NCBI GenBank assembly: GCA_963802945.1
Contig: CAWDKY010000030.1
Location: 96,001-160,000, forward strand
Source: an uncultured delta proteobacterium
Lineage (GTDB): Bacteria; Desulfobacterota; RBG-13-43-22
Direction of reading: 5' to 3'
DNA length: 64,000 nucleotides
Positions 1-64,000 of the stretch are shown one piece after another (the first letter of the stretch is position 1; every line of letters begins with the position of its first letter). The notes under the pieces are model-generated. The model worked only from the letters and a program-made list of their open reading frames with translations. It ran no database searches and had not been told where the DNA came from. A program made the translations under genes and the position numbers.

Positions 1-1
1 C

Positions 2-1675
2 CAGAACTGGAAACAATACGCCGGATCCTTGCTGGTCTTTAATGCCGTCCTTTTCTCCTACGGCTATGTAGTCCTGGCCCTACAGCCCTGGATGCCATTG
101 AACCCCGACGGCAAGGGGATGATATCCCCCAGCACCATTTTTCAGGCCGTCACTTCGTTCATGACCAATACGGACCTCCAACACTATTCCGGAGAGCAAG
201 TTTTATCCAACTTCAGTCAGATTTTTTTCGGCATCTCCATGCTCTTCATATCGGCCGCGGTCGGCCTCAGTGCTCTGACTGCCATCATCCGGGCCTTACG
301 CAGTGACGCCAAGCTCGGCAATTATTTCCTGGATATGTGGCGAGCGGTGGTTTACATGTTCGTCCCCATCTGCATTGTCATAAGCTTCATGTTTATCTAC
401 CAAGGCAGCCCCATGACCTTCAAAAGCTCTTATCAGGTCTCCACCCTCGAGCCTGCGGCCCTGGGAACCACAGACAAAGGCGAGGTCAAGCAGCAGACCA
501 TCGTGGTCGGGCCGGTGGCGGCCTGGGAATCCATCAAGATGATCGGGACCAATGGGGGGGGGTTCCACGGTATGAACGCCGCACACCCCTTTGAAAATCC
601 CACCGGTTTGACGAATTTTGTAAACTGTCTGTCCATGATGATCTTCCCTTTTGCCCTGGTGTTTATGTACGGCCGGATGCTCAATCGCCAGCGACATGCC
701 TATATTATTTTTTCGGTCATGATGGTCTTAATGATCGGCACCATTGTCTGGTCAATCGCCTTTGACACCCTAAAACCCAACCCAGGGCTGACTGGTCATC
801 CCATGGCCAGAACCTTTGAGATCCCCAGCGCTACGGCACCAGGGGGAAAGCGGGTCGTATCCCTGCCGGCAGTCGCCGGCTTGCCGGTGGACCAGCACCT
901 GGGCAATCTTGAAGGCAAAGAAATGCGCTTCGGCACCTCGGCCGGAGCTACCTATGCCGCGGTGACGGTAGACGTGACTTGTGGATCTGTGAACGCCGAA
1001 GCCGATAGTCTCAACCCAGTTGCCGCCTTGTCGCCCATGGTCGGCATGTGGCTCAACTGCATTTACGGCGGCAAAGGGGTTGGAATGATCAACATGTTGA
1101 TCTACATCATCATCGGTATCTTCGTGGCCGGTATGATGGTGGGCAGGACGCCCGAGTATCTGGGCAAAAAAATCGGTGCCCGGGAGGTAAAGCTGGCCAT
1201 CGTCACCCTGCTGGTCCATCCGTTTTTGATTCTCCTCCCTACCGGACTCTTCGCGGCCACGACCTGGGGACTTCAAGCGGTCAGCAATCCCGGTGCCCAT
1301 GGTCTTTCACAAATGCTCTACCAGTTCTCTTCGGCTTCGGCCAATAACGGCTCGGCCTTTGATGGATTGGGGGTGGCCTATGGTTTGGCCAACAATCCGA
1401 ACCCGGCGCCGACAGCCATCCCCTGGAATATCGCCGCCGGTCTGGTGATGATTATCGGCCGCTATCTCCCGATTATTGCCCCGATGGCCATGGCGGCCTT
1501 TCTCGGAGCCAAAAAATCGAGTCCTTTTGGTCTGGGAACCCTGCGCACCGATACCGGTACCTTTGGCATCCTCTTGCTCGGAACGATTCTGATCATCGGG
1601 GCCTTGCTCTTCCTGCCGGTGGCCGTACTGGGCCCGATAGCCGAGCATTTCGGGCCTATCCCTTTCGGTGGCTAA
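2..1675 (+). CDS. kdpA: Potassium-transporting ATPase subunit A (5' partial, starts upstream of window)
   Basis: KdpA selectivity-filter motifs SFMTNTDLQHYSGE, IKMIGTNGGGF, GRTPEYLGKKI, SASANNGSAF; frame open from base 2 (QNWKQYAGSL...). Confidence 0.97.
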   Translation, partial: QNWKQYAGSLLVFNAVLFSYGYVVLALQPWMPLNPDGKGMISPSTIFQAVTSFMTNTDLQHYSGEQVLSNFSQIFFGISMLFISAAVGLSALTAIIRALRSDAKLGNYFLDMWRAVVYMFVPICIVISFMFIYQGSPMTFKSSYQVSTLEPAALGTTDKGEVKQQTIVVGPVAAWESIKMIGTNGGGFHGMNAAHPFENPTGLTNFVNCLSMMIFPFALVFMYGRMLNRQRHAYIIFSVMMVLMIGTIVWSIAFDTLKPNPGLTGHPMARTFEIPSATAPGGKRVVSLPAVAGLPVDQHLGNLEGKEMRFGTSAGATYAAVTVDVTCGSVNAEADSLNPVAALSPMVGMWLNCIYGGKGVGMINMLIYIIIGIFVAGMMVGRTPEYLGKKIGAREVKLAIVTLLVHPFLILLPTGLFAATTWGLQAVSNPGAHGLSQMLYQFSSASANNGSAFDGLGVAYGLANNPNPAPTAIPWNIAAGLVMIIGRYLPIIAPMAMAAFLGAKKSSPFGLGTLRTDTGTFGILLLGTILIIGALLFLPVAVLGPIAEHFGPIPFGG

Positions 1676-1757
1676 TTGGAGGATTGGAGTATTGGAGTAC
1701 TGGAATTTCGGAATGATGGTCTGAAAAAATCAATACTCCATCATGCCAGTACTCCAT
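1676..1757. repeat. Degenerate 8-mer tandem repeat (TTGGAGTA-like) with inverted partner arm, forming an intergenic hairpin
   Basis: ttggagga ttggagta ttggagta ctggaatt ... caatactcca tcatgcca gtactcca between kdpA and kdpB. Confidence 0.75.
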
Positions 1758-1784
1758 TAACTCATTTTAAAAAAGGAGTTTGAC

Positions 1785-3947
1785 ATGAATAACGAACCAA
1801 ATACATCTGAAGCCGTTTTGGAGAATCCTTTGGCTCCAGAGCAACCCCGCCCGTCTCGTCGTATAAAACGAAGAGGACTGTTGGAGAAGGGACCGGCCAT
1901 AGCGGCCTTGAAGCAGGCCGTTGTCATGTTGCGACCGGATATTCAGTGGAAAAATCCCGTCATGTTCGTGGTCGAGGTCGGAGCCGTGCTGACCCTTTTT
2001 TTCATTGTCCAGAAGGCCTGGGGCGGAGCGGCCAGCCAGATACCGATAAACTATTTTATTGCTCTTGATGCCTGGTTGTTTCTGACCGTGCTCTTTGCCA
2101 ACTTTGCTACGGCCCTGGCCGAGGCTCGGGGTAAGGCCCAGGCCCAATCACTCAGGCAGGCCCGTCACGACACGATAGCCTATCGCCTGAATCCGGCGGG
2201 CGGCATCGAGGAAGTTTCTTCAACGGCTTTGCAACCGGGCGATCGAGTGGTGGTGGAAGCCGGACAAACGATTCCCGGCGATGGGGAAATTATTGAAGGG
2301 GTCGCTACCGTCAACGAGTCGGCCATCACCGGCGAGTCGGCGCCGGTCATTCGCGCCGCAGGCAGCGATCGGTCCGGCGTGACCGGTGGCACCGTGGTCC
2401 TCTCCGATCGGATCGTTGTTCAGATCACCAGCGGCGCCGGCGATTCGTTCCTCGACAAGATGATCGTCCTAGTCGAGGGAGCCATCCGTCAGCGAAGTCC
2501 AAATGAAATCGCCTTGACCCTTTTGCTCTCGGCCTTTACCCTGGTTTTCTTGATTGTGGTCATTCCGATTTGGCCCATGGCCTGGAACGCCGAACAATAT
2601 ATGAAGGGCTACCTGGGTATCCAGGAACCCCTGAAAAGTCTCGGCACGGATATTCCTACCCTGATTGCCCTCTTGGTCTGTCTGATTCCCACCACTATTG
2701 GGGCCTTGCTGGCCGCCATCGGAATCGCCGGCATGGATCGCGCCCTGCAGGCCAACATCATCGCCAAAAGCGGTAAGGCCGTGGAAATGGCCGGGGACAT
2801 CGATATAGTGATGTTGGATAAGACCGGCACCATCACCGTAGGGAACCGGAATGCCACCACCTTCTTGCCGGTCGGTAAGTATTCGGCGGCCGATGTCGGG
2901 AAACTGGCTGCCCTGGCCTCGGCCGCTGATGAGACGCCCGAGGGGAAAAGCATCGTGGCCTTATTCGAAAAACAAACCGACTTCCCAACCATTGTGCCGC
3001 CTGAGGCACGGTTCGTGCCTTTTACCGCCCAAACCCGCATGAGCGGCATCGATCTTCCGGAAGGGCAGCAAATACGGAAAGGGGCCTCTGATGCCGTCAT
3101 CGAATTCGTCAAGAGCAACCACGGCAGCGTACCGGATGATCTCAGGGGATTGGTGGATTCAGTGGCCTCTAAAGGCGCTACTCCTCTGGTTGTGGCTGAT
3201 GGCCCTCAAATCGCCGGCTTAGTCGTTCTTGAGGATATTTTGAAACCCAACATACACGAGCGCTTTGAGCGTCTAAGAAAAATGGGGCTGCGGACCGTTA
3301 TGATCACCGGAGACAACCCGCTAACGGCGGCAACCATCGCTAAAGAGGCTGGCGTGGATGACTTTCTGGCCCAAGCCACACCGGAAACCAAGCTGGCTTA
3401 CATCCGGAAGGAGCAGGCTGCTGGAAAGCTGGTGGCCATGATGGGGGATGGCACGAACGATGCCCCGGCCTTGGCCCAGGCCGATGTGGCCCTGGCTATG
3501 AATGCCGGCACCCAGGCGGCCAAAGAAGCGGCCAATATGGTTGATCTGGACAGTGATCCCACCAAGTTAATTGAAGTAGTGGAAGTCGGAAAACAACTCC
3601 TGGTGACCAGAGGCTCCCTGACGACCTTCTCCATCGCCAACGACGTCGCTAAATACTTTGCCATCATTCCATCTCTGTTTGCGGGCACCTTACCCTGGTT
3701 GAAGATGATCGATATCATGCATCTCCATTCGGCCACCTCGGCCATCCTTTCGGCCGTAATCTTTAATGCCATCATCATCCCCTTACTCATTCCGGTGGCG
3801 CTCAAAGGAGTCAAATTCCGGCCCCTCGGCGCTGACGCTTTATTGCGCCGTAATATGTTGATCTGGGGACTGGGGGGGGTGATTTTACCTTTTATTGGCA
3901 TTAAGCTGATCGACCTCATTATGGCCGGTCTGCATTTGATCAGTTGA
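1785..3947 (+). CDS. kdpB: Potassium-transporting ATPase subunit B (P-type ATPase)
   Basis: [26 protein letters not shown] phosphorylation motif, [10 protein letters not shown]; RBS aaaggag upstream. Confidence 0.98.
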
Positions 3948-3959
3948 CCCTACTGTGAA

Positions 3960-4151
3960 TTAACAGGATGCGGAAAAACTCATTTTTTACAGGTTGCTCA
4001 AAAAGGTCCAGATACAAGGCGCCCGAAACTCCGAGGAATGAGGCGTACATAGAAGTACGTCGCAATAAGCCTGCCCCGCTGAAAGGCGGGGAGGGATGAG
4101 GGCAATCCCGCCGTTGGCGGGATAGATGGGCCTTTTTCAGCAACCTGTTAA
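3960..4151. repeat. MITE/REP-like structured intergenic repeat, copy 1
   Basis: 22-bp imperfect inverted repeats acaggttgctcaaaaaggtcca / tgggcctttttcagcaacctgt; core caaggcgcccgaaa..ccgaggaatgag.cgtacatagaagtacgt shared with 31142-31281 and partly with 32955-33140. Confidence 0.85.
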
Positions 4152-4163
4152 GGAGACAAAAAC

Positions 4164-5178
4164 ATGTTACGATATCTTTCAAAAAGCCTTTGGTTGTTGT
4201 TAATCCTGGTAGTCATTTGCTGTGGTCTTTATCCAATGGTCTTGTGGACGATCGGACAGTCGCTCTTTCCCTTCCAGGCCAATGGCAGCCTGGTGCGAGG
4301 TCCCGACGGCAAGCCGGTGGGGTCACGACTCATTGCCCAGCCTTTTACCAAGGATGAATACTTCCAACCTCGTCCATCCGCAGCATCCTACGATGCCAGC
4401 GGCCTCAAATTCCTCGGCCTTGGCGCCTTCCAACTACGCCTTGCGCGACCGGGTCGCCCGCACCCTCGGGCCGATTGTCAAATATCGAAGCGGTTCCAAA
4501 GCCGGACAACTCGTAGCACCGGACATCGAAAGCTGGTTTCAAAAGGATAAGTTTCAGGGCAGCCCGCACATCGTGGCCCAGTGGGCCGACCTGCACAACG
4601 CCCTGGCCCAGGCCTGGGTCAAGGCCGATCCAAAAAACAGCGCCTATGTGGATGCCTGGGCCAAGGCCCATCCCGCCTTAGTGACCCAATGGATCAAGGG
4701 GAATCCAACCACTCCCCAACCGAAGGCTCCCGACCTGGCGGTTTTGTTTTTCGAAAACTTTTCCAAAGGAAACCCCAGCAAGTTTCCTTCAGCCGTCACC
4801 CATAAAGGGGTCGATGGAAAAGAAGTAGCCACCATCGAGCCGATCCAGGAGGGCTCGGACATTCAGTCGATCTTCTTTGATATGTGGCGTCAGGAACATC
4901 CCGAGGCCGACCTCCAGGATGTACCCGGCGATCTGGTTACCGCTTCCGCTTCAGGGCTCGATCCTCATATCACCCTTCAGAATGCCGAATTTCAGCTCGA
5001 ACGCGTTGCCTCAAAATGGGCGGCTAACCTAAAACGCGACCCAAGTCTTGTTCGTAAAGAGATCGAGCAGATATTGCGGAAAAACTCCTCAGCGCCCTTT
5101 GGAGGTCTTGCCGGCGAGAAATTCATTAATGTGCTTGAAGTCAATCTTGAACTAATTAAACGATTCGGAAGGCCATGA
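4164..5178 (+). CDS. kdpC: Potassium-transporting ATPase subunit C, long form (~338 aa), one frameshift near 4401
   Basis: N-terminal TM + FPFQANGS, GSRLIAQPF, YFQPRPSA in ORF 4164; SALAPSN, DLVTASASGLDPHI, INVLEVNLEL in ORF 4222; removing one G in agcggcctca joins the two frames. Confidence 0.9.
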
Positions 5179-5236
5179 CCGCACAGGTGTAATAAAGGGA
5201 TTGATCATCCGGCCCGAATAAGAAGGAAAATCTTTC

Positions 5237-5264
5237 TTGCAAATAAAAATCGATCTCTTACAAT
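5237..5264 (+). promoter_or_regulatory. Putative sigma70 promoter for the sensor-kinase genes
   Basis: TTGCAA-16 bp-TACAAT upstream of 5336. Confidence 0.4.
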
Positions 5265-5335
5265 AATTAGATTAAGAAATAACTTGGCCTGGTACTGGCG
5301 ATAGTTAAAGGTCATTAACTAAGAAAAGGATAGTC

Positions 5336-7165
5336 ATGTTAGGTCTTCGCCAAAAATTATCCCTCGGGTTTGCAGGCCTTCTGGTCATTATCCTGGTTAT
5401 CGGAATCCAGAGCATTGTTCATCTCAGTAATCTGGGAGAATCCATCGATGTCATACTGAGGGAAAACTATCAAAGTGTCATCGCCTGCCAGGAAATGAAA
5501 GAAGCCCTGGAACGCATAGACAGCGGAGTACTATTTACCCTTCAAGGATACACCCAGAAGGGAAATGAACTGATCGGTAAAAATAAGCAAGCCTTTGAAA
5601 AGGCCCTTCGGATTGAGCTGAATACTATTACCCTTGCCGGAGAAGGGGAAAAAGCAAATCTTCTAAAACAACAATTTGGCCGGTACGAAATGATGCTCAA
5701 AGAGATAGAGGATGGAAGCCTTTCCATAGCTGTTCGCCGCCAAAACTATTTCAGCCGACTACTTCCTTTATTCTATTCCATTAAAAACACGGCTGATGAA
5801 ATCCTTCAAATGAATCAGCAAAATATGAGTGAAGCCAATGATCGGGCGCGCCGCCATGCCGCCGCCGCCAAAAGAGGGATGTATATTCTTTTATTGGTGG
5901 GGACGCTCATCGCCGTGGGGTTTATATTTTTTATCGGTAAATGGGTCCTCCGTCCCATCAATCGTCTCATTGTTTCGGCCAATGAAATCAAGAAGGGAAA
6001 TCTGGATTTATGGGTTCAAAGCAGTTCCCGCGACGAAATCGGCCGTCTCTCCGAAGCCTTCAATGAAATGGCGGCCGGCATTCGAGAGTTCCGTCGGTCC
6101 AACCGATCCAAACTATTTCGTATCCAGCAGGCCACCCAACAGGCCTTTAGCAGCCTACCGGAAGCCGTAGCGGTTATTGACCCGGAAGGCAAGGTGGAGG
6201 TAGCCACGGAAGCGGCCAAGAATTTTTTTGGCTTGCAGCCCAACACCCCCATCAAAGATTTGCCTCTTGAATGGCTAAACGGTTTGATCCAGGAAGCCCT
6301 TAAGCTGGGCCGCATATCAGAGCCCAAAGGCAATCAAACGGTCATCCAACATTTTATCCAAGGAGAAGAGCGCTACTTTCGCCCCGAGGCGGTGCCCATC
6401 CTGGATAGTGAAAGACAACCCACCGGGGTCGTCCTGGTCCTTAAGGACGTCACCCAGCTCAGACAGCAGGATGAAATAAAAAGAGGCATGATCTCCACCG
6501 TGTCCCATCAGCTCAAAACGCCTCTCACTTCCATTCGTATGGCCATCCATCTGCTGTTGGAAGAAAAAGTAGGTTCCCTCACGGAACAACAAGTCGATCT
6601 TCTTTTAACAGCCCGGGAAGACAGCGACCGGCTGCATAATATCCTCAACAACCTGCTGGATATCAGCCGCATCGAATCCGGAAAGACCAAAATGGAATTT
6701 CAGGCGGCTTCCCCGAATTCCATTCAACTGGAAGCCCTGGAGCCCTTTTGGAGGGCAGCCCACGACCAAGGAGTGACTCTTAGCGTCGAGATACCGGGAG
6801 ATTTGCCTGAAGTTTGGGCCGACTCGACCAGAATCTACTATGTCATCGGCAATCTCCTTTCCAATGCCCTCAGATACACTCCACACGGCGGTAAGATCAC
6901 CTTTTCGGCCCAGGCGGAAGAAAAGGAGGTCCGTTTTTTTATCGCTGATACGGGAAAAGGGATTCCCAGGCAGTATCTCCCCAGAATTTTTGAACAATTT
7001 TTTCGGGTCCCCGGCCAGGAAAAGGAATCAGGGGCCGGTCTTGGACTGGCCATTGTTAAAGAGATCATCGAAGCCCATGGCGGGACAGTGAGTGTTGAAA
7101 GTCAGGAAGGCCAGGGAAGCACCTTCGCCTTCACTCTAAGAAGGGTGGAACAGGCATCTGATTAG
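5336..7165 (+). CDS. Sensor histidine kinase (TM-periplasmic helical bundle-TM-HAMP-PAS-HisKA-HATPase), Kdp-associated
   Basis: H-box SHQLKTPLT, N-box NLLSNALRY, G1 DTGKGI, G2 GAGLGLAI; HAMP DEIGRLSEAFNEM. Confidence 0.92.
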   Translation: MLGLRQKLSLGFAGLLVIILVIGIQSIVHLSNLGESIDVILRENYQSVIACQEMKEALERIDSGVLFTLQGYTQKGNELIGKNKQAFEKALRIELNTITLAGEGEKANLLKQQFGRYEMMLKEIEDGSLSIAVRRQNYFSRLLPLFYSIKNTADEILQMNQQNMSEANDRARRHAAAAKRGMYILLLVGTLIAVGFIFFIGKWVLRPINRLIVSANEIKKGNLDLWVQSSSRDEIGRLSEAFNEMAAGIREFRRSNRSKLFRIQQATQQAFSSLPEAVAVIDPEGKVEVATEAAKNFFGLQPNTPIKDLPLEWLNGLIQEALKLGRISEPKGNQTVIQHFIQGEERYFRPEAVPILDSERQPTGVVLVLKDVTQLRQQDEIKRGMISTVSHQLKTPLTSIRMAIHLLLEEKVGSLTEQQVDLLLTAREDSDRLHNILNNLLDISRIESGKTKMEFQAASPNSIQLEALEPFWRAAHDQGVTLSVEIPGDLPEVWADSTRIYYVIGNLLSNALRYTPHGGKITFSAQAEEKEVRFFIADTGKGIPRQYLPRIFEQFFRVPGQEKESGAGLGLAIVKEIIEAHGGTVSVESQEGQGSTFAFTLRRVEQASD

Positions 7166-7288
7166 ATGCTTAACGGCGACTTGAGGAGAAATTGGAAATC
7201 GGATTTCGATATTCGAACTGGGTGGCGGCCAGAATCCGGCCCTGGTCCCTGGATCGGATTACGAAATAAGAACACATAGGAGAAGGCT

Positions 7289-8137
7289 ATGAATGGTGAC
7301 ATTTTAAAACCAGATGAATTTCAACCCCGAAAGGTCCGTTTGTCCGATTATGAAACGGGCTTCCTGCTTTTTGTTTTGGCTACCCTACTCTGTTTTTTAA
7401 TGTACCCCTACTTTCACCTCAGTAATCTCATCATGATCTATTTATTGGAGGTGATGATAACGGCCGTCAGCTGTGGGCGAGGCCCGGCTGTCCTAAATTC
7501 TCTTCTAAACGTTCTGGCCTTTGATTTCTTCTTTGTCCCGCCCCGTTTTTCATTCACCGTGGAAGAGGCCCAGTACATTGTTACCTTCATCGTGATGTTT
7601 CTGGTTGCCTTGGTCATCAGTCACCTGACGAACCGTTTAAGGCAACAGGCCCTACTTGCCCGAATACAAGAGCGGCAGGCAACCGCCCTGCATGGTCTCA
7701 GTCGCCAACTCGCCAGTACCCGAGGGATGAAAGAGATTTTCCAGGTGGCCGTGAAGTATCTTTCCGAGATTTTTGATTGCCCAGTTATGGCTTTACGACT
7801 GAACGAACAGGATAAGTTTGAGGTAGCTGCCGGGGACCTCTCTTCAATTCTTCATCAGGATATCATGAAAGAAATAAATATCGCCCGCCAGGCTTATAAT
7901 ACCGGACAAATAACCGGGGTGGGAACACAATCCTCTTTGACAACCGAAAATCTATATATACCCATTCGAGCGACTGATTATATCTCTGGTATTTTAGTCC
8001 TCCGCCCCTCAGATCGGGAACAATTTCAATATCCCCGGCAATTGACACTTTTGGAATCATTAGTCAAACAAATTGCTCTGACTTTGGAAGTAGAACACAT
8101 CAACGAAAGCAAAAAATTCAGAGAGATGGAAGCTTAA
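7289..8137 (+). CDS. Stand-alone KdpD membrane (DUF4118) + GAF module without kinase domain
   Basis: SNLIMIYLL, AFDFFFVPPRFSFTV, YIVTFIVMFLVALVISHLT followed by GAF-like region, as in the central part of KdpD. Confidence 0.85.
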   Translation: MNGDILKPDEFQPRKVRLSDYETGFLLFVLATLLCFLMYPYFHLSNLIMIYLLEVMITAVSCGRGPAVLNSLLNVLAFDFFFVPPRFSFTVEEAQYIVTFIVMFLVALVISHLTNRLRQQALLARIQERQATALHGLSRQLASTRGMKEIFQVAVKYLSEIFDCPVMALRLNEQDKFEVAAGDLSSILHQDIMKEINIARQAYNTGQITGVGTQSSLTTENLYIPIRATDYISGILVLRPSDREQFQYPRQLTLLESLVKQIALTLEVEHINESKKFREMEA

Positions 8138-8154
8138 GAAAAATTCTGTATCTT

Positions 8155-9357
8155 ATGAGTGACGACAGAGCCAATGCCTTTCTGAGAATGATCCGTCACG
8201 CCCAGCGCGGCCGGTTGAAGGTCTATCTGGGCTATTGTCCGGGGGTAGGGAAAACCTATCAAATGTTACAAGAAGGTCACCGGCTTAAAAAAGATGGGAT
8301 CGACGTCGTTATCGGACTTATTGAAACCCATGGCCGGGTCGATATCGCCAAACTGGCCGAAGGGCTGGAGGTCGTCCCCAGGCGTCGGCAGGAATACCGC
8401 GGCGTTCCCGTGGAAGAAATGGATGTTGATGCGATCCTGGCGCGCAAACCCCAATTGGCCCTGATCGATGAATTGGCCCATACCAATGTTCCCGGGAGCC
8501 CGAATCCAAAACGCTATCAGGATGTTCAGGATATCTTGGCCGCTGGGATCCATGTCATCACCACCTTGAACGTACAACATTTGGAAAGCCTTTATAACCT
8601 GGTGGAAAAGGCCGTGGGGGTCAAGGTCCGGGAGCGTCTTCCCGATTCGGTTCTGGCTGAAGCGGACCAGATCGTCGACGTAGATTTGTCCACCGAAGAT
8701 CTGCAAAAACGACTGGAAGAAGGGAAGATCTATTCTCAAGAGCGTATCCCGATGGCGATGAGTAATTTTTTTAGGACTTCGAATCTGGAAAAGCTCCGGG
8801 AATTGACCCTTCGAGAACTTGCCTCCCAGATCGATTTGAGAAGGCGGGAAACGGAATCCAAAGAGATGGATGCCACACCTGCCTCAGACCAGGTGATGGT
8901 CTGTCTGAGCTCACGCGGCCCCAATAGCGACAAGTTGTTGCGTTATGCCTCCCGCCTGGCCGGAAAATTGAACCAAAACTGGTATGCCGTCTATGTTCAA
9001 ACCCCTTCCGAGGAAGCCACGGTCATCGAGGCCCGCACCCAGCGTCTGCTTTCCGACACCCTGACCTTGGCCAAACAATTAGGTGCCCTGGTTTTTACGT
9101 ATAAGGGAGAAGACATTGCGGATACCATCCTTAGGTTTGCCAAGGAATACCGGGTTGGGCACATTGTGATCGGGAAACCGGGACCAAAACCTTTCTTTAA
9201 AAAATTCGGAAAGAATAAAAACATTGTGGGAAATCTTGTCAAAAATGCCCGGGGGGTCACAATGGTCGTACTGGATACCCGCGAAGAGCAATTAAGCCCG
9301 GTCATGGATCGTCAAGGCATCCCGGAAACGACCTTGCCGGCCTCACCCTCAGCCTGA
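8155..9357 (+). CDS. kdpD: KdpD N-terminal (KdpD) domain + Usp domain, cytoplasmic
   Basis: GRLKVYLGYCPGVGKTYQML Walker-A-like motif, IDELAHTN, TTLNVQHLESL, LRELTLR; Usp region VMVCLSSRG...IVIGK. Confidence 0.9.
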   Translation: MSDDRANAFLRMIRHAQRGRLKVYLGYCPGVGKTYQMLQEGHRLKKDGIDVVIGLIETHGRVDIAKLAEGLEVVPRRRQEYRGVPVEEMDVDAILARKPQLALIDELAHTNVPGSPNPKRYQDVQDILAAGIHVITTLNVQHLESLYNLVEKAVGVKVRERLPDSVLAEADQIVDVDLSTEDLQKRLEEGKIYSQERIPMAMSNFFRTSNLEKLRELTLRELASQIDLRRRETESKEMDATPASDQVMVCLSSRGPNSDKLLRYASRLAGKLNQNWYAVYVQTPSEEATVIEARTQRLLSDTLTLAKQLGALVFTYKGEDIADTILRFAKEYRVGHIVIGKPGPKPFFKKFGKNKNIVGNLVKNARGVTMVVLDTREEQLSPVMDRQGIPETTLPASPSA

Positions 9358-9401
9358 AATCAAACCTATACCCCAGAAGCCGTTGATGTTGCATCAATTC
9401 C

Positions 9402-9839
9402 TTGACTCCGCAACGTATTCTCATTTGGGATCAGCCGGTCCCCAAAGAGATGATACTTCAACAACTCGTGGAAGCCGCGGCTAAACAGAAAGAGATCGGC
9501 GATCCGGAGATCGTATTGAAAGAGGTTTTGAAGCGGGAAGAACAGGGATCGACCTTTTTTAACGAAGGCGCGGCCTTCCCCCATGCCAGGATAAAGGGTC
9601 TCTCTTCTCCGATAGTCGCCCTGGGATTCCCCAGAAAAGGCGTCTCGGATATAGCTACCGATAAACCTATTGAAATCGTGTTTTTAATCCTTTCTCCCGC
9701 CGATGCTCCAGATACCCAGGTTAAAGTTTTAGGTCTGGCCAGCCGCGCCGCTTTAAACAGATCCCTACTGCAAAATTTCAAATCTGCCCAATCCCCGGAA
9801 GAAGTGTTATCCGCAATCCGCAATTGGGAAATCGAGTAA
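9402..9839 (+). CDS. PTS EIIA (Ntr/fructose-type) domain; possibly the C-terminal domain of the preceding KdpD-Usp protein
   Basis: REEQGST...GAAFPHAR phospho-His motif, IVFLILSP; TTG start without clear RBS. Confidence 0.8.
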   Translation: MTPQRILIWDQPVPKEMILQQLVEAAAKQKEIGDPEIVLKEVLKREEQGSTFFNEGAAFPHARIKGLSSPIVALGFPRKGVSDIATDKPIEIVFLILSPADAPDTQVKVLGLASRAALNRSLLQNFKSAQSPEEVLSAIRNWEIE

Positions 9840-9864
9840 AAATCCACATAGTTTTCAGATCACT

Positions 9865-10079
9865 GTGCCGGAGTGGGGTCTGTTTTTTCCCCGTTACTTA
9901 TCGATTAATAAACGCACCTGGTCAGGCTTGGTTTTCGGGACAGGATATTTTGAGCAGAAATCCAGAAAATATCTAAGCCATTTTTTAAAGTCCGCGCGCA
10001 GTGTCGGTGCAACGGTTCTTTTTTCAAGAACAGCGTCAAACCTCGACAGAACGGTATCCGGGATGGGCAGCATCGGCAT
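9865..10079 (-). pseudogene. intI: Truncated integron integrase (N-terminal SAM-like extension only)
   Basis: MLPIP...FDAVLEKR..ADFKKWLRYFLDFCSKY..DQVRLLIDK*RG/KKQTP resembles from memory the N-terminal extension of deltaproteobacterial IntI; divergent from a cassette array; no catalytic domain follows. Confidence 0.7.
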
Positions 10080-10176
10080 TGAACAGTTAACCTCCTAAGA
10101 AGTTAAATACAATATTGAACAACCTAAGTAAAATAATAATATCAGATAGATTTATCAATAACATTTAAATTAAATA

Positions 10177-10205
10177 TTGACAATCACAGAACTTGTTGAT
10201 ATTAT
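10177..10205 (+). promoter_or_regulatory. Cassette promoter Pc (sigma70, extended -10)
   Basis: TTGACA-17 bp-TATTAT with TG motif, immediately upstream of attI core. Confidence 0.75.
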
Positions 10206-10235
10206 GAAAGGAAACTATTCAATATATTGTTATGG
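10206..10235 (+). other. attI-like site, core GTTATGG at 10229-10235
   Basis: GTTATGG is the exact reverse complement of the R'' box CCATAAC (10830-10836) closing cassette 1; left boundary approximate. Confidence 0.7.
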
Positions 10236-10258
10236 TTTATCGAGAAGGGAGTAAAAAA

Positions 10259-10835
10259 ATGGCTGAATACAAACTAAGCTGGCCAAATGTTACAAACCCC
10301 GCGACACTTTCCTATTTGTGCCATTTTTGCGGAAACAAGGTTGCCTCAGAAAAAGGATGGATTGCTAATACTCACGTTTCAAACGTTCATGCATATGTCT
10401 TCGTATGCCCAAGCTGTACTAAGCCGACATTCTTTGACACGGATCGCAGGCAAATTCCAGCGCCGCGTCTTGGAAATTCGGTAAACGGCATTACTGATAA
10501 GGGGGTCGAAGGTTTGTATAATGAGGCACGTGATTGCTCAATGGTTGGAGCAAATACCCGCTGCCGTGCTTCTCGCTAGAAAGCTACTTATGAATATTGC
10601 GGTTCAGCATGGGGCACAAGCTGGAAAAACATTTATAGATTACATTGACTATCTCTCTGACAATGGTTTCGTTCCTCCAAATGGCCGAACTTGGGTAGAC
10701 CAGATACGCAAGAAAGGTAATGAAGCGACTCATGAAATTCCACAGACCACAGAACAGGATGCACGGCAAATTCTGACATTCACAGAAATGTTGTTGAAAT
10801 TTGTTTATGAATTTCCATCGATGGTTAACCCATAA
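10259..10835 (+). CDS. Cassette 1: Zn-ribbon + DUF4145-like (HEPN-related) protein, frameshift near 10557
   Basis: CHFC/CPSC zinc ribbon; LYNEARDC..AAVLLARKLL..IRKKGNEATH (Rx4-6H-like); stop overlaps attC R''. Confidence 0.75.
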
Positions 10836-10882
10836 CAATCGGCTGCAGCCAATCGCCGATAAATCCGGCTCTGGCTGAGCCG
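10830..10882 (+). other. attC site 1, damaged (R' GTT box missing)
   Basis: CCATAAC-aat-cggctgcagcc...ggctgagccg stem with extrahelical G; no GTTRRRY after L'. Confidence 0.7.
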
Positions 10883-10902
10883 CATTCAATGGAGGTGTAC
10901 TA

Positions 10903-11583
10903 ATGACTTGGTGGCAGACAGCTTTAGAATTTGCAAAAGCCAATACCTCCAGCATAATTGTGTCACTAATTATTGGTTTCCTTTTCTTTGTGCTTGGCCC
11001 CATTGGTCTTTGGTTTTCTGGAAGAAGAATTCGGAGAGAGAGGTTACGCAAGGCTAAGGATTCGATGGTCGACCTTTTGGAAGGCATGCTTGTCAATCAG
11101 GAAGATGTAACGCCCGAGAAACTTGATCTACTGTTTAATGCTGTGGGCCGCGAAATCGATGTGAGCCTTCATGGAGTATATGACGGCGATCTATTGATCG
11201 AGGACATGATGCTGCGTTTTCAAAAGAGCAGACACTTAGATGCACAACAGAAGCAGGACTACTTTGCAAAATTGAGGAATGTGAGATTGGCACTCCATGA
11301 AAAACCAGAGAGCATAATCAAACGTCCGTTGCCAAGGCGAGATCAAGAGATTATTGACGACATTCGGGTTAAAGTTAGTGAACAAAAGGAAGTTAATGAA
11401 CTTCTCAATGAGCTTCAAAGCCGACTAGAAAGAAAAGCAGATGTGTCTGATCCCATTCTGGGTCCGTTCATTTTGGTTAGCCGAATGATGAGAAGGGATC
11501 CGAAAAGATTTGTACTTATTTGTTCCGTAGCTGCCTTATTTTATTTGGGTGTTGTACTGACTTTCCTCCGTTTCTTCAAATAA
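10903..11583 (+). CDS. Cassette 2: hypothetical protein with N- and C-terminal TM helices
   Basis: 226-aa ORF, RBS ggaggt, hydrophobic ends, bounded by attC sites. Confidence 0.75.
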   Translation: MTWWQTALEFAKANTSSIIVSLIIGFLFFVLGPIGLWFSGRRIRRERLRKAKDSMVDLLEGMLVNQEDVTPEKLDLLFNAVGREIDVSLHGVYDGDLLIEDMMLRFQKSRHLDAQQKQDYFAKLRNVRLALHEKPESIIKRPLPRRDQEIIDDIRVKVSEQKEVNELLNELQSRLERKADVSDPILGPFILVSRMMRRDPKRFVLICSVAALFYLGVVLTFLRFFK

Positions 11584-11592
11584 CTGTAAGAT

Positions 11593-11655
11593 ACCCAACT
11601 AAGGGCTGGAGAAGGATGCTCGTTACACGCGGACCTCTCAGCCCAATCGTTGGCG
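11593..11655 (+). other. attC site 2
   Basis: ACCCAAC...gggctg(g)aga(a)gg / cctctcagccc...GTTGGCG, two extrahelical bases. Confidence 0.85.
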
Positions 11656-11728
11656 CCGCCTAACGGCGTCGCCAATATGGCGTTGCCCCTATCGGGTCCA
11701 TGTCCCGGCCGGCTCCGCCGCAGGCGAT

Positions 11729-11798
11729 CGCCAACCAGGCCATTGGACACCGATGTCACTTGCTTGCATGGGCCTTCGGCCCCCGCAACCTGCGTGCC
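11729..11798 (+). other. attC site 3, left half only (truncated by the Y1 element)
   Basis: R'' CGCCAAC exactly complements GTTGGCG at 11649; L''-like gccattggac and terminal loop present; L' and R' absent. Confidence 0.6.
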
Positions 11799-11862
11799 AT
11801 GGAAATAAAGGGTCAGGTCTATTTTCTTGACATTGAAGATGTAGTAATGATATAGGATATTC

Positions 11863-12711
11863 ATGGCACGTCCTCTACGCATAGTATTTCCCGGGGCTGT
11901 TTATCATGTTACCAGTCGAGGAAATAACAAAAATGAGATTTTTAAGGATGCTCAAGACCGTGAGGATTTTCTCAAAATCCTTCACCAGGTTAACAGGCGC
12001 TATAACTGGCTCTGCCATGCCTATTGTCTGACGAATAATCATTATCATTTGCTCATCGAAACACCGGATGGAAAACTTTCCATTGGGATGAGACAATTAA
12101 ATGGGGTATTTACCCAGTTGTTCAACAAGCGACATGGAACCGTTGGCATTTATTCCAGGGCAGATTCAAGGGTATTCTGGTGCAAAAGGATAGCCATCTT
12201 CTAGAAGTTTCCCGTTATATCGTACTGAATCCGGTAAGGGCGAAAGTCATAAAAAACCCGAACCAGTGGAAATGGAGCAGCTATGCGGCCACAGCAGGGC
12301 AGCGAAGTAAGCCCTCTTGCCTTTCAGTTGATGGGATCTTGGGGCAACTTTCACCCGAAAAGATTAAAGCAGAAGGAATCTATCGCCAGTTTGTTAGGGC
12401 TGGAATAAGATCGGAATCCATTTGGAAGGATTTGAGAGTCAGAGCATCCTGGGGGAGGATTCTTTTGTGGAACGTTTAAAAGATCATCTGAAGGGGAAAG
12501 AGGCCATTCCTGAAATTTCAAAAAGCCAACGTTTTATTAACAGACCCTGTTGGAAAAAATATTACCCCCCGAATTGATCCGAAAAAAGGAAGCAAGAAAT
12601 AAACGGATATTGAAGGCAGTGGAGAGATACGGTTACACCCAAAAGCAAGTTTCTGAGTATTTAATTACATTTTTCCTTCAATAAGCCGTATTATACGGAC
12701 ACAGGTAAAAT
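11863..12711 (+). pseudogene. REP-associated tyrosine transposase-like (Y1_Tnp) with C-terminal HTH, several frameshifts
   Basis: MARPLRI..PGAVYHVTSRGNN, YCLTNNHYHLL (HUH), YIVLNPVRA, WKWSSY; tail AVERYGYTQKQVSEYL. Confidence 0.85.
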
Positions 12712-12730
12712 AAATAATGTTAAAAAAATA

Positions 12731-14356
12731 GGGTCTGTTGCCCAAAATATAATTTATAAATCATAAGAGTAAATAAAAGCTGGCTTGGGAAGATAGCCGA
12801 AAGGGAATCCTCTCCAAAAACGATTGGCCAGACGGATTAATAGCCTTTTCGGATGTCCTTTCTGATTCTTATTGGCCGCTGCCGGCCTTTGCTCTTTGAC
12901 ATGACGTATCAGGATTAGGATGTTCTGTAAGGAAGCCGTCAGGTATTCCTGAATCTGGACTCTCCAGAGATTTCTCCACCTGGCCCGTTTAAATCCATAA
13001 CGGGTAGCTTGGGCAAAACTTCGTTCCATCAGATGCTGGCGCAGATGAAGATCCTTCTTAGAATCGGAGGACCCAGCCTTGGCTCTCATCTGGCTGAGAT
13101 CTTCATGCCGTAGATGCCGATTGATGGATCGGCTGGTTCGGGAACGGGTACATTGGTCTTTAAGCGGACAAGACCGAAAAACCTTTCGGGCACAGACATA
13201 ATCCACGGACCGGCGTTGGGTATGATAGCGTCGAAGCGCTAAACACTGCCCGGCAGGACATTGGTAGGTGTCGGTCTGGGGGTCATAAACAAAAGCCTCC
13301 TCAGGAAAGATACCGCTCGACTGCCGGATTTTTCCTGTTGTCCTTTAAGATCGGGAATATGGGCGGCTATTTGAAGATCGTGGCAGTGCAGGAAGTTTTC
13401 CACCGTCCCATACTTGCTGTCGGCTACCACCGTCTCGACGGCCTTTTCCGTGTTCTCCTGATGCTCCTCTATCAAGGTTGGTAAGCGATGAGCTTCATTG
13501 ACCTGTCCCGGAGTGACTTCGGTAGCTGTAATCATTTCCGCTTGGCCATCCACGGCTCGATGCACCTTGTAGCTCAACTTGGGATTTCCTCTTCCTTGAC
13601 GGATCACTGAGGCTTCCGGATCGGTCGTAGAAATATAGCGCCGGTTGACTTCTCCCGACAGGGGTTTCTCGGACGGTTGCTCTTTAAGCCGGGCTTCCAA
13701 CTCTTGATAACTCTGGTTCAGATAGCGTTTCAAGGACTCCCGATTCACCACCGAATCATTGGCCGCATCGGCCTGAACCAGACTGGAATCCATAAAAAGT
13801 TTGGCACCATCCACCAATCCCGCCTCCACACATTGCCAAACGATTCGTTCAAAAAAATATTTGAAGGCCTCTACTCCCCAACGGCTCCGGGCCTTACTCA
13901 AAACACTGTGATTCGGAATCTCATCGTCCAGGTCATAGCCCAAAAACCACAGCCAGTCTAAACGCTCAGGAATAGTAGTCATGAGTTCCCGTTCCGATCT
14001 CACATTATACAGAATCAACAACAGCATCAGTTTGAGAATAACCGGTGGAGGCACAGAAACATTACCCTTCATCCCATAGCTTTCTTTAACTTCATTATAA
14101 ATAAAATCAAAGTCTATGAGTTCGGCAATCTTTCTAAGGGGATGATCTGGTCGTACTCTTTGTTCAAGGTGTAAGCCATAGTAAAATAACTTTCCCTGAT
14201 TCTCTTTGGATTCATAACCCATCATGATGGAAAACCTCTTGATTAAAGATGAGGCTATGATATCATAATAATTAAATATATCATACAGTTATTTTAATTT
14301 TATCGCAATTTTTTTAACTTAAATCGTGGCTAACTGAGGATTTGGGCAACAGACCC
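12731..14356 (-). mobile_element. IS1182-family insertion sequence, 1626 bp
   Basis: Perfect 16-bp terminal IRs gggtctgttgcccaaa / tttgggcaacagaccc; AATA direct repeats at 12727-12730 and 14357-14360. Confidence 0.92.
12754..14225 (-). CDS. IS1182-family DDE transposase (one frameshift near 13315)
   Basis: DHPLRKI, SERELM..WFLGYDLDDEIPNHSVLSKAR (DUF772-like), STTDPEA, VADSKYG, C-terminal Cys cluster and ERSFAQA. Confidence 0.88.
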
Positions 14357-14421
14357 AATAGACCTGACCCCGAAATCCGGCAACACCATTGGTAAGCGGC
14401 TGTTGATATATTTGAACGGGA

Positions 14422-14595
14422 ATGGAAATGACAAGGAACATGTCTGTCGTGCTTTACATTGTGGGGTTGATTGCCGTTGTCGTTAGTGTAGATTTACTGT
14501 TCTTTAAGAATCGATTCTGGGAACGGCTGATAGTGAACATCGGCATTGTCTTGGTGTTTGCCGCCTTCTATTTGAGATTCCTAAAGAACCCGTAG
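14422..14595 (+). CDS. Cassette gene: 57-aa two-TM small membrane protein (below ORF-track cutoff)
   Basis: MEMTRNMSVVLYIVGLIAVVVSVDLLFFKNRFWERLIVNIGIVLVFAAFYLRFLKNP, followed by attC. Confidence 0.7.
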   Translation: MEMTRNMSVVLYIVGLIAVVVSVDLLFFKNRFWERLIVNIGIVLVFAAFYLRFLKNP

Positions 14596-14621
14596 GCTAT
14601 TCGCCGCGGCACCAGCTGGTT

Positions 14622-14701
14622 GCCTAACACCCACATCGAGTCCGACAGGCTTACCCTTCCGCTACGCTCCGGCAACCCCAGGCTCATTTGCTACGTTAAA
14701 C
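14622..14701 (+). other. attC site 4
   Basis: GCCTAAC...cacat(c)gagtc / ggctcatttg...GTTAAAC. Confidence 0.75.
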
Positions 14702-14727
14702 TGCAGGTCAAAAGGAACGGGCAAGCC

Positions 14728-15306
14728 ATGAACCAAAAGATCGTCACACCAACACCCTATGGTTCGATATGCATTTTTCTTCACCCATGCCAATCAAGGG
14801 CCAAAGGTGGTCCGGGTCCTTCTCTCCAAGCCCGGTTTACCGGCTGAGCGCCAAGCCTCAGAATTGTATCCGACTGTAAGCGTAGCTTCTTGTTCGGAGA
14901 TTGACGCCGTAGGTGCAGGTATGAAAAGGCTACTTGCCGGCGAGCCATAGAGTTTTCCCTTCTCTCGCGGACCTCGATCAGTGTAGTGAATTCCAGAAGC
15001 GAGTTCTTCGGGCTGAGCATGCGATTCCGAGGGGAAGGGTAAGCACGTATCGACTCATTGCGGCGTATTTGGGGAAGCCGAACGGCGCCCGGGCTGTCGG
15101 AACGCATTGGCCAATAATCCAGTCCCACTCATCGTGCCGTGTCACCGTGCCATTCGCTCTGACTGGCAGCTCGAGGCTACCAAGGCGGCCTCGAAATGAA
15201 GCAAGCACTTCTGGAGAAGGAAGGCTTTGCATTCGATAGCTCTGGAAAAGTAATTTCCTCACATTTTTACTATGATAGAGCCGGTCGAACAACCGGCTCC
15301 AGCTGA
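14728..15306 (+). pseudogene. ogt: Cassette gene: methylated-DNA--protein-cysteine methyltransferase, multiple frameshifts
   Basis: SEFQKRVL..IPRGRVSTY..GARAVG, then ANNPVPLIVPCHRAIRSD (PCHR active site) and YQGGLEMKQALLEKEG in other frames. Confidence 0.85.
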
Positions 15307-15334
15307 CCTTCGGCAGCTGAGCCGAGCGTTACCC
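15284..15334 (+). other. attC site 5 (very short, 51 bp)
   Basis: GTCGAAC-aac-cggctc(c)agctg(a)cc-ttc-ggcagctgagccg-agc-GTTACCC. Confidence 0.8.
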
Positions 15335-15364
15335 ATGGAACAAAAATGGTGATTGCTTTTATGG

Positions 15365-15392
15365 TTGACGGTATGATATAATGTCATACTAT
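15365..15392 (+). promoter_or_regulatory. TA operon promoter with operator palindrome
   Basis: TTGACG-16 bp-TACTAT overlapping GTATGA-N7-TCATAC inverted repeat. Confidence 0.65.
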
Positions 15393-15410
15393 AACCAGGA
15401 GGGTAACGAG

Positions 15411-15653
15411 ATGGGTAAAGAAAAAATAGCCATTACACTTGATGAGGAATTCATTAGCGAATTGGATCGACTGGTCAAGAGGCACGTTTTTCAAAACCGC
15501 AGCCAGGCCATCCGAGAAGCGGTTAGCGAGAAATTACTGCGACTCAAACGAAGCCGACTGTCGATTGAATGTTCCAAACTCGACCGGTTAGCTGAAAAGG
15601 CCATGGCTGAGGAAGGAATGACCGAGGATGTGAACCAATGGCCGGAATTTTAA
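15411..15653 (+). CDS. Ribbon-helix-helix (CopG-type) antitoxin
   Basis: KIAITLDEEFISELDRLV..FQNRSQAIREAV; acidic tail; RBS aggagg; overlaps toxin start. Confidence 0.85.
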   Translation: MGKEKIAITLDEEFISELDRLVKRHVFQNRSQAIREAVSEKLLRLKRSRLSIECSKLDRLAEKAMAEEGMTEDVNQWPEF

Positions 15654-15973
15654 GAGGCGAGATTCGATGGGCGGACCTAAACCCCACCCGAGGTCGAGAG
15701 CAGGCTGGTCTCCGCCCAGTATTGATCCTCAGTCACGACATCTTTAACGAGCGATCTGGAACTGTCATAGCCGTCGCTATCACGAGCCAGTCACAGAAAG
15801 CCGGATTCCCTCTGACACTTGAACTGAAATCGGGCACCCTACCAAAACAATCATGGGCTAAGATCAGTCAAATCCGAACTCTCTCCATCGAAAGAATCGG
15901 AAAGCTTATTGGCAAGACTTCTCAGGAAGAATTGATTCAGGTCATTGAAGGACTGAACGAGATCATTGCGTAA
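15638..15973 (+). CDS. mazF: PemK/MazF family endoribonuclease toxin
   Basis: RGEIRWADLNPTRGREQAGLRPVLILS, QIRTLSIERI. Confidence 0.92.
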   Translation: MAGILRGEIRWADLNPTRGREQAGLRPVLILSHDIFNERSGTVIAVAITSQSQKAGFPLTLELKSGTLPKQSWAKISQIRTLSIERIGKLIGKTSQEELIQVIEGLNEIIA

Positions 15974-16026
15974 CCATGCAGCGAATCGGCCAGAACTACG
16001 GCCTCTCGCTGATCCCGGCGTTACCC
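15968..16026 (+). other. attC site 6 (last of array, degenerate)
   Basis: GCGTAAC overlapping toxin stop; cagcga..ggcc / ggcc..tcgctg stem; GTTACCC. Confidence 0.65.
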
Positions 16027-16074
16027 GGCATGTTGCCCATTGACAACATTGACAATGATTTTTTGAAGACTTCT

Positions 16075-16467
16075 TCACCGATCAGGCTTTTTAGGCGGGA
16101 TGAAAATAAACGATAGGCATATTGCAATAAAAAAAGCAATGTTAAGATCCGTAAACATCCGGTCAGGCCAGTCGTAATACAAAAACTTGTGTACCCAATG
16201 GGAAATAAAACCCTGGGGATAAAGAAATGACTGACCGGCCCCTCGACGTAGATTAGTCTCCCATTCTGTTAAGGGACAGAAAATGCCAAAAAAAGTCTCC
16301 AAAATCACAATCCCCATAGCCGCCAAATGGGTCCACCGAAAGAGCGGATTATAAATCGATTTCCACTTAAGAAAAAAGCCCAGCCAGATATAGACCAATC
16401 CCAAGATAATGTAGAATACGTAAGCGAAATGAAAAAGCATGACCAGATTTGCAAAAATGGCATTCAT
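16075..16467 (-). CDS. DUF2784-like membrane protein
   Basis: HFAYVFYI..HLAAMG..CPLTEWETNLR..GFISHWVHKFLYYD. Confidence 0.75.
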   Translation of the reverse strand: MNAIFANLVMLFHFAYVFYIILGLVYIWLGFFLKWKSIYNPLFRWTHLAAMGIVILETFFGIFCPLTEWETNLRRGAGQSFLYPQGFISHWVHKFLYYDWPDRMFTDLNIAFFIAICLSFIFIPPKKPDR

Positions 16468-16524
16468 TACAGCCAGGTTTTGCCGATCAACCCCAAGACG
16501 ACCTGTTCCAGTCCATCCTGGAAT

Positions 16525-17270
16525 TATTAAATTAACAGCTCAATAAGAAAGCGGGCAAAAGCTCTTAGTCCCGTTCTTTCCTGGTCGGTGAGCCAGGAAT
16601 AGGCCGCCTCCCATTTCTCCCCTAAGGGACCGCCTCCGACCCACCCGATTCGGCCATGGTTTCAATCGGCAGAACAATTTTTAAAAAGGCCGCTATCCCG
16701 AGTCTGCGCAGGGCGGAATCGTCCCGGATCATCTCCCAGGTTTGCCGTTCCTCCTCAGTACTCTCTGATGAATACTCCAATAGACGGGTTTGGTAAAGTC
16801 CACTACCCCGTTCGATGAGCAGACGGACCACATCTGCATCTTTAATGGCTACGGAGAGCAGGAAAACCAGTTGTTGAAGCCTGGGCATATCCAGGCCTGC
16901 TTGCCTTCCAGCCTCTTGTAGCTGTGTGGAAAATCGGAACTGGTAAAATTCAGGGGTCCCATGCAGCAGGCGCGTGGCCGATTTCGTGTTGGACTATACC
17001 CTTGACTAAAGGTTCTGGAACGTCTTTGATCTTTTCAATGGGGATGTGAATCCTGGGGTAACCCCTCCAAGCTTCATGGGTAGCTAAAAAATTTGATTCT
17101 CCGTTGGTGGTAACACCTAATTCGGCTTTTTCTCTGGCGTCGAATTCCTGAAAATCCAAGGTTTTCTCCCATAAAAATATGGAAATCCGGGACGGTACTT
17201 TATTCCGATCTGCCGGACCGACTTTCCCTGGGCCATAAATCGACTTTCGCTAAAATGCTATCATCCCCAG
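16525..17270 (-). pseudogene. Fragmented hypothetical protein with HEXXH motif
   Basis: Consecutive minus-strand fragments (16950-17159, 16622-16888) containing QHEIGHA; boundaries approximate. Confidence 0.45.
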
Positions 17271-17316
17271 TACCACAGGGAATAATTTCTAAGAACATTT
17301 CCAAAAAAAAACTGTC

Positions 17317-18258
17317 TTAGCTTTTCTTCTCTTTAGGCGGCTCCGGGGGTCTGGGGTTTTTATAACCCATCAATAGCGTCTTGGGTACAAGTTTTAGTAA
17401 TTGGTCCAGGGTCCAGATCTTCCCGTCATTGAATATTTGTATAATCTCTGTTGGCTCGGAGTAGATGCCTATCTTGTCTCCTGCAGCAGAAAACACCTTA
17501 CCATTGACATTCCAGGCATCATCGGTGCATAGATAGACCACAATAGGAGGAACCCATTCAGGTCCCGGCATATTGATAAGGGCTTCATAGGCCTCTTTGG
17601 TTATTACCCCGGCCTCCAGCCGCTTCTTGAAGCCGGCTTTCACCTCCTCAGTCACAGTCATCCTGGTGGCTGCCCCCGGCGCCAGGCAATTACAGGTTAT
17701 CCCATACCCGCCCAACTCGCGGGCCGCCGATCTCATAAAACTGACTATGGCCCCTTTGGCAGCGGCATAGTTGATTTGACCCATATTGCCCAGCCAGGCG
17801 CTGGAAGTCGTCAGTATGATCCTCCCCCGCCTCTGCTCTCTCATGATCCCTGCCGCCCATCTGATCGTATTAAAATTAGTATAGAGATGAACCTTAAGCA
17901 CCATATCCCAATCTTGATCCGTCATGTTCCAAAGCATCTTCTCTCGGTTAATGCCGGCGGCGTTGACCAGAATATCAAGGCGACCAAAATTGTCCAGACA
18001 ATTGGTAACAATTTCCCTGGCGGCGTTATAATCAATTGCCGAGGCGTAATTAGCAACGGCGATACCACCGATCTTCTTGATCCTGGCCACCGTCTTATCC
18101 GCCATTGACGTATCAGAACCTGTTCCATCTCTGGCTCCTCCTGGATCATTAACAATCACCTTAGCTCCTTCGACGGCTAAGGCCAAAGCGATTTCCCCAC
18201 CTATGCCTCCACCGCCACCAACCACTACGGCACCTTTGTCTTTTAATCTTTCACCCAT
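17317..18258 (-). CDS. Short-chain dehydrogenase/reductase
   Basis: GGGGGIG Rossmann motif, VNAAG, YAAAK catalytic motif. Confidence 0.92.
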   Translation of the reverse strand: MGERLKDKGAVVVGGGGGIGGEIALALAVEGAKVIVNDPGGARDGTGSDTSMADKTVARIKKIGGIAVANYASAIDYNAAREIVTNCLDNFGRLDILVNAAGINREKMLWNMTDQDWDMVLKVHLYTNFNTIRWAAGIMREQRRGRIILTTSSAWLGNMGQINYAAAKGAIVSFMRSAARELGGYGITCNCLAPGAATRMTVTEEVKAGFKKRLEAGVITKEAYEALINMPGPEWVPPIVVYLCTDDAWNVNGKVFSAAGDKIGIYSEPTEIIQIFNDGKIWTLDQLLKLVPKTLLMGYKNPRPPEPPKEKKS

Positions 18259-18336
18259 CTTTTAGCCCCCTATTCTTGATAAAATAGTCACGTTTTTAAG
18301 ATCAGCCACGTTTCGACTATTCCCCTGCCCCACTTT

Positions 18337-20109
18337 TTAAGACCTGAAATAACCTTTAGGGTCAAGGGCTCTCAGTACAACCAGCTCACCATGATCCGGG
18401 ATGGGTATGGCCTTAACAGCAGACGACACTTTAAGAGACCAACCGCATTTTTCTTTGATAAGCTTAATCTTATCAGCCAGAGCGGGCCTTTCTGAATTAT
18501 TAAGGCAACCGGTTAGAGTTAACTCGTCATCTCCTCCTAACTTCTCAAAGATTCCAAAATCGGACACCAGCGTTTTTACTCTATAGCCGGGGCAGGTAAT
18601 ATAAGGCACTTTTTCCACAAACCGGGTTGCTGATTGATTCATTACCGCTATCACTTCGGCGGCATTGACGGCATCATTACTGCCACCTGCTCCAGTGAGG
18701 TAAAGCCTGCCTGGTATCTTGGTAGAGTTAACGTTGCCATGTTTATCGATCTCACCCCCACCGATGACAGCCAGACATTTGCTGTTATTACTGCCGACAA
18801 AGACACCGTAAGAGTCCACGATGTTAGTCATCATCTGGCAAGTGGCCATAGTAGGAATGTTCAATACGCTTGGATCGCCCGGCCGGGGTGAATAGCCCCA
18901 GAAGCCGGAGCCTAATAACAAATTGGCATCGCGGCCTTGTTCTTTTAGTTGATAGCAGGCTGTCCAGGCGGCCAGCCCTGCCGTTCCCGCCCCGGCCAAA
19001 ATGGTCTCGTATCCATATTGAATGGATTTTTCTCTTATCTTCTGAGCGGCTGCCAAGACCATCAATTCCCTTGGGTTGACCTCCTCATCCATAAAAGGTG
19101 ATCCTAAAACTACACTTAATTCGTCTTTCCAAGAATCTTTGAGCGCTCGTCTTTTAAGATAGGCAGTCCTCCCCCGTCCCAATTTACGCAAATAATCATC
19201 GTGAGATGGACAATCCAGTACCCATTGCCTTATCCAGTCATCAAACTTTCTCCGGTTCTCACCTGCCTTTCGCTCTTCAGCCTGGAATTCGTAGTCTTCT
19301 CCGTAGACCTCAACCCCTTTCAAGCCGGGGTTAACCAAGCACCCTGGATGGGCTCCCATAGGACAGACCGAAACTGAATTTACCAGGTAGCCGGGGATAT
19401 CAACCAAAAAGGCGTGGCGTCTTATAAAATCGGTCGATACCAATCGTTCTACCGTTACCAAGGCTCCATTCAGGCTGGCCTTTGGCCCCCAAGCGTCCTC
19501 TCCAGCACCCCTTGCCGGACCGGTGATCGTGTTTCCATAGCGATCAGCGACCCAGCCGTGAACCAAGGAGATGTCAGGATTCAAGGCCTTGACCAGCCCC
19601 AGCTTCTTTCCACTTCCAAAGGGGTCTTCGATCACCTGAAAAGAGTCTTCATTTTCTTCAGCCATACTGCTGGCCATGATAGATTTAGTCGGCATAAAAC
19701 CAACGCCAAAGGCCCCGGCCATTAACCTCTGGACAAATGAATAGAGGGACCAATTTTCAATCTCTATCCCCCCCTCGGTGTAGGCCCGCTGAACCACACG
19801 GACCGGCCTCATGGCCGGATGTCCTTCAGCGCAGAGGGTCGTAATAACCTTTCTTGCCAGACCACCATGTATCATGCCTATCCCATAACTGGAGAGCAAA
19901 CTCGTAATCAAAGTGAACCCTGGGGCCTTACTCCAGAACTGCCTCAGAACCTCTCGGGTAGCTGCGCCGGCACCCTCACGAATATGCAGCTTCATCCCTG
20001 CCTCGATACTATTCCTTATGGCCTCCTCAAGGCTTGTGACCTTGTCGCTACCTTCATTTCTCCTCAGTTTAAAAGTGGTTCTGAGGATAGACTCGACGCT
20101 TTTCTTCAT
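18337..20109 (-). CDS. Fused alpha+beta family I CoA-transferase (glutaconate CoA-transferase-like)
   Basis: ALNPDISLVHGWVADRYGN, PMGAHP, GGGEIDKHGNVNST, GAGGSND; start at MKKSV with RBS agggg. Confidence 0.75.
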   Translation of the reverse strand: MKKSVESILRTTFKLRRNEGSDKVTSLEEAIRNSIEAGMKLHIREGAGAATREVLRQFWSKAPGFTLITSLLSSYGIGMIHGGLARKVITTLCAEGHPAMRPVRVVQRAYTEGGIEIENWSLYSFVQRLMAGAFGVGFMPTKSIMASSMAEENEDSFQVIEDPFGSGKKLGLVKALNPDISLVHGWVADRYGNTITGPARGAGEDAWGPKASLNGALVTVERLVSTDFIRRHAFLVDIPGYLVNSVSVCPMGAHPGCLVNPGLKGVEVYGEDYEFQAEERKAGENRRKFDDWIRQWVLDCPSHDDYLRKLGRGRTAYLKRRALKDSWKDELSVVLGSPFMDEEVNPRELMVLAAAQKIREKSIQYGYETILAGAGTAGLAAWTACYQLKEQGRDANLLLGSGFWGYSPRPGDPSVLNIPTMATCQMMTNIVDSYGVFVGSNNSKCLAVIGGGEIDKHGNVNSTKIPGRLYLTGAGGSNDAVNAAEVIAVMNQSATRFVEKVPYITCPGYRVKTLVSDFGIFEKLGGDDELTLTGCLNNSERPALADKIKLIKEKCGWSLKVSSAVKAIPIPDHGELVVLRALDPKGYFRS

Positions 20110-20382
20110 TTCATCCCCTTGATCTGATTTTGAGCTTAGCCATCTTCCCGGCCTAAGCCACCATCTCACTCAAGGCCTCCTATGATTTTCATTAACCTGG
20201 CTGAAGAAAATAAAAATCCCACCTCTCCCTTGGGAAAAATGGGTTTTATTATTTTTCCATTGGAACTCCTTTTAAAAAAGGGTGACCAACAAGACCATTT
20301 GGTTTTTTTAAATCCCTACCTGTTCACTGGCTAAAAGTCAATAATTTTTCCCATCTTGCTGATTTTGAAATCGATTTTAAAT

Positions 20383-20410
20383 TTGACAATAGTTTAAGGC
20401 TGATTATCAT
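20383..20410 (+). promoter_or_regulatory. Putative sigma70 promoter of copA
   Basis: TTGACA-16 bp-TATCAT. Confidence 0.45.
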
Positions 20411-20454
20411 ATGAATAAAGAAACTAAGACCTAAAAGTCATTAGGTATAAGGGT

Positions 20455-22710
20455 ATGGAATCTGAAGCAGCCAATAAAGACTTGGAACAGACCTCCCTGT
20501 CCGTAGGCGGGATGAGCTGTGCCGCCTGTGTGTTGCGGGTGGAAAAGGCCCTGGGTGATTTGGAAGGGGTGGAAAAAGCAGCCGTTAACTTCGCCACCGA
20601 AAAGGCCCAGGTGACTTATGACCCGAAGAAAGTCGACCTGGAAAAATTTCGTCAGGCTATCGAGGAAGCTGGTTATCAGTTTCGCGGCCTGGCCCGGGCC
20701 GGACTTCGAGACAAAGAGCGGGAAGAACGTCAAAAGGAACTAAGCCTGCTTAAAAAGAAATTTATCTTCAGTGTTATTCTGGGTATCCTGATCATGATCC
20801 TATCTATGCCCCATTACATCCCTTATCTGAAGAATGTCCCGCATGACATTTTGTTCTATATCCTCTTTATCCTGACCACACCGGTGCAATTCTGGGCCGG
20901 CAAGCAGTTTCTGACCGGGGCCTGGATGGCAGCCCGCCACGGTATGGCCGATATGAACACCCTGATCGCCGTAGGGACGTTATCTGCCTATGGCTATTCT
21001 TCCCTGGCCACCTTTTTCCCTTCGTTCTTCCATCAAAGCGGCCTGAAGCCCGAAATCTATTTCGACAGTGCGGCCATGATCATCGCCTTGATCTTGTTGG
21101 GGCGGTTGCTCGAAGCCCGAGCCAAGGGGCAGACTTCCGAGGCCATTCGTAAGTTGATAGGACTGGCGCCGAAGACAGCCAGGGTCAGGCGGGACAATCA
21201 AGAAAAGGATATTCCCGTAGAGCAGGTACAAAAGGGAGATCTTGTTTTGGTTCGTCCGGGAGAAAAAATCCCGGTTGACGGTAAAATCCAGGAAGGCCAC
21301 TCGGCCGTGGATGAATCCATGCTGACTGGCGAGAGCCTGCCGGTGGATAAAAACCCAGGAGACGAAGTGATCGGAGCCACCCTGAACAAAAACGGCAGTT
21401 TTGTTTTTGAGGCCACCCGCATAGGAGAAGAAACGGCCCTGTCCCAGATCATCCGACTGGTGGAACAGGCCCAGGGCAGCAAAGCCCCGATCCAGCGACT
21501 GGCCGACCAGGTGGCCGGTATTTTTGTGCCCATCGTCATGGGGATTGCAGTGCTGACCTTTATCATCTGGTATTTTTGGGGCCCTCCCCCTACCCTGACC
21601 TACGCCTTACTTAATTTTGTGGCCGTGATGATCATTGCCTGTCCTTGTGCACTGGGTCTGGCCACACCGACAGCCATCATGGTGGGAACCGGCAAAGGGG
21701 CGGAAAACGGCATACTGATCAAAGGAGGAGAAACCCTGGAATCGATCCACAAATTGACTACCATAGTTTTTGATAAAACCGGAACGCTGACCAAAGGAGA
21801 GTTGGCTGTAACCGATATCATCCCCATGGAAGGATTCGAGACCAAGGCTATTCTGGCCTTAGCCGCCTCGGTGGAAAGAAATTCCGAACATCCCCTTGGA
21901 GAAGCTATTGTGCGAAAGGCCAGAGAAGAAGGATTGGCATTGATGAGTGTAAATCACTTCGAGGCCCTTTCCGGACAAGGCGTTACGGCAAAATGGGAAG
22001 GACAAGAAATTCTGATCGGCAACCAACGCCTGATGGAATCACGGGGTCTGGATTTGGCGCCCGTTCAGGTCTCGGCCGATGCCCTGGCTGAACAGGGAAA
22101 AACTCTGATGGTTGCCGCTAAGAACGGCAAAATAATAGGTCTAATCGCTTTGGCCGATACCCTTAAGGATCAGTCGACTGAGGCGCTGTCTGAACTCAAA
22201 AAAATGGGGCTGAACGTGGTTATGCTCACCGGTGACAATCAACAAACTGCCCAAGCTATCGGCCGGCAACTCCATCTCGACCGGGTCCTGGCCGAAGTCC
22301 TTCCTCAAGACAAGACCGAACAGATCAAAAAACTTCAAGAACAAGGGGAAAAGGTAGCCATGGTGGGAGACGGCATCAACGATGCCCCGGCCCTGGCCCA
22401 GGCCGATGTAGGCATTGCCATCGGTACGGGTACGGATGTAGCCATGGAAGCCTCGGACATTACCTTGATCCGAGATGATCTGCGGGCCATTGCCACGGCC
22501 GTCAAACTGTCCAAAAGGACCATCCTGACCATTCGTCAGAATCTCTTCTGGGCCTTTTTTTACAATGTCCTGGGTATTCCCATTGCCGCCGGAATCCTCT
22601 ATCCCTTCTGGGGGATATTGCTCAATCCGATTCTGGCTTCGGCGGCCATGGCCTTCAGTTCGGTTTCCGTGGTCAGCAATTCCTTACGTTTGCAGCGAGT
22701 TAAGATATGA
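20455..22710 (+). CDS. copA: Cu(I)-translocating P1B-type ATPase
   Basis: GMSCAAC metal-binding domain, CPC, DKTGT, SEHP, YN and MAFSS TM motifs. Confidence 0.95.
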
Positions 22711-22772
22711 AACAGGTGGATAGACAGAAGACCTAAGGCTGAAGGAAGAAAGGTGATGAAAGAAGAATGTGA

Positions 22773-24872
22773 TTAGAATTCTATCCTCAATTGGGTGTTT
22801 TTCTTTTTCCCCTGTTTTTCCTCGTACATATTTTTATCGGCCTGGGATAAAAGGGTTGTAATGGAAATCGGGTGCTCTGGATCATATCCGGCAACACCCA
22901 TGCTCAAGGACAACTTATAAGGACGCCCTGATCCCTTATTATAAAAATTAAGGTTAGTTCGCAGCCTCTCCAGGAGCAACTCAGGCCCGCCTTCTGTGGC
23001 CCCCTCTATAGCCAGGGTCACAAACTCATCCCCCCCGATTCGGGCCAGGATATCCGGATCACGAAAGGACTCTTTTAAAATTCGGGCAATATCCTTCAAG
23101 GCCTGATCCCCTTCCAAATGTCCGAAGGTATCATTAATCCCCTTCAAATCGTCCAGGTCGGCGAAAAGTAAAAAGGTCTCCCTTTTCATTCGATTGGCGA
23201 TTTTTAATTCCTGCTCGGCCAGGGTTAAAAATCCTCTGCGGTTATAAATCCCGGTCAGGTCATCCACCAAGGACATGGCTTTTAACGCCTCTTCAGCCTG
23301 CTTCTGGCGGGTGACATCCCTTAGAATCCCTCGAAAGCCGATCTTTTGATGATCGGAATCCAGGATTAAGGAGACCGAGGTCTCTACATAAATTTTTGAT
23401 CCATCCTTTCTGATCAGCTCCCAGTCAAATCCTCTCTCAGGCAAACTGGTGCGGTAAACCCGGTTAAAAATCTCATAGACCTTCTTGGCAGTTTCCTCGT
23501 CCATATATTGCCGGTTATTTAATCCGATCAGCTCCTCCTCCGGATAGCCGAGCATCCGGCATTGAGCGGCATTGCAGAAGGTCGTATTGCCAGCCAAATC
23601 CACTTCATAATACCCGTCTTCGATGCTGGTCAAGATGGAGCGATAGCGCTCTTCGGAGCGACGGAGGGATTCTCCCGAAAGTTTGCGCTCATTAATTTCG
23701 GCTTCCAGTTTTTTATTGGCTTTGATCAGGTCTTTAGTCCTTTCCTTTACCTGCCCTTCCAACAGTTCTCGCCCCTTGATCAATTCCCTTACGGCTTCTT
23801 TACGAACAGCGATCTCCAGTTGTAAGGCCTTGGTCTGCCTCAAGTCACGACCGACCAACACCAACCCGATGGGATCTTTAAAATCATCACGGAGGATGGA
23901 TGCGGAAATAAAAACCGGAAGCGTTTCTCCGGCTCGAGTTTTCAATAGGGTCTCTCTATCCGGGCAGGTGGCTATTCTATTTTTCAAGGAATCTCTCATG
24001 TCGGCGACCAGGCCGCTGTCGGAAATAATCGTTTCCAATCTCTTTCCAGGGAGCTCTTCTTCCCCATAACCCAGCAGAGCCTCGGTCTGGGGATTGGTCT
24101 GGATGATTTCTCCGGATGTGTTTATCAAAAGCAGTAGGTCTTTCATTCGGGTAATGATTTCTTCAGCGGCAATCTTAGGAGAGGGGACCATCAAACGATA
24201 TTTTACCATGGATCTCCAGACGGCTATGGCCCATAAGAGAAGAATTATCGGAGCGATAGCAGGTAAATTTTTTACCTCAAATACCGGCAGGATCATATTG
24301 ACGGTAAAACCGATAATCACCAAGCCGGCACTGGTCAAAATGAGACGGGTCTGGGCCTTCTCACGGGCCAGACTGGAGGTCTTCCCCCTTTGCCAGAACA
24401 GGTAAAGGCCGATAATAATGCAAGCCCACAGATTGGAGACATGAAACCAATACCAAAAAGAATCAGGGGCAGGAATCTCGATCCAGCCCAAGGCCCCGGG
24501 AATAAAATCTTTGGCGATAACAATTCCGGTCCAGGCCTGATAGACCAGAATAAGACCGGGAAGATAGAGAAAAATATAAATCCAAGGTTTCTTCAGAACC
24601 CTTTCCTTTCCACAGAGAAGCATAAAAAAGTGCAGGCTGATTCCCCCTATGGTACACCACCCCAAGGAGGACATCTTGTACCAGAACCAAAGGGTTTCTT
24701 TGTTGGATGCTTGAAAAACCGGGGCATAAAAGAAGGCCCAAACGGCCAGGCTTAGGCACTGCAGAAAAAAGACTTGGGTCAGTCTTACTCCAGGTTCCTT
24801 CCTCCAGGCATATAGACCAAGGCAAAGATAGATCGCCGCGGATAGAAAGGAAAAAAGCGTAAACAAGTTCAT
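22773..24872 (-). CDS. Diguanylate cyclase with 7TM sensor and two PAS domains
   Basis: Seven N-terminal hydrophobic helices, two PAS-like segments, RDPD I-site and GGDEF. Confidence 0.92.
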   Translation of the reverse strand: MNLFTLFSFLSAAIYLCLGLYAWRKEPGVRLTQVFFLQCLSLAVWAFFYAPVFQASNKETLWFWYKMSSLGWCTIGGISLHFFMLLCGKERVLKKPWIYIFLYLPGLILVYQAWTGIVIAKDFIPGALGWIEIPAPDSFWYWFHVSNLWACIIIGLYLFWQRGKTSSLAREKAQTRLILTSAGLVIIGFTVNMILPVFEVKNLPAIAPIILLLWAIAVWRSMVKYRLMVPSPKIAAEEIITRMKDLLLLINTSGEIIQTNPQTEALLGYGEEELPGKRLETIISDSGLVADMRDSLKNRIATCPDRETLLKTRAGETLPVFISASILRDDFKDPIGLVLVGRDLRQTKALQLEIAVRKEAVRELIKGRELLEGQVKERTKDLIKANKKLEAEINERKLSGESLRRSEERYRSILTSIEDGYYEVDLAGNTTFCNAAQCRMLGYPEEELIGLNNRQYMDEETAKKVYEIFNRVYRTSLPERGFDWELIRKDGSKIYVETSVSLILDSDHQKIGFRGILRDVTRQKQAEEALKAMSLVDDLTGIYNRRGFLTLAEQELKIANRMKRETFLLFADLDDLKGINDTFGHLEGDQALKDIARILKESFRDPDILARIGGDEFVTLAIEGATEGGPELLLERLRTNLNFYNKGSGRPYKLSLSMGVAGYDPEHPISITTLLSQADKNMYEEKQGKKKNTQLRIEF

Positions 24873-24988
24873 GATCCATTACCTCGAAAAAAATTGGATT
24901 TGAGGCATACTACTAAAAAAATGAAACTCTTTACCGAAGAACGATCCATTTATTATTTTCCACGGCGTTGAAAGGGATTCCAACTCCT

Positions 24989-25960
24989 TCAGGAGTATAA
25001 GTTCATATCGCTTTCAACCATTTCCTGGATCAACTCCTCAAAGGTGATGGTCGGCTTCCAGCCAAGGACTCTCTCTGCCTTGGAATAGTTCCCCTGCAGG
25101 ACCATGACTTCCGAGGGACGATAAAGAGTTTTGTCGATTTCCAAATAGTCCCGAAAATCCAATTTCAGCAAAGAGAAGGACTTTTTTAAAAAATCTTCTA
25201 CGCTGTGGCATTTCCCGGTGGCAATGACATAGTCATCCGGCTTTTTCTGTTGAAGCATCATCCACATGGCCCGGACATAATCCTGGGCATGTCCCCAATC
25301 TCGCTTGGCCTGAATATTCCCCAGTTTGATCTTTTTCTCTTTACCTAATTTAATTAAAGCGGCCTGAGAAGTTATTTTACGGGTAACAAATTCATGGCCC
25401 CGGCGGGGAGATTCATGATTAAATAAAATGCCGCAGGAAGCATGTAAGCCGTAAGCTTCCCGGTAATTCCGAGTCAGTTCAAAGCCGGCTACCTTGGAAA
25501 TCCCATAGGGGGAACGAGGATGGAAAGGCGTATTTTCATCCTGCGGGGTCTCTCTGACCTTTCCAAAGGTCTCGCTGGATGCGGCGAAATAAAAGTGGCA
25601 ATGGGGGGCCTTTCGTTTTATGGATGACAATAAATAATGAGTCCCGTTGATGTTGGTGCTGATGGTCGAAAATTCATCTTCAAAGGAATAACTGACGAAG
25701 CTCTGGGCCGCCAAATGATAACATTCGTCCGGCTCAATCGTTTCGATCACATTGAAGATGCTGGGGTAACTTTCCATGGAACCAGCATGGAGGGTAATTT
25801 TATCCAGGATATGACGGAGCCGCCAAAGACGATGGAGAGGGTCTTCTAAAGCCATTCTGCGGACAATGCCGTGGACCTCATATCCCTTGGAAAGTAAAAG
25901 TTCGGATAAATAACTTCCATCCTGACCGGTTATTCCGGTAATCAAGGCACGTTTCTTCAT
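24989..25960 (-). CDS. gmd: GDP-mannose 4,6-dehydratase
   Basis: ALITGITGQDGSYL, PRSPYGISK, LFNHESPRRG, RDWGHA. Confidence 0.96.
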   Translation of the reverse strand: MKKRALITGITGQDGSYLSELLLSKGYEVHGIVRRMALEDPLHRLWRLRHILDKITLHAGSMESYPSIFNVIETIEPDECYHLAAQSFVSYSFEDEFSTISTNINGTHYLLSSIKRKAPHCHFYFAASSETFGKVRETPQDENTPFHPRSPYGISKVAGFELTRNYREAYGLHASCGILFNHESPRRGHEFVTRKITSQAALIKLGKEKKIKLGNIQAKRDWGHAQDYVRAMWMMLQQKKPDDYVIATGKCHSVEDFLKKSFSLLKLDFRDYLEIDKTLYRPSEVMVLQGNYSKAERVLGWKPTITFEELIQEMVESDMNLYS

Positions 25961-26117
25961 GGTCGAATTTCCGTTTAATTTTTACATTTTGGATTCTGGA
26001 AAACTTTTCTTTCCCTATGATTGTTTCTGGTTGCGAGTTCCAGGTTGTGGGTTAAAAAAATGATGCCAAATAAACATAACCCGAAACCCGTAACGCCTAG
26101 CCCGGAACTAATTTATT

Positions 26118-27308
26118 TTAAGGCGTTTTAAATATTTTTTCACTGATGGTCCGAATGATACGATCCTTAAAAACTTCTCTATCAAACTGCAGGGCATGGT
26201 TGCGCATCTTCACCGGGTCCAAAAGATGGGCGTGCGCCTCTAACCTCTCCACGGCCTCCAGCAGAGCGGTTTCCGTCTGTTCCTGAAAAAAGATCCCGCT
26301 GAAAAAATCCCTCCGTCCTTCAAGATATTCCTCAAGGGGAACCACTGTTTCCAAAGCCCCTCCGCGGCCGAAAGCCACCACCGGTCGGCCGGAAGCCTGG
26401 GCCTCCAACGGCGTGATCCCGGCATCTTCTTCACCGGGGAAAATCAAGGCCCGGCATTCTCCATAAAGTTTTTTTAAATTTTCATTCGGCTGCCACCCTA
26501 ACCAGGTAATGTTTTTGCCGGATTCCTTTTTTAAAGAGTCCATCAATGGTCCGGTCCCGACAATGATTAAAGACTTCTGGCTTCGATTAAAAGCCCGGAC
26601 GGCCAGATCAACGCGTTTATAAGGTGCTAAAGCCGTAACCATCAAATAATAGCCCCGGGGTTGAAAAGACAAGTCAAAATGTTTCGTGTCCACCGGAACC
26701 GCAATGACTTCGGCCTCTCGATGGTAATATTTTAAAATTCGCCGGCGGACATTTTCAGAATCAGCCAAGAGATAATCCACCCTCTGACTGGAACCTACAT
26801 CCCAACGCCGGAGTATCGCGGCCACGAACGGCATCACCACCTTGACCAATATTCCCGCAGAGGAATCCTTACCAAAGTAGATGTCGTACATATCCCAGAT
26901 ATAACGGACGGGAGTGAAAATATAGGATATATGGATAGTGGGCGAAAACACGCGGACGCCCTTGGCCACACAATGACTGCCGGACAAAACCAAATCATAC
27001 CCTTTTAAATGGATACTCCTCAGGGCTAAGGGGAAAAGGGGAAGATAATGACGATATTTTTTTTCAACCCCGGGAAGGTGCTGGGCCCAGGTGGTCTGGA
27101 TCCGATGTTTTTCAATAATCGGAGAAACGGATCCCTTGACATGGAGGAGCGTATAAAGGTTAGCTTGAGGGAAAATCTCGCAAAAGATCTCCAGACACTT
27201 TTCTCCTCCTCGCATGCCGGTCAACCAGTCATGGACCAGAGCCACCTTAAGGGTAGACAAGGTTTTTCGGTTCGCCTCAACTTCTTCAGTCAAATTTGTT
27301 TTAAACAT
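26118..27308 (-). CDS. Glycosyltransferase family 4
   Basis: VHDWLTGMRGGE, EDAGITPLEAQASG. Confidence 0.9.
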   Translation of the reverse strand: MFKTNLTEEVEANRKTLSTLKVALVHDWLTGMRGGEKCLEIFCEIFPQANLYTLLHVKGSVSPIIEKHRIQTTWAQHLPGVEKKYRHYLPLFPLALRSIHLKGYDLVLSGSHCVAKGVRVFSPTIHISYIFTPVRYIWDMYDIYFGKDSSAGILVKVVMPFVAAILRRWDVGSSQRVDYLLADSENVRRRILKYYHREAEVIAVPVDTKHFDLSFQPRGYYLMVTALAPYKRVDLAVRAFNRSQKSLIIVGTGPLMDSLKKESGKNITWLGWQPNENLKKLYGECRALIFPGEEDAGITPLEAQASGRPVVAFGRGGALETVVPLEEYLEGRRDFFSGIFFQEQTETALLEAVERLEAHAHLLDPVKMRNHALQFDREVFKDRIIRTISEKIFKTP

Positions 27309-27322
27309 TTCGGATTCAAGGT

Positions 27323-28453
27323 TTAAGGTTTGTTAACTTTTATTCTGACTTCTGGATTCTGACTCCTGGATTCTGTTTTTTTTAAGGAGTCATAGGTTTC
27401 TAAAACGATTCGCGCTGTCTTCTCCCAAGAATATTGCTTGGCCTGTTTTAACCCTCGTTCCCTTAAGGCTTGTCTAAGATCTTGGTGAAGAAGGATTTCC
27501 CGAATCCCTTCCTTTATAGCATGGATATCATAAGGATTCACCTGAAAACCTGCCTCTCCGGCAATTTCCGGCAAGGCCCCCTGATCTCCAATCAGGATCG
27601 GGCAGCCACAGGCCATGGCTTCCAAAACCGGAAGACCGAATCCCTCATAAAGCGATGGGGCCACTAACAGTTCGGCCCCTGAGTAAAACAGGCTCAAATC
27701 CTGGTCGTTACATTGGGGCAGAAATAAAACCCGATTCTTTAAGCCGGTGGATAGGTTCCCGGGCGGGATTCCAATAGCGACTAGTTTTCCGGGATAAGAG
27801 TTATCTTTAATCAATAATTCAAAGGCAGAAAGTACCCGGGAGAAATTTTTGTGTGGTTTTGGATTGCCGACAAAAACAAGATAGCCCTGATCCAGCTGAT
27901 AACGACGAATAAATGACGGTTCCAAAGGTTTGGGAGCCCAATGGGAGTCCAAGCCATTGGGGGTAATCACCACCCGCTCTCCCCTTCCCTGGAGAAGGGT
28001 GATGATATCGTTCTTTGATCGTTCTGAAACGGTAAAAACCTTTTGACAACGGGCCACGGCCCTGCGCATAACTAACCGAAAAAAAAGACGATGACCGAGA
28101 CCGTAATCTTTTGGAAAAAGCATGGGAATCAGATCATGAATGGTCATGATCCCCTTAGGCGAAAAGAGCAAAGGAATGGTAAAGGTGGGTGAATGGAAAA
28201 GATCAAAGACTTCCTTTCGAAGATGAATTGGAAGCAGGATCTGTTCTTGCAAGCCGTATAGGGGAATCGAAGTCGAAAACCAGCGTACCGGAACCGCAGG
28301 GGTAAACCATTCTTGAATTTTGGATTGGCTGATCAGGATCAGGTATTCGTCGCCCCTGTCCTTGGCGAGCAGCTGGTGAAGCAGATTCAGACAATAGCGG
28401 GCAATCCCATGCATGTCCTTTCCCAGGACTCTGGCATCAAAAAGGATTCTCAT
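27323..28453 (-). CDS. Glycosyltransferase family 4
   Basis: TIHDL, PHKN, EGFGLPVLEAMACG. Confidence 0.9.
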   Translation of the reverse strand: MRILFDARVLGKDMHGIARYCLNLLHQLLAKDRGDEYLILISQSKIQEWFTPAVPVRWFSTSIPLYGLQEQILLPIHLRKEVFDLFHSPTFTIPLLFSPKGIMTIHDLIPMLFPKDYGLGHRLFFRLVMRRAVARCQKVFTVSERSKNDIITLLQGRGERVVITPNGLDSHWAPKPLEPSFIRRYQLDQGYLVFVGNPKPHKNFSRVLSAFELLIKDNSYPGKLVAIGIPPGNLSTGLKNRVLFLPQCNDQDLSLFYSGAELLVAPSLYEGFGLPVLEAMACGCPILIGDQGALPEIAGEAGFQVNPYDIHAIKEGIREILLHQDLRQALRERGLKQAKQYSWEKTARIVLETYDSLKKTESRSQNPEVRIKVNKP

Positions 28454-29582
28454 GTCTGTTCACCGATCGATAAACGTCGAGGGTTTTCCGTGCGGCTTCA
28501 TACCAAGAAAATCGGGCGGACTGTTCTTTGCCCAACTGGCTCAATCGCATTTTTTCTTCCGGGTTTCTTAACAACCCGACGATACGATCAGCCAGTTCTT
28601 GGATATCGGTCGGATTAACCAGAATACCGGCTGAGCCCACAATTTCCGGGATAGAAGAGCGATCGGAAGAGATGACCGGCGTGCCGCAACTCATGGCCTC
28701 CAGGACCGGCAAACCGAATCCTTCATAAAGAGAAGGAAAAACAAAGAGCTCGGCGCTGTTCATAAACATGGGAATGTGTTCCATAGGGACATATCCGGTG
28801 AAAAGAACTTGATCCTGCGCAGGATAATTTTTTAAAAAATGGCTTAAAGAACGAGTCAACCATCCTTTTTGACCGCTCACCACTAATTGATATTCATTGC
28901 CCAGATCTTGACAGACCCGGGTGAAGGATTCTAATAAAACGATCAAATTTTTTCGAGGCTCAATATTACCCAGATGATAAATAAATTTTTTGGTGATTCC
29001 ATATTGTTGTTTAAGCCTGGCTTGAGCCTCCTCTTTGTTGTAAGGGAAAAAAATCGGAGAAGGAGCCTCATGAATAACCACAATTTTCTCTGAAGGCACT
29101 TTTAAGATTCGGATTAAATCCTTTTTGGTGTGATGAGATACGGCGATAATCTTATCGGCCTTCTTAACCGCCTGTCTCAGCAGGTAGCGCATATAGGCCC
29201 CATATTTCAGGGGAATGGTTTCCGGAAAGAGGAAAGCCACCAGATCATGGATAGTCACGACCAACCCGCAATGATCCTTCCTGAAAGGTATCAAGGAAGC
29301 AGGGCCATGAAACACATTGATCCCCATCATCTTCAACCGGATGGGCAGAATGAAATATTCCCAAAAGTCACTCAGGGGATGATTCTCATGAGAAAATATT
29401 GTCAGTAGTGGATTTTGTTCCCTGGCCAGATTCCCTAGCAGGAAAAGATTTTTTTTCTGGGCCAGGAAATAATAAATGGGTTCCGGGTCGACTTGCCTCA
29501 AATTTTGGACGAGGTTGAGGACATAATTCCCCACTCCTGAGCGGTTGGGCAGAACGGTTCGAACATCAATGGCGATTTTCAT
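28437..29582 (-). CDS. Glycosyltransferase family 4
   Basis: MKIAID start, TIHDL, EPRKN, EGFGLPVLEAMSCG. Confidence 0.9.
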   Translation of the reverse strand: MKIAIDVRTVLPNRSGVGNYVLNLVQNLRQVDPEPIYYFLAQKKNLFLLGNLAREQNPLLTIFSHENHPLSDFWEYFILPIRLKMMGINVFHGPASLIPFRKDHCGLVVTIHDLVAFLFPETIPLKYGAYMRYLLRQAVKKADKIIAVSHHTKKDLIRILKVPSEKIVVIHEAPSPIFFPYNKEEAQARLKQQYGITKKFIYHLGNIEPRKNLIVLLESFTRVCQDLGNEYQLVVSGQKGWLTRSLSHFLKNYPAQDQVLFTGYVPMEHIPMFMNSAELFVFPSLYEGFGLPVLEAMSCGTPVISSDRSSIPEIVGSAGILVNPTDIQELADRIVGLLRNPEEKMRLSQLGKEQSARFSWYEAARKTLDVYRSVNRHENPF

Positions 29583-29637
29583 GACTAAGAACTCGTAGGT
29601 TCCTTTTTGAACTTCCCTATCTTTACTAAAAATTCCA

Positions 29638-31104
29638 TCAAGAATCAACCCCCGGTTCAGCCCCTGACTCGGCCAGGGGTTGAGTCAGGATTTGTTTTAA
29701 AAGCTGCCAATCCTCCCGAATAACTAGGCGAAAGAGGACAAGCCCTAATCCATAAGCCAAAAAAGCTGTGACCCAGATCACAGCCGACGGATAGCTCTTC
29801 AGCCCCCAAAGGGAAAGGCCCATCAATCCTCCGCTTACTCCCAGCTTCAGAGTAAACCTCAAAAGGGGAAGGTGCAGAAAGAAATGTTGTAGGAATTCCA
29901 AGAAGCAAATCGAGAGCAATATCTCAGTGGCTACTGTGGTCCAACTGGCCCCCAGATATCCATATCCGGGCAAAACGATGATATTGATGACGACGTTAAA
30001 AATTAGGGCCAATCCACTTCCCCAGGTAATTATCTTCCCCTGATTGAGGACAATCAAGGTGTTGATTAAAACATAATTAATAAAAATAAACGGTACGGCC
30101 AAAATCAGAATTTTCAAGGATGGGGTCGAATTGGCAAAGGTCGGGCCGAAGAAAAAAAGCACTAAGAAATCGGACAAGAAGAAGGTGGTCAGAACCAAAG
30201 GGATAGAGACCATAGTAAGATAAATCAGGGCTTTTTGATAACTCCTTTTAAAAGCTTCTCGATCTTTAAAAGTCAAAACAGAAAAAATGGGAAACAGACC
30301 CGCCATAATTAAAAAGGGAAATAAGGAAAATATTTCAACGATCTTTACCGGGATGGAATACCACCCTATTTCAGACGGAGAGAACCCGAACAAGGACAGC
30401 ATGACTATGTCGATTCTGGCATAAACCGTTATAAAGAGACTTGACAACCCGATAGGCCAGGCCGAACGAAGGATTTGTTTCCACAAATCTGTTTCATGAT
30501 AGAGTACCAGCGGAGTGATCTTTGTCCTGATAATCCATCCGGACAAAAAGCAACTGATGCCGTAAGCGCCGACCAGGGTCAACAGAAGCCCCCACAAACC
30601 ATACCCCAGCCAAAGAAAAATGATCGGGATGGCTACGACCAGGCACTTAGACAATCCTCTGATCAAAAGCTCATATTCCATCTTTTCCAGGCTGTTGGTC
30701 AGGGCAACGAAAAACTCTATCAGATAAATCATCTGCATATAAACCATACTGAGGAGAATCATTAAAATGATTTCTCTCGAGTATCCCAGAAGAAAGAGGA
30801 TGCCGGGAGCTATCAGGAGTAAACCGATGGAAAACATTATTTTGATAAAAAAGATATTGCCGGCATAGCGGCCCAGGAGATGATGATCTCGTGAAACGTC
30901 GCGGATCAGGACCGTGTTCAACCCTAAATCGGAAAAGATCGTCATCAATCCGGCGAAAAAAAAGGCCAGAGAGTATTGCCCGAAGTCCCGATCTCCCAAA
31001 AAACGAGCGGCCACGATGATAAAAAGAAAAGCCAAGGAACGAATCAAGGCTTCCGAGATGAATTTAATAACGATGTTCTTTCGAGCCCTTTGGAAGATAT
31101 TCAT
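29638..31104 (-). CDS. wzx: Polysaccharide flippase (Wzx/MOP family)
   Basis: Many TM helices, ARFLG..FG.YS..DLGL, YARIDIVML; within GT cluster. Confidence 0.85.
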   Translation of the reverse strand: MNIFQRARKNIVIKFISEALIRSLAFLFIIVAARFLGDRDFGQYSLAFFFAGLMTIFSDLGLNTVLIRDVSRDHHLLGRYAGNIFFIKIMFSIGLLLIAPGILFLLGYSREIILMILLSMVYMQMIYLIEFFVALTNSLEKMEYELLIRGLSKCLVVAIPIIFLWLGYGLWGLLLTLVGAYGISCFLSGWIIRTKITPLVLYHETDLWKQILRSAWPIGLSSLFITVYARIDIVMLSLFGFSPSEIGWYSIPVKIVEIFSLFPFLIMAGLFPIFSVLTFKDREAFKRSYQKALIYLTMVSIPLVLTTFFLSDFLVLFFFGPTFANSTPSLKILILAVPFIFINYVLINTLIVLNQGKIITWGSGLALIFNVVINIIVLPGYGYLGASWTTVATEILLSICFLEFLQHFFLHLPLLRFTLKLGVSGGLMGLSLWGLKSYPSAVIWVTAFLAYGLGLVLFRLVIREDWQLLKQILTQPLAESGAEPGVDS

Positions 31105-31141
31105 AATTGGAAATAATCATCAAGGGGATTTATTGAGCGGA

Positions 31142-31281
31142 TCATTTTTTACACAGGCTGACCAAAAATGTCCAGATGCAAGGCGCCCGAAATTCCGAGG
31201 AATGAGACGTACATAGAAGTACGTTGAAATGATGAGGAATGAGGGCAACACCGCAGATGGGCATTTTTCATCAGCCTGTTT
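31142..31281. repeat. MITE/REP-like structured repeat, copy 2
   Basis: IRs acaggctgaccaaaaatgtcca / tgggcatttttcatcagcctgt; core homologous to 3960-4151. Confidence 0.85.
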
Positions 31282-32872
31282 ACAAAAGATCCTGGTTAAT
31301 GCTTACCTTGGCCTTATCCCGCAGCCAGCGGCTCCATTGTTCGAAGATGGCCGCTTTTTTTTGTTGTTGGAGGGCTTGGGAAAAACGTTCCTCATCTTTT
31401 TTAAAATCTTCCATAGAGGCCGGACGGGATTCTTTAAAAACAACGACCACATAATCAGCCCCTAATTTAAAAGGTTTTTCAATGACCGGACTGGAAGGCC
31501 CGATGGAAAACAATATCTCTTGTACTTCGGGAGTATCCGCCCAGGAAGGATGATTCTTTGCCCGGGAGAAAAAACCCGTCTCTTCCAGCTTTCGATTCCT
31601 TTCCTTGGCTATCAACTGAATGTCCTTCTTCTGGCGGAGTTCTTTTAAAAAGGTCTCGGCCTCTGACAGGGCCTTTTGGGCGGCTTTTTCGTTTAATAAA
31701 TCCTCTTTGACTCGGGATTCAGCCTGGCTTAAAGTCATCAGTTGAGATTCCTTGCGATCCGTCACTTGAAGGATGACAAAGCCCCACTCGTCACTTAAGT
31801 CCACAACCGGAGCCAATTCCCCTTTTTTTAAAGAGAAGGCCTTTTGATTAAATTCTTTGACGCCCTCAATCCCGGATAGTTTTACTCCGTAGGTCATCCA
31901 ATCTGTCTCCTTGATCGGAACCTTGAATTCCCTCCCGAAAACTTTCAGGTTGCCTTTAGTAAGGACTTGATCGTAAACCTCTTCGGCCTTTTGGCGGGCC
32001 AGTTCACGGGTCTTATCTGATTTCAAAACGGTCCGTATTTTATCCTGAACCTTTTCCACAGGCAGAGGTTTATTGGTCTTTGTATCGAGAAATTTTTGCT
32101 GGTTTTGTTGATAATATTCCTGAACCTCTTTGTCAGTCACCGTCACCTTGGAATCAAAATCTTTCGGGTTGGTATCCAGATAAGCCATCCGAACCTGAAC
32201 CGGTGTTCGATATCGGGACTGATTCTGGTTAAAATAGGTTTTTAATTGTTCCTGGGTAATAACGATCTGATTCTTATAGTCCTCCTTTTTAAAAGGCAAA
32301 AAGTAGGCATTAACTTCATCGTTCAGGAAGGAATAAAAATAGCGGATCTCTTCCGGTTCGATCTTGACAAAATCAGTTAAGAAAGTGTTGACCCGTTCCA
32401 GAAGCATGGCCGTTTTTTGTTCGGCCTCAAACATTTCGGGAGTCATACGCTTCATCTGCAGCATTCTTTTATATTTAAAAAGACTAAATTTGCCGTTTTC
32501 CTGAAAATACGGCATCTGTTGTATGGTTCGGGCCAGTTCATCCGAAGTCACCGAAAACCCCAAAGCCTTTCCCGTCTCCAGAATAAGCCTTTTTTCTATC
32601 AGGCCTTCCAGAACTTTTTTCTTGAATTCCGGGGAATACATGGTCTTTTCATCTAAGGATTGGCCATAAACATCTTTGATCCTATCCAGGGTCTCTCGAT
32701 AAACTTGTTGATATTCATTAACCGAGATGGTTTTCCCGTTAACCTTGGCCACCTGTGAGGCCTTTTCGTTGCGAAAACTGCCGATCCCCCATAAAGAAAA
32801 AACGATAACAATGGCACCAAGGGCCAACTTGATGATCCAAGATTGGGCATGTTTCCGCATCAGACTTAACAT
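31280..32872 (-). CDS. ppiD: PpiD/SurA-N domain periplasmic chaperone
   Basis: MLSLMRKHAQSWIIK..TM..VAKVNGKTI, typical PpiD N-terminus. Confidence 0.8.
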   Translation of the reverse strand: MLSLMRKHAQSWIIKLALGAIVIVFSLWGIGSFRNEKASQVAKVNGKTISVNEYQQVYRETLDRIKDVYGQSLDEKTMYSPEFKKKVLEGLIEKRLILETGKALGFSVTSDELARTIQQMPYFQENGKFSLFKYKRMLQMKRMTPEMFEAEQKTAMLLERVNTFLTDFVKIEPEEIRYFYSFLNDEVNAYFLPFKKEDYKNQIVITQEQLKTYFNQNQSRYRTPVQVRMAYLDTNPKDFDSKVTVTDKEVQEYYQQNQQKFLDTKTNKPLPVEKVQDKIRTVLKSDKTRELARQKAEEVYDQVLTKGNLKVFGREFKVPIKETDWMTYGVKLSGIEGVKEFNQKAFSLKKGELAPVVDLSDEWGFVILQVTDRKESQLMTLSQAESRVKEDLLNEKAAQKALSEAETFLKELRQKKDIQLIAKERNRKLEETGFFSRAKNHPSWADTPEVQEILFSIGPSSPVIEKPFKLGADYVVVVFKESRPASMEDFKKDEERFSQALQQQKKAAIFEQWSRWLRDKAKVSINQDLL

Positions 32873-32954
32873 GGCTTAAACCTCTCTAAAATCGTTGTAG
32901 TTCAAAGGGTCAATCCCAATAAAGGCGGAATTTTAATTTTTGATCCCTTTAATA

Positions 32955-33140
32955 TTGATGAACTCGTAAAAAGTTATTAAATCGGACGGCTCAGTAAAAA
33001 GCTCCAGAAACAAGGCGCGCAAACCCTGAGGAATGAGGGCAATCCCGCTGTTGGCGGGATTGATAGGCCTTTTTGTTCGCCCTGCATCTCGTCTCACTCC
33101 CACCCCTTCGGGGCAGTACCCGGCTTCAGCAACCTGTTAA
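32955..33140. repeat. MITE/REP-like structured repeat, copy 3 (mosaic)
   Basis: tccagaaacaaggcgcgc..ctgaggaatgagggcaatcccgctgttggcgggat..ggcctttttg..ttcagcaacctgttaa. Confidence 0.7.
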
Positions 33141-33979
33141 TATTCCTTGGGTAGGGTATTCAGCTTGGCCAGGGTAAAGACCGGGCCGTCTTTGCAGACG
33201 AATTCCGGGCCCACACTGCACCGACCGCACATCCCGATACCGCATTTCATCCGGTTTTCGAGACTCATGATAATCCGCTCGGCCGGAAACCCCAGTTTTT
33301 CCAGAGCCGGCTGGGTAAATTTAATCATAATCGGCGGCCCGCAGACCAAGGCGTAAGCATTTTCGGCACTCGGGGCCTTCTTTTCAGTAATGGCCGGCAC
33401 AAAGCCGATATTATATTTCCAATCCGGGTCATCGGTCCCGTCAACGGTAATATGGACCTTGATATCGTCCCTGGCTGCCTGGGAAGCCAGCTCATCTTTG
33501 TAAAGCAGCATACCGGGAGTACGGGCCCCATAGATAACCGTAATATCCTTGAATCGGCTGCGATTGGCCGGATCGAGAAGATAAACGATCGTTGACCGAA
33601 GGGTGGTAAAGGCAAAACCCCCGGCCACGATAACGATATTCTTTCCTTCCATCTGGTCCAGCGGGTACCAGTTGCCCATTGGCCCCCGGACCCCCATAAT
33701 ATCGCCTTCTTTCATGTTGTGTAAGAAAGTGGTTACCAAGCCCACCTTGTTTACCGTAAACAAGAGAAATCCCTTTTCAGTCGGCGAGGAGGCGATACCA
33801 ATGGGGATTTCCCCCTTCCCGGCAATGGAAAGTTCGGCAAACTGTCCCGGATGGTAAGAGAATTTATTTTCATCTTCCGGATTAAGAAATACAAACTTAA
33901 ATGTTTTTAGATTTCTGTCTTCGGTTTCGGTAATGATCCGGTCTATGCGGACCGGATAAGGCAGATACGGATTTCCCAC
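33137..33979 (-). CDS. FAD/NAD(P)-binding 2Fe-2S subunit (FlxA/HdrF-like)
   Basis: PGQF, GPMGN, VAGG, CGPPIM, CGIGMCGRC..VCKDGPVF. Confidence 0.9.
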   Translation of the reverse strand: MGNPYLPYPVRIDRIITETEDRNLKTFKFVFLNPEDENKFSYHPGQFAELSIAGKGEIPIGIASSPTEKGFLLFTVNKVGLVTTFLHNMKEGDIMGVRGPMGNWYPLDQMEGKNIVIVAGGFAFTTLRSTIVYLLDPANRSRFKDITVIYGARTPGMLLYKDELASQAARDDIKVHITVDGTDDPDWKYNIGFVPAITEKKAPSAENAYALVCGPPIMIKFTQPALEKLGFPAERIIMSLENRMKCGIGMCGRCSVGPEFVCKDGPVFTLAKLNTLPKEY

Positions 33980-34064
33980 AACTACACCCCCTCTATCAAA
34001 AACAAACTCTTAAATCTATGAAGATATCTCTATTGTAGTGTAACAGTACTTGCTTTAAAGGATT

Positions 34065-34152
34065 GTCATTCCGGACCCCGTATCAAGTGCGGGGCAGGCC
34101 CGATCCGGAATCCAGCATGTTAGACCTGGATTCCTGCTTTCGCAGGAATGAT
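34065..34152. repeat. REP-like palindromic element
   Basis: gtcattccgga..tccggaatccag..ctggattcctgctttcgcaggaatga, nested inverted repeats. Confidence 0.7.
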
Positions 34153-34228
34153 AAATTAAGGCTATTGTAAACATGTTATTGAGACACAAAACCAATTTTT
34201 ATATAATTTAAATTTTCGTTAGGTTTGG

Positions 34229-35270
34229 TCAGGCCTGGTAATCATTCATCAGTTGACCAACGCGCCGGATATCGATATTAACTGGGCAAAATTGCACACA
34301 TCGTCCGCATCCTACGCAGGCCACACCGTTTCCATATTTATCAACATAATATTTAAGTTTATGCATGAATCGCTGCCTGACCCGCTGGATTTTTTCCCCT
34401 CTCGGGTTATGACCCGAACCATGCAGGGTGAACAGCGGATACATACAGGAATCCCAGTTGCGCATCCTGATCCCTTCCGTCCCCTGGACCTCATCCTGGA
34501 TATCAAAACACCAACAGGTCGGGCACAAATAGGTGCAGGTTCCGCAATTGATGCAGGCGAACTGGACCTCATCCCAGAACGGGGCGTTGAATAAATCTAA
34601 TAGCCCTCGATCCTTTAAGTGATCGGTCGGCACCTTCGAGGTTATGGCCGCCTCAGCCTGTTGTTGAATTTTGGTGGCCTGGTTCCGGTCTTCCTCGGAA
34701 GCGGATTTTCCCGGAGAAGTTTTCAACAGCCCTTCCCCTTTCTCCGTACAAGACCGGATCAAATAGTTTTCCCCCAGATCAGTCATCAGGAGATCCAACC
34801 CGGCGGTATCAAAAGGACCGCCACCCACCGAGGAACAAAAGCAGGTCGAGCAAGGATGGTTGCATCCCAGCCCCATAAGCATCAAACGCTCCCGACCTTG
34901 CTGCCACCAGGGGTCCTGGTAATCGGTCATAACAAAATTTTTCCTGACCAGATCATAAGCCCGGGCATCGCAGGGACGAATTCCTGCCAAGAGTCGGAGA
35001 TTTTCTTTTTTCGGAATTCTCTTTTAAGATGTGGGCCTCAGGGTCTTCAGGGTTCAGAGTGAACTTAAACATTCGTTCCGAGGCTGGTTGTACCAGGCCC
35101 TTGGGAGAAAGCCTCGTATTCTGAAAAGAAAAATCAGGTTTGGTTCCCTCCGTCAGAGGGGCAAAGTTGACCTGATCCCCTTCAGCCGCCGGCCCAAGCA
35201 ACTCAAAAGATTTTTTAAGTTCCTCCAGCCAGTCATTCCATTCTTTTTTGGAGATAACTTTTTCGATCAT
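34229..35270 (-). CDS. 4Fe-4S dicluster subunit (FlxB/HdrE/AsrA-like), frameshift near 35000
   Basis: GIRPCD, CSTCFC, CINCGTCTYLCPTCWC, CVGCGRCVQFCP across two ORFs. Confidence 0.85.
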
Positions 35271-35283
35271 AAACGATCCTTTT

Positions 35284-35372
35284 TAGCTCTCAGCAATCGG
35301 CTTTCAGCAGTCAGTTTCCAGCTTTCGACTTTCGAGCAGTGGCTGAAGGCTAAGGCTGTCAGCTATAAGCTA
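35284..35372. repeat. 7-mer tandem repeat hairpin (CTTTCAG / CTGAAGG-like)
   Basis: ctctcag caatcgg ctttcag cagtcag tttccag ctttcga ... ctgaagg ctaagg ctgtcag ctataag. Confidence 0.7.
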
Positions 35373-36320
35373 CTTTATAAACCCTTCCGGGTCATCGGGC
35401 CGAAAGACATCCAAAGGAGGTCTCCCTTCCAAAACCATCCCGGCTTCAAAGTGATAAAGGTCCAGGATGTCTTTTTCTAATTTCTTGGTGAACTGACGGA
35501 CCTTGATTCCCACCGGGCAGGCCCGTTCACAGGCCCCGCAATCGGTACAGCGGCCGGCGCAGTGAAAGGCCCTGAGAAAATGAAAGGTCCGCACATCCGT
35601 GGGATCCAGACTTTTTCCCATCCACTGAGGACGTGATTCGTCGACAAAACAGGTCGGGCAATAACACAAGGGACAGGCATTTCGACAGGCATAACACCGA
35701 ATACAAGGCCGGATCAATTCTTCAAAATATTGCCAGCGGGCCTCGGCATCCACAACATCCACAGCCCGAACGTCTTCATAGCGATCCACCCCTTCTTGCT
35801 CCTTCACTAACTCCCCTGCCAACTCGTCGTAGAGAACGGGGTTGCGGTGAATACAAATGGCGCAATTGTCCTGTAGAAGATCGGCTTTTTTAAACGAATC
35901 TTTAAAATTTTTCCCTTCCACTTGGATCTGATCACCTGTTTCCTCGACCAGCATAGGTTCTTTTCCCCCTAGCCTGGCCCAGACCTTTTGCCGGTCCACC
36001 ATTCCCCGGCAAGGGACACCGATGATGCGGAGTTGTTCCCTCTTGATCTGTCCTTCCTGCAAATGGATGATGATATTTCGGGAATCGCAACCTTTGGCGA
36101 CAATGGCCAACCGCTCCTTCCGTTTGGGTAAATAATTGGCTAGATTAACGCCGCAAAAAGAATCCCAGTAAAGTTGACCAGCCCTGCCTGCCTCTCGGAC
36201 TAATATGGGCTCATTCATCATGGGAATAGTTCCTTGCCGAAAGCCGATGACGGCATCAACCTTTTTTTCGGCAAGCAACCTTCCGGCCATCTCTTGTATT
36301 TTTTTGGTGTATTCCTGCAT
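35370..36320 (-). CDS. 4Fe-4S subunit (FlxC-like, FrhB/FdhB-related)
   Basis: KGCD, CIRCYACRNACPLCYC, CTDCGACERACP. Confidence 0.85.
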   Translation of the reverse strand: MQEYTKKIQEMAGRLLAEKKVDAVIGFRQGTIPMMNEPILVREAGRAGQLYWDSFCGVNLANYLPKRKERLAIVAKGCDSRNIIIHLQEGQIKREQLRIIGVPCRGMVDRQKVWARLGGKEPMLVEETGDQIQVEGKNFKDSFKKADLLQDNCAICIHRNPVLYDELAGELVKEQEGVDRYEDVRAVDVVDAEARWQYFEELIRPCIRCYACRNACPLCYCPTCFVDESRPQWMGKSLDPTDVRTFHFLRAFHCAGRCTDCGACERACPVGIKVRQFTKKLEKDILDLYHFEAGMVLEGRPPLDVFRPDDPEGFIK

Positions 36321-36755
36321 CTAAGCTACCTCAGGCATTTGCTTGATATAATGTTTGGCCGGTCCCAGGGCCTTGACCGCCTCGGTAACTTCGGTAACCA
36401 CTTGTTGAAATTTGGTGGCTTCAGCCGAAGAAACCCAGGAAAAATGAAGGCGCCCGGATTCGATCCCCATGTGTTCGAGAAGTCCTTTCATCAGGGCGAA
36501 TTTCCGGCGGGCATAATAATTCCCGGCAATGTAATGGCAGTCTCCCGGATGGCAGCCTGAAATCCAGACCCCGTCAGCACCGCGGCGAAAGGAGGCCAGG
36601 ATGAATTTGGGATCCAACCTTCCGGAACAGGGAATGCGAACTATACGGATATTAGAGGGATATTGTAAGCGACTTACCCCAGCCAGATCCGCCCCCCCAT
36701 AACTGCACCAGTTACACAAAAAAGCGATAATTTTCGGCTCAAACGTTTCGTTCAT
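36321..36755 (-). CDS. mvhD: MvhD/FlxD-type 2Fe-2S subunit
   Basis: FLCNWCSY, PCSGR, GCHPGDCHY, WVSSAE. Confidence 0.92.
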   Translation of the reverse strand: MNETFEPKIIAFLCNWCSYGGADLAGVSRLQYPSNIRIVRIPCSGRLDPKFILASFRRGADGVWISGCHPGDCHYIAGNYYARRKFALMKGLLEHMGIESGRLHFSWVSSAEATKFQQVVTEVTEAVKALGPAKHYIKQMPEVA

Positions 36756-36771
36756 AAGTTTTCCTTCGGAA

Positions 36772-36871
36772 AAAGGTCTATGGTACAAGGTATAAGGTTT
36801 AAGGTGAAAGGCATCAATTATGGAGTTGGGTTTATCTTTTACCTTGAACCTTACACCTTATACCTTGTACC
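36772..36871. repeat. 7-mer tandem repeat hairpin (TAYAAGG / CCTTRTA)
   Basis: tacaagg tataagg tttaagg tgaaagg ... ccttgaa ccttaca ccttata ccttgta. Confidence 0.8.
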
Positions 36872-36875
36872 TTTT

Positions 36876-39800
36876 TTAGGCCGCTTCGATCATGGCAAAG
36901 ATTTGACCCTGATCAAATCCTTTCAGATTAATAGCCCCCGACCGGCAGGAAGCCACACATAGACCGCATCCTTTACATAAGGCCGGATTGATTTCAGCCT
37001 TCCCGGTTCTTTCATTCCAACCTGGTGCTGAATAGGGACAAATTGCAATACACATCCCACATTGACTGCACCAATCCGGGTTGGTCTGGGCCACGGTGCC
37101 GCTTACCTGAATCTTCAATCCGGCTAGCAGGGTAACTGCCCGGGCTACAGCCGCCTGGGCCTGGGCAATGGATTCTTCAATAGGTTTTGGATAATGGGCC
37201 AAGCCAGCCAAAAAAACGCCGTCGGTGGCAAAATCGACCGGCCTCAATTTAGCGTGGGCCTCTACAAAAAAGCCGTCCTCATTCAATGGGACTTTAAATA
37301 ATTGGGCCAGTTCATGGTCCCTGGTTGATACAATGGCTCCGGCCAGGGTCAACAGATCGGCTTCAATCCTGACATCTTGATCCAGGACCTGATCCTTGAC
37401 CGTGATGGTCAGCCCTTTCCCATCGGCCTGCACCTTCGGTTTTTCTTCATGAGAATAGCGGACAAAAAGGACCCCGGCCTCACGGGCCTGTTTATAAAGA
37501 TCCTCCCGTTCCCCGAAGGTCCTCAGGTCTCGGAAGAGGATATAGATATCTCGATCCGGATTTTCTTCCTTCAACTGAAGGGCCGAATGGACCGAATGAG
37601 TACAGCAGACCTTACTGCAATAAGGTCTTTCCGGTTCCCGCGATCCGACACACTGGATGAAAACAATGGAATTCGCCTTCTCGACCAAGGGGTCTTTTCC
37701 GGCCATCTTCTGATCCAACTCCAGATGGGTCAGCACCTTGGGATTTTTTCCGTAAAGATATTCTTCAGGTTTTAATTCCTCGGCCCCAATGGCAATAACC
37801 ACAACGCCGTGTTCCAAGTCTGTGACGGCGGAGGGATCGTCTATTCTTGACAGACGGGTCTTAAACTGGCCTACGAATCCGTCCACCTGGGTTATCTGAT
37901 GCCCGGTGTAAGTTTTGATCCGGGGATGGTCGTCAACCTTTTGCACCAGGCCCTTTAAATATCCCTGAATATCTTCTCCCCTCCAGGTTGTATTCAACTT
38001 GAGGGCTTGTCCTCCCAACTTTGAAGACTTCTCGACCAGATAAGTCTGATAACCTTGTTCGGCCAATTCCAGGGCGGCGGTCATACCGGCTACACCCCCT
38101 CCAACCACCAGGCCGGATTGGGCCACTTCCACCTCCGTTTCCTGCAAAGGTTCTAACAGGGCCGCTTTGGAGATGGCCATACGGATCAGGTCTTTGGCTT
38201 TGACGGTCGCTGCATCTGGATTATTGGCATGGACCCAGGAATTTTGATTGCGGATATTGGCCATTTCAAAGAGGTATTTATTTAAGCCGCTCTCAACCAA
38301 GGTTTCTTGGAAAAGAGGCTCATGGGTCCTGGGTGTGCAGGCGGCCACAACAATCCGGTTCAACCGGTGTTCCCGGACCACCTCTTTCATTTTCTCCTGG
38401 GTGTCCTGCGAACAGGTAAACAGGTTTTCTTCCACATATTCCACATAGGGTAGGGTTTTGGCATAGGCGACCACTTCCGGGACCCTAACCACACCGGCAA
38501 TATTAATGCCGCAGTTGCAAACAAAGACCCCGATCCTGGGACGCTCTCCGGCCACGATACGGGGTTTGGGCACGATCTTTTCCTTGGTCAGGGTGTTTCT
38601 GGCCGAAGAGAGGTTGCGGGCGGCTGCACAAGCCGCGGCGCTGGCCTCCATAACCGATTGAGGGATATCCTTGGGACCGGAAACAACCCCGCAGCCGTAT
38701 ATGCCGGGAACGGAAGTGGCCACCGGCGCAAAGCTATTGCTTTGAATGAAAGAATAATGGTCCAGAGCCAGTCCCAATTGTGTGCTTTGAGCTACGGACT
38801 CCTGTGAAATCTCCAACCCGACCGACAGGACGACCAGATCAAAATCCTCGCTGACCACCTGGCCCTTTTCGGTGACATAAGTGATCCGCAAGTTATCCGT
38901 TCCGGGGACAGGGTTGACCGCGTGGATCCGGGAGCGGACGAAATTCACCCCCTGATCCTTGGCCTTGTTGTAATAGCGTTCAAAGTCCTTGCCGTAGGAA
39001 CGAATATCCATGTAAAAGACGGTGCATTCCAGCTTGTCTTTACTGTGTTCCATGGCAATGGTGGATTCCTTGATGGCATACATGCAACAGACGGCCGAAC
39101 AATAACCGTGGTCGCCATGATTGACATCCCTGGACCCTACACATTGCAGCCAGGCTATCTTTTTAGGCTCCTTTTTGTCGGAAGGACGCACCAAATGGCC
39201 CATGAAAGGCCCTGAGGCCGAGAGGACCCGTTCAAACTCCATGGCCGTGATCACGTTGGGTAATTTGGCGTAGGCATAGGCATCATACTGGGTTGGGTCA
39301 TAGCATTTAAATCCCGAGGCCAGAATGACCGACCCGACCTGCAGGGTCAGGTCCTTCGGCTTATCCTCGAAATTGACGGCCTTGCTGGGGCAAAATTTTT
39401 CGCAGGCCCGGCATTTCCCCTTTTGAAAAAAAATACAATTTTCTTCATCGATAACGTATTTCAAGGGAACGGCCTGGGCATATTTGACATAGGCCGCCTT
39501 ACGCATCCCCAGACCCTCATTATATGCGTCCTTGACTTTTTTGGGACATTTCTCGGCGCATAATCCGCAGGCGATACATTTATTCATATCGATATAGCGG
39601 GGTTTCTGATGTACCTGGACAGTGAAATTTCCCTCTTCCCCGGAAATCGCCGTTACCTCAGATAAAGTGAGTAACTCGATATTGATATGTCGGCCGACCT
39701 CGACCAATTTGGGCGAGATAATTCACATGGCACAATCGTTGGTCGGGAAGGTCTTATCCAACTGGGCCATCCCGCCTCCGATCGAAGGGGATTTTTCAAT

Positions 39801-39923
39801 GAGATAGACATAATATCCCGAATTGGCCAGATCGAGGGCCGCCTGCATCCCGGCAATCCCTCCACCGATCACCATCACCGCTCCAACCTTGTCGCCCTTA
39901 AATTCCTTTTTCTCTGAAGACAT
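36876..39923 (-). CDS. hdrA: Heterodisulfide reductase subunit A-like flavoprotein, 1015 aa, selenocysteine at UGA 39723-39725
   Basis: ORFs 39723-39965 and 36876-39707 are in frame, joined by TGA in [25 protein letters not shown]; two GGGxAG FAD sites, two QCVGSR..CSxVCC motifs, ferredoxin motifs. Confidence 0.92.
39690..39707 (-). promoter_or_regulatory. SECIS-like hairpin
   Basis: UUGGUCG-AGGU-CGGCCGA stem-loop, loop 22 nt downstream of the UGA. Confidence 0.65.
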
Positions 39924-39975
39924 AGGGACTCCTGTTAACTGTTTGTATAGGTAATAATGTGACAAAAAGAATCGT

Positions 39976-40072
39976 TAGATTCAAAGGTCCAAAGTTCATG
40001 AGTCAAGGAAAACCCAAATTTAATACTTTGAACTTTGCACCTTGAATTTTGAACTGTAAGCCTTGTGTCCTT
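39976..40072. repeat. 7-mer tandem repeat hairpin (TTCAAAG / CTTTGAA)
   Basis: ttcaaag gtccaaag ttcatgag tcaagg ... ctttgaa ctttgca ccttgaa ttttgaa ctgtaag. Confidence 0.7.
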
Positions 40073-40658
40073 CGTTTTTTTTCTTATGAATGACCGTCCG
40101 ATTAATTTTGCTCTCGTTTCCACCCTCAACAACCACCTGATCTTTTTTCCCCATTTCCGTCAAATAAACATTGACCCGTTCTCCAGGTTTGGCGTCAAGC
40201 CGCAAACCAAAATAATCAGCGCTGATGGGCAATTCTCGGCCCCCGCGATCAACCAGAACCGCCAGGGAAATACGACGCGGTCTTCCGAAATCGATCAAGG
40301 CATCCAGGGCCGCCCGAACCGTTCGGCCGGTATAAAGTACGTCATCCACCAAGATAATAGTTTTATCATCCAGGCAAACAGGCACTTCCGTCTTTCCGAC
40401 AATGGGCTTGTGGTTTATCCTCGTCCAGTCGTCCCGATAAAGAGTTATATCCAAAGCCCCAGTGGAAACAGCTGTCCCTTTTTGGGCCTGGATAAGCTTT
40501 TGGATTCGATCGGCCAGAAAAGCCCCGCCGGTCCGGATACCGATCAACACCAATCGTTCCGTCTCCGGAGAATCGATAACCATTTGGGCCGCCATTCGAA
40601 TCAGGGCCTCCTGAATTCCTTTGGCGTTCAGCGCAATTCTCTTCTTGCTCCCTTTCAT
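40020..40658 (-). CDS. pyrR: Bifunctional pyr operon regulator / uracil phosphoribosyltransferase
   Basis: GIRTGG, LDITLYRDD, LVDDVLYTGRTVRAA, LVDRGGRELPI. Confidence 0.92.
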   Translation of the reverse strand: MKGSKKRIALNAKGIQEALIRMAAQMVIDSPETERLVLIGIRTGGAFLADRIQKLIQAQKGTAVSTGALDITLYRDDWTRINHKPIVGKTEVPVCLDDKTIILVDDVLYTGRTVRAALDALIDFGRPRRISLAVLVDRGGRELPISADYFGLRLDAKPGERVNVYLTEMGKKDQVVVEGGNESKINRTVIHKKKNEGHKAYSSKFKVQSSKY

Positions 40659-40948
40659 TCCATTCACCAATCCAAAAAATATAATAAAAAGAGATTTTTA
40701 TCACAGGCCCTTAAAAAAGGTCAAGTAAAATATGGATGTTTTTCATCTTTTCGCTAATTCCCTTGACGATCAGGCAATAAATATTTAGACTTGACGTTAC
40801 AAAGTCAAAGATAATGGTAACAGGGTAAAGGTGTTGGGTTCCCTTGAACCTGAGACCTTAAAGCTTGTACCTCTTCTCATTCTCTTGATCTCTGGAATTC
40901 TACTGTCCTATTACTAAAAAAGGCTTTGTTATCGCTTAGATACAGACT

Positions 40949-43389
40949 ATGGCTTTTCAAGATATTGATTTTGAAACGGAAAAGATTATCGGGGAGCCTT
41001 TTAAGGACTTGGCCCTGCCTTCGGTCCTTCCCTTGATTCCTGTCAGGGACGTGGTTGTTTTTTCCAACATCATCCTGCCCTTGCTGGTAAACAGAGAGGG
41101 TTCCATCCTGGCCGTGGAGAAAGCCGTGGCCCAGGACCGCTTGGTTCTTTTAACAGCCCAAAAAGACACCCTTACCGAAGATCCGAAATCCGAGGACCTC
41201 TATTCTATTGGTACAGCAGCCATCATCCTGAGGACTTTGAAACTTATGGATGGAAGTTTGAAAATCCTGGTTCAGGGTATTACCAGGGTTAGGGTCCTGG
41301 AATATTTGGAATTACGTCCATTCATCCAGGTCCGATTCGAACCGCTATCGGATCAAGTCACACCCGGCAGTCAGGTTGAAACCGAAGCCTTGATGCGCAA
41401 TGTCCGGGAGCAGAGTGAAAAGATCCTCTCTTTGAAGAACATGCTTTCCGCAGACGTCACCGCCATTTTGAACAGCATTGAAGATCCGGGGCAATTGGCC
41501 GATCTGGTCGCTTCGAATTTGAGATTGAAGATAGAAGCTTTCCAGGAAATTTTGGAGCTGTCCGATCCCCTGGCCCGGCTTCAAAGGATCAATGAATATT
41601 TGACCAAGGAACTGGAGGTTTCTACCGTGCAGGCCCGTATCCAGTCCGAAGCTAAAGAGGAGATGGGTAAAGGCCAGAGGGAATATTACCTTCGTGAGCA
41701 GCTTCGGGCTATACGCCGGGAATTAGGGGACTACGAAGAAAAAACAGTTGAATTAAAAGAATATAAAACCAAGCTCGACGGGATGCGGATGCCCAAGGAG
41801 GCCAAGGAAGAAGCCTTAAAACAGGTCGCCCGTCTGGAGCAGATGCACCCTGATTCGGCCGAAACCTCCATCATCCGGACTTATGTGGACTGGATTATTT
41901 CCTTGCCCTGGGACAAAAAAACCAGGGAAAAGATCAAGGTTAAAGAAGCCCAAAAGATCCTGGATGAGGATCACTATGACTTAATAAAGGTCAAAGAGCG
42001 GATATTGGAATTCTTAAGTGTCCGAAAATTGAATCCCAAGATGAAAGGCCCTATCCTGTGCTTCGTCGGGCCTCCGGGAGTAGGAAAAACCTCTCTGGGA
42101 AGGTCCATTGCCCGGGCCTTGGGCAGGAAATTCATTCGTATCTCTCTTGGGGGGGTCCGGGATGAAGCTGAAATTCGAGGTCACCGTCGGACTTACATCG
42201 GGGCCTTGCCAGGAAGAATCCTCCAGGGACTCAAACAGGTGGGCACCAATAACCCGGTATTCATGATGGATGAAGTGGACAAAATCGGTTCGGATTTCCG
42301 GGGGAATCCTGCGGCCGCCTTATTGGAAGTATTGGACCCCGAGCAAAACTTTTCTTTCAGCGACCATTATCTGAATATCCCCTTTGATCTTTCTTCGGTG
42401 ATGTTTATCACCACAGCCAATTCCGTCGACCCTATCCCTTCGGCCCTAAAAGACCGGATGGAAATTATTGAAATAAATGGTTACACCGATGAAGAAAAAT
42501 TAAAAATCGTTCTGGTTTATTTACTCCCCAGGCAACTGAGGGAAAACGGCCTGAAACCTGGGCAACTGAAAATCAGTCGGGATACTATCTTAACCATTAT
42601 CAATGAATATACGGACGAATCCGGACTTCGCAATTTAGAAAAAGAATTGGGCACCATCTGCCGCAAAATCGCCCGGCGGATAGCCGAAGGTGAGAAAAGG
42701 AGCTTTCACGGTTTTCAAAGGAAACCTGCACCGATTTCTAGGCCCACCTCCTTATCTGCCCGATGAAGTCCGGAATCTCCATGAGGTAGGTGTGGCCACG
42801 GGACTCGCCTGGACCCAAACCGGCGGAGAAGTGCTCTATGTGGAAACCATGATCTTGAAAGGAAAGGGGAGCTTAACCTTGACCGGTCAGCTCGGTGAGG
42901 TGATGAAAGAATCGGCCCAAGCGGCCTTGAGTTATGCCCGATCACGATCTGAACGGTTTCATCTCAAGGGTAATTTTTATGAACATATGGACATTCACAT
43001 CCATGTCCCGGCCGGAGCCATCCCTAAGGAAGGCCCTTCGGCCGGCGTTACCCTGGTGACTTCTTTGATCTCCGCCTTGACCAAGATACCGGTCAATAAG
43101 GATATGGCCATGACCGGTGAAATCACCCTTAGGGGCAAAGTCCTGCCCATCGGCGGGACTTAAGGAAAAAACCCTGGCGGCCATCCGGTCCAAGATAAAA
43201 ACCTTGATCATCCCGGAGCAAAACAAAAGGGATTTAATGGAAATCCCCAGATCGGTCCGCCGCAGAATCCAGTTTGTCTTGGTCAAGGATATCGATGAAG
43301 TGGTTGATCTGGCCTTGATGGCCCCAAAACCCAAGGTCAAAAAACTTTTATTGACACAGGAAGATCATTTAAAAGATAAATTTCGGTGA
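40949..43389 (+). CDS. lon: ATP-dependent protease La, two frameshifts (~42698, ~43157)
   Basis: [37 protein letters not shown] across three ORFs. Confidence 0.93.
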
Positions 43390-43475
43390 AGATGCGTTCA
43401 GGAATTGAAGAATCCAAAAAATAATAACTTAGTCACTTCGTTACTTGTCACTCTTCATTTTTTAAGGGCTATTCT

Positions 43476-44663
43476 ATGAAGATCGCTTATTTCGACTGTT
43501 TCTCCGGTATCAGTGGGGACATGATCCTGGGTGCCTTTTTGGACCTTGGCCTTCCCCGAAAACTCCTGCGACAAACCTTGAGCCAATTACCTCTGCCTGA
43601 ACTCCAGTTAATCATAAAACGGGAAGAACGTTTTCACCTAACCGGACAGACCCTGGTCGTTAAAGGGAAAAAGGACCATCCTATTGTCAGGACTTATAAG
43701 ACGATCAAACACCTAATTGAAAAAAGCAAAATAGAAAATCCCATCAAAGAAAACAGCCTGGCGATTTTAAAGCGTTTGGCCCAGGCAGAAGGAAAAATCC
43801 ATGGAATAGAAATAGAGGATGTGCATTTTCATGAGATCGGCGCCCTGGATACGGTGGTGGATATTGTCGGGGCGGCGCTGGCCGTTCATTATTTCCTCAT
43901 TGAGGAGATCATTTCCTCTCCCCTTCCTTTGGCTCAAGGGTGGATTCAAGGGGGCCATGGTCTCCTGCCTCTACCAGCTCCGGCAACCCTGGCCCTGCTC
44001 AAAGAGGCGAGGGTGATCCCCTCGAATACGGACAAAGAATTGGTCACCCCAACCGGGGCAGCTATCCTGACCCATTACGCTCGGTCCTACGGACCTCCTC
44101 CGGCCATGGTCTTAAAAGGTTTGGGCTACGGCCTAGGACAAAGGCATCTACCGGATCGTCCCAATGCTTTGCGCGTCTGGCTGGGAGAAAAACCTTCCAA
44201 CCTAAACCATGAGAAACTGATCGTCCTGGAAACCAATATCGACGACATGAATCCCCAATGGTACGATCCTTTGATGGAGCACCTCTTTGAAGCCGGGGCC
44301 TTGGATTGTCTCTTGATCCCCTGCCAGATGAAAAAAAACCGTCCTGCTGTTTTGATCCAGGTCTTATCCAAACCGGAAACCCAAACCCGATTGCAGGGTA
44401 TACTTTTGCAGGATACCACTACCCTGGGAGTCCGGGCCTATGAGGTGGACCGCCTGTCTTTGCCCCGGACCGTTCAAACCATAAAAACCCCCTGGGGACC
44501 TATACGGATCAAAAAATGGACCCGGCCCGGTCAGGCCAATAAACGGAAAGAAGATTTTTCCATTGAATATGACGATCTTAAAAAAATATCCCAAAATCGG
44601 AAGGAATCCATAAAAGAAGTGGATACCAAGGTTCGTAACTGGATTTTGAAGAAAAATTTATAA
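43476..44663 (+). CDS. larC: Nickel pincer cofactor biosynthesis protein LarC
   Basis: YFDCFSGISGDMILGA, VHFHEIGALD, ELVTPTGAA, ETNIDD, MKKNRP. Confidence 0.92.
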   Translation: MKIAYFDCFSGISGDMILGAFLDLGLPRKLLRQTLSQLPLPELQLIIKREERFHLTGQTLVVKGKKDHPIVRTYKTIKHLIEKSKIENPIKENSLAILKRLAQAEGKIHGIEIEDVHFHEIGALDTVVDIVGAALAVHYFLIEEIISSPLPLAQGWIQGGHGLLPLPAPATLALLKEARVIPSNTDKELVTPTGAAILTHYARSYGPPPAMVLKGLGYGLGQRHLPDRPNALRVWLGEKPSNLNHEKLIVLETNIDDMNPQWYDPLMEHLFEAGALDCLLIPCQMKKNRPAVLIQVLSKPETQTRLQGILLQDTTTLGVRAYEVDRLSLPRTVQTIKTPWGPIRIKKWTRPGQANKRKEDFSIEYDDLKKISQNRKESIKEVDTKVRNWILKKNL

Positions 44664-44751
44664 TCAGCTCTGTAGATTTTAAAGAGCCTCGGGATTCAGG
44701 AAAAAATTTTAACTAAGGAAATTAAGAAATAAAAATAGAGGAGGACGTTCA

Positions 44752-45189
44752 ATGGGAGCTACTCTTGAAGCCAAGATCAAACTGATCAACGATCAGATCA
44801 AGTTTTCGTGCACGGCCAAGGACAATCCTGAAATTGTTGCCGACTATATTCCGCCTCTCGGAAACAATGAAGGGTATATGCCTTTGGAGCTGTTCTTAAT
44901 CAGTCTGGGCGCCTGCACCAGCGGAACCATACTGCCGCTTTTAAGAAGGATGAGAAAGACCGTCAATGGATTTGAAATGAAAATTGAAGGAACCCGTAGA
45001 GACCAACACCCGACCTCTTTCAGTCGAATCATGATGGACATACAGATTCAATCCGATGATATAGAAAATAATGATCTTGAAAAAGCCTTAAAACTGGCGG
45101 AAGAAACGTATTGCCCGGTATGGGCGATGATCAAAAATAATGTGATGGTTGAGACAAAGTATAAAATCATAAAAAATAAGGACCTCTAA
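44752..45189 (+). CDS. OsmC family protein
   Basis: PLELFLISLGAC ... YCPV two-Cys motif; RBS gaggagg. Confidence 0.88.
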   Translation: MGATLEAKIKLINDQIKFSCTAKDNPEIVADYIPPLGNNEGYMPLELFLISLGACTSGTILPLLRRMRKTVNGFEMKIEGTRRDQHPTSFSRIMMDIQIQSDDIENNDLEKALKLAEETYCPVWAMIKNNVMVETKYKIIKNKDL

Positions 45190-45601
45190 TCTCAACCACT
45201 ATGAATTTGTAATTTAGAACTAACACCCCCCTTGTCCAACAGGTTCCCCAGGGCCTTTTGTTAGACGATGTTCATCTCGTTCCTGTAGCTTCTTCACTCC
45301 TAGGCGTAAGGCACGTGCGACCACTATGGCAACTAACAGGAATAACGGGGCATAAAAGAGAGCACCAACAAGTGTTTCAAGTTTAACGAATTCTGTTCAC
45401 CCAAAAATCTTGTTGATAATTGTCATCGCTCTCGTCCAGAAATTTAATCTTGGAATATTATTACCCATCGAGATGAGTCTTTGGACTCTGACGACGGGTC
45501 TCGTTTGGCATCAGGACTTCACCTAGCTTGCTTGGCATTCATCATATCTATTCTCTACTGTAGTGGAATACATGTATCCCGCAGCTACAGAAAAAGAAGG
45601 A

Positions 45602-45935
45602 TTATTTATAATCCTTAGCGAAACGAAAAGTCTCTTCTCTATATTCTTGTTTATAAATCTTGGCATCAATCCGATCTTTAATCAAGGCGGTCAACATCTT
45701 GGCGGACGATTTCAGATTTCCGGTTTTAACCGTTACTTCTATTTTTTTGCCGTCACGAAGAATGGTCACTTTTACATCATGACCGATCGGGGTATTAGCT
45801 ACTTCATTCCGAAGGGCACTGGGGTCGTTAATCTCTATGCCGCGAAAATTAATGATCACATCGTTCTTTTTCAACCCGGCTTTGTCTGCTGGACCTCCTT
45901 TAATCACTTCAGCAATCAGGGCACCCTTACTCTTA
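45602..45935 (-). pseudogene. Isolated PDZ domain, DegP/HtrA remnant
   Basis: GALIAEVIKGGPADKAGLKKNDVIINFRG..VTILRDGK; no protease domain or signal peptide. Confidence 0.65.
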
Positions 45936-45999
45936 AATGATAACGAACAAAGTAGAACAAATTTACCTCCTTTAAGAATAAAATAAAAATTGAAGCATC

Positions 46000-47373
46000 T
46001 TATTTATTACCGGGTGTCTCCAGGCCCGCTTCCTTCAGATTTCCCACGACAACCCGTATAGTCGGATCCGGCTGGAGGTATTTCCGGGCTACCCGAAGCA
46101 CATCTTCCCGGCTGACCCTTTTGATGAGAGCCGGATATTTCTCCGCATAATCCAAGCCGAGATCGTAATATTCGATCTGGGTTAGAAAACTGGCCAGTTT
46201 CCCCTGCGTATCAAACCGCAAAGGAAAACTGCCCACCAGGTAGTTTTGAGCCCTCCGAAGGGCTTCCTCCGAGACCGGCTCTTGGCGGATCGTCTCTATT
46301 TGCTTTAGGGCCAGGGAGATCGCTTCCTTGGCCGAGGCATTTTTCGTCTGCAGGACCAACTGAAAAGACCCAGAGTATTTCCTGGCATCGAAAAAGCTGC
46401 TGACCGAATAGGCCAGTCCTCTTTTGATTCGGATTTCATCCATCAGTCGCGACCCGAAGCCGCCGCCACCCAGAATGTAATTCATGACGGTCAGGGCGTA
46501 GAAATCAGGGTTGGCTCGTTCTACCCCGATACCTCCGATGATGATATTGGCCTGGGTGATATCGCGATTAATCCTCACTGTTTCAGGTCCTTTGGCAAAG
46601 GCAGGATTGAAATGCGGTTTGGCCGTCTCGCCTATTGGCCAGTTCGAAAGCAGTGGGGCGAGTCTTGTCTTTACTTCTTCCAAGGTGATGTCTCCCACTA
46701 CGGCAAGAATAGCATTATTTGGATGATAATGGGTCCGATAAAATTGGGTGACATCCTGGCCGCTGAGCGTTGCGACCGACTCTTTCGATCCTTCCTCAGG
46801 GTGGCCGTAAGGGCCGTTCGGGAAAAGGGCCTTATCAAAGGCCTGTTCGGCAACCTCCATAGGTTCCTCTTCGGCAGACTGGATGGCGCCGAGAATTTTT
46901 TTAACTTCCTTTTGTAACTCATCCTCGGGAAAAGTGGAAGCGGTGAGCGCATCCAGGAAAAGGCCAAAGCCCTTCTCCAAGTCTTTTTTTAAGACTTGGA
47001 AGCTGATGGAGGCATTATCCTTGCCTATCAAAACATCCATCCCAGCTCCTATAAAATCAAGTGTTTCGTTGATGTCGACAGCACTTCGCTTTGAAGTTCC
47101 AAGCATTAATCCTTGGGCGGTCAGATTGGCCAAGCCTTCTTTACCCGCAGGGTCCAGTCGCGAGCCCGCTTCGATGGTCGCTTGAATGGTAACAAAGGGG
47201 AGCGAATGTTCTTCGGCCAGAAGCAGTACAAGTTTATTGGGAAGAGTTATTCGCTGAATAGGAGGCATCGCCGCCAAATCGGGGACAAACCAGGGGAGTA
47301 GAAGCAAAAACCCAACAAGAAGGGCAGCGGTTGAACCAAACTTGATCATTCTTAATTTCAAAGTTCTCCTCAT
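46000..47373 (-). CDS. M16B peptidase-like, non-catalytic subunit
   Basis: No HXXEH (NLTAQ instead); ILGGGGFGSRLMDEIRIKRGLAY. Confidence 0.88.
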   Translation of the reverse strand: MRRTLKLRMIKFGSTAALLVGFLLLLPWFVPDLAAMPPIQRITLPNKLVLLLAEEHSLPFVTIQATIEAGSRLDPAGKEGLANLTAQGLMLGTSKRSAVDINETLDFIGAGMDVLIGKDNASISFQVLKKDLEKGFGLFLDALTASTFPEDELQKEVKKILGAIQSAEEEPMEVAEQAFDKALFPNGPYGHPEEGSKESVATLSGQDVTQFYRTHYHPNNAILAVVGDITLEEVKTRLAPLLSNWPIGETAKPHFNPAFAKGPETVRINRDITQANIIIGGIGVERANPDFYALTVMNYILGGGGFGSRLMDEIRIKRGLAYSVSSFFDARKYSGSFQLVLQTKNASAKEAISLALKQIETIRQEPVSEEALRRAQNYLVGSFPLRFDTQGKLASFLTQIEYYDLGLDYAEKYPALIKRVSREDVLRVARKYLQPDPTIRVVVGNLKEAGLETPGNK

Positions 47374-48762
47374 CTGATGATACGCTCTCTACCTGAAGGG
47401 GCGATTTTCTCGGGTTGGCCTTCCTTCGGAGGCAGAGGAACGAGAATGCCAACCGTTCGGTTCCGAGGATGAAAATATTTATTGGCAACACGCCGGATAT
47501 CTTCGGCCGTCACTTTTTGGATCGAAGGAAAATAATCATCAATCGTCCGCCAACCGGTAGTGATTTCATACTGGGCCAAGAGCATGGCTTGGGCAAAAAG
47601 GGAATCCTGCTGGTAAACGAAAGCGGCTTCCAGTTGATTTTTAGCTTTCTCCAATTCTTTATCTCCAACAAGTTCTTTTTGAAGATGCTCAATTTCCAGG
47701 TTCAGCGTTTTCTCCAGTTCACTGAAGTCCTGGCCCGGTAAAGGCTGAGCTGAAATGGAAAAAAGATTTGGATCTTTGGAGAGAAAAGTATTGTCGGCAT
47801 CGACACTCAGGGCCAATTGCCTTTCCCGGACAAGGTTCTGGTAGAGCCTGGAGCTCTTGCCTCCGGCCAGGATGGCGGCTGTGACCTCCAGTACATAGCC
47901 ATCAGGATTCGAGATGTTTGGGACATGATATCCCATGACGATAAAAGGAAGTTGCGCCTCCTTGGTTACGTAGATTTTTCGCTCACCGCTCTGAGGAGGG
48001 TCGACGCCTTTTTTCTGATCGGGAATGGGGCCTTTGGGGTTTGGTCCAAAAGCCTTTTCAATACGAGGAAGGATTTCTTCTTTTCGGAAATCCCCCACCA
48101 CCACGAGAAAGGCATTGGCTGGGTTATAATAGGTTCGATAATACGATTTCAGGTCTTCCAAAGTAAAATGCTCTATATCCTCGTACCAGCCGATGGTCGG
48201 CCAGTGGTAGGGGGAAGCCTGAAAAGCCGTGGCCTCTACCTGTTCATCGAGATAAGACTGGGGGCTGTCCTCGGTACGCATCCGCCGTTCTTCCATTACG
48301 ACCATTCGTTCCGTCCGGAAGTCTTCCTCTCTGAGGACAAGGTTACTCATCCGGTCCGACTCCAAATCGATGGGTACCTGAACCTGATCAGCACTGATGT
48401 TTTCATAGTAGGCCGTGAAATCCTTGGAGGTAAAAGCGTTTTCGTTGCCGCCTTTTTCCTCGATGAGCCGAGAAAACGCCTCCCCGCTTACTTTCTGTGT
48501 TCCCTTTGAACATCATGTGTTCCAGCATATGGGACAAGCCGGTCTTTCCCCATTCTTCGTTTCTTGAACCCACACGATACCAGACCTGGAAGGAGACTTC
48601 AGGAGCTTTATGGTTTTCCAGAAGGATTACCTTCAGGCCGTTAGGCAAAACGGTCTCAAAGACTTTGTTGGCCAGTGCGGCTTGAGAAGCCTCAACGAAG
48701 ATGAGAGAGAGGAACAACCAAAGCGGTATTATGGCCCATCCGGATGACTTGTAAGTTGCCAA
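47370..48762 (-). CDS. M16B zinc peptidase, catalytic subunit, frameshift near 48500
   Basis: WYRVGSRNE..GLSHMLEHMMFKG (HXXEH), ESDRM, VVMEERRMR. Confidence 0.88.
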
Positions 48763-49042
48763 TCGTTAGCTCCTGGTGATTTCAGCATAATACTTAATTT
48801 AATAAGACCGAAAGCGCCTAAAGTAAATAGCCGGTCATGATTATTTCTTTTATTCCATTGGAGGGAATAGGGTCCCTTTCATAATTTTATTCGTAGATTA
48901 CCACCTTAGCTGAAAACAAGCCCAACTAAGCGAAACTAACTACGCAACAAATCCCACTTCCTTATGAAACCTTCGTGGACCAAGTTCAGACCCTGGGCAT
49001 CTCGCTGTCATGATGTTCGCCAACCATGAGATTGCAAACTCT

Positions 49043-49932
49043 TTAGTTTTTAGGTTTGCCGCTCAACCCGTAATAGACTTCCACTCGAGCATTTTCCATT
49101 GCTTTATCAACAAACTCAGTGACTGCGGTCTTTCTCATTTCTTGCAGGGCCTGATCTTTCACTTTGTCTTTGATGTTCTCATAAAGTTCGAGGTGGGCGT
49201 CCTTTTTTTCTTCCATTTTAAGAAGGTGATAACCATATTCTGTTTCAACTACTCCGCTGACCTCTCCCGGTTTAAGAGAAAAAACCAATTCTTCAAGAGC
49301 GGAGACCATGGTCCCTTTTGGAAAAAACTAAGATCGCCCCCTTTGTCTTTGGTCCCTAGATCATCGGATACCTCAGAAGCCAATTTAGAGAAATCTTCGC
49401 CCTTTTTTATTTTAGTAAGAACCTCTTCCGCTTTTGCCTTGGCTTTTTTCTTCTCCTCATCTGTGGCTGCGGTTTCGACTTTAATTAAAATATGTCTGAC
49501 CCGGATCATCTCCGGGGTTTTGAAGACTTCGAGATGATCCTGGTAATAGGAACGGAGCTTATCATCATTAATGGTTATTTTATCAACGATTTCTTTTTTC
49601 AAGTACATACCAGCCAGAAAATTATTATCCATCATTTCCTGTTGATTTCTAATGTCAGGATTTTTATCAAAGCCTTTTTTTTTGGCGATGCTGGCGACAA
49701 CCGTACTTCTGACAATCTGCCAGAGGATGTTTTCCTTGATCTGAGGATTTTTATCAATATCTTTCTGATGTTCCGGATCAAAAGAACTGATAACTTTGTT
49801 AAGGTCGGTCATGGTTATGGTCTTGTTTCCAATTTTAGCCAGAACTTCCTTATCTTAGGCCAGGAGGCCGCAGGGAGTCATAACCATTACAATGACAATG
49901 ATGGACAATACTCTAAAAAACCTTAACATCAT
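49043..49932 (-). pseudogene. PpiC/parvulin peptidyl-prolyl isomerase with in-frame TAA (49855-49857) and frameshift (~49310)
   Basis: Signal peptide MMLRFFRV..GLLA*DKEVLAKIG; VRHILIK, SDD..GGDL, GYHLLK. Confidence 0.78.
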
Positions 49933-50020
49933 GGCGCTCTCCTTTACAACACATCCCAGTTAACTTATTATATATCCCATAAAATTATTTATCAGTATTA
50001 GGCGGGGTTACAATACCCGT

Positions 50021-50926
50021 TTACAGGGATTTTAATTTTTTATGGGCCAGTTTGGCCTGCCCGGATTTAGGAAAATCCTTGATGATCTTTTCCAGAAGGA
50101 GTCGGGCACTGCCGGTATCATTCAGATTAATAAAAGACATGGCCTGTTTATACAGGGCTTCAGGGATAAATTTACTTTTAGAATAGGACTTGATCAATTT
50201 CTGATAGGTCAGAATGGCCTCTTCATACTCTTTAATCCCGTATAAGGATTCGGCCAGCCCGAATCGGACTTCTTCAAGATATTTTCCTTTTGGAGCCATC
50301 TTTAAATAGTCTTCATATTTCATTTTGGCTTCCTCATAGGCCTGTTTTTCTAACAAGGCCTCGGCTTCCTCGTAGATCTCTTCCGGCGTTAACTCGGCCT
50401 TCTCTTTCTCTTTGGCCAGCTCTTTAACTTCCTTTTGATCCTCTTCGGAATCTCGGGTTATTTCTTTGGCCTTTTCCGGTTTAGGCCCCGGTTCGGTGGG
50501 CGGTACCGGGGGGGTTGGAGAAGGAGGCATTTTTTCCAGACGTTGCAGTCGGTCTTGGAGGTCTTTCAGATCCTTGGGCAAAGACTCACTTAGCTGCGCC
50601 TGCTCCTTTTTTTGGCTGTGTTCCAAATCTTCGATACGGCCTTGAAGGATCTGAATCTGCACTTTAAGGGATTCAAACTGGATCGTGGAATCGGCTTGAC
50701 TTTGGAGGATCGGCTGAAACTGGGAATCCATTTTTTTTTCGGCTTGTTCGATCCGTTGGGAAAGCTTGGTTGTTTTTTCTTCATTCGAATCTCTAAATTG
50801 ATACAGATTCCGTTCCAAAGAAGAGGTCTCGTCGGCCAAGATAAGGACAGCTTCCTTGGTGGCACAACCCACCAGCATAATGAAAAGAAGGCCAATCCAC
50901 ATTACTAACCGACATAGGATTTTCAC
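50021..50926 (-). CDS. cpoB: Tol-Pal-associated CpoB/YbgF-like lipoprotein (coiled coil + TPR)
   Basis: Lipobox LVGC, coiled coil, TPR repeats, PEALYKQAMSF..IIKDFPKS. Confidence 0.75.
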   Translation of the reverse strand: MKILCRLVMWIGLLFIMLVGCATKEAVLILADETSSLERNLYQFRDSNEEKTTKLSQRIEQAEKKMDSQFQPILQSQADSTIQFESLKVQIQILQGRIEDLEHSQKKEQAQLSESLPKDLKDLQDRLQRLEKMPPSPTPPVPPTEPGPKPEKAKEITRDSEEDQKEVKELAKEKEKAELTPEEIYEEAEALLEKQAYEEAKMKYEDYLKMAPKGKYLEEVRFGLAESLYGIKEYEEAILTYQKLIKSYSKSKFIPEALYKQAMSFINLNDTGSARLLLEKIIKDFPKSGQAKLAHKKLKSL

Positions 50927-51338
50927 GCTTTAACCTCCCGTTCCAACGGGCAATAGGGTTCAAGGATTCAATCCCGCCATCGGCGGGACTTGAGTTCTTC
51001 GATTCCTTATCATGTTTCTCGGCCTCAGCATCAGATGGGCCTGTGGGTTAAATACGAACCCCCTTTTATTTTAATACCAAATGAGCCCGGTGATTTTTGG
51101 CCCTGCTTTTCTTATGAACATTTCAACCTGAACTCAACAGCTCACCCCATGGTCAGATGAGGCGGCTTGTAAGGTATCTCTATTAATGGTAAAGGAATGA
51201 TGGCATCTTTATTTCCCTTATTCCGGCAACCAGATTTAAAAAATTGGACCTCAGCAGGGATGACAGTAAAGTCTTTTGCATAATGACCTTAGGCAGTTAT
51301 TTATTAAAAGTTAACCCTGCTTTGTTAACGGAAAAATA

Positions 51339-52265
51339 TCAATCTTGGGTCACATCGACCGGAATACCTTGTTTTTCTTCCAGGGTTTTCAGTATTAAGT
51401 TCTGATTCACCCGTTCGGTCAAGCCTAATGACTTAATTTTTTTTAATCCATACCCGGTCAAGTCAGATACTTTCTGATAAACATCCGGATGGACTTCCAG
51501 AAAAATCCTTCCTTGTTTCCAACCCACTTTGACCGGTTCATAAATAAGCTCAACCGGTGTTTTGGCCTCCACCATGACAAACAGCTTTTCAATATCTTCA
51601 GGATAAAGACGAATACAGCCATGGGTCACCAACCGGCCTACGGCCCAGGGAAAGTTGGTCCCATGAATCCCGTATCCCGGGATGGATAGGCCCAGCCAAT
51701 AATCCCCCAAAGGGTTATCCGGACCGGGAGGCATGACTTTCATCTGATATTTTTCCTGTAGAGACTCAGGAATATGCCAGGCAGGGTTTTTTCTTTTTTC
51801 CGTGATATGGAAAATCCCCTCAGGACTGAACCAGCCCTGATCCCCAATTCCAATGGGGTAGGTTCTTACCATCTGTATGGAATTTAAATAATAATATAAA
51901 CGCATCTCGGCGATGTTTATCACAATACCAAACTTCAGGGTTTGCGGCAGGATCCATTGACTGGGAATGATGAGCTTCGTCCCCACCTTCGGCACCCAGG
52001 GATCGATGTTGGAATATAAATTCTCCATCTCATTAAACCCCAAATCATGATCCCGGGCCACATCCAATAAAGTGTCTTTTTCTTTTATGGTATATTCCCC
52101 CAAAAGACCGATAACCGTATCGGCCTTGGAATCCACTGTGAGCTTGGGGTTTGGAAAGTGGTAAGGATAGGCCCCGGCAGCCCATAATTTTATGGAAAAA
52201 ACAAGAGACCCCAATATACATAGGCCAGCCAGAATAAGGAAACTTGGACAATAAATTCTTCTCAT
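51339..52265 (-). CDS. L,D-transpeptidase (YkuD/ErfK family) with LysM-like domain
   Basis: DTLLDVAR, INIAEMRLY, PGPDNPLG, YGIHGTN..THGCIRL. Confidence 0.92.
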   Translation of the reverse strand: MRRIYCPSFLILAGLCILGSLVFSIKLWAAGAYPYHFPNPKLTVDSKADTVIGLLGEYTIKEKDTLLDVARDHDLGFNEMENLYSNIDPWVPKVGTKLIIPSQWILPQTLKFGIVINIAEMRLYYYLNSIQMVRTYPIGIGDQGWFSPEGIFHITEKRKNPAWHIPESLQEKYQMKVMPPGPDNPLGDYWLGLSIPGYGIHGTNFPWAVGRLVTHGCIRLYPEDIEKLFVMVEAKTPVELIYEPVKVGWKQGRIFLEVHPDVYQKVSDLTGYGLKKIKSLGLTERVNQNLILKTLEEKQGIPVDVTQD

Positions 52266-52492
52266 GCTTATCCTTGATAATTCATAAAAGTCCCAGAAAT
52301 AATCATTTGTTTGGGGCTGCTACGGACTTCTTCTGATGCTCTTTAAATTGAATCACTTTACCATTTATTGAGCTGCCCTTCACAATCCTTCAATTATAGC
52401 CGGCGGTCTTGCCATTTCTGGGCTGTTTTGGCCGCTGCAGTGATCGAAACGGCATATCCCTGTTAATTACCTAACTATCTTAGTGTTAGGAG

Positions 52493-53479
52493 CTATTCAA
52501 CCCTTTCAGACAGATCTTTGGAGTGGAAAGTTAAGAAAATTTCGTAAATGTTTTTAGGAAAGCCTTCGGGCAGTGCCGGCAATGGATCGGATTTTTTTAA
52601 AGTGCGAAGAACTTCCTCGTCAAAGGCCTCAATGCCAGATTTCCGTTCGAAGTGATAATTTTCGATGTGGCCGTTCCGACTGATGAGAATCATGACTACG
52701 GCCGAGATATCTTTCCTTTTTATCAGCCCTTCGGGCAAGACCCAGTTTTTTTTAATCCGACTCAACAAAGAGGCATGATACAACTGCAGATGAATCCCCG
52801 AACCATCAGGCATCCCCGGTACGGAAGAAGTGACGTCCCCCGAACCTCCAGTCCCTGTCCCTTGCCCGGCCGGGTAACCTGACTGTTTTTTCTTTTCGAG
52901 TTGGGCCAGTGCTTTTTCCAGAGTCTGTTCATTTTTGACCTTGTCTTCTAATTGACTCAAGGTCTTTCCTAAGGTTTTTTCCTGTTGCACTTTTCCCCTT
53001 AATTGTTTCATGGCCTGATCTAATGCCTTAGACTGGTCTTCAACCTGATGAGATTTTTTCGGAACCGGTTTGGGCTCTTCCAGAGGGGAAGGTGGAGAAG
53101 GGGTGACGAGTTGCACTTTTTTCCTTAATTGTTCCATGACCTGATCCAACGTCTTAGTCCGGTCTTTAACTTGAGAAGGTTTTTCCGGAATTGGTTTGGG
53201 TATGACGACAGGCTTGGGTTCTATTCGGGGGGGTGGCGAAGAAGGGATGACGAACGGTTGTTCCGATTTTTGGTTATTGCCGATCGGTCCACTGTCGGGC
53301 AAGGAGACCAGATCGACGACATAGGACGGCTCTATTTTTTTGACCGTGCCGGCCCTGGGAAAAATATTCAGAAAGATAGCCAAGATGAAAAGGTGCAGAC
53401 CAAGAGAAATGGAAATCATCTTCATCCATTGTGTTTCCCAGGAAGGTCTATTCCAGGAAGAAAATGTCTTGACGCTCAT
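52493..53479 (-). CDS. TolA/TonB-like protein
   Basis: SLGLH TM motif, Pro-rich linker, C-terminal IKKNW..SGIEAFD..SDPLP domain. Confidence 0.8.
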   Translation of the reverse strand: MSVKTFSSWNRPSWETQWMKMISISLGLHLFILAIFLNIFPRAGTVKKIEPSYVVDLVSLPDSGPIGNNQKSEQPFVIPSSPPPRIEPKPVVIPKPIPEKPSQVKDRTKTLDQVMEQLRKKVQLVTPSPPSPLEEPKPVPKKSHQVEDQSKALDQAMKQLRGKVQQEKTLGKTLSQLEDKVKNEQTLEKALAQLEKKKQSGYPAGQGTGTGGSGDVTSSVPGMPDGSGIHLQLYHASLLSRIKKNWVLPEGLIKRKDISAVVMILISRNGHIENYHFERKSGIEAFDEEVLRTLKKSDPLPALPEGFPKNIYEIFLTFHSKDLSERVE

Positions 53480-53919
53480 TTCTTTTCTTCAGCTGCGTCT
53501 GTTACCATACTAAAAAAGGGTTGGGGACAAATTTTTTATTAATTTTTTAAAACGCCTTATTCATAGATCCAACTACATGATATTCTTGATTGTGGATCGG
53601 CACCCAGCTCATCGGGCAAAATTGGGAAAGCAATATCTCGATGCCGTCTCCGTCGGCTCTTAAATATACACGAAATCTAGGTTGTTTGTTGCCTCGGAGG
53701 CTGCCGAATAAGTTCCCGTAAAGGCGCCTCCGGTTAAAAACCCCTGTCATCCGTCCCAAAATAAAAACTCCACCTCTCTTTTAAGAAATAAAGACTATCA
53801 ATCTACCATTGGGACTCCTTTAGGAACCTGATATTTCGTTGATTATTAATTGAAATATCGGATCGAGTACTACCTAAAAGAGAAATCGGCATTAATTTCG
53901 TCAATGAATGTTTGGTTCA

Positions 53920-55683
53920 TTAAAGTTTTTTATCCTCTTTCTGTTTCCTCAAAGCCCGATTATAAACAACAATAATACTCCTTCGGGTGATCAACCCAAT
54001 TAAGTGACGAGGGTTGCCTCGCTCAACCACTGGGATTCGTCCGATATCTCTTTCCCCTATTTTCTCCAAGGCGGCCCTTAGACTTTCATCGGGATAAGAG
54101 ACAATTATCTCTTTGGTCATAATTTCTTTTACCGGAATTTTGGGATTACCGGAAACGAAGGCTTTAGTGATATCTTGATGAGTCACTACCCCCACTAAAT
54201 TACCTTTAAGATCAACAACAGGAAATCCTACATGATGAGTAGATTGGATCATCCGTATGGCATCTGTGACAGAAGTAGTTTCATCCATGGTGTTTAAATT
54301 CTTAAACATGGCTTCAGAAACCTTTATTCTATCCATTAAGTCCAGACCTTGAATATTTTGGAAATCGATCCCTCTTCTTCTCAGCTTCAAGGTATAAATG
54401 GAATCTTTTGTAAATTCCCTGACTACTACTGTGGAGGTGATACAAGTAATCATTAGAGGCAGGATGATCTTATAATCCCCGGTCATTTCAAATAAGATGA
54501 GGATGGCGGAAACCGGGGCATGAGCGGCCCCAGCAAAAACCGCTCCCATTCCCACTAACGCGCAGGCCCCTGGAGGAATAGCAATAGTAGGGAGCAACAG
54601 TTGAGTAAGCTTACCAAAAACTTCCCCTAACATAGCACCAATAAACAAGGAAGGAGCAAAAACTCCTCCGGACCCCCCTGAACCCAGGGTTACCGAGGTA
54701 GCCACAATTTTTGCCAGGACGAGAATAATGACTACCAGCGCAGAAATTTTTCCATATAAAGCTAATTCTATGGATTCATACCCCACTCCGAAGACCTGAG
54801 GGAAATAGAGTCCGATTAACCCGATCATCAATCCACCAATAGCAGGTTTTGTGTATTCAGGGAGCTTCCAGAAGTCAAAGATATCCTCGCATTTATAGAG
54901 TATTTTAATAAAGAGTAGCGCAGTTAAGGCAGCCAAAAACCCAAAGATAAAATAAAGCGGAATCTCCCAGGCACTTAACAACTGATAGGCCGGAGTCAAA
55001 AATGCAGGATGATCTCCCAGAAAATGTCTGGAGATTACCGTAGCCGTTACCGAGGAGAGGACGACCGCGGAAAAGAATCTGATACCATACTCCCCTAAAA
55101 TAACCTCTAAGGCAAAAAAAATTCCAGCCAGAGGGGCATTAAAAGTTGAAGCAATTCCCCCTGCTGCCCCACAGGCGACCAAAATCCTGACTTTCTCTTC
55201 AGGGAGTTTAAATAACTGCCCTAAGCCTGAACCTAAAGCAGAACCAATTTGAACGATAGGACCTTCTCGACCTGCAGAACCTCCAGAACCAATGCAGATT
55301 GATGAAACTAACGCTTTAATCGCCGCCACCCTTAACCTGATCCTGCCTCCTGAAGCGGCCACTGCCAACATAACCTCTGGGACCCCGTGTCCCTTAGTCT
55401 CTTTGGCATAACGATTGATTATAGGTCCAATAATTATACCTCCCAAGGCCGGGATAAGGATGACATAGTAGGCCCCCATAAATCGGAGAAGATGATGCCC
55501 TTGATCAAAGAAAAGGATAGTGAAATTCTTTATCAGCCAACGGAAGATAATTGCTCCGAAACCCGATCCAATTCCTACTACCACAGAAAAGACTAATAGA
55601 AATATTGCTTCAGAGGTTCGAAGAAAGGGTATTAGTCCTAAAATTTTTTCTTTAATTTTCAGTTGGCCTATTGTTAATTCCAT
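53920..55683 (-). CDS. ClC chloride channel/antiporter with two CBS domains
   Basis: GHGVPE, GREGP, FNAPLAG, GVFAP; CBS pair at C-terminus. Confidence 0.93.
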   Translation of the reverse strand: MELTIGQLKIKEKILGLIPFLRTSEAIFLLVFSVVVGIGSGFGAIIFRWLIKNFTILFFDQGHHLLRFMGAYYVILIPALGGIIIGPIINRYAKETKGHGVPEVMLAVAASGGRIRLRVAAIKALVSSICIGSGGSAGREGPIVQIGSALGSGLGQLFKLPEEKVRILVACGAAGGIASTFNAPLAGIFFALEVILGEYGIRFFSAVVLSSVTATVISRHFLGDHPAFLTPAYQLLSAWEIPLYFIFGFLAALTALLFIKILYKCEDIFDFWKLPEYTKPAIGGLMIGLIGLYFPQVFGVGYESIELALYGKISALVVIILVLAKIVATSVTLGSGGSGGVFAPSLFIGAMLGEVFGKLTQLLLPTIAIPPGACALVGMGAVFAGAAHAPVSAILILFEMTGDYKIILPLMITCITSTVVVREFTKDSIYTLKLRRRGIDFQNIQGLDLMDRIKVSEAMFKNLNTMDETTSVTDAIRMIQSTHHVGFPVVDLKGNLVGVVTHQDITKAFVSGNPKIPVKEIMTKEIIVSYPDESLRAALEKIGERDIGRIPVVERGNPRHLIGLITRRSIIVVYNRALRKQKEDKKL

Positions 55684-55978
55684 CCCTATATCCTGTCGAT
55701 AAATATAAAATTTTTGCTATAGTACGGCATTAGGAGAAAATATATGTTTATACCATGAGGAATTATATCCTTGGGGTGGGACCATTCATTTGGGGATGTC
55801 CGCCATCGATTAGTGTTAGAAATCTTGCCTGGCGGGCTAAAATTCAAAAATAAGATTTCATGAAGAACCCGTCAAACCATCTCGAAAATTGCCTCACTGC
55901 ACTGAATTCTTCGATCACAGTTGAATAGGGAGCTGGCGCCGGTCTGTTGCCGCTTATGAACTTTTGAGGCACGCCTCT

Positions 55979-56034
55979 ATTAGAGCTATAGCGGGCAGAG
56001 GTTTCCAACTCCCCCTCGTCAAACCGTATGTAAG
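55979..56034 (-). mobile_element. Group II intron 3' remnant (half of domain V + domain VI)
   Basis: cttacatacggtttgacgagggggagttgg...tagctctaat resembles the DV/DVI consensus ..CGGTTTGACGAGGGGG.. Confidence 0.5.
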
Positions 56035-56240
56035 GAATGAGACCATCCTTATTTTTTTAACAAAGCCACCGGGAAAGGTTATTAAAATAGCCCTAATAAT
56101 GGACCATTTGTTTATTTTTGAATCAACGTCGCCTCTAATTAGTAAGAGTCAAGAATAGAGTTGACCCCTTTCCTCTAGATATGGTGGCTTCAGATCATAG
56201 ATTATTCTAATTAGTCCCCCACCATTGGTTTTTTACTTGG

Positions 56241-57674
56241 CTAATCTCCCGCGGGATTTTTTCCTTTACATCTTTCCAGTTTCGGGTCCATCCAGGGAAG
56301 GACTTTTTCCGCCGGTACCAAGTACGTGGGGCCCCACCAGGAACATTTATCCGTCCACTTATAAGGCGGAATATTCATGGCCACCTTTTGTTGATCGGGT
56401 GGGACATATTCGATGATATAAGTATCCTGAATCGTATTGTGATCGCAGGGCCGCATTTTATTGACATGGCCGTCTACGTATTGGTAGGTGTCCCCCTCCC
56501 AGACCTTGATGATCTTTTCGGGATCCGTACTTTTAGCCCTTTCGATGACGCTCAAAAGCCAATAAAACTCCATGGTTAAAGCATCCCACCCCTGCGAGTA
56601 AACCAAATGATTATAAGGTGCTTTGAATCTTTTATACGCGTCCGTCCAAATTTTATGGTATTTAATCTGCTCCGGTGTTTTGAAGAACGGAGTGGTGGGC
56701 CCATAAGGGGTGGCCAACTGCAAGCCTTTGGTAGCCTCAACTCCCAGGTCGGCCATGGTAGCGTAGTTAGTTATGTAAATGTGGGCAAAAGGAAGGTTGA
56801 GCCCCATTGCTCTGGATTGTTTGACCAGATTGGTGGCATCAGGATCCCAATCCCCGGTGTAAATGACCTCGGCTCCGGAGGCCTTTATCTTGGAAATATA
56901 AGGGGCATAGTCGGTCGCGAACAGCTTATGAAAATCCTCGCCGACGACCTGGGCCTCAGGATAGTATTCCTTTAACCCTTTTTTGAAGTTTTCAGCCATG
57001 TCATGGCCAAACGAGTAGTCCTGGCAGAGGATGTAGAACTTTTTTTCTTTTTTCCTGATCTTGCCGTAAAAATAGGCGAAAGAACGGCCAACCTGTGAAG
57101 TCTGCCACCAGGTCATAAAGGCATAGCGGGAAAAATTTTGGGCATCCTGGAGTTCTTCAGTTAAGGAAATAAAGTTCACGGAAATGATCTTATATTTATC
57201 GGCCGTTTGGTTCATGACTTTCACAAATTGGCTGCCGTCGGCCCCCCAAAGGAATTTGACCCCTTCCTGCAGAACCATCTGTTCACAAATCTTCTTGGCC
57301 TGGTCGGGCCTCGACATCGTATCGGCCTTGAAGAGCTGAATCAGCTTCTTTTTGCCGTCAACCATGATCCCGCCCCTCTTGTTGTAATCGTGGGCTGCCC
57401 AGTTGGCTTCGAGCCAGTAACCTTCACCATTCCCCGCGGCCGGACCGGAAAAGGCACCCACCACAGCGATCTTGATGGTGTCCCCGGTGGGGATCACCGG
57501 GTTGCTGGGATCGAAGTCTGACATGTCAGCCATTTTGTTGACCTCAAATCTGGCTTTCACCGCCGGCGCTTTGGCTTTCTCCGCCGCCATACCCAGGGTC
57601 GGACTCAGGGCTGTTACCAGGAAGAAAAAAGAAAAAACACAGAGAAACATTAAAATTCCTTTACCCTTTTTCAT
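56241..57674 (-). CDS. ABC transporter substrate-binding protein (LivJ/branched-chain type), orphan
   Basis: Signal peptide, IKIAVVGAFSGPAA, QDYSFGH, DYAPYISKIKASGAEVI. Confidence 0.85.
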   Translation of the reverse strand: MKKGKGILMFLCVFSFFFLVTALSPTLGMAAEKAKAPAVKARFEVNKMADMSDFDPSNPVIPTGDTIKIAVVGAFSGPAAGNGEGYWLEANWAAHDYNKRGGIMVDGKKKLIQLFKADTMSRPDQAKKICEQMVLQEGVKFLWGADGSQFVKVMNQTADKYKIISVNFISLTEELQDAQNFSRYAFMTWWQTSQVGRSFAYFYGKIRKKEKKFYILCQDYSFGHDMAENFKKGLKEYYPEAQVVGEDFHKLFATDYAPYISKIKASGAEVIYTGDWDPDATNLVKQSRAMGLNLPFAHIYITNYATMADLGVEATKGLQLATPYGPTTPFFKTPEQIKYHKIWTDAYKRFKAPYNHLVYSQGWDALTMEFYWLLSVIERAKSTDPEKIIKVWEGDTYQYVDGHVNKMRPCDHNTIQDTYIIEYVPPDQQKVAMNIPPYKWTDKCSWWGPTYLVPAEKVLPWMDPKLERCKGKNPAGD

Positions 57675-57942
57675 TTTAAACCTCCTTAAAAAATTAAGAT
57701 GTTAAAAGCAAAACGTCTACTCCTGAAACAACCTCATCTATTTTTTTCTGGCAAGAACCCTCCTTTCCTTATGGCCTCCAAACTTAGGACAACGTGGTCC
57801 GAATCCCTGCAATGTCTGAAATGAATGGTTCGGTACAATGTATATTAGAAATAATTCCCTCTTTTTTGGACCGAGGCATTGCTTTTCTCTGTGCTTCTCT
57901 AAAAAGAGCTTCGAATTACGTCAAGCCTTCTTATTGATATAA

Positions 57943-58473
57943 CTATTCAACCTTTTCCGACAGAGTTAATGTCTCGCGTTTAAGTGGAGAGGGAACATAG
58001 ACAAGATTGATTTCTATCTTTCCCAGGGCCTTTTCTTTAATAGCGGTTTTAGGGATCGTGACGTCTAAAGACCCATCGGTACTTTCTCCCGGCTGAAGGG
58101 CCTTCCAAAAGGGATTAACCTTCACTATTTTCTCTCCGGAACTGAAAGGAATTATATTCCCAGCTTCATTAAAGTATTCGAGAGTAACCGCTTGGATGTC
58201 CAAAACCTCCTTCGATTTGTTGGTGATCTTGATGTTGCCCTTGAGACTCGGTGTCTCGACGACCTCTTTAGAAGCCGTGTCAACAGTCATCGCCACTGTA
58301 AGATCGCTGAGCTCCACTGAAAAATTTTCACTCTTAACCTCTGCCTTTGGATGAACCAAATTTTTGATGACTTGTTCCTGTTTGGGAGCTTCTACTTTCT
58401 GTTCCTTCTTGCAACCCAAAAAACCAACGGCCAGACATAAAGTTAATAATATGACAATTTTTGTAAAACGCAT
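57943..58473 (-). CDS. Hypothetical lipoprotein
   Basis: Lipobox FLGC, RBS ggagg. Confidence 0.7.
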   Translation of the reverse strand: MRFTKIVILLTLCLAVGFLGCKKEQKVEAPKQEQVIKNLVHPKAEVKSENFSVELSDLTVAMTVDTASKEVVETPSLKGNIKITNKSKEVLDIQAVTLEYFNEAGNIIPFSSGEKIVKVNPFWKALQPGESTDGSLDVTIPKTAIKEKALGKIEINLVYVPSPLKRETLTLSEKVE

Positions 58474-58854
58474 TTACTGCCTCCCTTTCTTGGTTCGTGG
58501 TTATCAGTAAGATAAGACCATTAAACCCGGTGTACTCTTCCATCCGGCTTTTCCTTCTCTCGAACGTGTCTTCTTCACTTTCCCCAATCGTCTCACCATC
58601 AGATAGTGCTCTCAAAAACGTCCAAAACACTCAAAGCCAGGCTGAACGGAATTATTTTGAGGTTCTAATAAATATTACAGGCGTTTTTATATTTTTTCTG
58701 AAATTCAGGAGTGTTAGGTTTGGGTGGGGGTCTCTGATTGGTTTGACAAAAGCCCACCTGTCCTAAAATCTTGTTGATTTTTTGGATGGGTGCTGTATTT
58801 GTTATTGAATAACCGAACGGAGGACTCATTGACTCAATATCTAAAAATTATTAC

Positions 58855-59403
58855 TCATTTTTTATTAGGGTCCCCTTGCCGAAAGGGTGCGATCTTTGTT
58901 TGCTTAGCTCTTTTTTCTCGCTTGAGAGGGAGGCTTACTTCCTGAGACAAAATAAGATGAGGGAGAGTGCCCTCGGCGCCCAGAATCGAAACCAACCGTT
59001 TCAGCCCTTTATTAACTTCCCTAAGTCCGTTTAGCGGTGTTTTTTCCAACCCCATGACCAATAAACCCTGAGCCACTTCCGGGGCGGCGGCCACCAGATT
59101 TTTCCCTTTGAGGGTCAATTCCACCCAGACAACCCGACGGTCTTCCTTCGACCTGGTCCTCTTTATTAGGCCATGAGACTCAAGTCGGGTGAGTACCCCG
59201 ACTACGGTTGCCGGGTGAAGATACATCCGACGGGCCAATTCGGAAACCATCATCGGAGCAGATTCTGCCAGGGATTTAATGGCCCAAAGCTGGGGGCTGG
59301 TCAGACCGGTAGTATGCTCAACCTTTTTAGAATATTCCTGAATAACCTGAAAGACTCTTCTTAAATTATCAATGGTATCGGCTATTAATTCCGATTGACC
59401 CAT
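58855..59403 (-). CDS. MarR family transcriptional regulator
   Basis: GLTSPQLW, SELARRMYLHPATV, RSKEDRRVVWVELT. Confidence 0.9.
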   Translation of the reverse strand: MGQSELIADTIDNLRRVFQVIQEYSKKVEHTTGLTSPQLWAIKSLAESAPMMVSELARRMYLHPATVVGVLTRLESHGLIKRTRSKEDRRVVWVELTLKGKNLVAAAPEVAQGLLVMGLEKTPLNGLREVNKGLKRLVSILGAEGTLPHLILSQEVSLPLKREKRAKQTKIAPFRQGDPNKK

Positions 59404-59530
59404 TTTCCACCTCAAGAAAAAAATCCTTGACATCGGTTTTTAAATATAATAATTTGTATACCAATCATTTCTACAGAAATCAATCTTTTTTTAGACTTTT
59501 TTAGCCCATCGGGAAAGGAGGTGAGCAAAA

Positions 59531-59860
59531 ATGATCTCAATAAAACAATTGATAAAGCTTATGGTGGCCCTGTCAGTCCTGTCTATTCTATGTGCTTTCA
59601 ATTCAGGATGTTCAACGACTCAAGCAGCGGTGGCGGCACCTGCAAAGGTTACCCCTGTTCCTGCTGCCGCACCTGCCCCGGCCGTAGATGTTAAAAAATG
59701 TGAATCGTTAATGAAGCGGATAGACTCGGCGGCAAGTTTGGCTGAAGCCGCGGCCAAGAAGGCTGAACTTTCAGCCCAAAAGGCGGAGATCGCTGCTGGT
59801 AAGGCCGAAAAGGCCGCTGAAAAGGTTGAGTCTATTTTTATGGAAAAAATGAAAAAGTAG
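59531..59860 (+). CDS. Ala-zipper lipoprotein (Lpp/OprI-like) ending in Lys
   Basis: Lipobox NSGC, Ala/Pro linker, AEAAAKKAE repeats, C-terminal MKK; RBS aaaggaggt. Confidence 0.7.
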   Translation: MISIKQLIKLMVALSVLSILCAFNSGCSTTQAAVAAPAKVTPVPAAAPAPAVDVKKCESLMKRIDSAASLAEAAAKKAELSAQKAEIAAGKAEKAAEKVESIFMEKMKK

Positions 59861-59930
59861 TAAACCTGTTTCCCTCACCTCCTCAGGTTGGCCGAGAGAC
59901 CGTTGATGGTTTCTCGGCCATTCTATTATA
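59844..59930 (+). repeat. 3' element copy 1 with terminator-like hairpin (59891-59918)
   Basis: Direct repeat of 60764-60848, 29-nt identical core. Confidence 0.85.
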
Positions 59931-60170
59931 AAGTTGGAAAAAATGAAAAAAAATAATGGGTAACCCTATTTCGGCTTAAGACGGTTAAAAAAGTGATTTT
60001 AAGAGCATTCAAATTCGGAGAAAAACACCAGACTAGTTCTCTAATTTATACCTCAGAATTCTTGAACGTTTTATGGACCTGTTACTTAGTGTCATGACCG
60101 GCTTTTTAGCATATTTAAGGCTGCTCAACTAGTTTAGATCTTATTTTTATTCCAAAAGGAGGACGGCACC

Positions 60171-60746
60171 ATGAATGCCAAACAAATCGTTTTTTGTACG
60201 TTGATCTTGTTATTTTTTATTTCCGGTCTTTTTCTTTTTTCTTGCAGTCACAAGGAAGTCAAAAACGAAGGGATTGTTTCCAAGCCACCGACTACCGTGG
60301 AGGATGAGGCGGAAAAGGCCAAGAAACGGGTACGTATTAAAGAACAGGAACTAAGGGAAAAGGCCCTAAGAGAAGAAGAGGCCAGACGTTTGAAAGCGGC
60401 GTCTGAAAAGGCCCTTTTCGAATCCGAGGATATTCATTTTGAATATGATCAGTATATCATATCGGATATGGACAAACAAAATTTAAATAAAAAAGCCCAC
60501 TGGTTAAAAGATTTCCCGGCGGCCAAAGCCTTGATCGAAGGCCACTGCGATGAAAGGGGTAGTGCCGAATATAACCTGGCCTTGGGTCAGAAAAGGGCCG
60601 ATGCGGCCATGAAATACCTAATTTCTCTGGGCATCAATGCCGACCGGATTTCAACGATCAGCTACGGCAAGGAAAAACCCCTGGATCCAGGGTCTAATGA
60701 GGCTGCCTGGGCCAAAAACCGCCGGGCTCATTTTGTCCTGAAATAA
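60171..60746 (+). CDS. pal: Peptidoglycan-associated lipoprotein
   Basis: Lipobox LFSC, IEGHCDERGSAEYNLALGQKRA, SYGKEKP, KNRRAHF. Confidence 0.94.
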   Translation: MNAKQIVFCTLILLFFISGLFLFSCSHKEVKNEGIVSKPPTTVEDEAEKAKKRVRIKEQELREKALREEEARRLKAASEKALFESEDIHFEYDQYIISDMDKQNLNKKAHWLKDFPAAKALIEGHCDERGSAEYNLALGQKRADAAMKYLISLGINADRISTISYGKEKPLDPGSNEAAWAKNRRAHFVLK

Positions 60747-60763
60747 ACTTCATTATTTTTATA

Positions 60764-60848
60764 AAAAAATGGAAAAGTAGTAAACCTGTTTCCCTCACCT
60801 CTAAAGATTGGCCGAGAAACCATCAGTGGTCTCTCGGCTTTTTTTATA
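60764..60848 (+). terminator. 3' element copy 2 with intrinsic terminator (60811-60845)
   Basis: gccgagaaacca..tggtctctcggc followed by T-run. Confidence 0.8.
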
Positions 60849-60940
60849 GTCCGGGGGAGCAGTCCTTTACCATATTATTCATAATTACTCCCATTTATCA
60901 GATTTATCTGAGGATCCTTTTTCAAGATGATATCGTTTTT

Positions 60941-61564
60941 CTATTTTCCCTTTTTTTCAGCTAAAAGATAAGCCTTAGCCAAGCCCGTATTGACGTGGAT
61001 CACCCCTTTATTCATATATTTCATGGGATAATCCCCGGTAATCTTTGGAAGCTTATCCGCCTGTTCCTGGTTATTGACCAAGGTACCTGCGGGGACATAA
61101 CGGGAAGGGGCCACCTTTATACCGATGAGCATCGCCCCCGGTTCAATCACACAGCCTTCTCCGACAAAGGAGCGAAAAACAAGGGCCTTCATGCCGACAA
61201 AGGTGTCATCCAGAACAACGGCCGGGCCGTGGACCAGTGACTGATGGGCCAGGGAAACGCGGCAGCCGACATACGCGGCGTATTTTTTACCTTTAATTTC
61301 ATATAGATTTTTCTCGACCGGACGACCGTCGGTTTCCGTCTCCAGGGCATGAATCACAACCCCATCCTGAACATTGGAATCATCGCCGATAAATAACGGC
61401 TGCCCTTCATCGCCTCTAATGGAGGCCATCGGTGAAACCATGATATGCTTCCCCAAGATCACATTTCCAATAACCGCTGCCAAAGGATGAACATAGGTGG
61501 TTTTGTCTATGACCGGTTTTACTGATTTGGCACTAAAATTGGTTTTTACATTTTTCCCAATCAC
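60941..61564 (-). CDS. Gamma-class carbonic anhydrase (Cam-like)
   Basis: ASIRGDEG, NVQDGVVIHALET, SLAHQSLVHGP (three His zinc ligands), hexapeptide repeats. Confidence 0.88.
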   Translation of the reverse strand: MIGKNVKTNFSAKSVKPVIDKTTYVHPLAAVIGNVILGKHIMVSPMASIRGDEGQPLFIGDDSNVQDGVVIHALETETDGRPVEKNLYEIKGKKYAAYVGCRVSLAHQSLVHGPAVVLDDTFVGMKALVFRSFVGEGCVIEPGAMLIGIKVAPSRYVPAGTLVNNQEQADKLPKITGDYPMKYMNKGVIHVNTGLAKAYLLAEKKGK

Positions 61565-61730
61565 TGATTGATCTCCCTTTAGTTCGAAAATAAAAACAAA
61601 GAACCCACAATCGAGGAGTCAGAATTCAAAATAAAATCACTTAATCCATGGATTCTAAGATTTATTTTCTTCCTTTGTGGTACCCCGGCGGGGCATGAGT
61701 ATTTAATATCTCTTTTTTGTGACTCCCTGA

Positions 61731-61770
61731 ATAAAAAACCCCTCAGCTTTTAGGCTGAAGGGTTTTTATT
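61731..61770. terminator. Bidirectional intrinsic terminator
   Basis: ataaaaaacccctcagc-tttta-ggctgaagggtttttatt. Confidence 0.75.
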
Positions 61771-61783
61771 CGAGGCAATTTGT

Positions 61784-61915
61784 TTATGCTTTTTTGGGTG
61801 GCTTAATCAATACGAAAGCCAGTACAAGCCCCACCACCGCGAGCACCGCCGTTGGATAAAAGGCATAGGTGTATGTTCCGAACACCCCTTTGGCCTTACC
61901 GGAAATTCCCGCACT
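61784..61915 (-). pseudogene. C-terminal fragment of an MFS (OFA-like) transporter
   Basis: AGISGKAKGVFGTYTYAFYPTAVLAVVGLVLAFVLIKPPKKA*, no start. Confidence 0.5.
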
Positions 61916-61950
61916 TGGGGTGATATATTCAAAACGAATTACTATTAAAG

Positions 61951-62514
61951 CTATTTCTGGCCTAGTGGCAAGACCACCCTGTTAAAGTTCTCATTGAGCA
62001 CCTGGGCCATGCCGCAGTAAATGGCCGAAAGGCCGCAGAAGATACCTTCGTAGCCGGTTAAGGCTGCCCAAGTCCCAGTCCAGCCAAAAGCATCACGCGC
62101 CGCAAGCATCCAGAACAGGATGGTTAGCGTCAAAAAGACCACCTGAAGCCCCCGGTTGGCCTTCCAGGTGCCGATCCACATTAAAAATGTGAACAGCCCC
62201 CACAAAAAGAGATAGCAGGCCATAAATCCCAACTGGGTTGCGGGCAAACCTAATTTCCCATTGAAATAAATAAGGAACACAAGCGTAAGCCAGAAGAGTC
62301 CGTAAGACGTGAAGGCGGTGGTACCAAAGGTATTGCCTTTTTTAAATTCCATACATCCCGCAATAACCTGGGCAATTCCTCCGTAGAAAATACCCATTGC
62401 CATAATAACTGCGCTAATCTCAAACAGCCCAGCATTATGAATGTTTAAAAGAACGGTAGTCATTCCAAATGCCGTTAAACCAAGCGGTGCCGGATTAGCT
62501 AGATTGTCAGCCAT
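61951..62514 (-). CDS. satP: Acetate/succinate uptake channel (GPR1/FUN34/YaaH)
   Basis: [31 protein letters not shown]. Confidence 0.93.
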
Positions 62515-63033
62515 AAGAACCTCCTCGATTATTTTTTTTCTTTATATTAAAATTTGTTTTTTATGTCAACCAGAAAAATCAGAAACACGGAGATATAAAA
62601 TATTAAGATATTCCGAGGTCCATATTAGTTCTTATCAGGTTTTGGTCTCCCCCTTTTCTGAGGTATCGGAATTCTCGATAGTTTGTTTTCCAAACGACGG
62701 CAGCCATGCCGACAACAAACACAAAAATAATGAAAGCTAATTAGGTGCTTGCCTCCGCCCAACCATGGGTTGTCATTAAAGGTTTTTTAAAAACCGACCA
62801 AGCATAGACGGTTCCCAAACAAAGTTGCCTCACGACCGCCACGATAGGGAGTTAACGTCTTTAACTTTCCAGATTTTTGTTGGTTAGACTTTCCCCCTAT
62901 TTAAATGGATTTGTAGCTTAAGCGGCTTCCAGTTTAACCGCGCAAACTTTGTATTTGGGGATTTTCCCGGTCGGATCCAGAACCGAATTGGCCAACATAT
63001 TAACCGGGAAGTCCGCAAATAGGTATAAAAAAT

Positions 63034-64000
63034 TTATACTTCAGCATCGCAGCGTAAGCATCGCGAGGCTTCTTGAACGGCATCCTCTATCGTGAAACCC
63101 AGCTCCACTTCGGAAAAATCCATTTTGCGTCGGTCGCCGGAAAGTTCCGGCATGGCCATTTGCGGGGCTTCAACGGTTTCTTCATCGATGATCAAAGGCA
63201 CATCAATTTTTTCCCGGGCCGGTTTTTCATAGGCCGGTTCACCGTTGGCCTTCCGTATGGCGGCATCGATGTCTTCTGCGGCCTGATGTCCGGCGGCAAT
63301 GGCCCCGATGACCGTATCCGGGCCGGTTACCGCATCTCCACCGGCAAAATATCGGGGACTGGAAGTGCGGGATTTGAATTCATCGCCCACCTCAAAACAA
63401 TCCCTTCGGTTAATCTTGATACCGCTTTTTTGATCGATAAAACTCATATCGGGAACCTGGCCGATAGCGGCAATAACGGAATCAAGTTTTAAAGTGAATT
63501 CGGATCCGGCAATGGCCACCGGACGTTTGCGGCCGCTGGCATCAAAGTCGCCCAGGGTCATGCGCTGGCAGGTAATCGAGCTGACTTTTCCTTTTGCGCC
63601 TTCAATCTTCAACGGGGCGACCAGATATTCGATCTTGATGCCTTCTTCTTCAGCGGCCTTGATTTCTTCCTGGGCCGCGGGCATATCCTGTCTCAAGCGG
63701 CGGTAAAGAATGGTAACGTTCGCCCCAAGACGCACGGCGATGCGGGCGGCATCGATGGCCGAATTCCCTCCGCCGACTACAGCCACATTTTTACCCAACG
63801 TTTTTTGGCCTTTCAGCCACCCGTCTTCGTTGGCATTGAAATCACGCAGGAACTCCACTCCGCCGAAGACGTTTTTCAGGTCTTCACCGGGGCAATTCAT
63901 TTTCTGGCTCTTGTGCGCCCCGGAACCCAGATAGATATAATCAAAATCCTTTTCCAGTTTGGCCATGGTGATATCGCGGCCCACCCGGGTATTCAAGCGG
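63034..64000 (-). CDS. GltD-like FAD/NAD(P) oxidoreductase, 5' partial (starts beyond window)
   Basis: VVGGGNSAIDAAR, YRR..MPA, FAGGDAVTGP, EASRCLRC. Confidence 0.88.
   Translation of the reverse strand, partial: RLNTRVGRDITMAKLEKDFDYIYLGSGAHKSQKMNCPGEDLKNVFGGVEFLRDFNANEDGWLKGQKTLGKNVAVVGGGNSAIDAARIAVRLGANVTILYRRLRQDMPAAQEEIKAAEEEGIKIEYLVAPLKIEGAKGKVSSITCQRMTLGDFDASGRKRPVAIAGSEFTLKLDSVIAAIGQVPDMSFIDQKSGIKINRRDCFEVGDEFKSRTSSPRYFAGGDAVTGPDTVIGAIAAGHQAAEDIDAAIRKANGEPAYEKPAREKIDVPLIIDEETVEAPQMAMPELSGDRRKMDFSEVELGFTIEDAVQEASRCLRCDAEV

Follow-up and report, generated by a model that had tools for sequence, protein, structure and literature searches.

What is the unit at positions 11,810 to 14,370 of this 64,000-nucleotide stretch of DNA (the window), in which a Y1/HUH transposase gene stands between inverted repeats in an array of attC-like hairpins, and does it represent an undescribed class of element, as the initial annotation proposed? 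We judge, with a probability of roughly 85%, that it is a dead TIRtron, a ~0.93-kb mobile unit with one TIRYT gene within 25-bp terminal inverted repeats, pseudogenised and disabled both by five indels and by an IS1182-family element inserted into its right repeat (Table 1). The class itself is not new. In the text compared, a TIRtron is a TIRYT gene together with its inverted repeats, with the end motif GGGGWSAS (Di Nocera, De Gregorio and Rocco 2013, PMC3733652), and TIRYTs were equated in 2018 with subclass 2.1 of the TnpA-Y1 (TnpA-REP-like) proteins, which have helix-turn-helix tails (Quentin et al. 2018, PMC6006769).

A Y1 transposase gene between inverted repeats

With the nested insertion sequence excised in silico, the unit measures 934-935 bp and its 25-bp ends match at 23 of 25 positions, two positions differing; both the bounded HUH/Y1 gene and the compactness of the element had thus been read correctly at the outset. 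The first 11 bases of the left repeat are GGGTCAGGTCT, the core conserved throughout the family. The right end of the window copy reads GGGGTCAG, and its left end has an A replacing the first G. A 14-mer, GGGTCAGGTCTATT, lies at 11,810-11,823 on the plus strand and at 14,357-14,370 on the minus strand, the two being 100% complementary. With up to two mismatches it occurs at three sites in the window, against 0.42 expected, a number reached in 2 of 100 shuffles; that the repeat is above chance is best shown by the genome-wide count of 37 sites with up to one mismatch, against 1 for a reversed control pattern. No direct repeat was found when one was looked for around the window unit.

Table 1. 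Features of the unit and its surroundings (positions in the window)
Feature	Position	Strand	Basis or remark
Nearest attC-like hairpin (context), complete, uninterrupted	11593..11655	+	folds and heuristic match
Truncated ~170-nt cassette-leader repeat ('X') (context), outside the element	11646..11802	+	
Left terminal inverted repeat (25 bp)	11810..11834	+	core also conserved in homologues
Putative promoter: TTGACA 11827-11832, 18-nt spacer, TG-n-TATAGG 11848-11856; ATG at 11863	11827..11856	+	
TIRYT (RAYT-like Y1/HUH tyrosine transposase, C-terminal helix-turn-helix), pseudogene with 5 indels	11863..12713	+	Pfam Y1_Tnp, alignment to C16/C33 copies
Right inverted repeat, inner 15 bases, cut off from the remainder by the nested IS	12716..12730	+	
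IS1182-family insertion sequence, 1626 bp	12731..14356	-	Pfam DUF772, DDE_Tnp_1, DDE_Tnp_1_6; NF033551
Right inverted repeat, outer 10 bases (GACCTGACCC)	14361..14370	+	

The gene differs from the intact copy by four deletions, three of 1 nt and one of 2 nt, and by an insertion of 1 nt, and Pfam Y1_Tnp matches its frame over 11,863-12,204 (E 1e-10). The intact homologue P0001 matches the same model at E 1.3e-12, scores 84.9 bits against NCBIfam REP_Tyr_transpos (NF047646, cut-off 80) and 19.1 bits against the IS200 equivalog model NF033573, below its cut-off of 55. The intact protein has 284 aa, longer than RAYTs, and its HUH triad (H60-Y61-H62) and Y119 show no variation across all 25 aligned homologues. 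A C-terminal helix-turn-helix, also noticed early, is supported by matches at E <= 0.01 to HTH_3 (24/25 members), HTH_23 (17/25) and HTH_28 (7/25), all three of which score under the Pfam gathering score for P0001 itself. AlphaFold2 with the 25-sequence alignment gave three helices at 243-283 at low confidence; because this model is poor (mean pLDDT 54), the fold of the tail rests on the weak, sub-gathering Pfam matches. The sole relative found among solved structures was PDB 4ER8 (weak, E 0.35), the RAYT TnpA-REP of E. coli.

The TTGACA that had been proposed as the gene's own -35 box sits within the left inverted repeat, and homologues have TTGAC at the corresponding place in 45 of 70 left ends versus 8 of 73 right ends; 38 of the 45 also have a TANNNT 15-20 nt further downstream. 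A promoter consensus scan of 11,700-12,000 called no site in the window copy. On this positional conservation, the left repeat carries a putative conserved -35 box for the gene.

The nested element belongs to the IS1182 family, with a match to NF033551, its DUF772 and DDE domains, its own inverted ends and its 4-bp duplication (AATA, at 12,727-12,730 and 14,357-14,360). Its transposase is split into two frames, 13,239-14,225 and 12,754-13,206, which score 220.5 and 60.2 bits against NF033551. Of the 488 profile positions, the best stretch of the first frame matches 3-180 and the second frame 388-484; since the gene is broken, neither frame reaches the cut-off of 270 bits. The genome holds two further copies of this IS at 96-97% identity. 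The IS is found repeatedly inside TIRtron-type ends: each of the three copies borders an end-like sequence of the GGGTCAG.T.TAT type, and two share both the identical position and the 4-bp duplicate.

Copies in this genome and across the family

Two other full copies of the unit are present in the genome (assembly G000, 72 contigs), at C16:245750-246683 (934 bp) and C33:35403-36337 (935 bp, with an intact 284-aa frame). They are 99.9% identical to one another, and the window copy is 94.5% identical. Gene-less derivatives of 255 bp and 137 bp (the latter on two contigs), a 63-bp stump and solo ends also occur, and the flanks of the copies diverge from the first base outside GGGTCAGG. With one mismatch, the 11-mer is found at 170 sites genome-wide against 74 for the control, including 55-bp and 146-bp inverted pairs; the solo and paired end-like repeats belong to several sub-types, and the distant 324-326-aa paralogues encoded in this genome have no GGGTCAGG ends. 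Contamination of the assembly is 6.7%, so co-binned strains are in principle a conceivable source of the copies. Four sequencing runs yielded only scattered contigs of 150-365 nt and no joint across the window element, the best DNA run sharing 0.27 of the sequence words, as contigs only, and no RNA run being listed. One contig of run X2 follows the element up to precisely its boundary and then continues in unlike sequence. Empty alleles, which the initial annotation had suggested looking for, were sought in relatives for the C33 and window loci and no clean empty site was found; in the only orthologous region, in relative G005, homology is lost 23 nt before the element and the difference amounts to kilobases.

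The family is very large: the homologue search gave at least 8000 candidates, and further scans found 499 loci in genomes and at least 597 in metagenomes. Of 80 homologue loci in genomes, 73 have the end GGTCAGGTC (up to one mismatch) on the left and 74 on the right, and in an independent set of metagenome loci, at 42-64% identity, GGGTCAGGTC (up to two mismatches) is present at 67 of 73 left and 61 of 69 right testable ends. Homologues therefore carry the GGGTCAGGTCT / AGACCTGACCC ends in their flanks, as had been expected of them, and these mostly read (G)GGGTCAG; a complete Legionella adelaidensis plasmid has the same ends at 44% protein identity. Sixty-three complete units have lengths of 915-944 bp, in 22 pairs of related copies the alignment is confined to 918-974 bp, and the same ~0.93-kb unit recurs in different genomes amid unrelated flanks. 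The whole ~0.93-kb unit, and nothing more, is common to copies at unrelated sites, here and in other genomes, and the element is real and mobile in this lineage. Its distribution is patchy, with a match at E <= 1e-40 in 53 of 201 genomes of the phylum. Direct repeats at the boundaries of the 63 complete units are no commoner than with shuffled partners, in agreement with the early statement that no target duplication is evident. Just outside the ends there is a weak T-(A/G), and no conserved target tetranucleotide was seen. Public annotations name family members 'RelE toxin', 'transposase' or 'RayT'.

These properties match those of TIRtrons in the text of the two papers that was compared: a RAYT-like Y1/HUH protein that is longer than RAYTs and has a helix-turn-helix tail (of HTH_23, HTH_28 or Bac_DnaA_C type; PMC3733652, PMC6006769), a gene at a fixed distance between terminal inverted repeats, the absence of hairpin REPs, a motif, GGGGWSAS, that fits the (G)GGGTCAG ends, and solo and paired end repeats in the genome. 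We see no difference in kind from what that text describes, and on this basis the proposal of an undescribed class is withdrawn. Several features are absent from the portions compared, namely several near-identical full copies in one genome, the 255-bp and 137-bp derivatives, conservation of the 11-base core between units whose proteins are as little as 42% identical, the -35 box specific to the left end and the junction duplications treated below ('duplicat' has 0 occurrences in the 2013 main text, PMC3733652). A literature text search for GGGTCAGG returned nothing relevant among the matches listed.

The cassette array and other readings of the unit

Attc-like hairpins and small cassettes make up the array around the window copy, and the initial annotation had this copy landing in, and cutting off, an attC hairpin. 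Its left neighbour is instead a truncated copy of the leader repeat X, whose first bases are the GTT box of the attC-like site before it and which as a rule stops just before a ribosome-binding site and start codon; the copy here is without its last ~17 nt. The element starts 7 nt after this repeat and 155 nt past the nearest attC-like hairpin, which is intact. Hairpins with AAC...GTT boxes and bulged stems are found at 11,593-11,655 and at the paralogous C17 locus, others being decayed. Rfam at E <= 1 placed no family over the leader repeat or the element (window 9,000-17,000 and the C17 locus). A 61-aa frame at 9,897-10,079, considered as an integrase remnant, had no Pfam match.

Targeting or remodelling of integron arrays by a Y1 element that acts on folded attC single strands would account for this setting, and also for the C16 copy, which lies inside a leader repeat starting at an attC GTT box, and for the 255-bp derivative, ~1 kb from another. 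That two of the three full copies and this derivative adjoin the leader repeat could mean a local target preference. It is the leader repeat, however, and not an attC, that the element adjoins; the flanks of the third full copy and of the 137-bp derivative are unrelated, and the leader repeat is absent near element copies or pieces at all nine loci in relatives. The proposed enrichment of attC sites around homologues did not appear in a crude scan (8 matches in 58.3 kb, or 0.137 per kb near the ends, against 0.14 in random genome sequence and 0.166 in far flanks), a null result that is weak since the heuristic recovers only one of about three attC-like sites recognised by eye in 9.5-17 kb. The best match to the integron integrase model TIGR02249 in the whole assembly has 79.6 bits, below the cut-off of 265. 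We therefore regard integron targeting as unsupported and very unlikely; the position in the array would be where the window copy landed or was carried, rather than the expression of a family-wide attC preference.

Two other readings concern the enzyme. The RAYT/REPtron type was reportedly described by Nunvar in 2010 and by Bertels and Rainey in 2011, and a domesticated RAYT of this kind would be a single-strand nuclease retained by the host that spreads the flanking REP-like repeats, the gene being immobile. Among curated protein models the nearest is NF047646, which P0001 passes; on either side of the gene stand inverted copies of a repeat that recurs elsewhere in the genome, and the solo and paired end-like sites counted above with the 14-mer and the 11-mer are of the expected sort; the compared text of Di Nocera 2013 (PMC3733652) likewise reports moderately abundant repeat families of this kind. 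However, the repeats here are not GTAG-tagged hairpins, and the protein has an extra ~140-residue tail with the helix-turn-helix. RAYTs with REPINs would be single-copy and vertically inherited, with abundant REP hairpin doublets, whereas this genome has three copies of the gene, of which two share 99.9% identity at unrelated sites, copies are pseudogenised, the distribution is patchy and end-like sites number only 37. The gene moves together with its repeats, as the ~0.93-kb unit shared by different genomes in unrelated flanks indicates, and syntenic single-copy orthologues in which only short repeats vary were not seen in the relatives. We consider a domesticated RAYT improbable.

Elements of the IS200/IS605 type (IS608 TnpA) have unlike subterminal hairpins at their ends and no inverted repeats. 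An ordinary element of this type, moving as single-stranded DNA and with inverted repeats that are incidental, would share with the unit a Y1/HUH catalytic domain and the lack of a target duplication. It is nonetheless extremely unlikely here, as the ends are inverted copies of each other, the IS200 equivalog model is not reached, and folding of 32 left and 32 right ends, taken from alternate units of the 63, showed no conserved hairpin on either side, with consensus energies of -1.21 and 0 kcal/mol and 0 compensatory pairs.

Junction duplications and a possible mode of movement

At about a fifth of the ends of TIRtrons the junction carries a short tandem duplication, seen in a first set at 34 of 140 ends but at only 7 of 3200 control positions, and in a second at 19 of 124 ends and 12 of 2715 control positions. 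These duplications extend from 6-13 nt outside the core and reach no more than 8 nt into it; in 39 of 40 cases they end no further than 8 nt from the terminus, though up to 40 nt was allowed. We found no demonstration of TIRYT transposition or nicking in the literature, both works that name the class being computational (PMC3733652, PMC6006769).

In our main reading the helix-turn-helix tail would bind the conserved core on duplex DNA, while the Y1 domain would nick a single strand per end, in a symmetric fashion with opposite strands cut at the two ends, and reseal it via the HUH phosphotyrosine mechanism; the duplications would be scars of nicking, short strand-displacement synthesis and resealing. 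Autoregulation through the same tail, suggested in the initial annotation, is a further hypothesis. We suggest tentatively, and with more doubt than conviction, that TIRtrons are autonomous insertion sequences with an undescribed HUH mode, symmetric single-strand nicking at inverted ends without target duplication, of which the duplications are enzyme scars. These would then mark a nick either roughly one helical turn away from the GGGTCAGGTCT core or slightly within it, resealed after the short synthesis by the 5'-linked tyrosine. If true, this reading of the duplications would be the first map of where a TIRYT cuts.

The window copy is of little importance in itself, being in all likelihood a dead transposon in a junk-rich cassette array, and our results correct the earlier proposal of a link between the element and integrons. 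As a corpus, the comparisons point to movement of the whole unit, no target duplication, an invariant core, a putative promoter at the left end and position-locked junction duplications. Based on these data, we propose that TIRtrons offer a starting point for the biochemistry of a single-strand HUH enzyme acting on inverted-repeat ends.

A decayed TIRtron and its copies in the genome

Once its nested insertion is excised, the window element is a unit of 934-935 bp whose two 25-bp terminal inverted repeats mismatch at two positions and which has no direct repeat on either side. Its reading frame has a Pfam Y1_Tnp match (E 1e-10) and is a pseudogene, as it carries five indels relative to an intact genomic copy; the transposase of the nested insertion, an IS1182-family element, is also broken. 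RAYT-like genes flanked by terminal inverted repeats were named TIRYTs, and the units they form TIRtrons, by Di Nocera et al. 2013 (PMC3733652), who describe the end motif GGGGWSAS and repeats occurring solo, as dimers or in groups. Quentin et al. 2018 (PMC6006769) assigned 20 of 26 TIRYT examples to TnpA-Y1 subclass 2.1, with tails that are Bac_DnaA_C, HTH_23 or HTH_28-like. The window element displays every sequence-level feature of a TIRtron and therefore belongs to this known class; we conclude that it is a dead TIRtron. The anatomy given in the initial annotation, an inverted-repeat-bounded Y1 unit interrupted by an insertion sequence, thus stands, while its proposal of a poorly described new class gives way to one named in 2013 and placed in subclass 2.1 in 2018. 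In the full-text literature, 'TIRYT' and 'TIRtron' appear in these two papers and the preprint of the latter only, our full-text search found no experimental work on either, and the literature on tyrosine transposases, terminal inverted repeats and IS200 yielded nothing further on the class.

A 14-mer of the ends occurs at 37 sites in the assembly with at most one mismatch, versus one site for the reversed control pattern, and six inverted pairs are formed among these sites. Besides the full and shortened units listed in the table, the genome holds a 63-bp left-end stump and solo ends, and the sequences flanking the different copies bear no relation to one another from the first base beyond GGGTCAGG. 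Judged from these comparisons, the unit is repeated and evidently mobile in this genome. Several further repeat families starting GGGTCAGGTCT are also present, some of them arranged as inverted pairs of 55 bp and 146 bp and as a cluster of five. No full-length gene matching these families was seen in this genome, and its 324-326-aa paralogues lack ends of this type.

Features of the window (positions alone) and of other contigs of the source assembly, G000
Feature	Contig	Coordinates	Strand	Remarks
Left terminal inverted repeat	window	11810-11834	+	25 bp, begins GGGTCAGGTCTATT
Right terminal inverted repeat	window	from 14370 inward	inverted	25-bp copy beginning GGGTCAGGTCTATT, split by insertion
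Putative promoter	window	TTGACA 11827-11832		18-nt spacer, TG-n-TATAGG; ATG 11863 starts the element's frame
Nested IS1182-family copy	window	12731-14356		1626 bp, own inverted ends, AATA duplicate either side
IS1182-family copy	C17	15321-17032
IS1182-family copy	C33	76063-77689
Full unit	C16			934 bp; 99.9% identical to C33 unit, 94.5% to window copy
Full unit	C33			935 bp; 99.9% identical to C16 unit, 94.5% to window copy; intact 284-aa frame at positions 54-908
Internal-deletion derivative	C17			255 bp
Gene-less unit	two contigs			137 bp
Junction duplication	C33	35380-35403		right end of C33 copy
Junction duplications				homologue loci L048-L127, L152-L231, L138, L151
attC-like hairpin	window	11593-11655
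Decayed attC-like hairpin	window	near 14621-14705
X copy (~170-nt repeat)	window	11646-11802
X copy	C53	153053-153205
X copy	C29	199035-199185
X copy	C37	13714-13804
X copy	C17	401323-401412
X copy	C17	201280-201350
X copy	C16	245701-245743
Paralogous array	C17	199740-201400		compared with window 11740-14700
Families starting GGGTCAGGTCT	C29; C27; C30; C14; C15	72691-72745 and 28529-28674; 60-76 kb; 274-297 kb (outside window); 129454; 516517
Neighbouring cassette	window	14730-15240		frameshifted methylguanine-methyltransferase-like gene (DNA_binding_1)
Neighbouring cassette	window	15381-15973		intact RHH antitoxin and PemK/MazF-like toxin pair
kdpABC operon	window	29-9354		just upstream of array; KdpD-like sensor genes split

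Protein, ends and promoter across the family

The intact TIRYT protein of the C33 copy (P0001) matches Y1_Tnp over residues 14-120, and helix-turn-helix models match weakly over residues 243-281. It scores 84.9 bits, above the cut-off of 80, with the NCBI model for REP-associated tyrosine transposases, and fails the IS200 model (19.1 bits, cut-off 55). Sequence searching turned up a single solved relative, E. coli TnpA-REP (4ER8, E 0.35); a structure model of the protein was too poor for use. Across 25 aligned homologues neither the HUH triad nor the tyrosine within an R-Y-x-V-x-N-P stretch varies, and the tails match HTH_3 in 24 cases and HTH_23 in 17.

Homologues were drawn from at least 8000 scored candidates, many of them on contigs of 0.9-1.5 kb, as with repeats, and annotated at source as 'RayT', 'transposase' or 'RelE toxin'. 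Comparing ends across homologues, a check proposed for the window element, was carried out on the best 80 of 499 loci from named genome records (Nitrospirota, Thermodesulfobacteriota and Omnitrophota MAGs): GGTCAGGTC, with up to one mismatch, lies upstream in 73 and inverted downstream in 74, and the start codon lies 51-55 nt past the left terminus in nearly all. Conserved ends recur in an independent metagenome set of 80 loci with 42-64% protein identity (left, 67 of 73 testable; right, 61 of 69 testable), and a complete plasmid of the cultured isolate Legionella adelaidensis has the same arrangement at 44% identity. Alignment of related copies across genomes is confined to 918-974 bp (22 pairs), and complete units measure 915-944 bp (n = 63). 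Direct repeats of 2-4 nt bound 16 of these 63 units, no real excess over the 12.4 expected from shuffled partners, and no 6-mer is shared across the boundary of any unit; as at the window copy, no target duplication was found in these 63. Neither end has a conserved hairpin in a sample of every second complete unit (32 of 63), with consensus energies of -1.21 and 0 kcal/mol and no compensatory pair. A match at E <= 1e-40 was found in 53 of 201 genomes of a phylum sample and the best matches within the genus reach only 59-76% identity, so the gene is patchily distributed rather than an orthologue.

The -35 box noticed in the left repeat is likewise a conserved feature of the family, with a putative promoter function: TTGAC is present between +15 and +27 in 45 of 70 left ends versus 8 of 73 right ends, and 38 of those 45 have TANNNT 15-20 nt downstream, usually preceded by TG. 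A strict consensus promoter scan made no call at the TTGACA/TATAGG site of the window copy.

Duplications at the element junctions

In many loci the junction itself is repeated in short tandem copies in the flank beside the terminus, each unit combining a locus-specific stretch of flank with the outermost few bases of the end. Under a rule of period 7-16 and at most one mismatch, such duplications occur at 34 of 140 ends in the first set versus 7 of 3200 positions picked at random from those loci, and at 19 of 124 ends versus 12 of 2715 control positions in the second. Roughly a fifth of TIRtron ends are affected, versus 0.2-0.4% of controls. They end no more than 8 nt into the element in 39 of 40 cases (up to 40 nt was allowed), with peaks at 1-2 and 6, and start 6-13 nt outside it in 38 of 40; triple copies occur. 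They are not the artefact of one assembler, since the finished plasmid and the right end of the C33 copy also have them. We infer that these duplications could be scars of repeated nicking near the TIRtron end, in which each nick would be followed by short strand-displacement synthesis running to the bound protein and by resealing through the covalently held 5' end. The main text of Di Nocera et al. 2013 (PMC3733652) contains no occurrence of 'duplicat'.

Cassette surroundings and target sites

In this region of the window, small cassettes and attC-like hairpins form an array, and no integron integrase reached the cut-off anywhere in the assembly. The sequence left of the element, taken initially for the attC hairpin into which it had landed, is instead a repeat of ~170 nt, here called X. 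Its start coincides with the GTT box of the attC-like site before it; it terminates in two hairpins and normally ends directly before the ribosome-binding site and start codon of small genes that are unrelated to one another. Six or more full or partial copies are present in this genome, and many, at 74-97% identity, across the genus; X has no match in Rfam and may represent a leader, a promoter or a structured RNA carried on cassettes. The window X lacks its final ~17 nt and the element starts 7 nt further on, the C16 element is bordered by the first 19 nt of another X on one side and by its last ~70 nt on the other, and the 255-bp derivative is 1 kb away from a third X, upstream of a small membrane-protein cassette that is a paralogue of the one in the window (88% over 314 nt). 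Three of seven copies or derivatives are thus in arrays, which may reflect local preference, duplication of an element-carrying cassette or tolerance of insertions. The paralogy of the C17 and window arrays suggests that duplication of a cassette took the element with it. A family-wide link is opposed by the C33 copy and the 137-bp unit, whose flanks are unrelated, and by relatives, where none of nine loci with element copies or pieces has X nearby. The proposed attC association of homologues likewise found no support: with a crude heuristic, the sequence lying up to 400 bp from the ends of the 80 loci gave 0.137 hits per kb (8 in 58.3 kb), versus 0.14 per kb for random genome (42 in 300 kb) and 0.166 per kb for far flanks (34 in 205 kb), a null result that is weak evidence because the heuristic is insensitive.

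In the C17 array the X tail is followed in turn by an extra gene of ~285 aa with a terminator, the 255-bp derivative, the membrane-protein cassette and a well-formed attC. Upstream of the window array, the 318-aa KdpC is apparently fused to a longer N-terminal part, its domain covering only residues 221-311.

All three IS1182-family copies in the genome adjoin end-like sequence. Those in the window and at C33:76063 occupy the identical repeat position, after GGGTCAG.T.TATT and with the same 4-bp duplicate, and the third adjoins GGGTCAGGTCTATA; in two relatives (L143, L144), one copy lies between two inverted GGGGTC..ATCTT words and another beside GGTCTATA. This recurrence in or beside the ends, twice with identical position and duplicate, suggests that the IS1182-family element prefers TIRtron ends as targets. 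Overall, the window element itself carries modest weight, and the regularities of its family could guide a first experiment.
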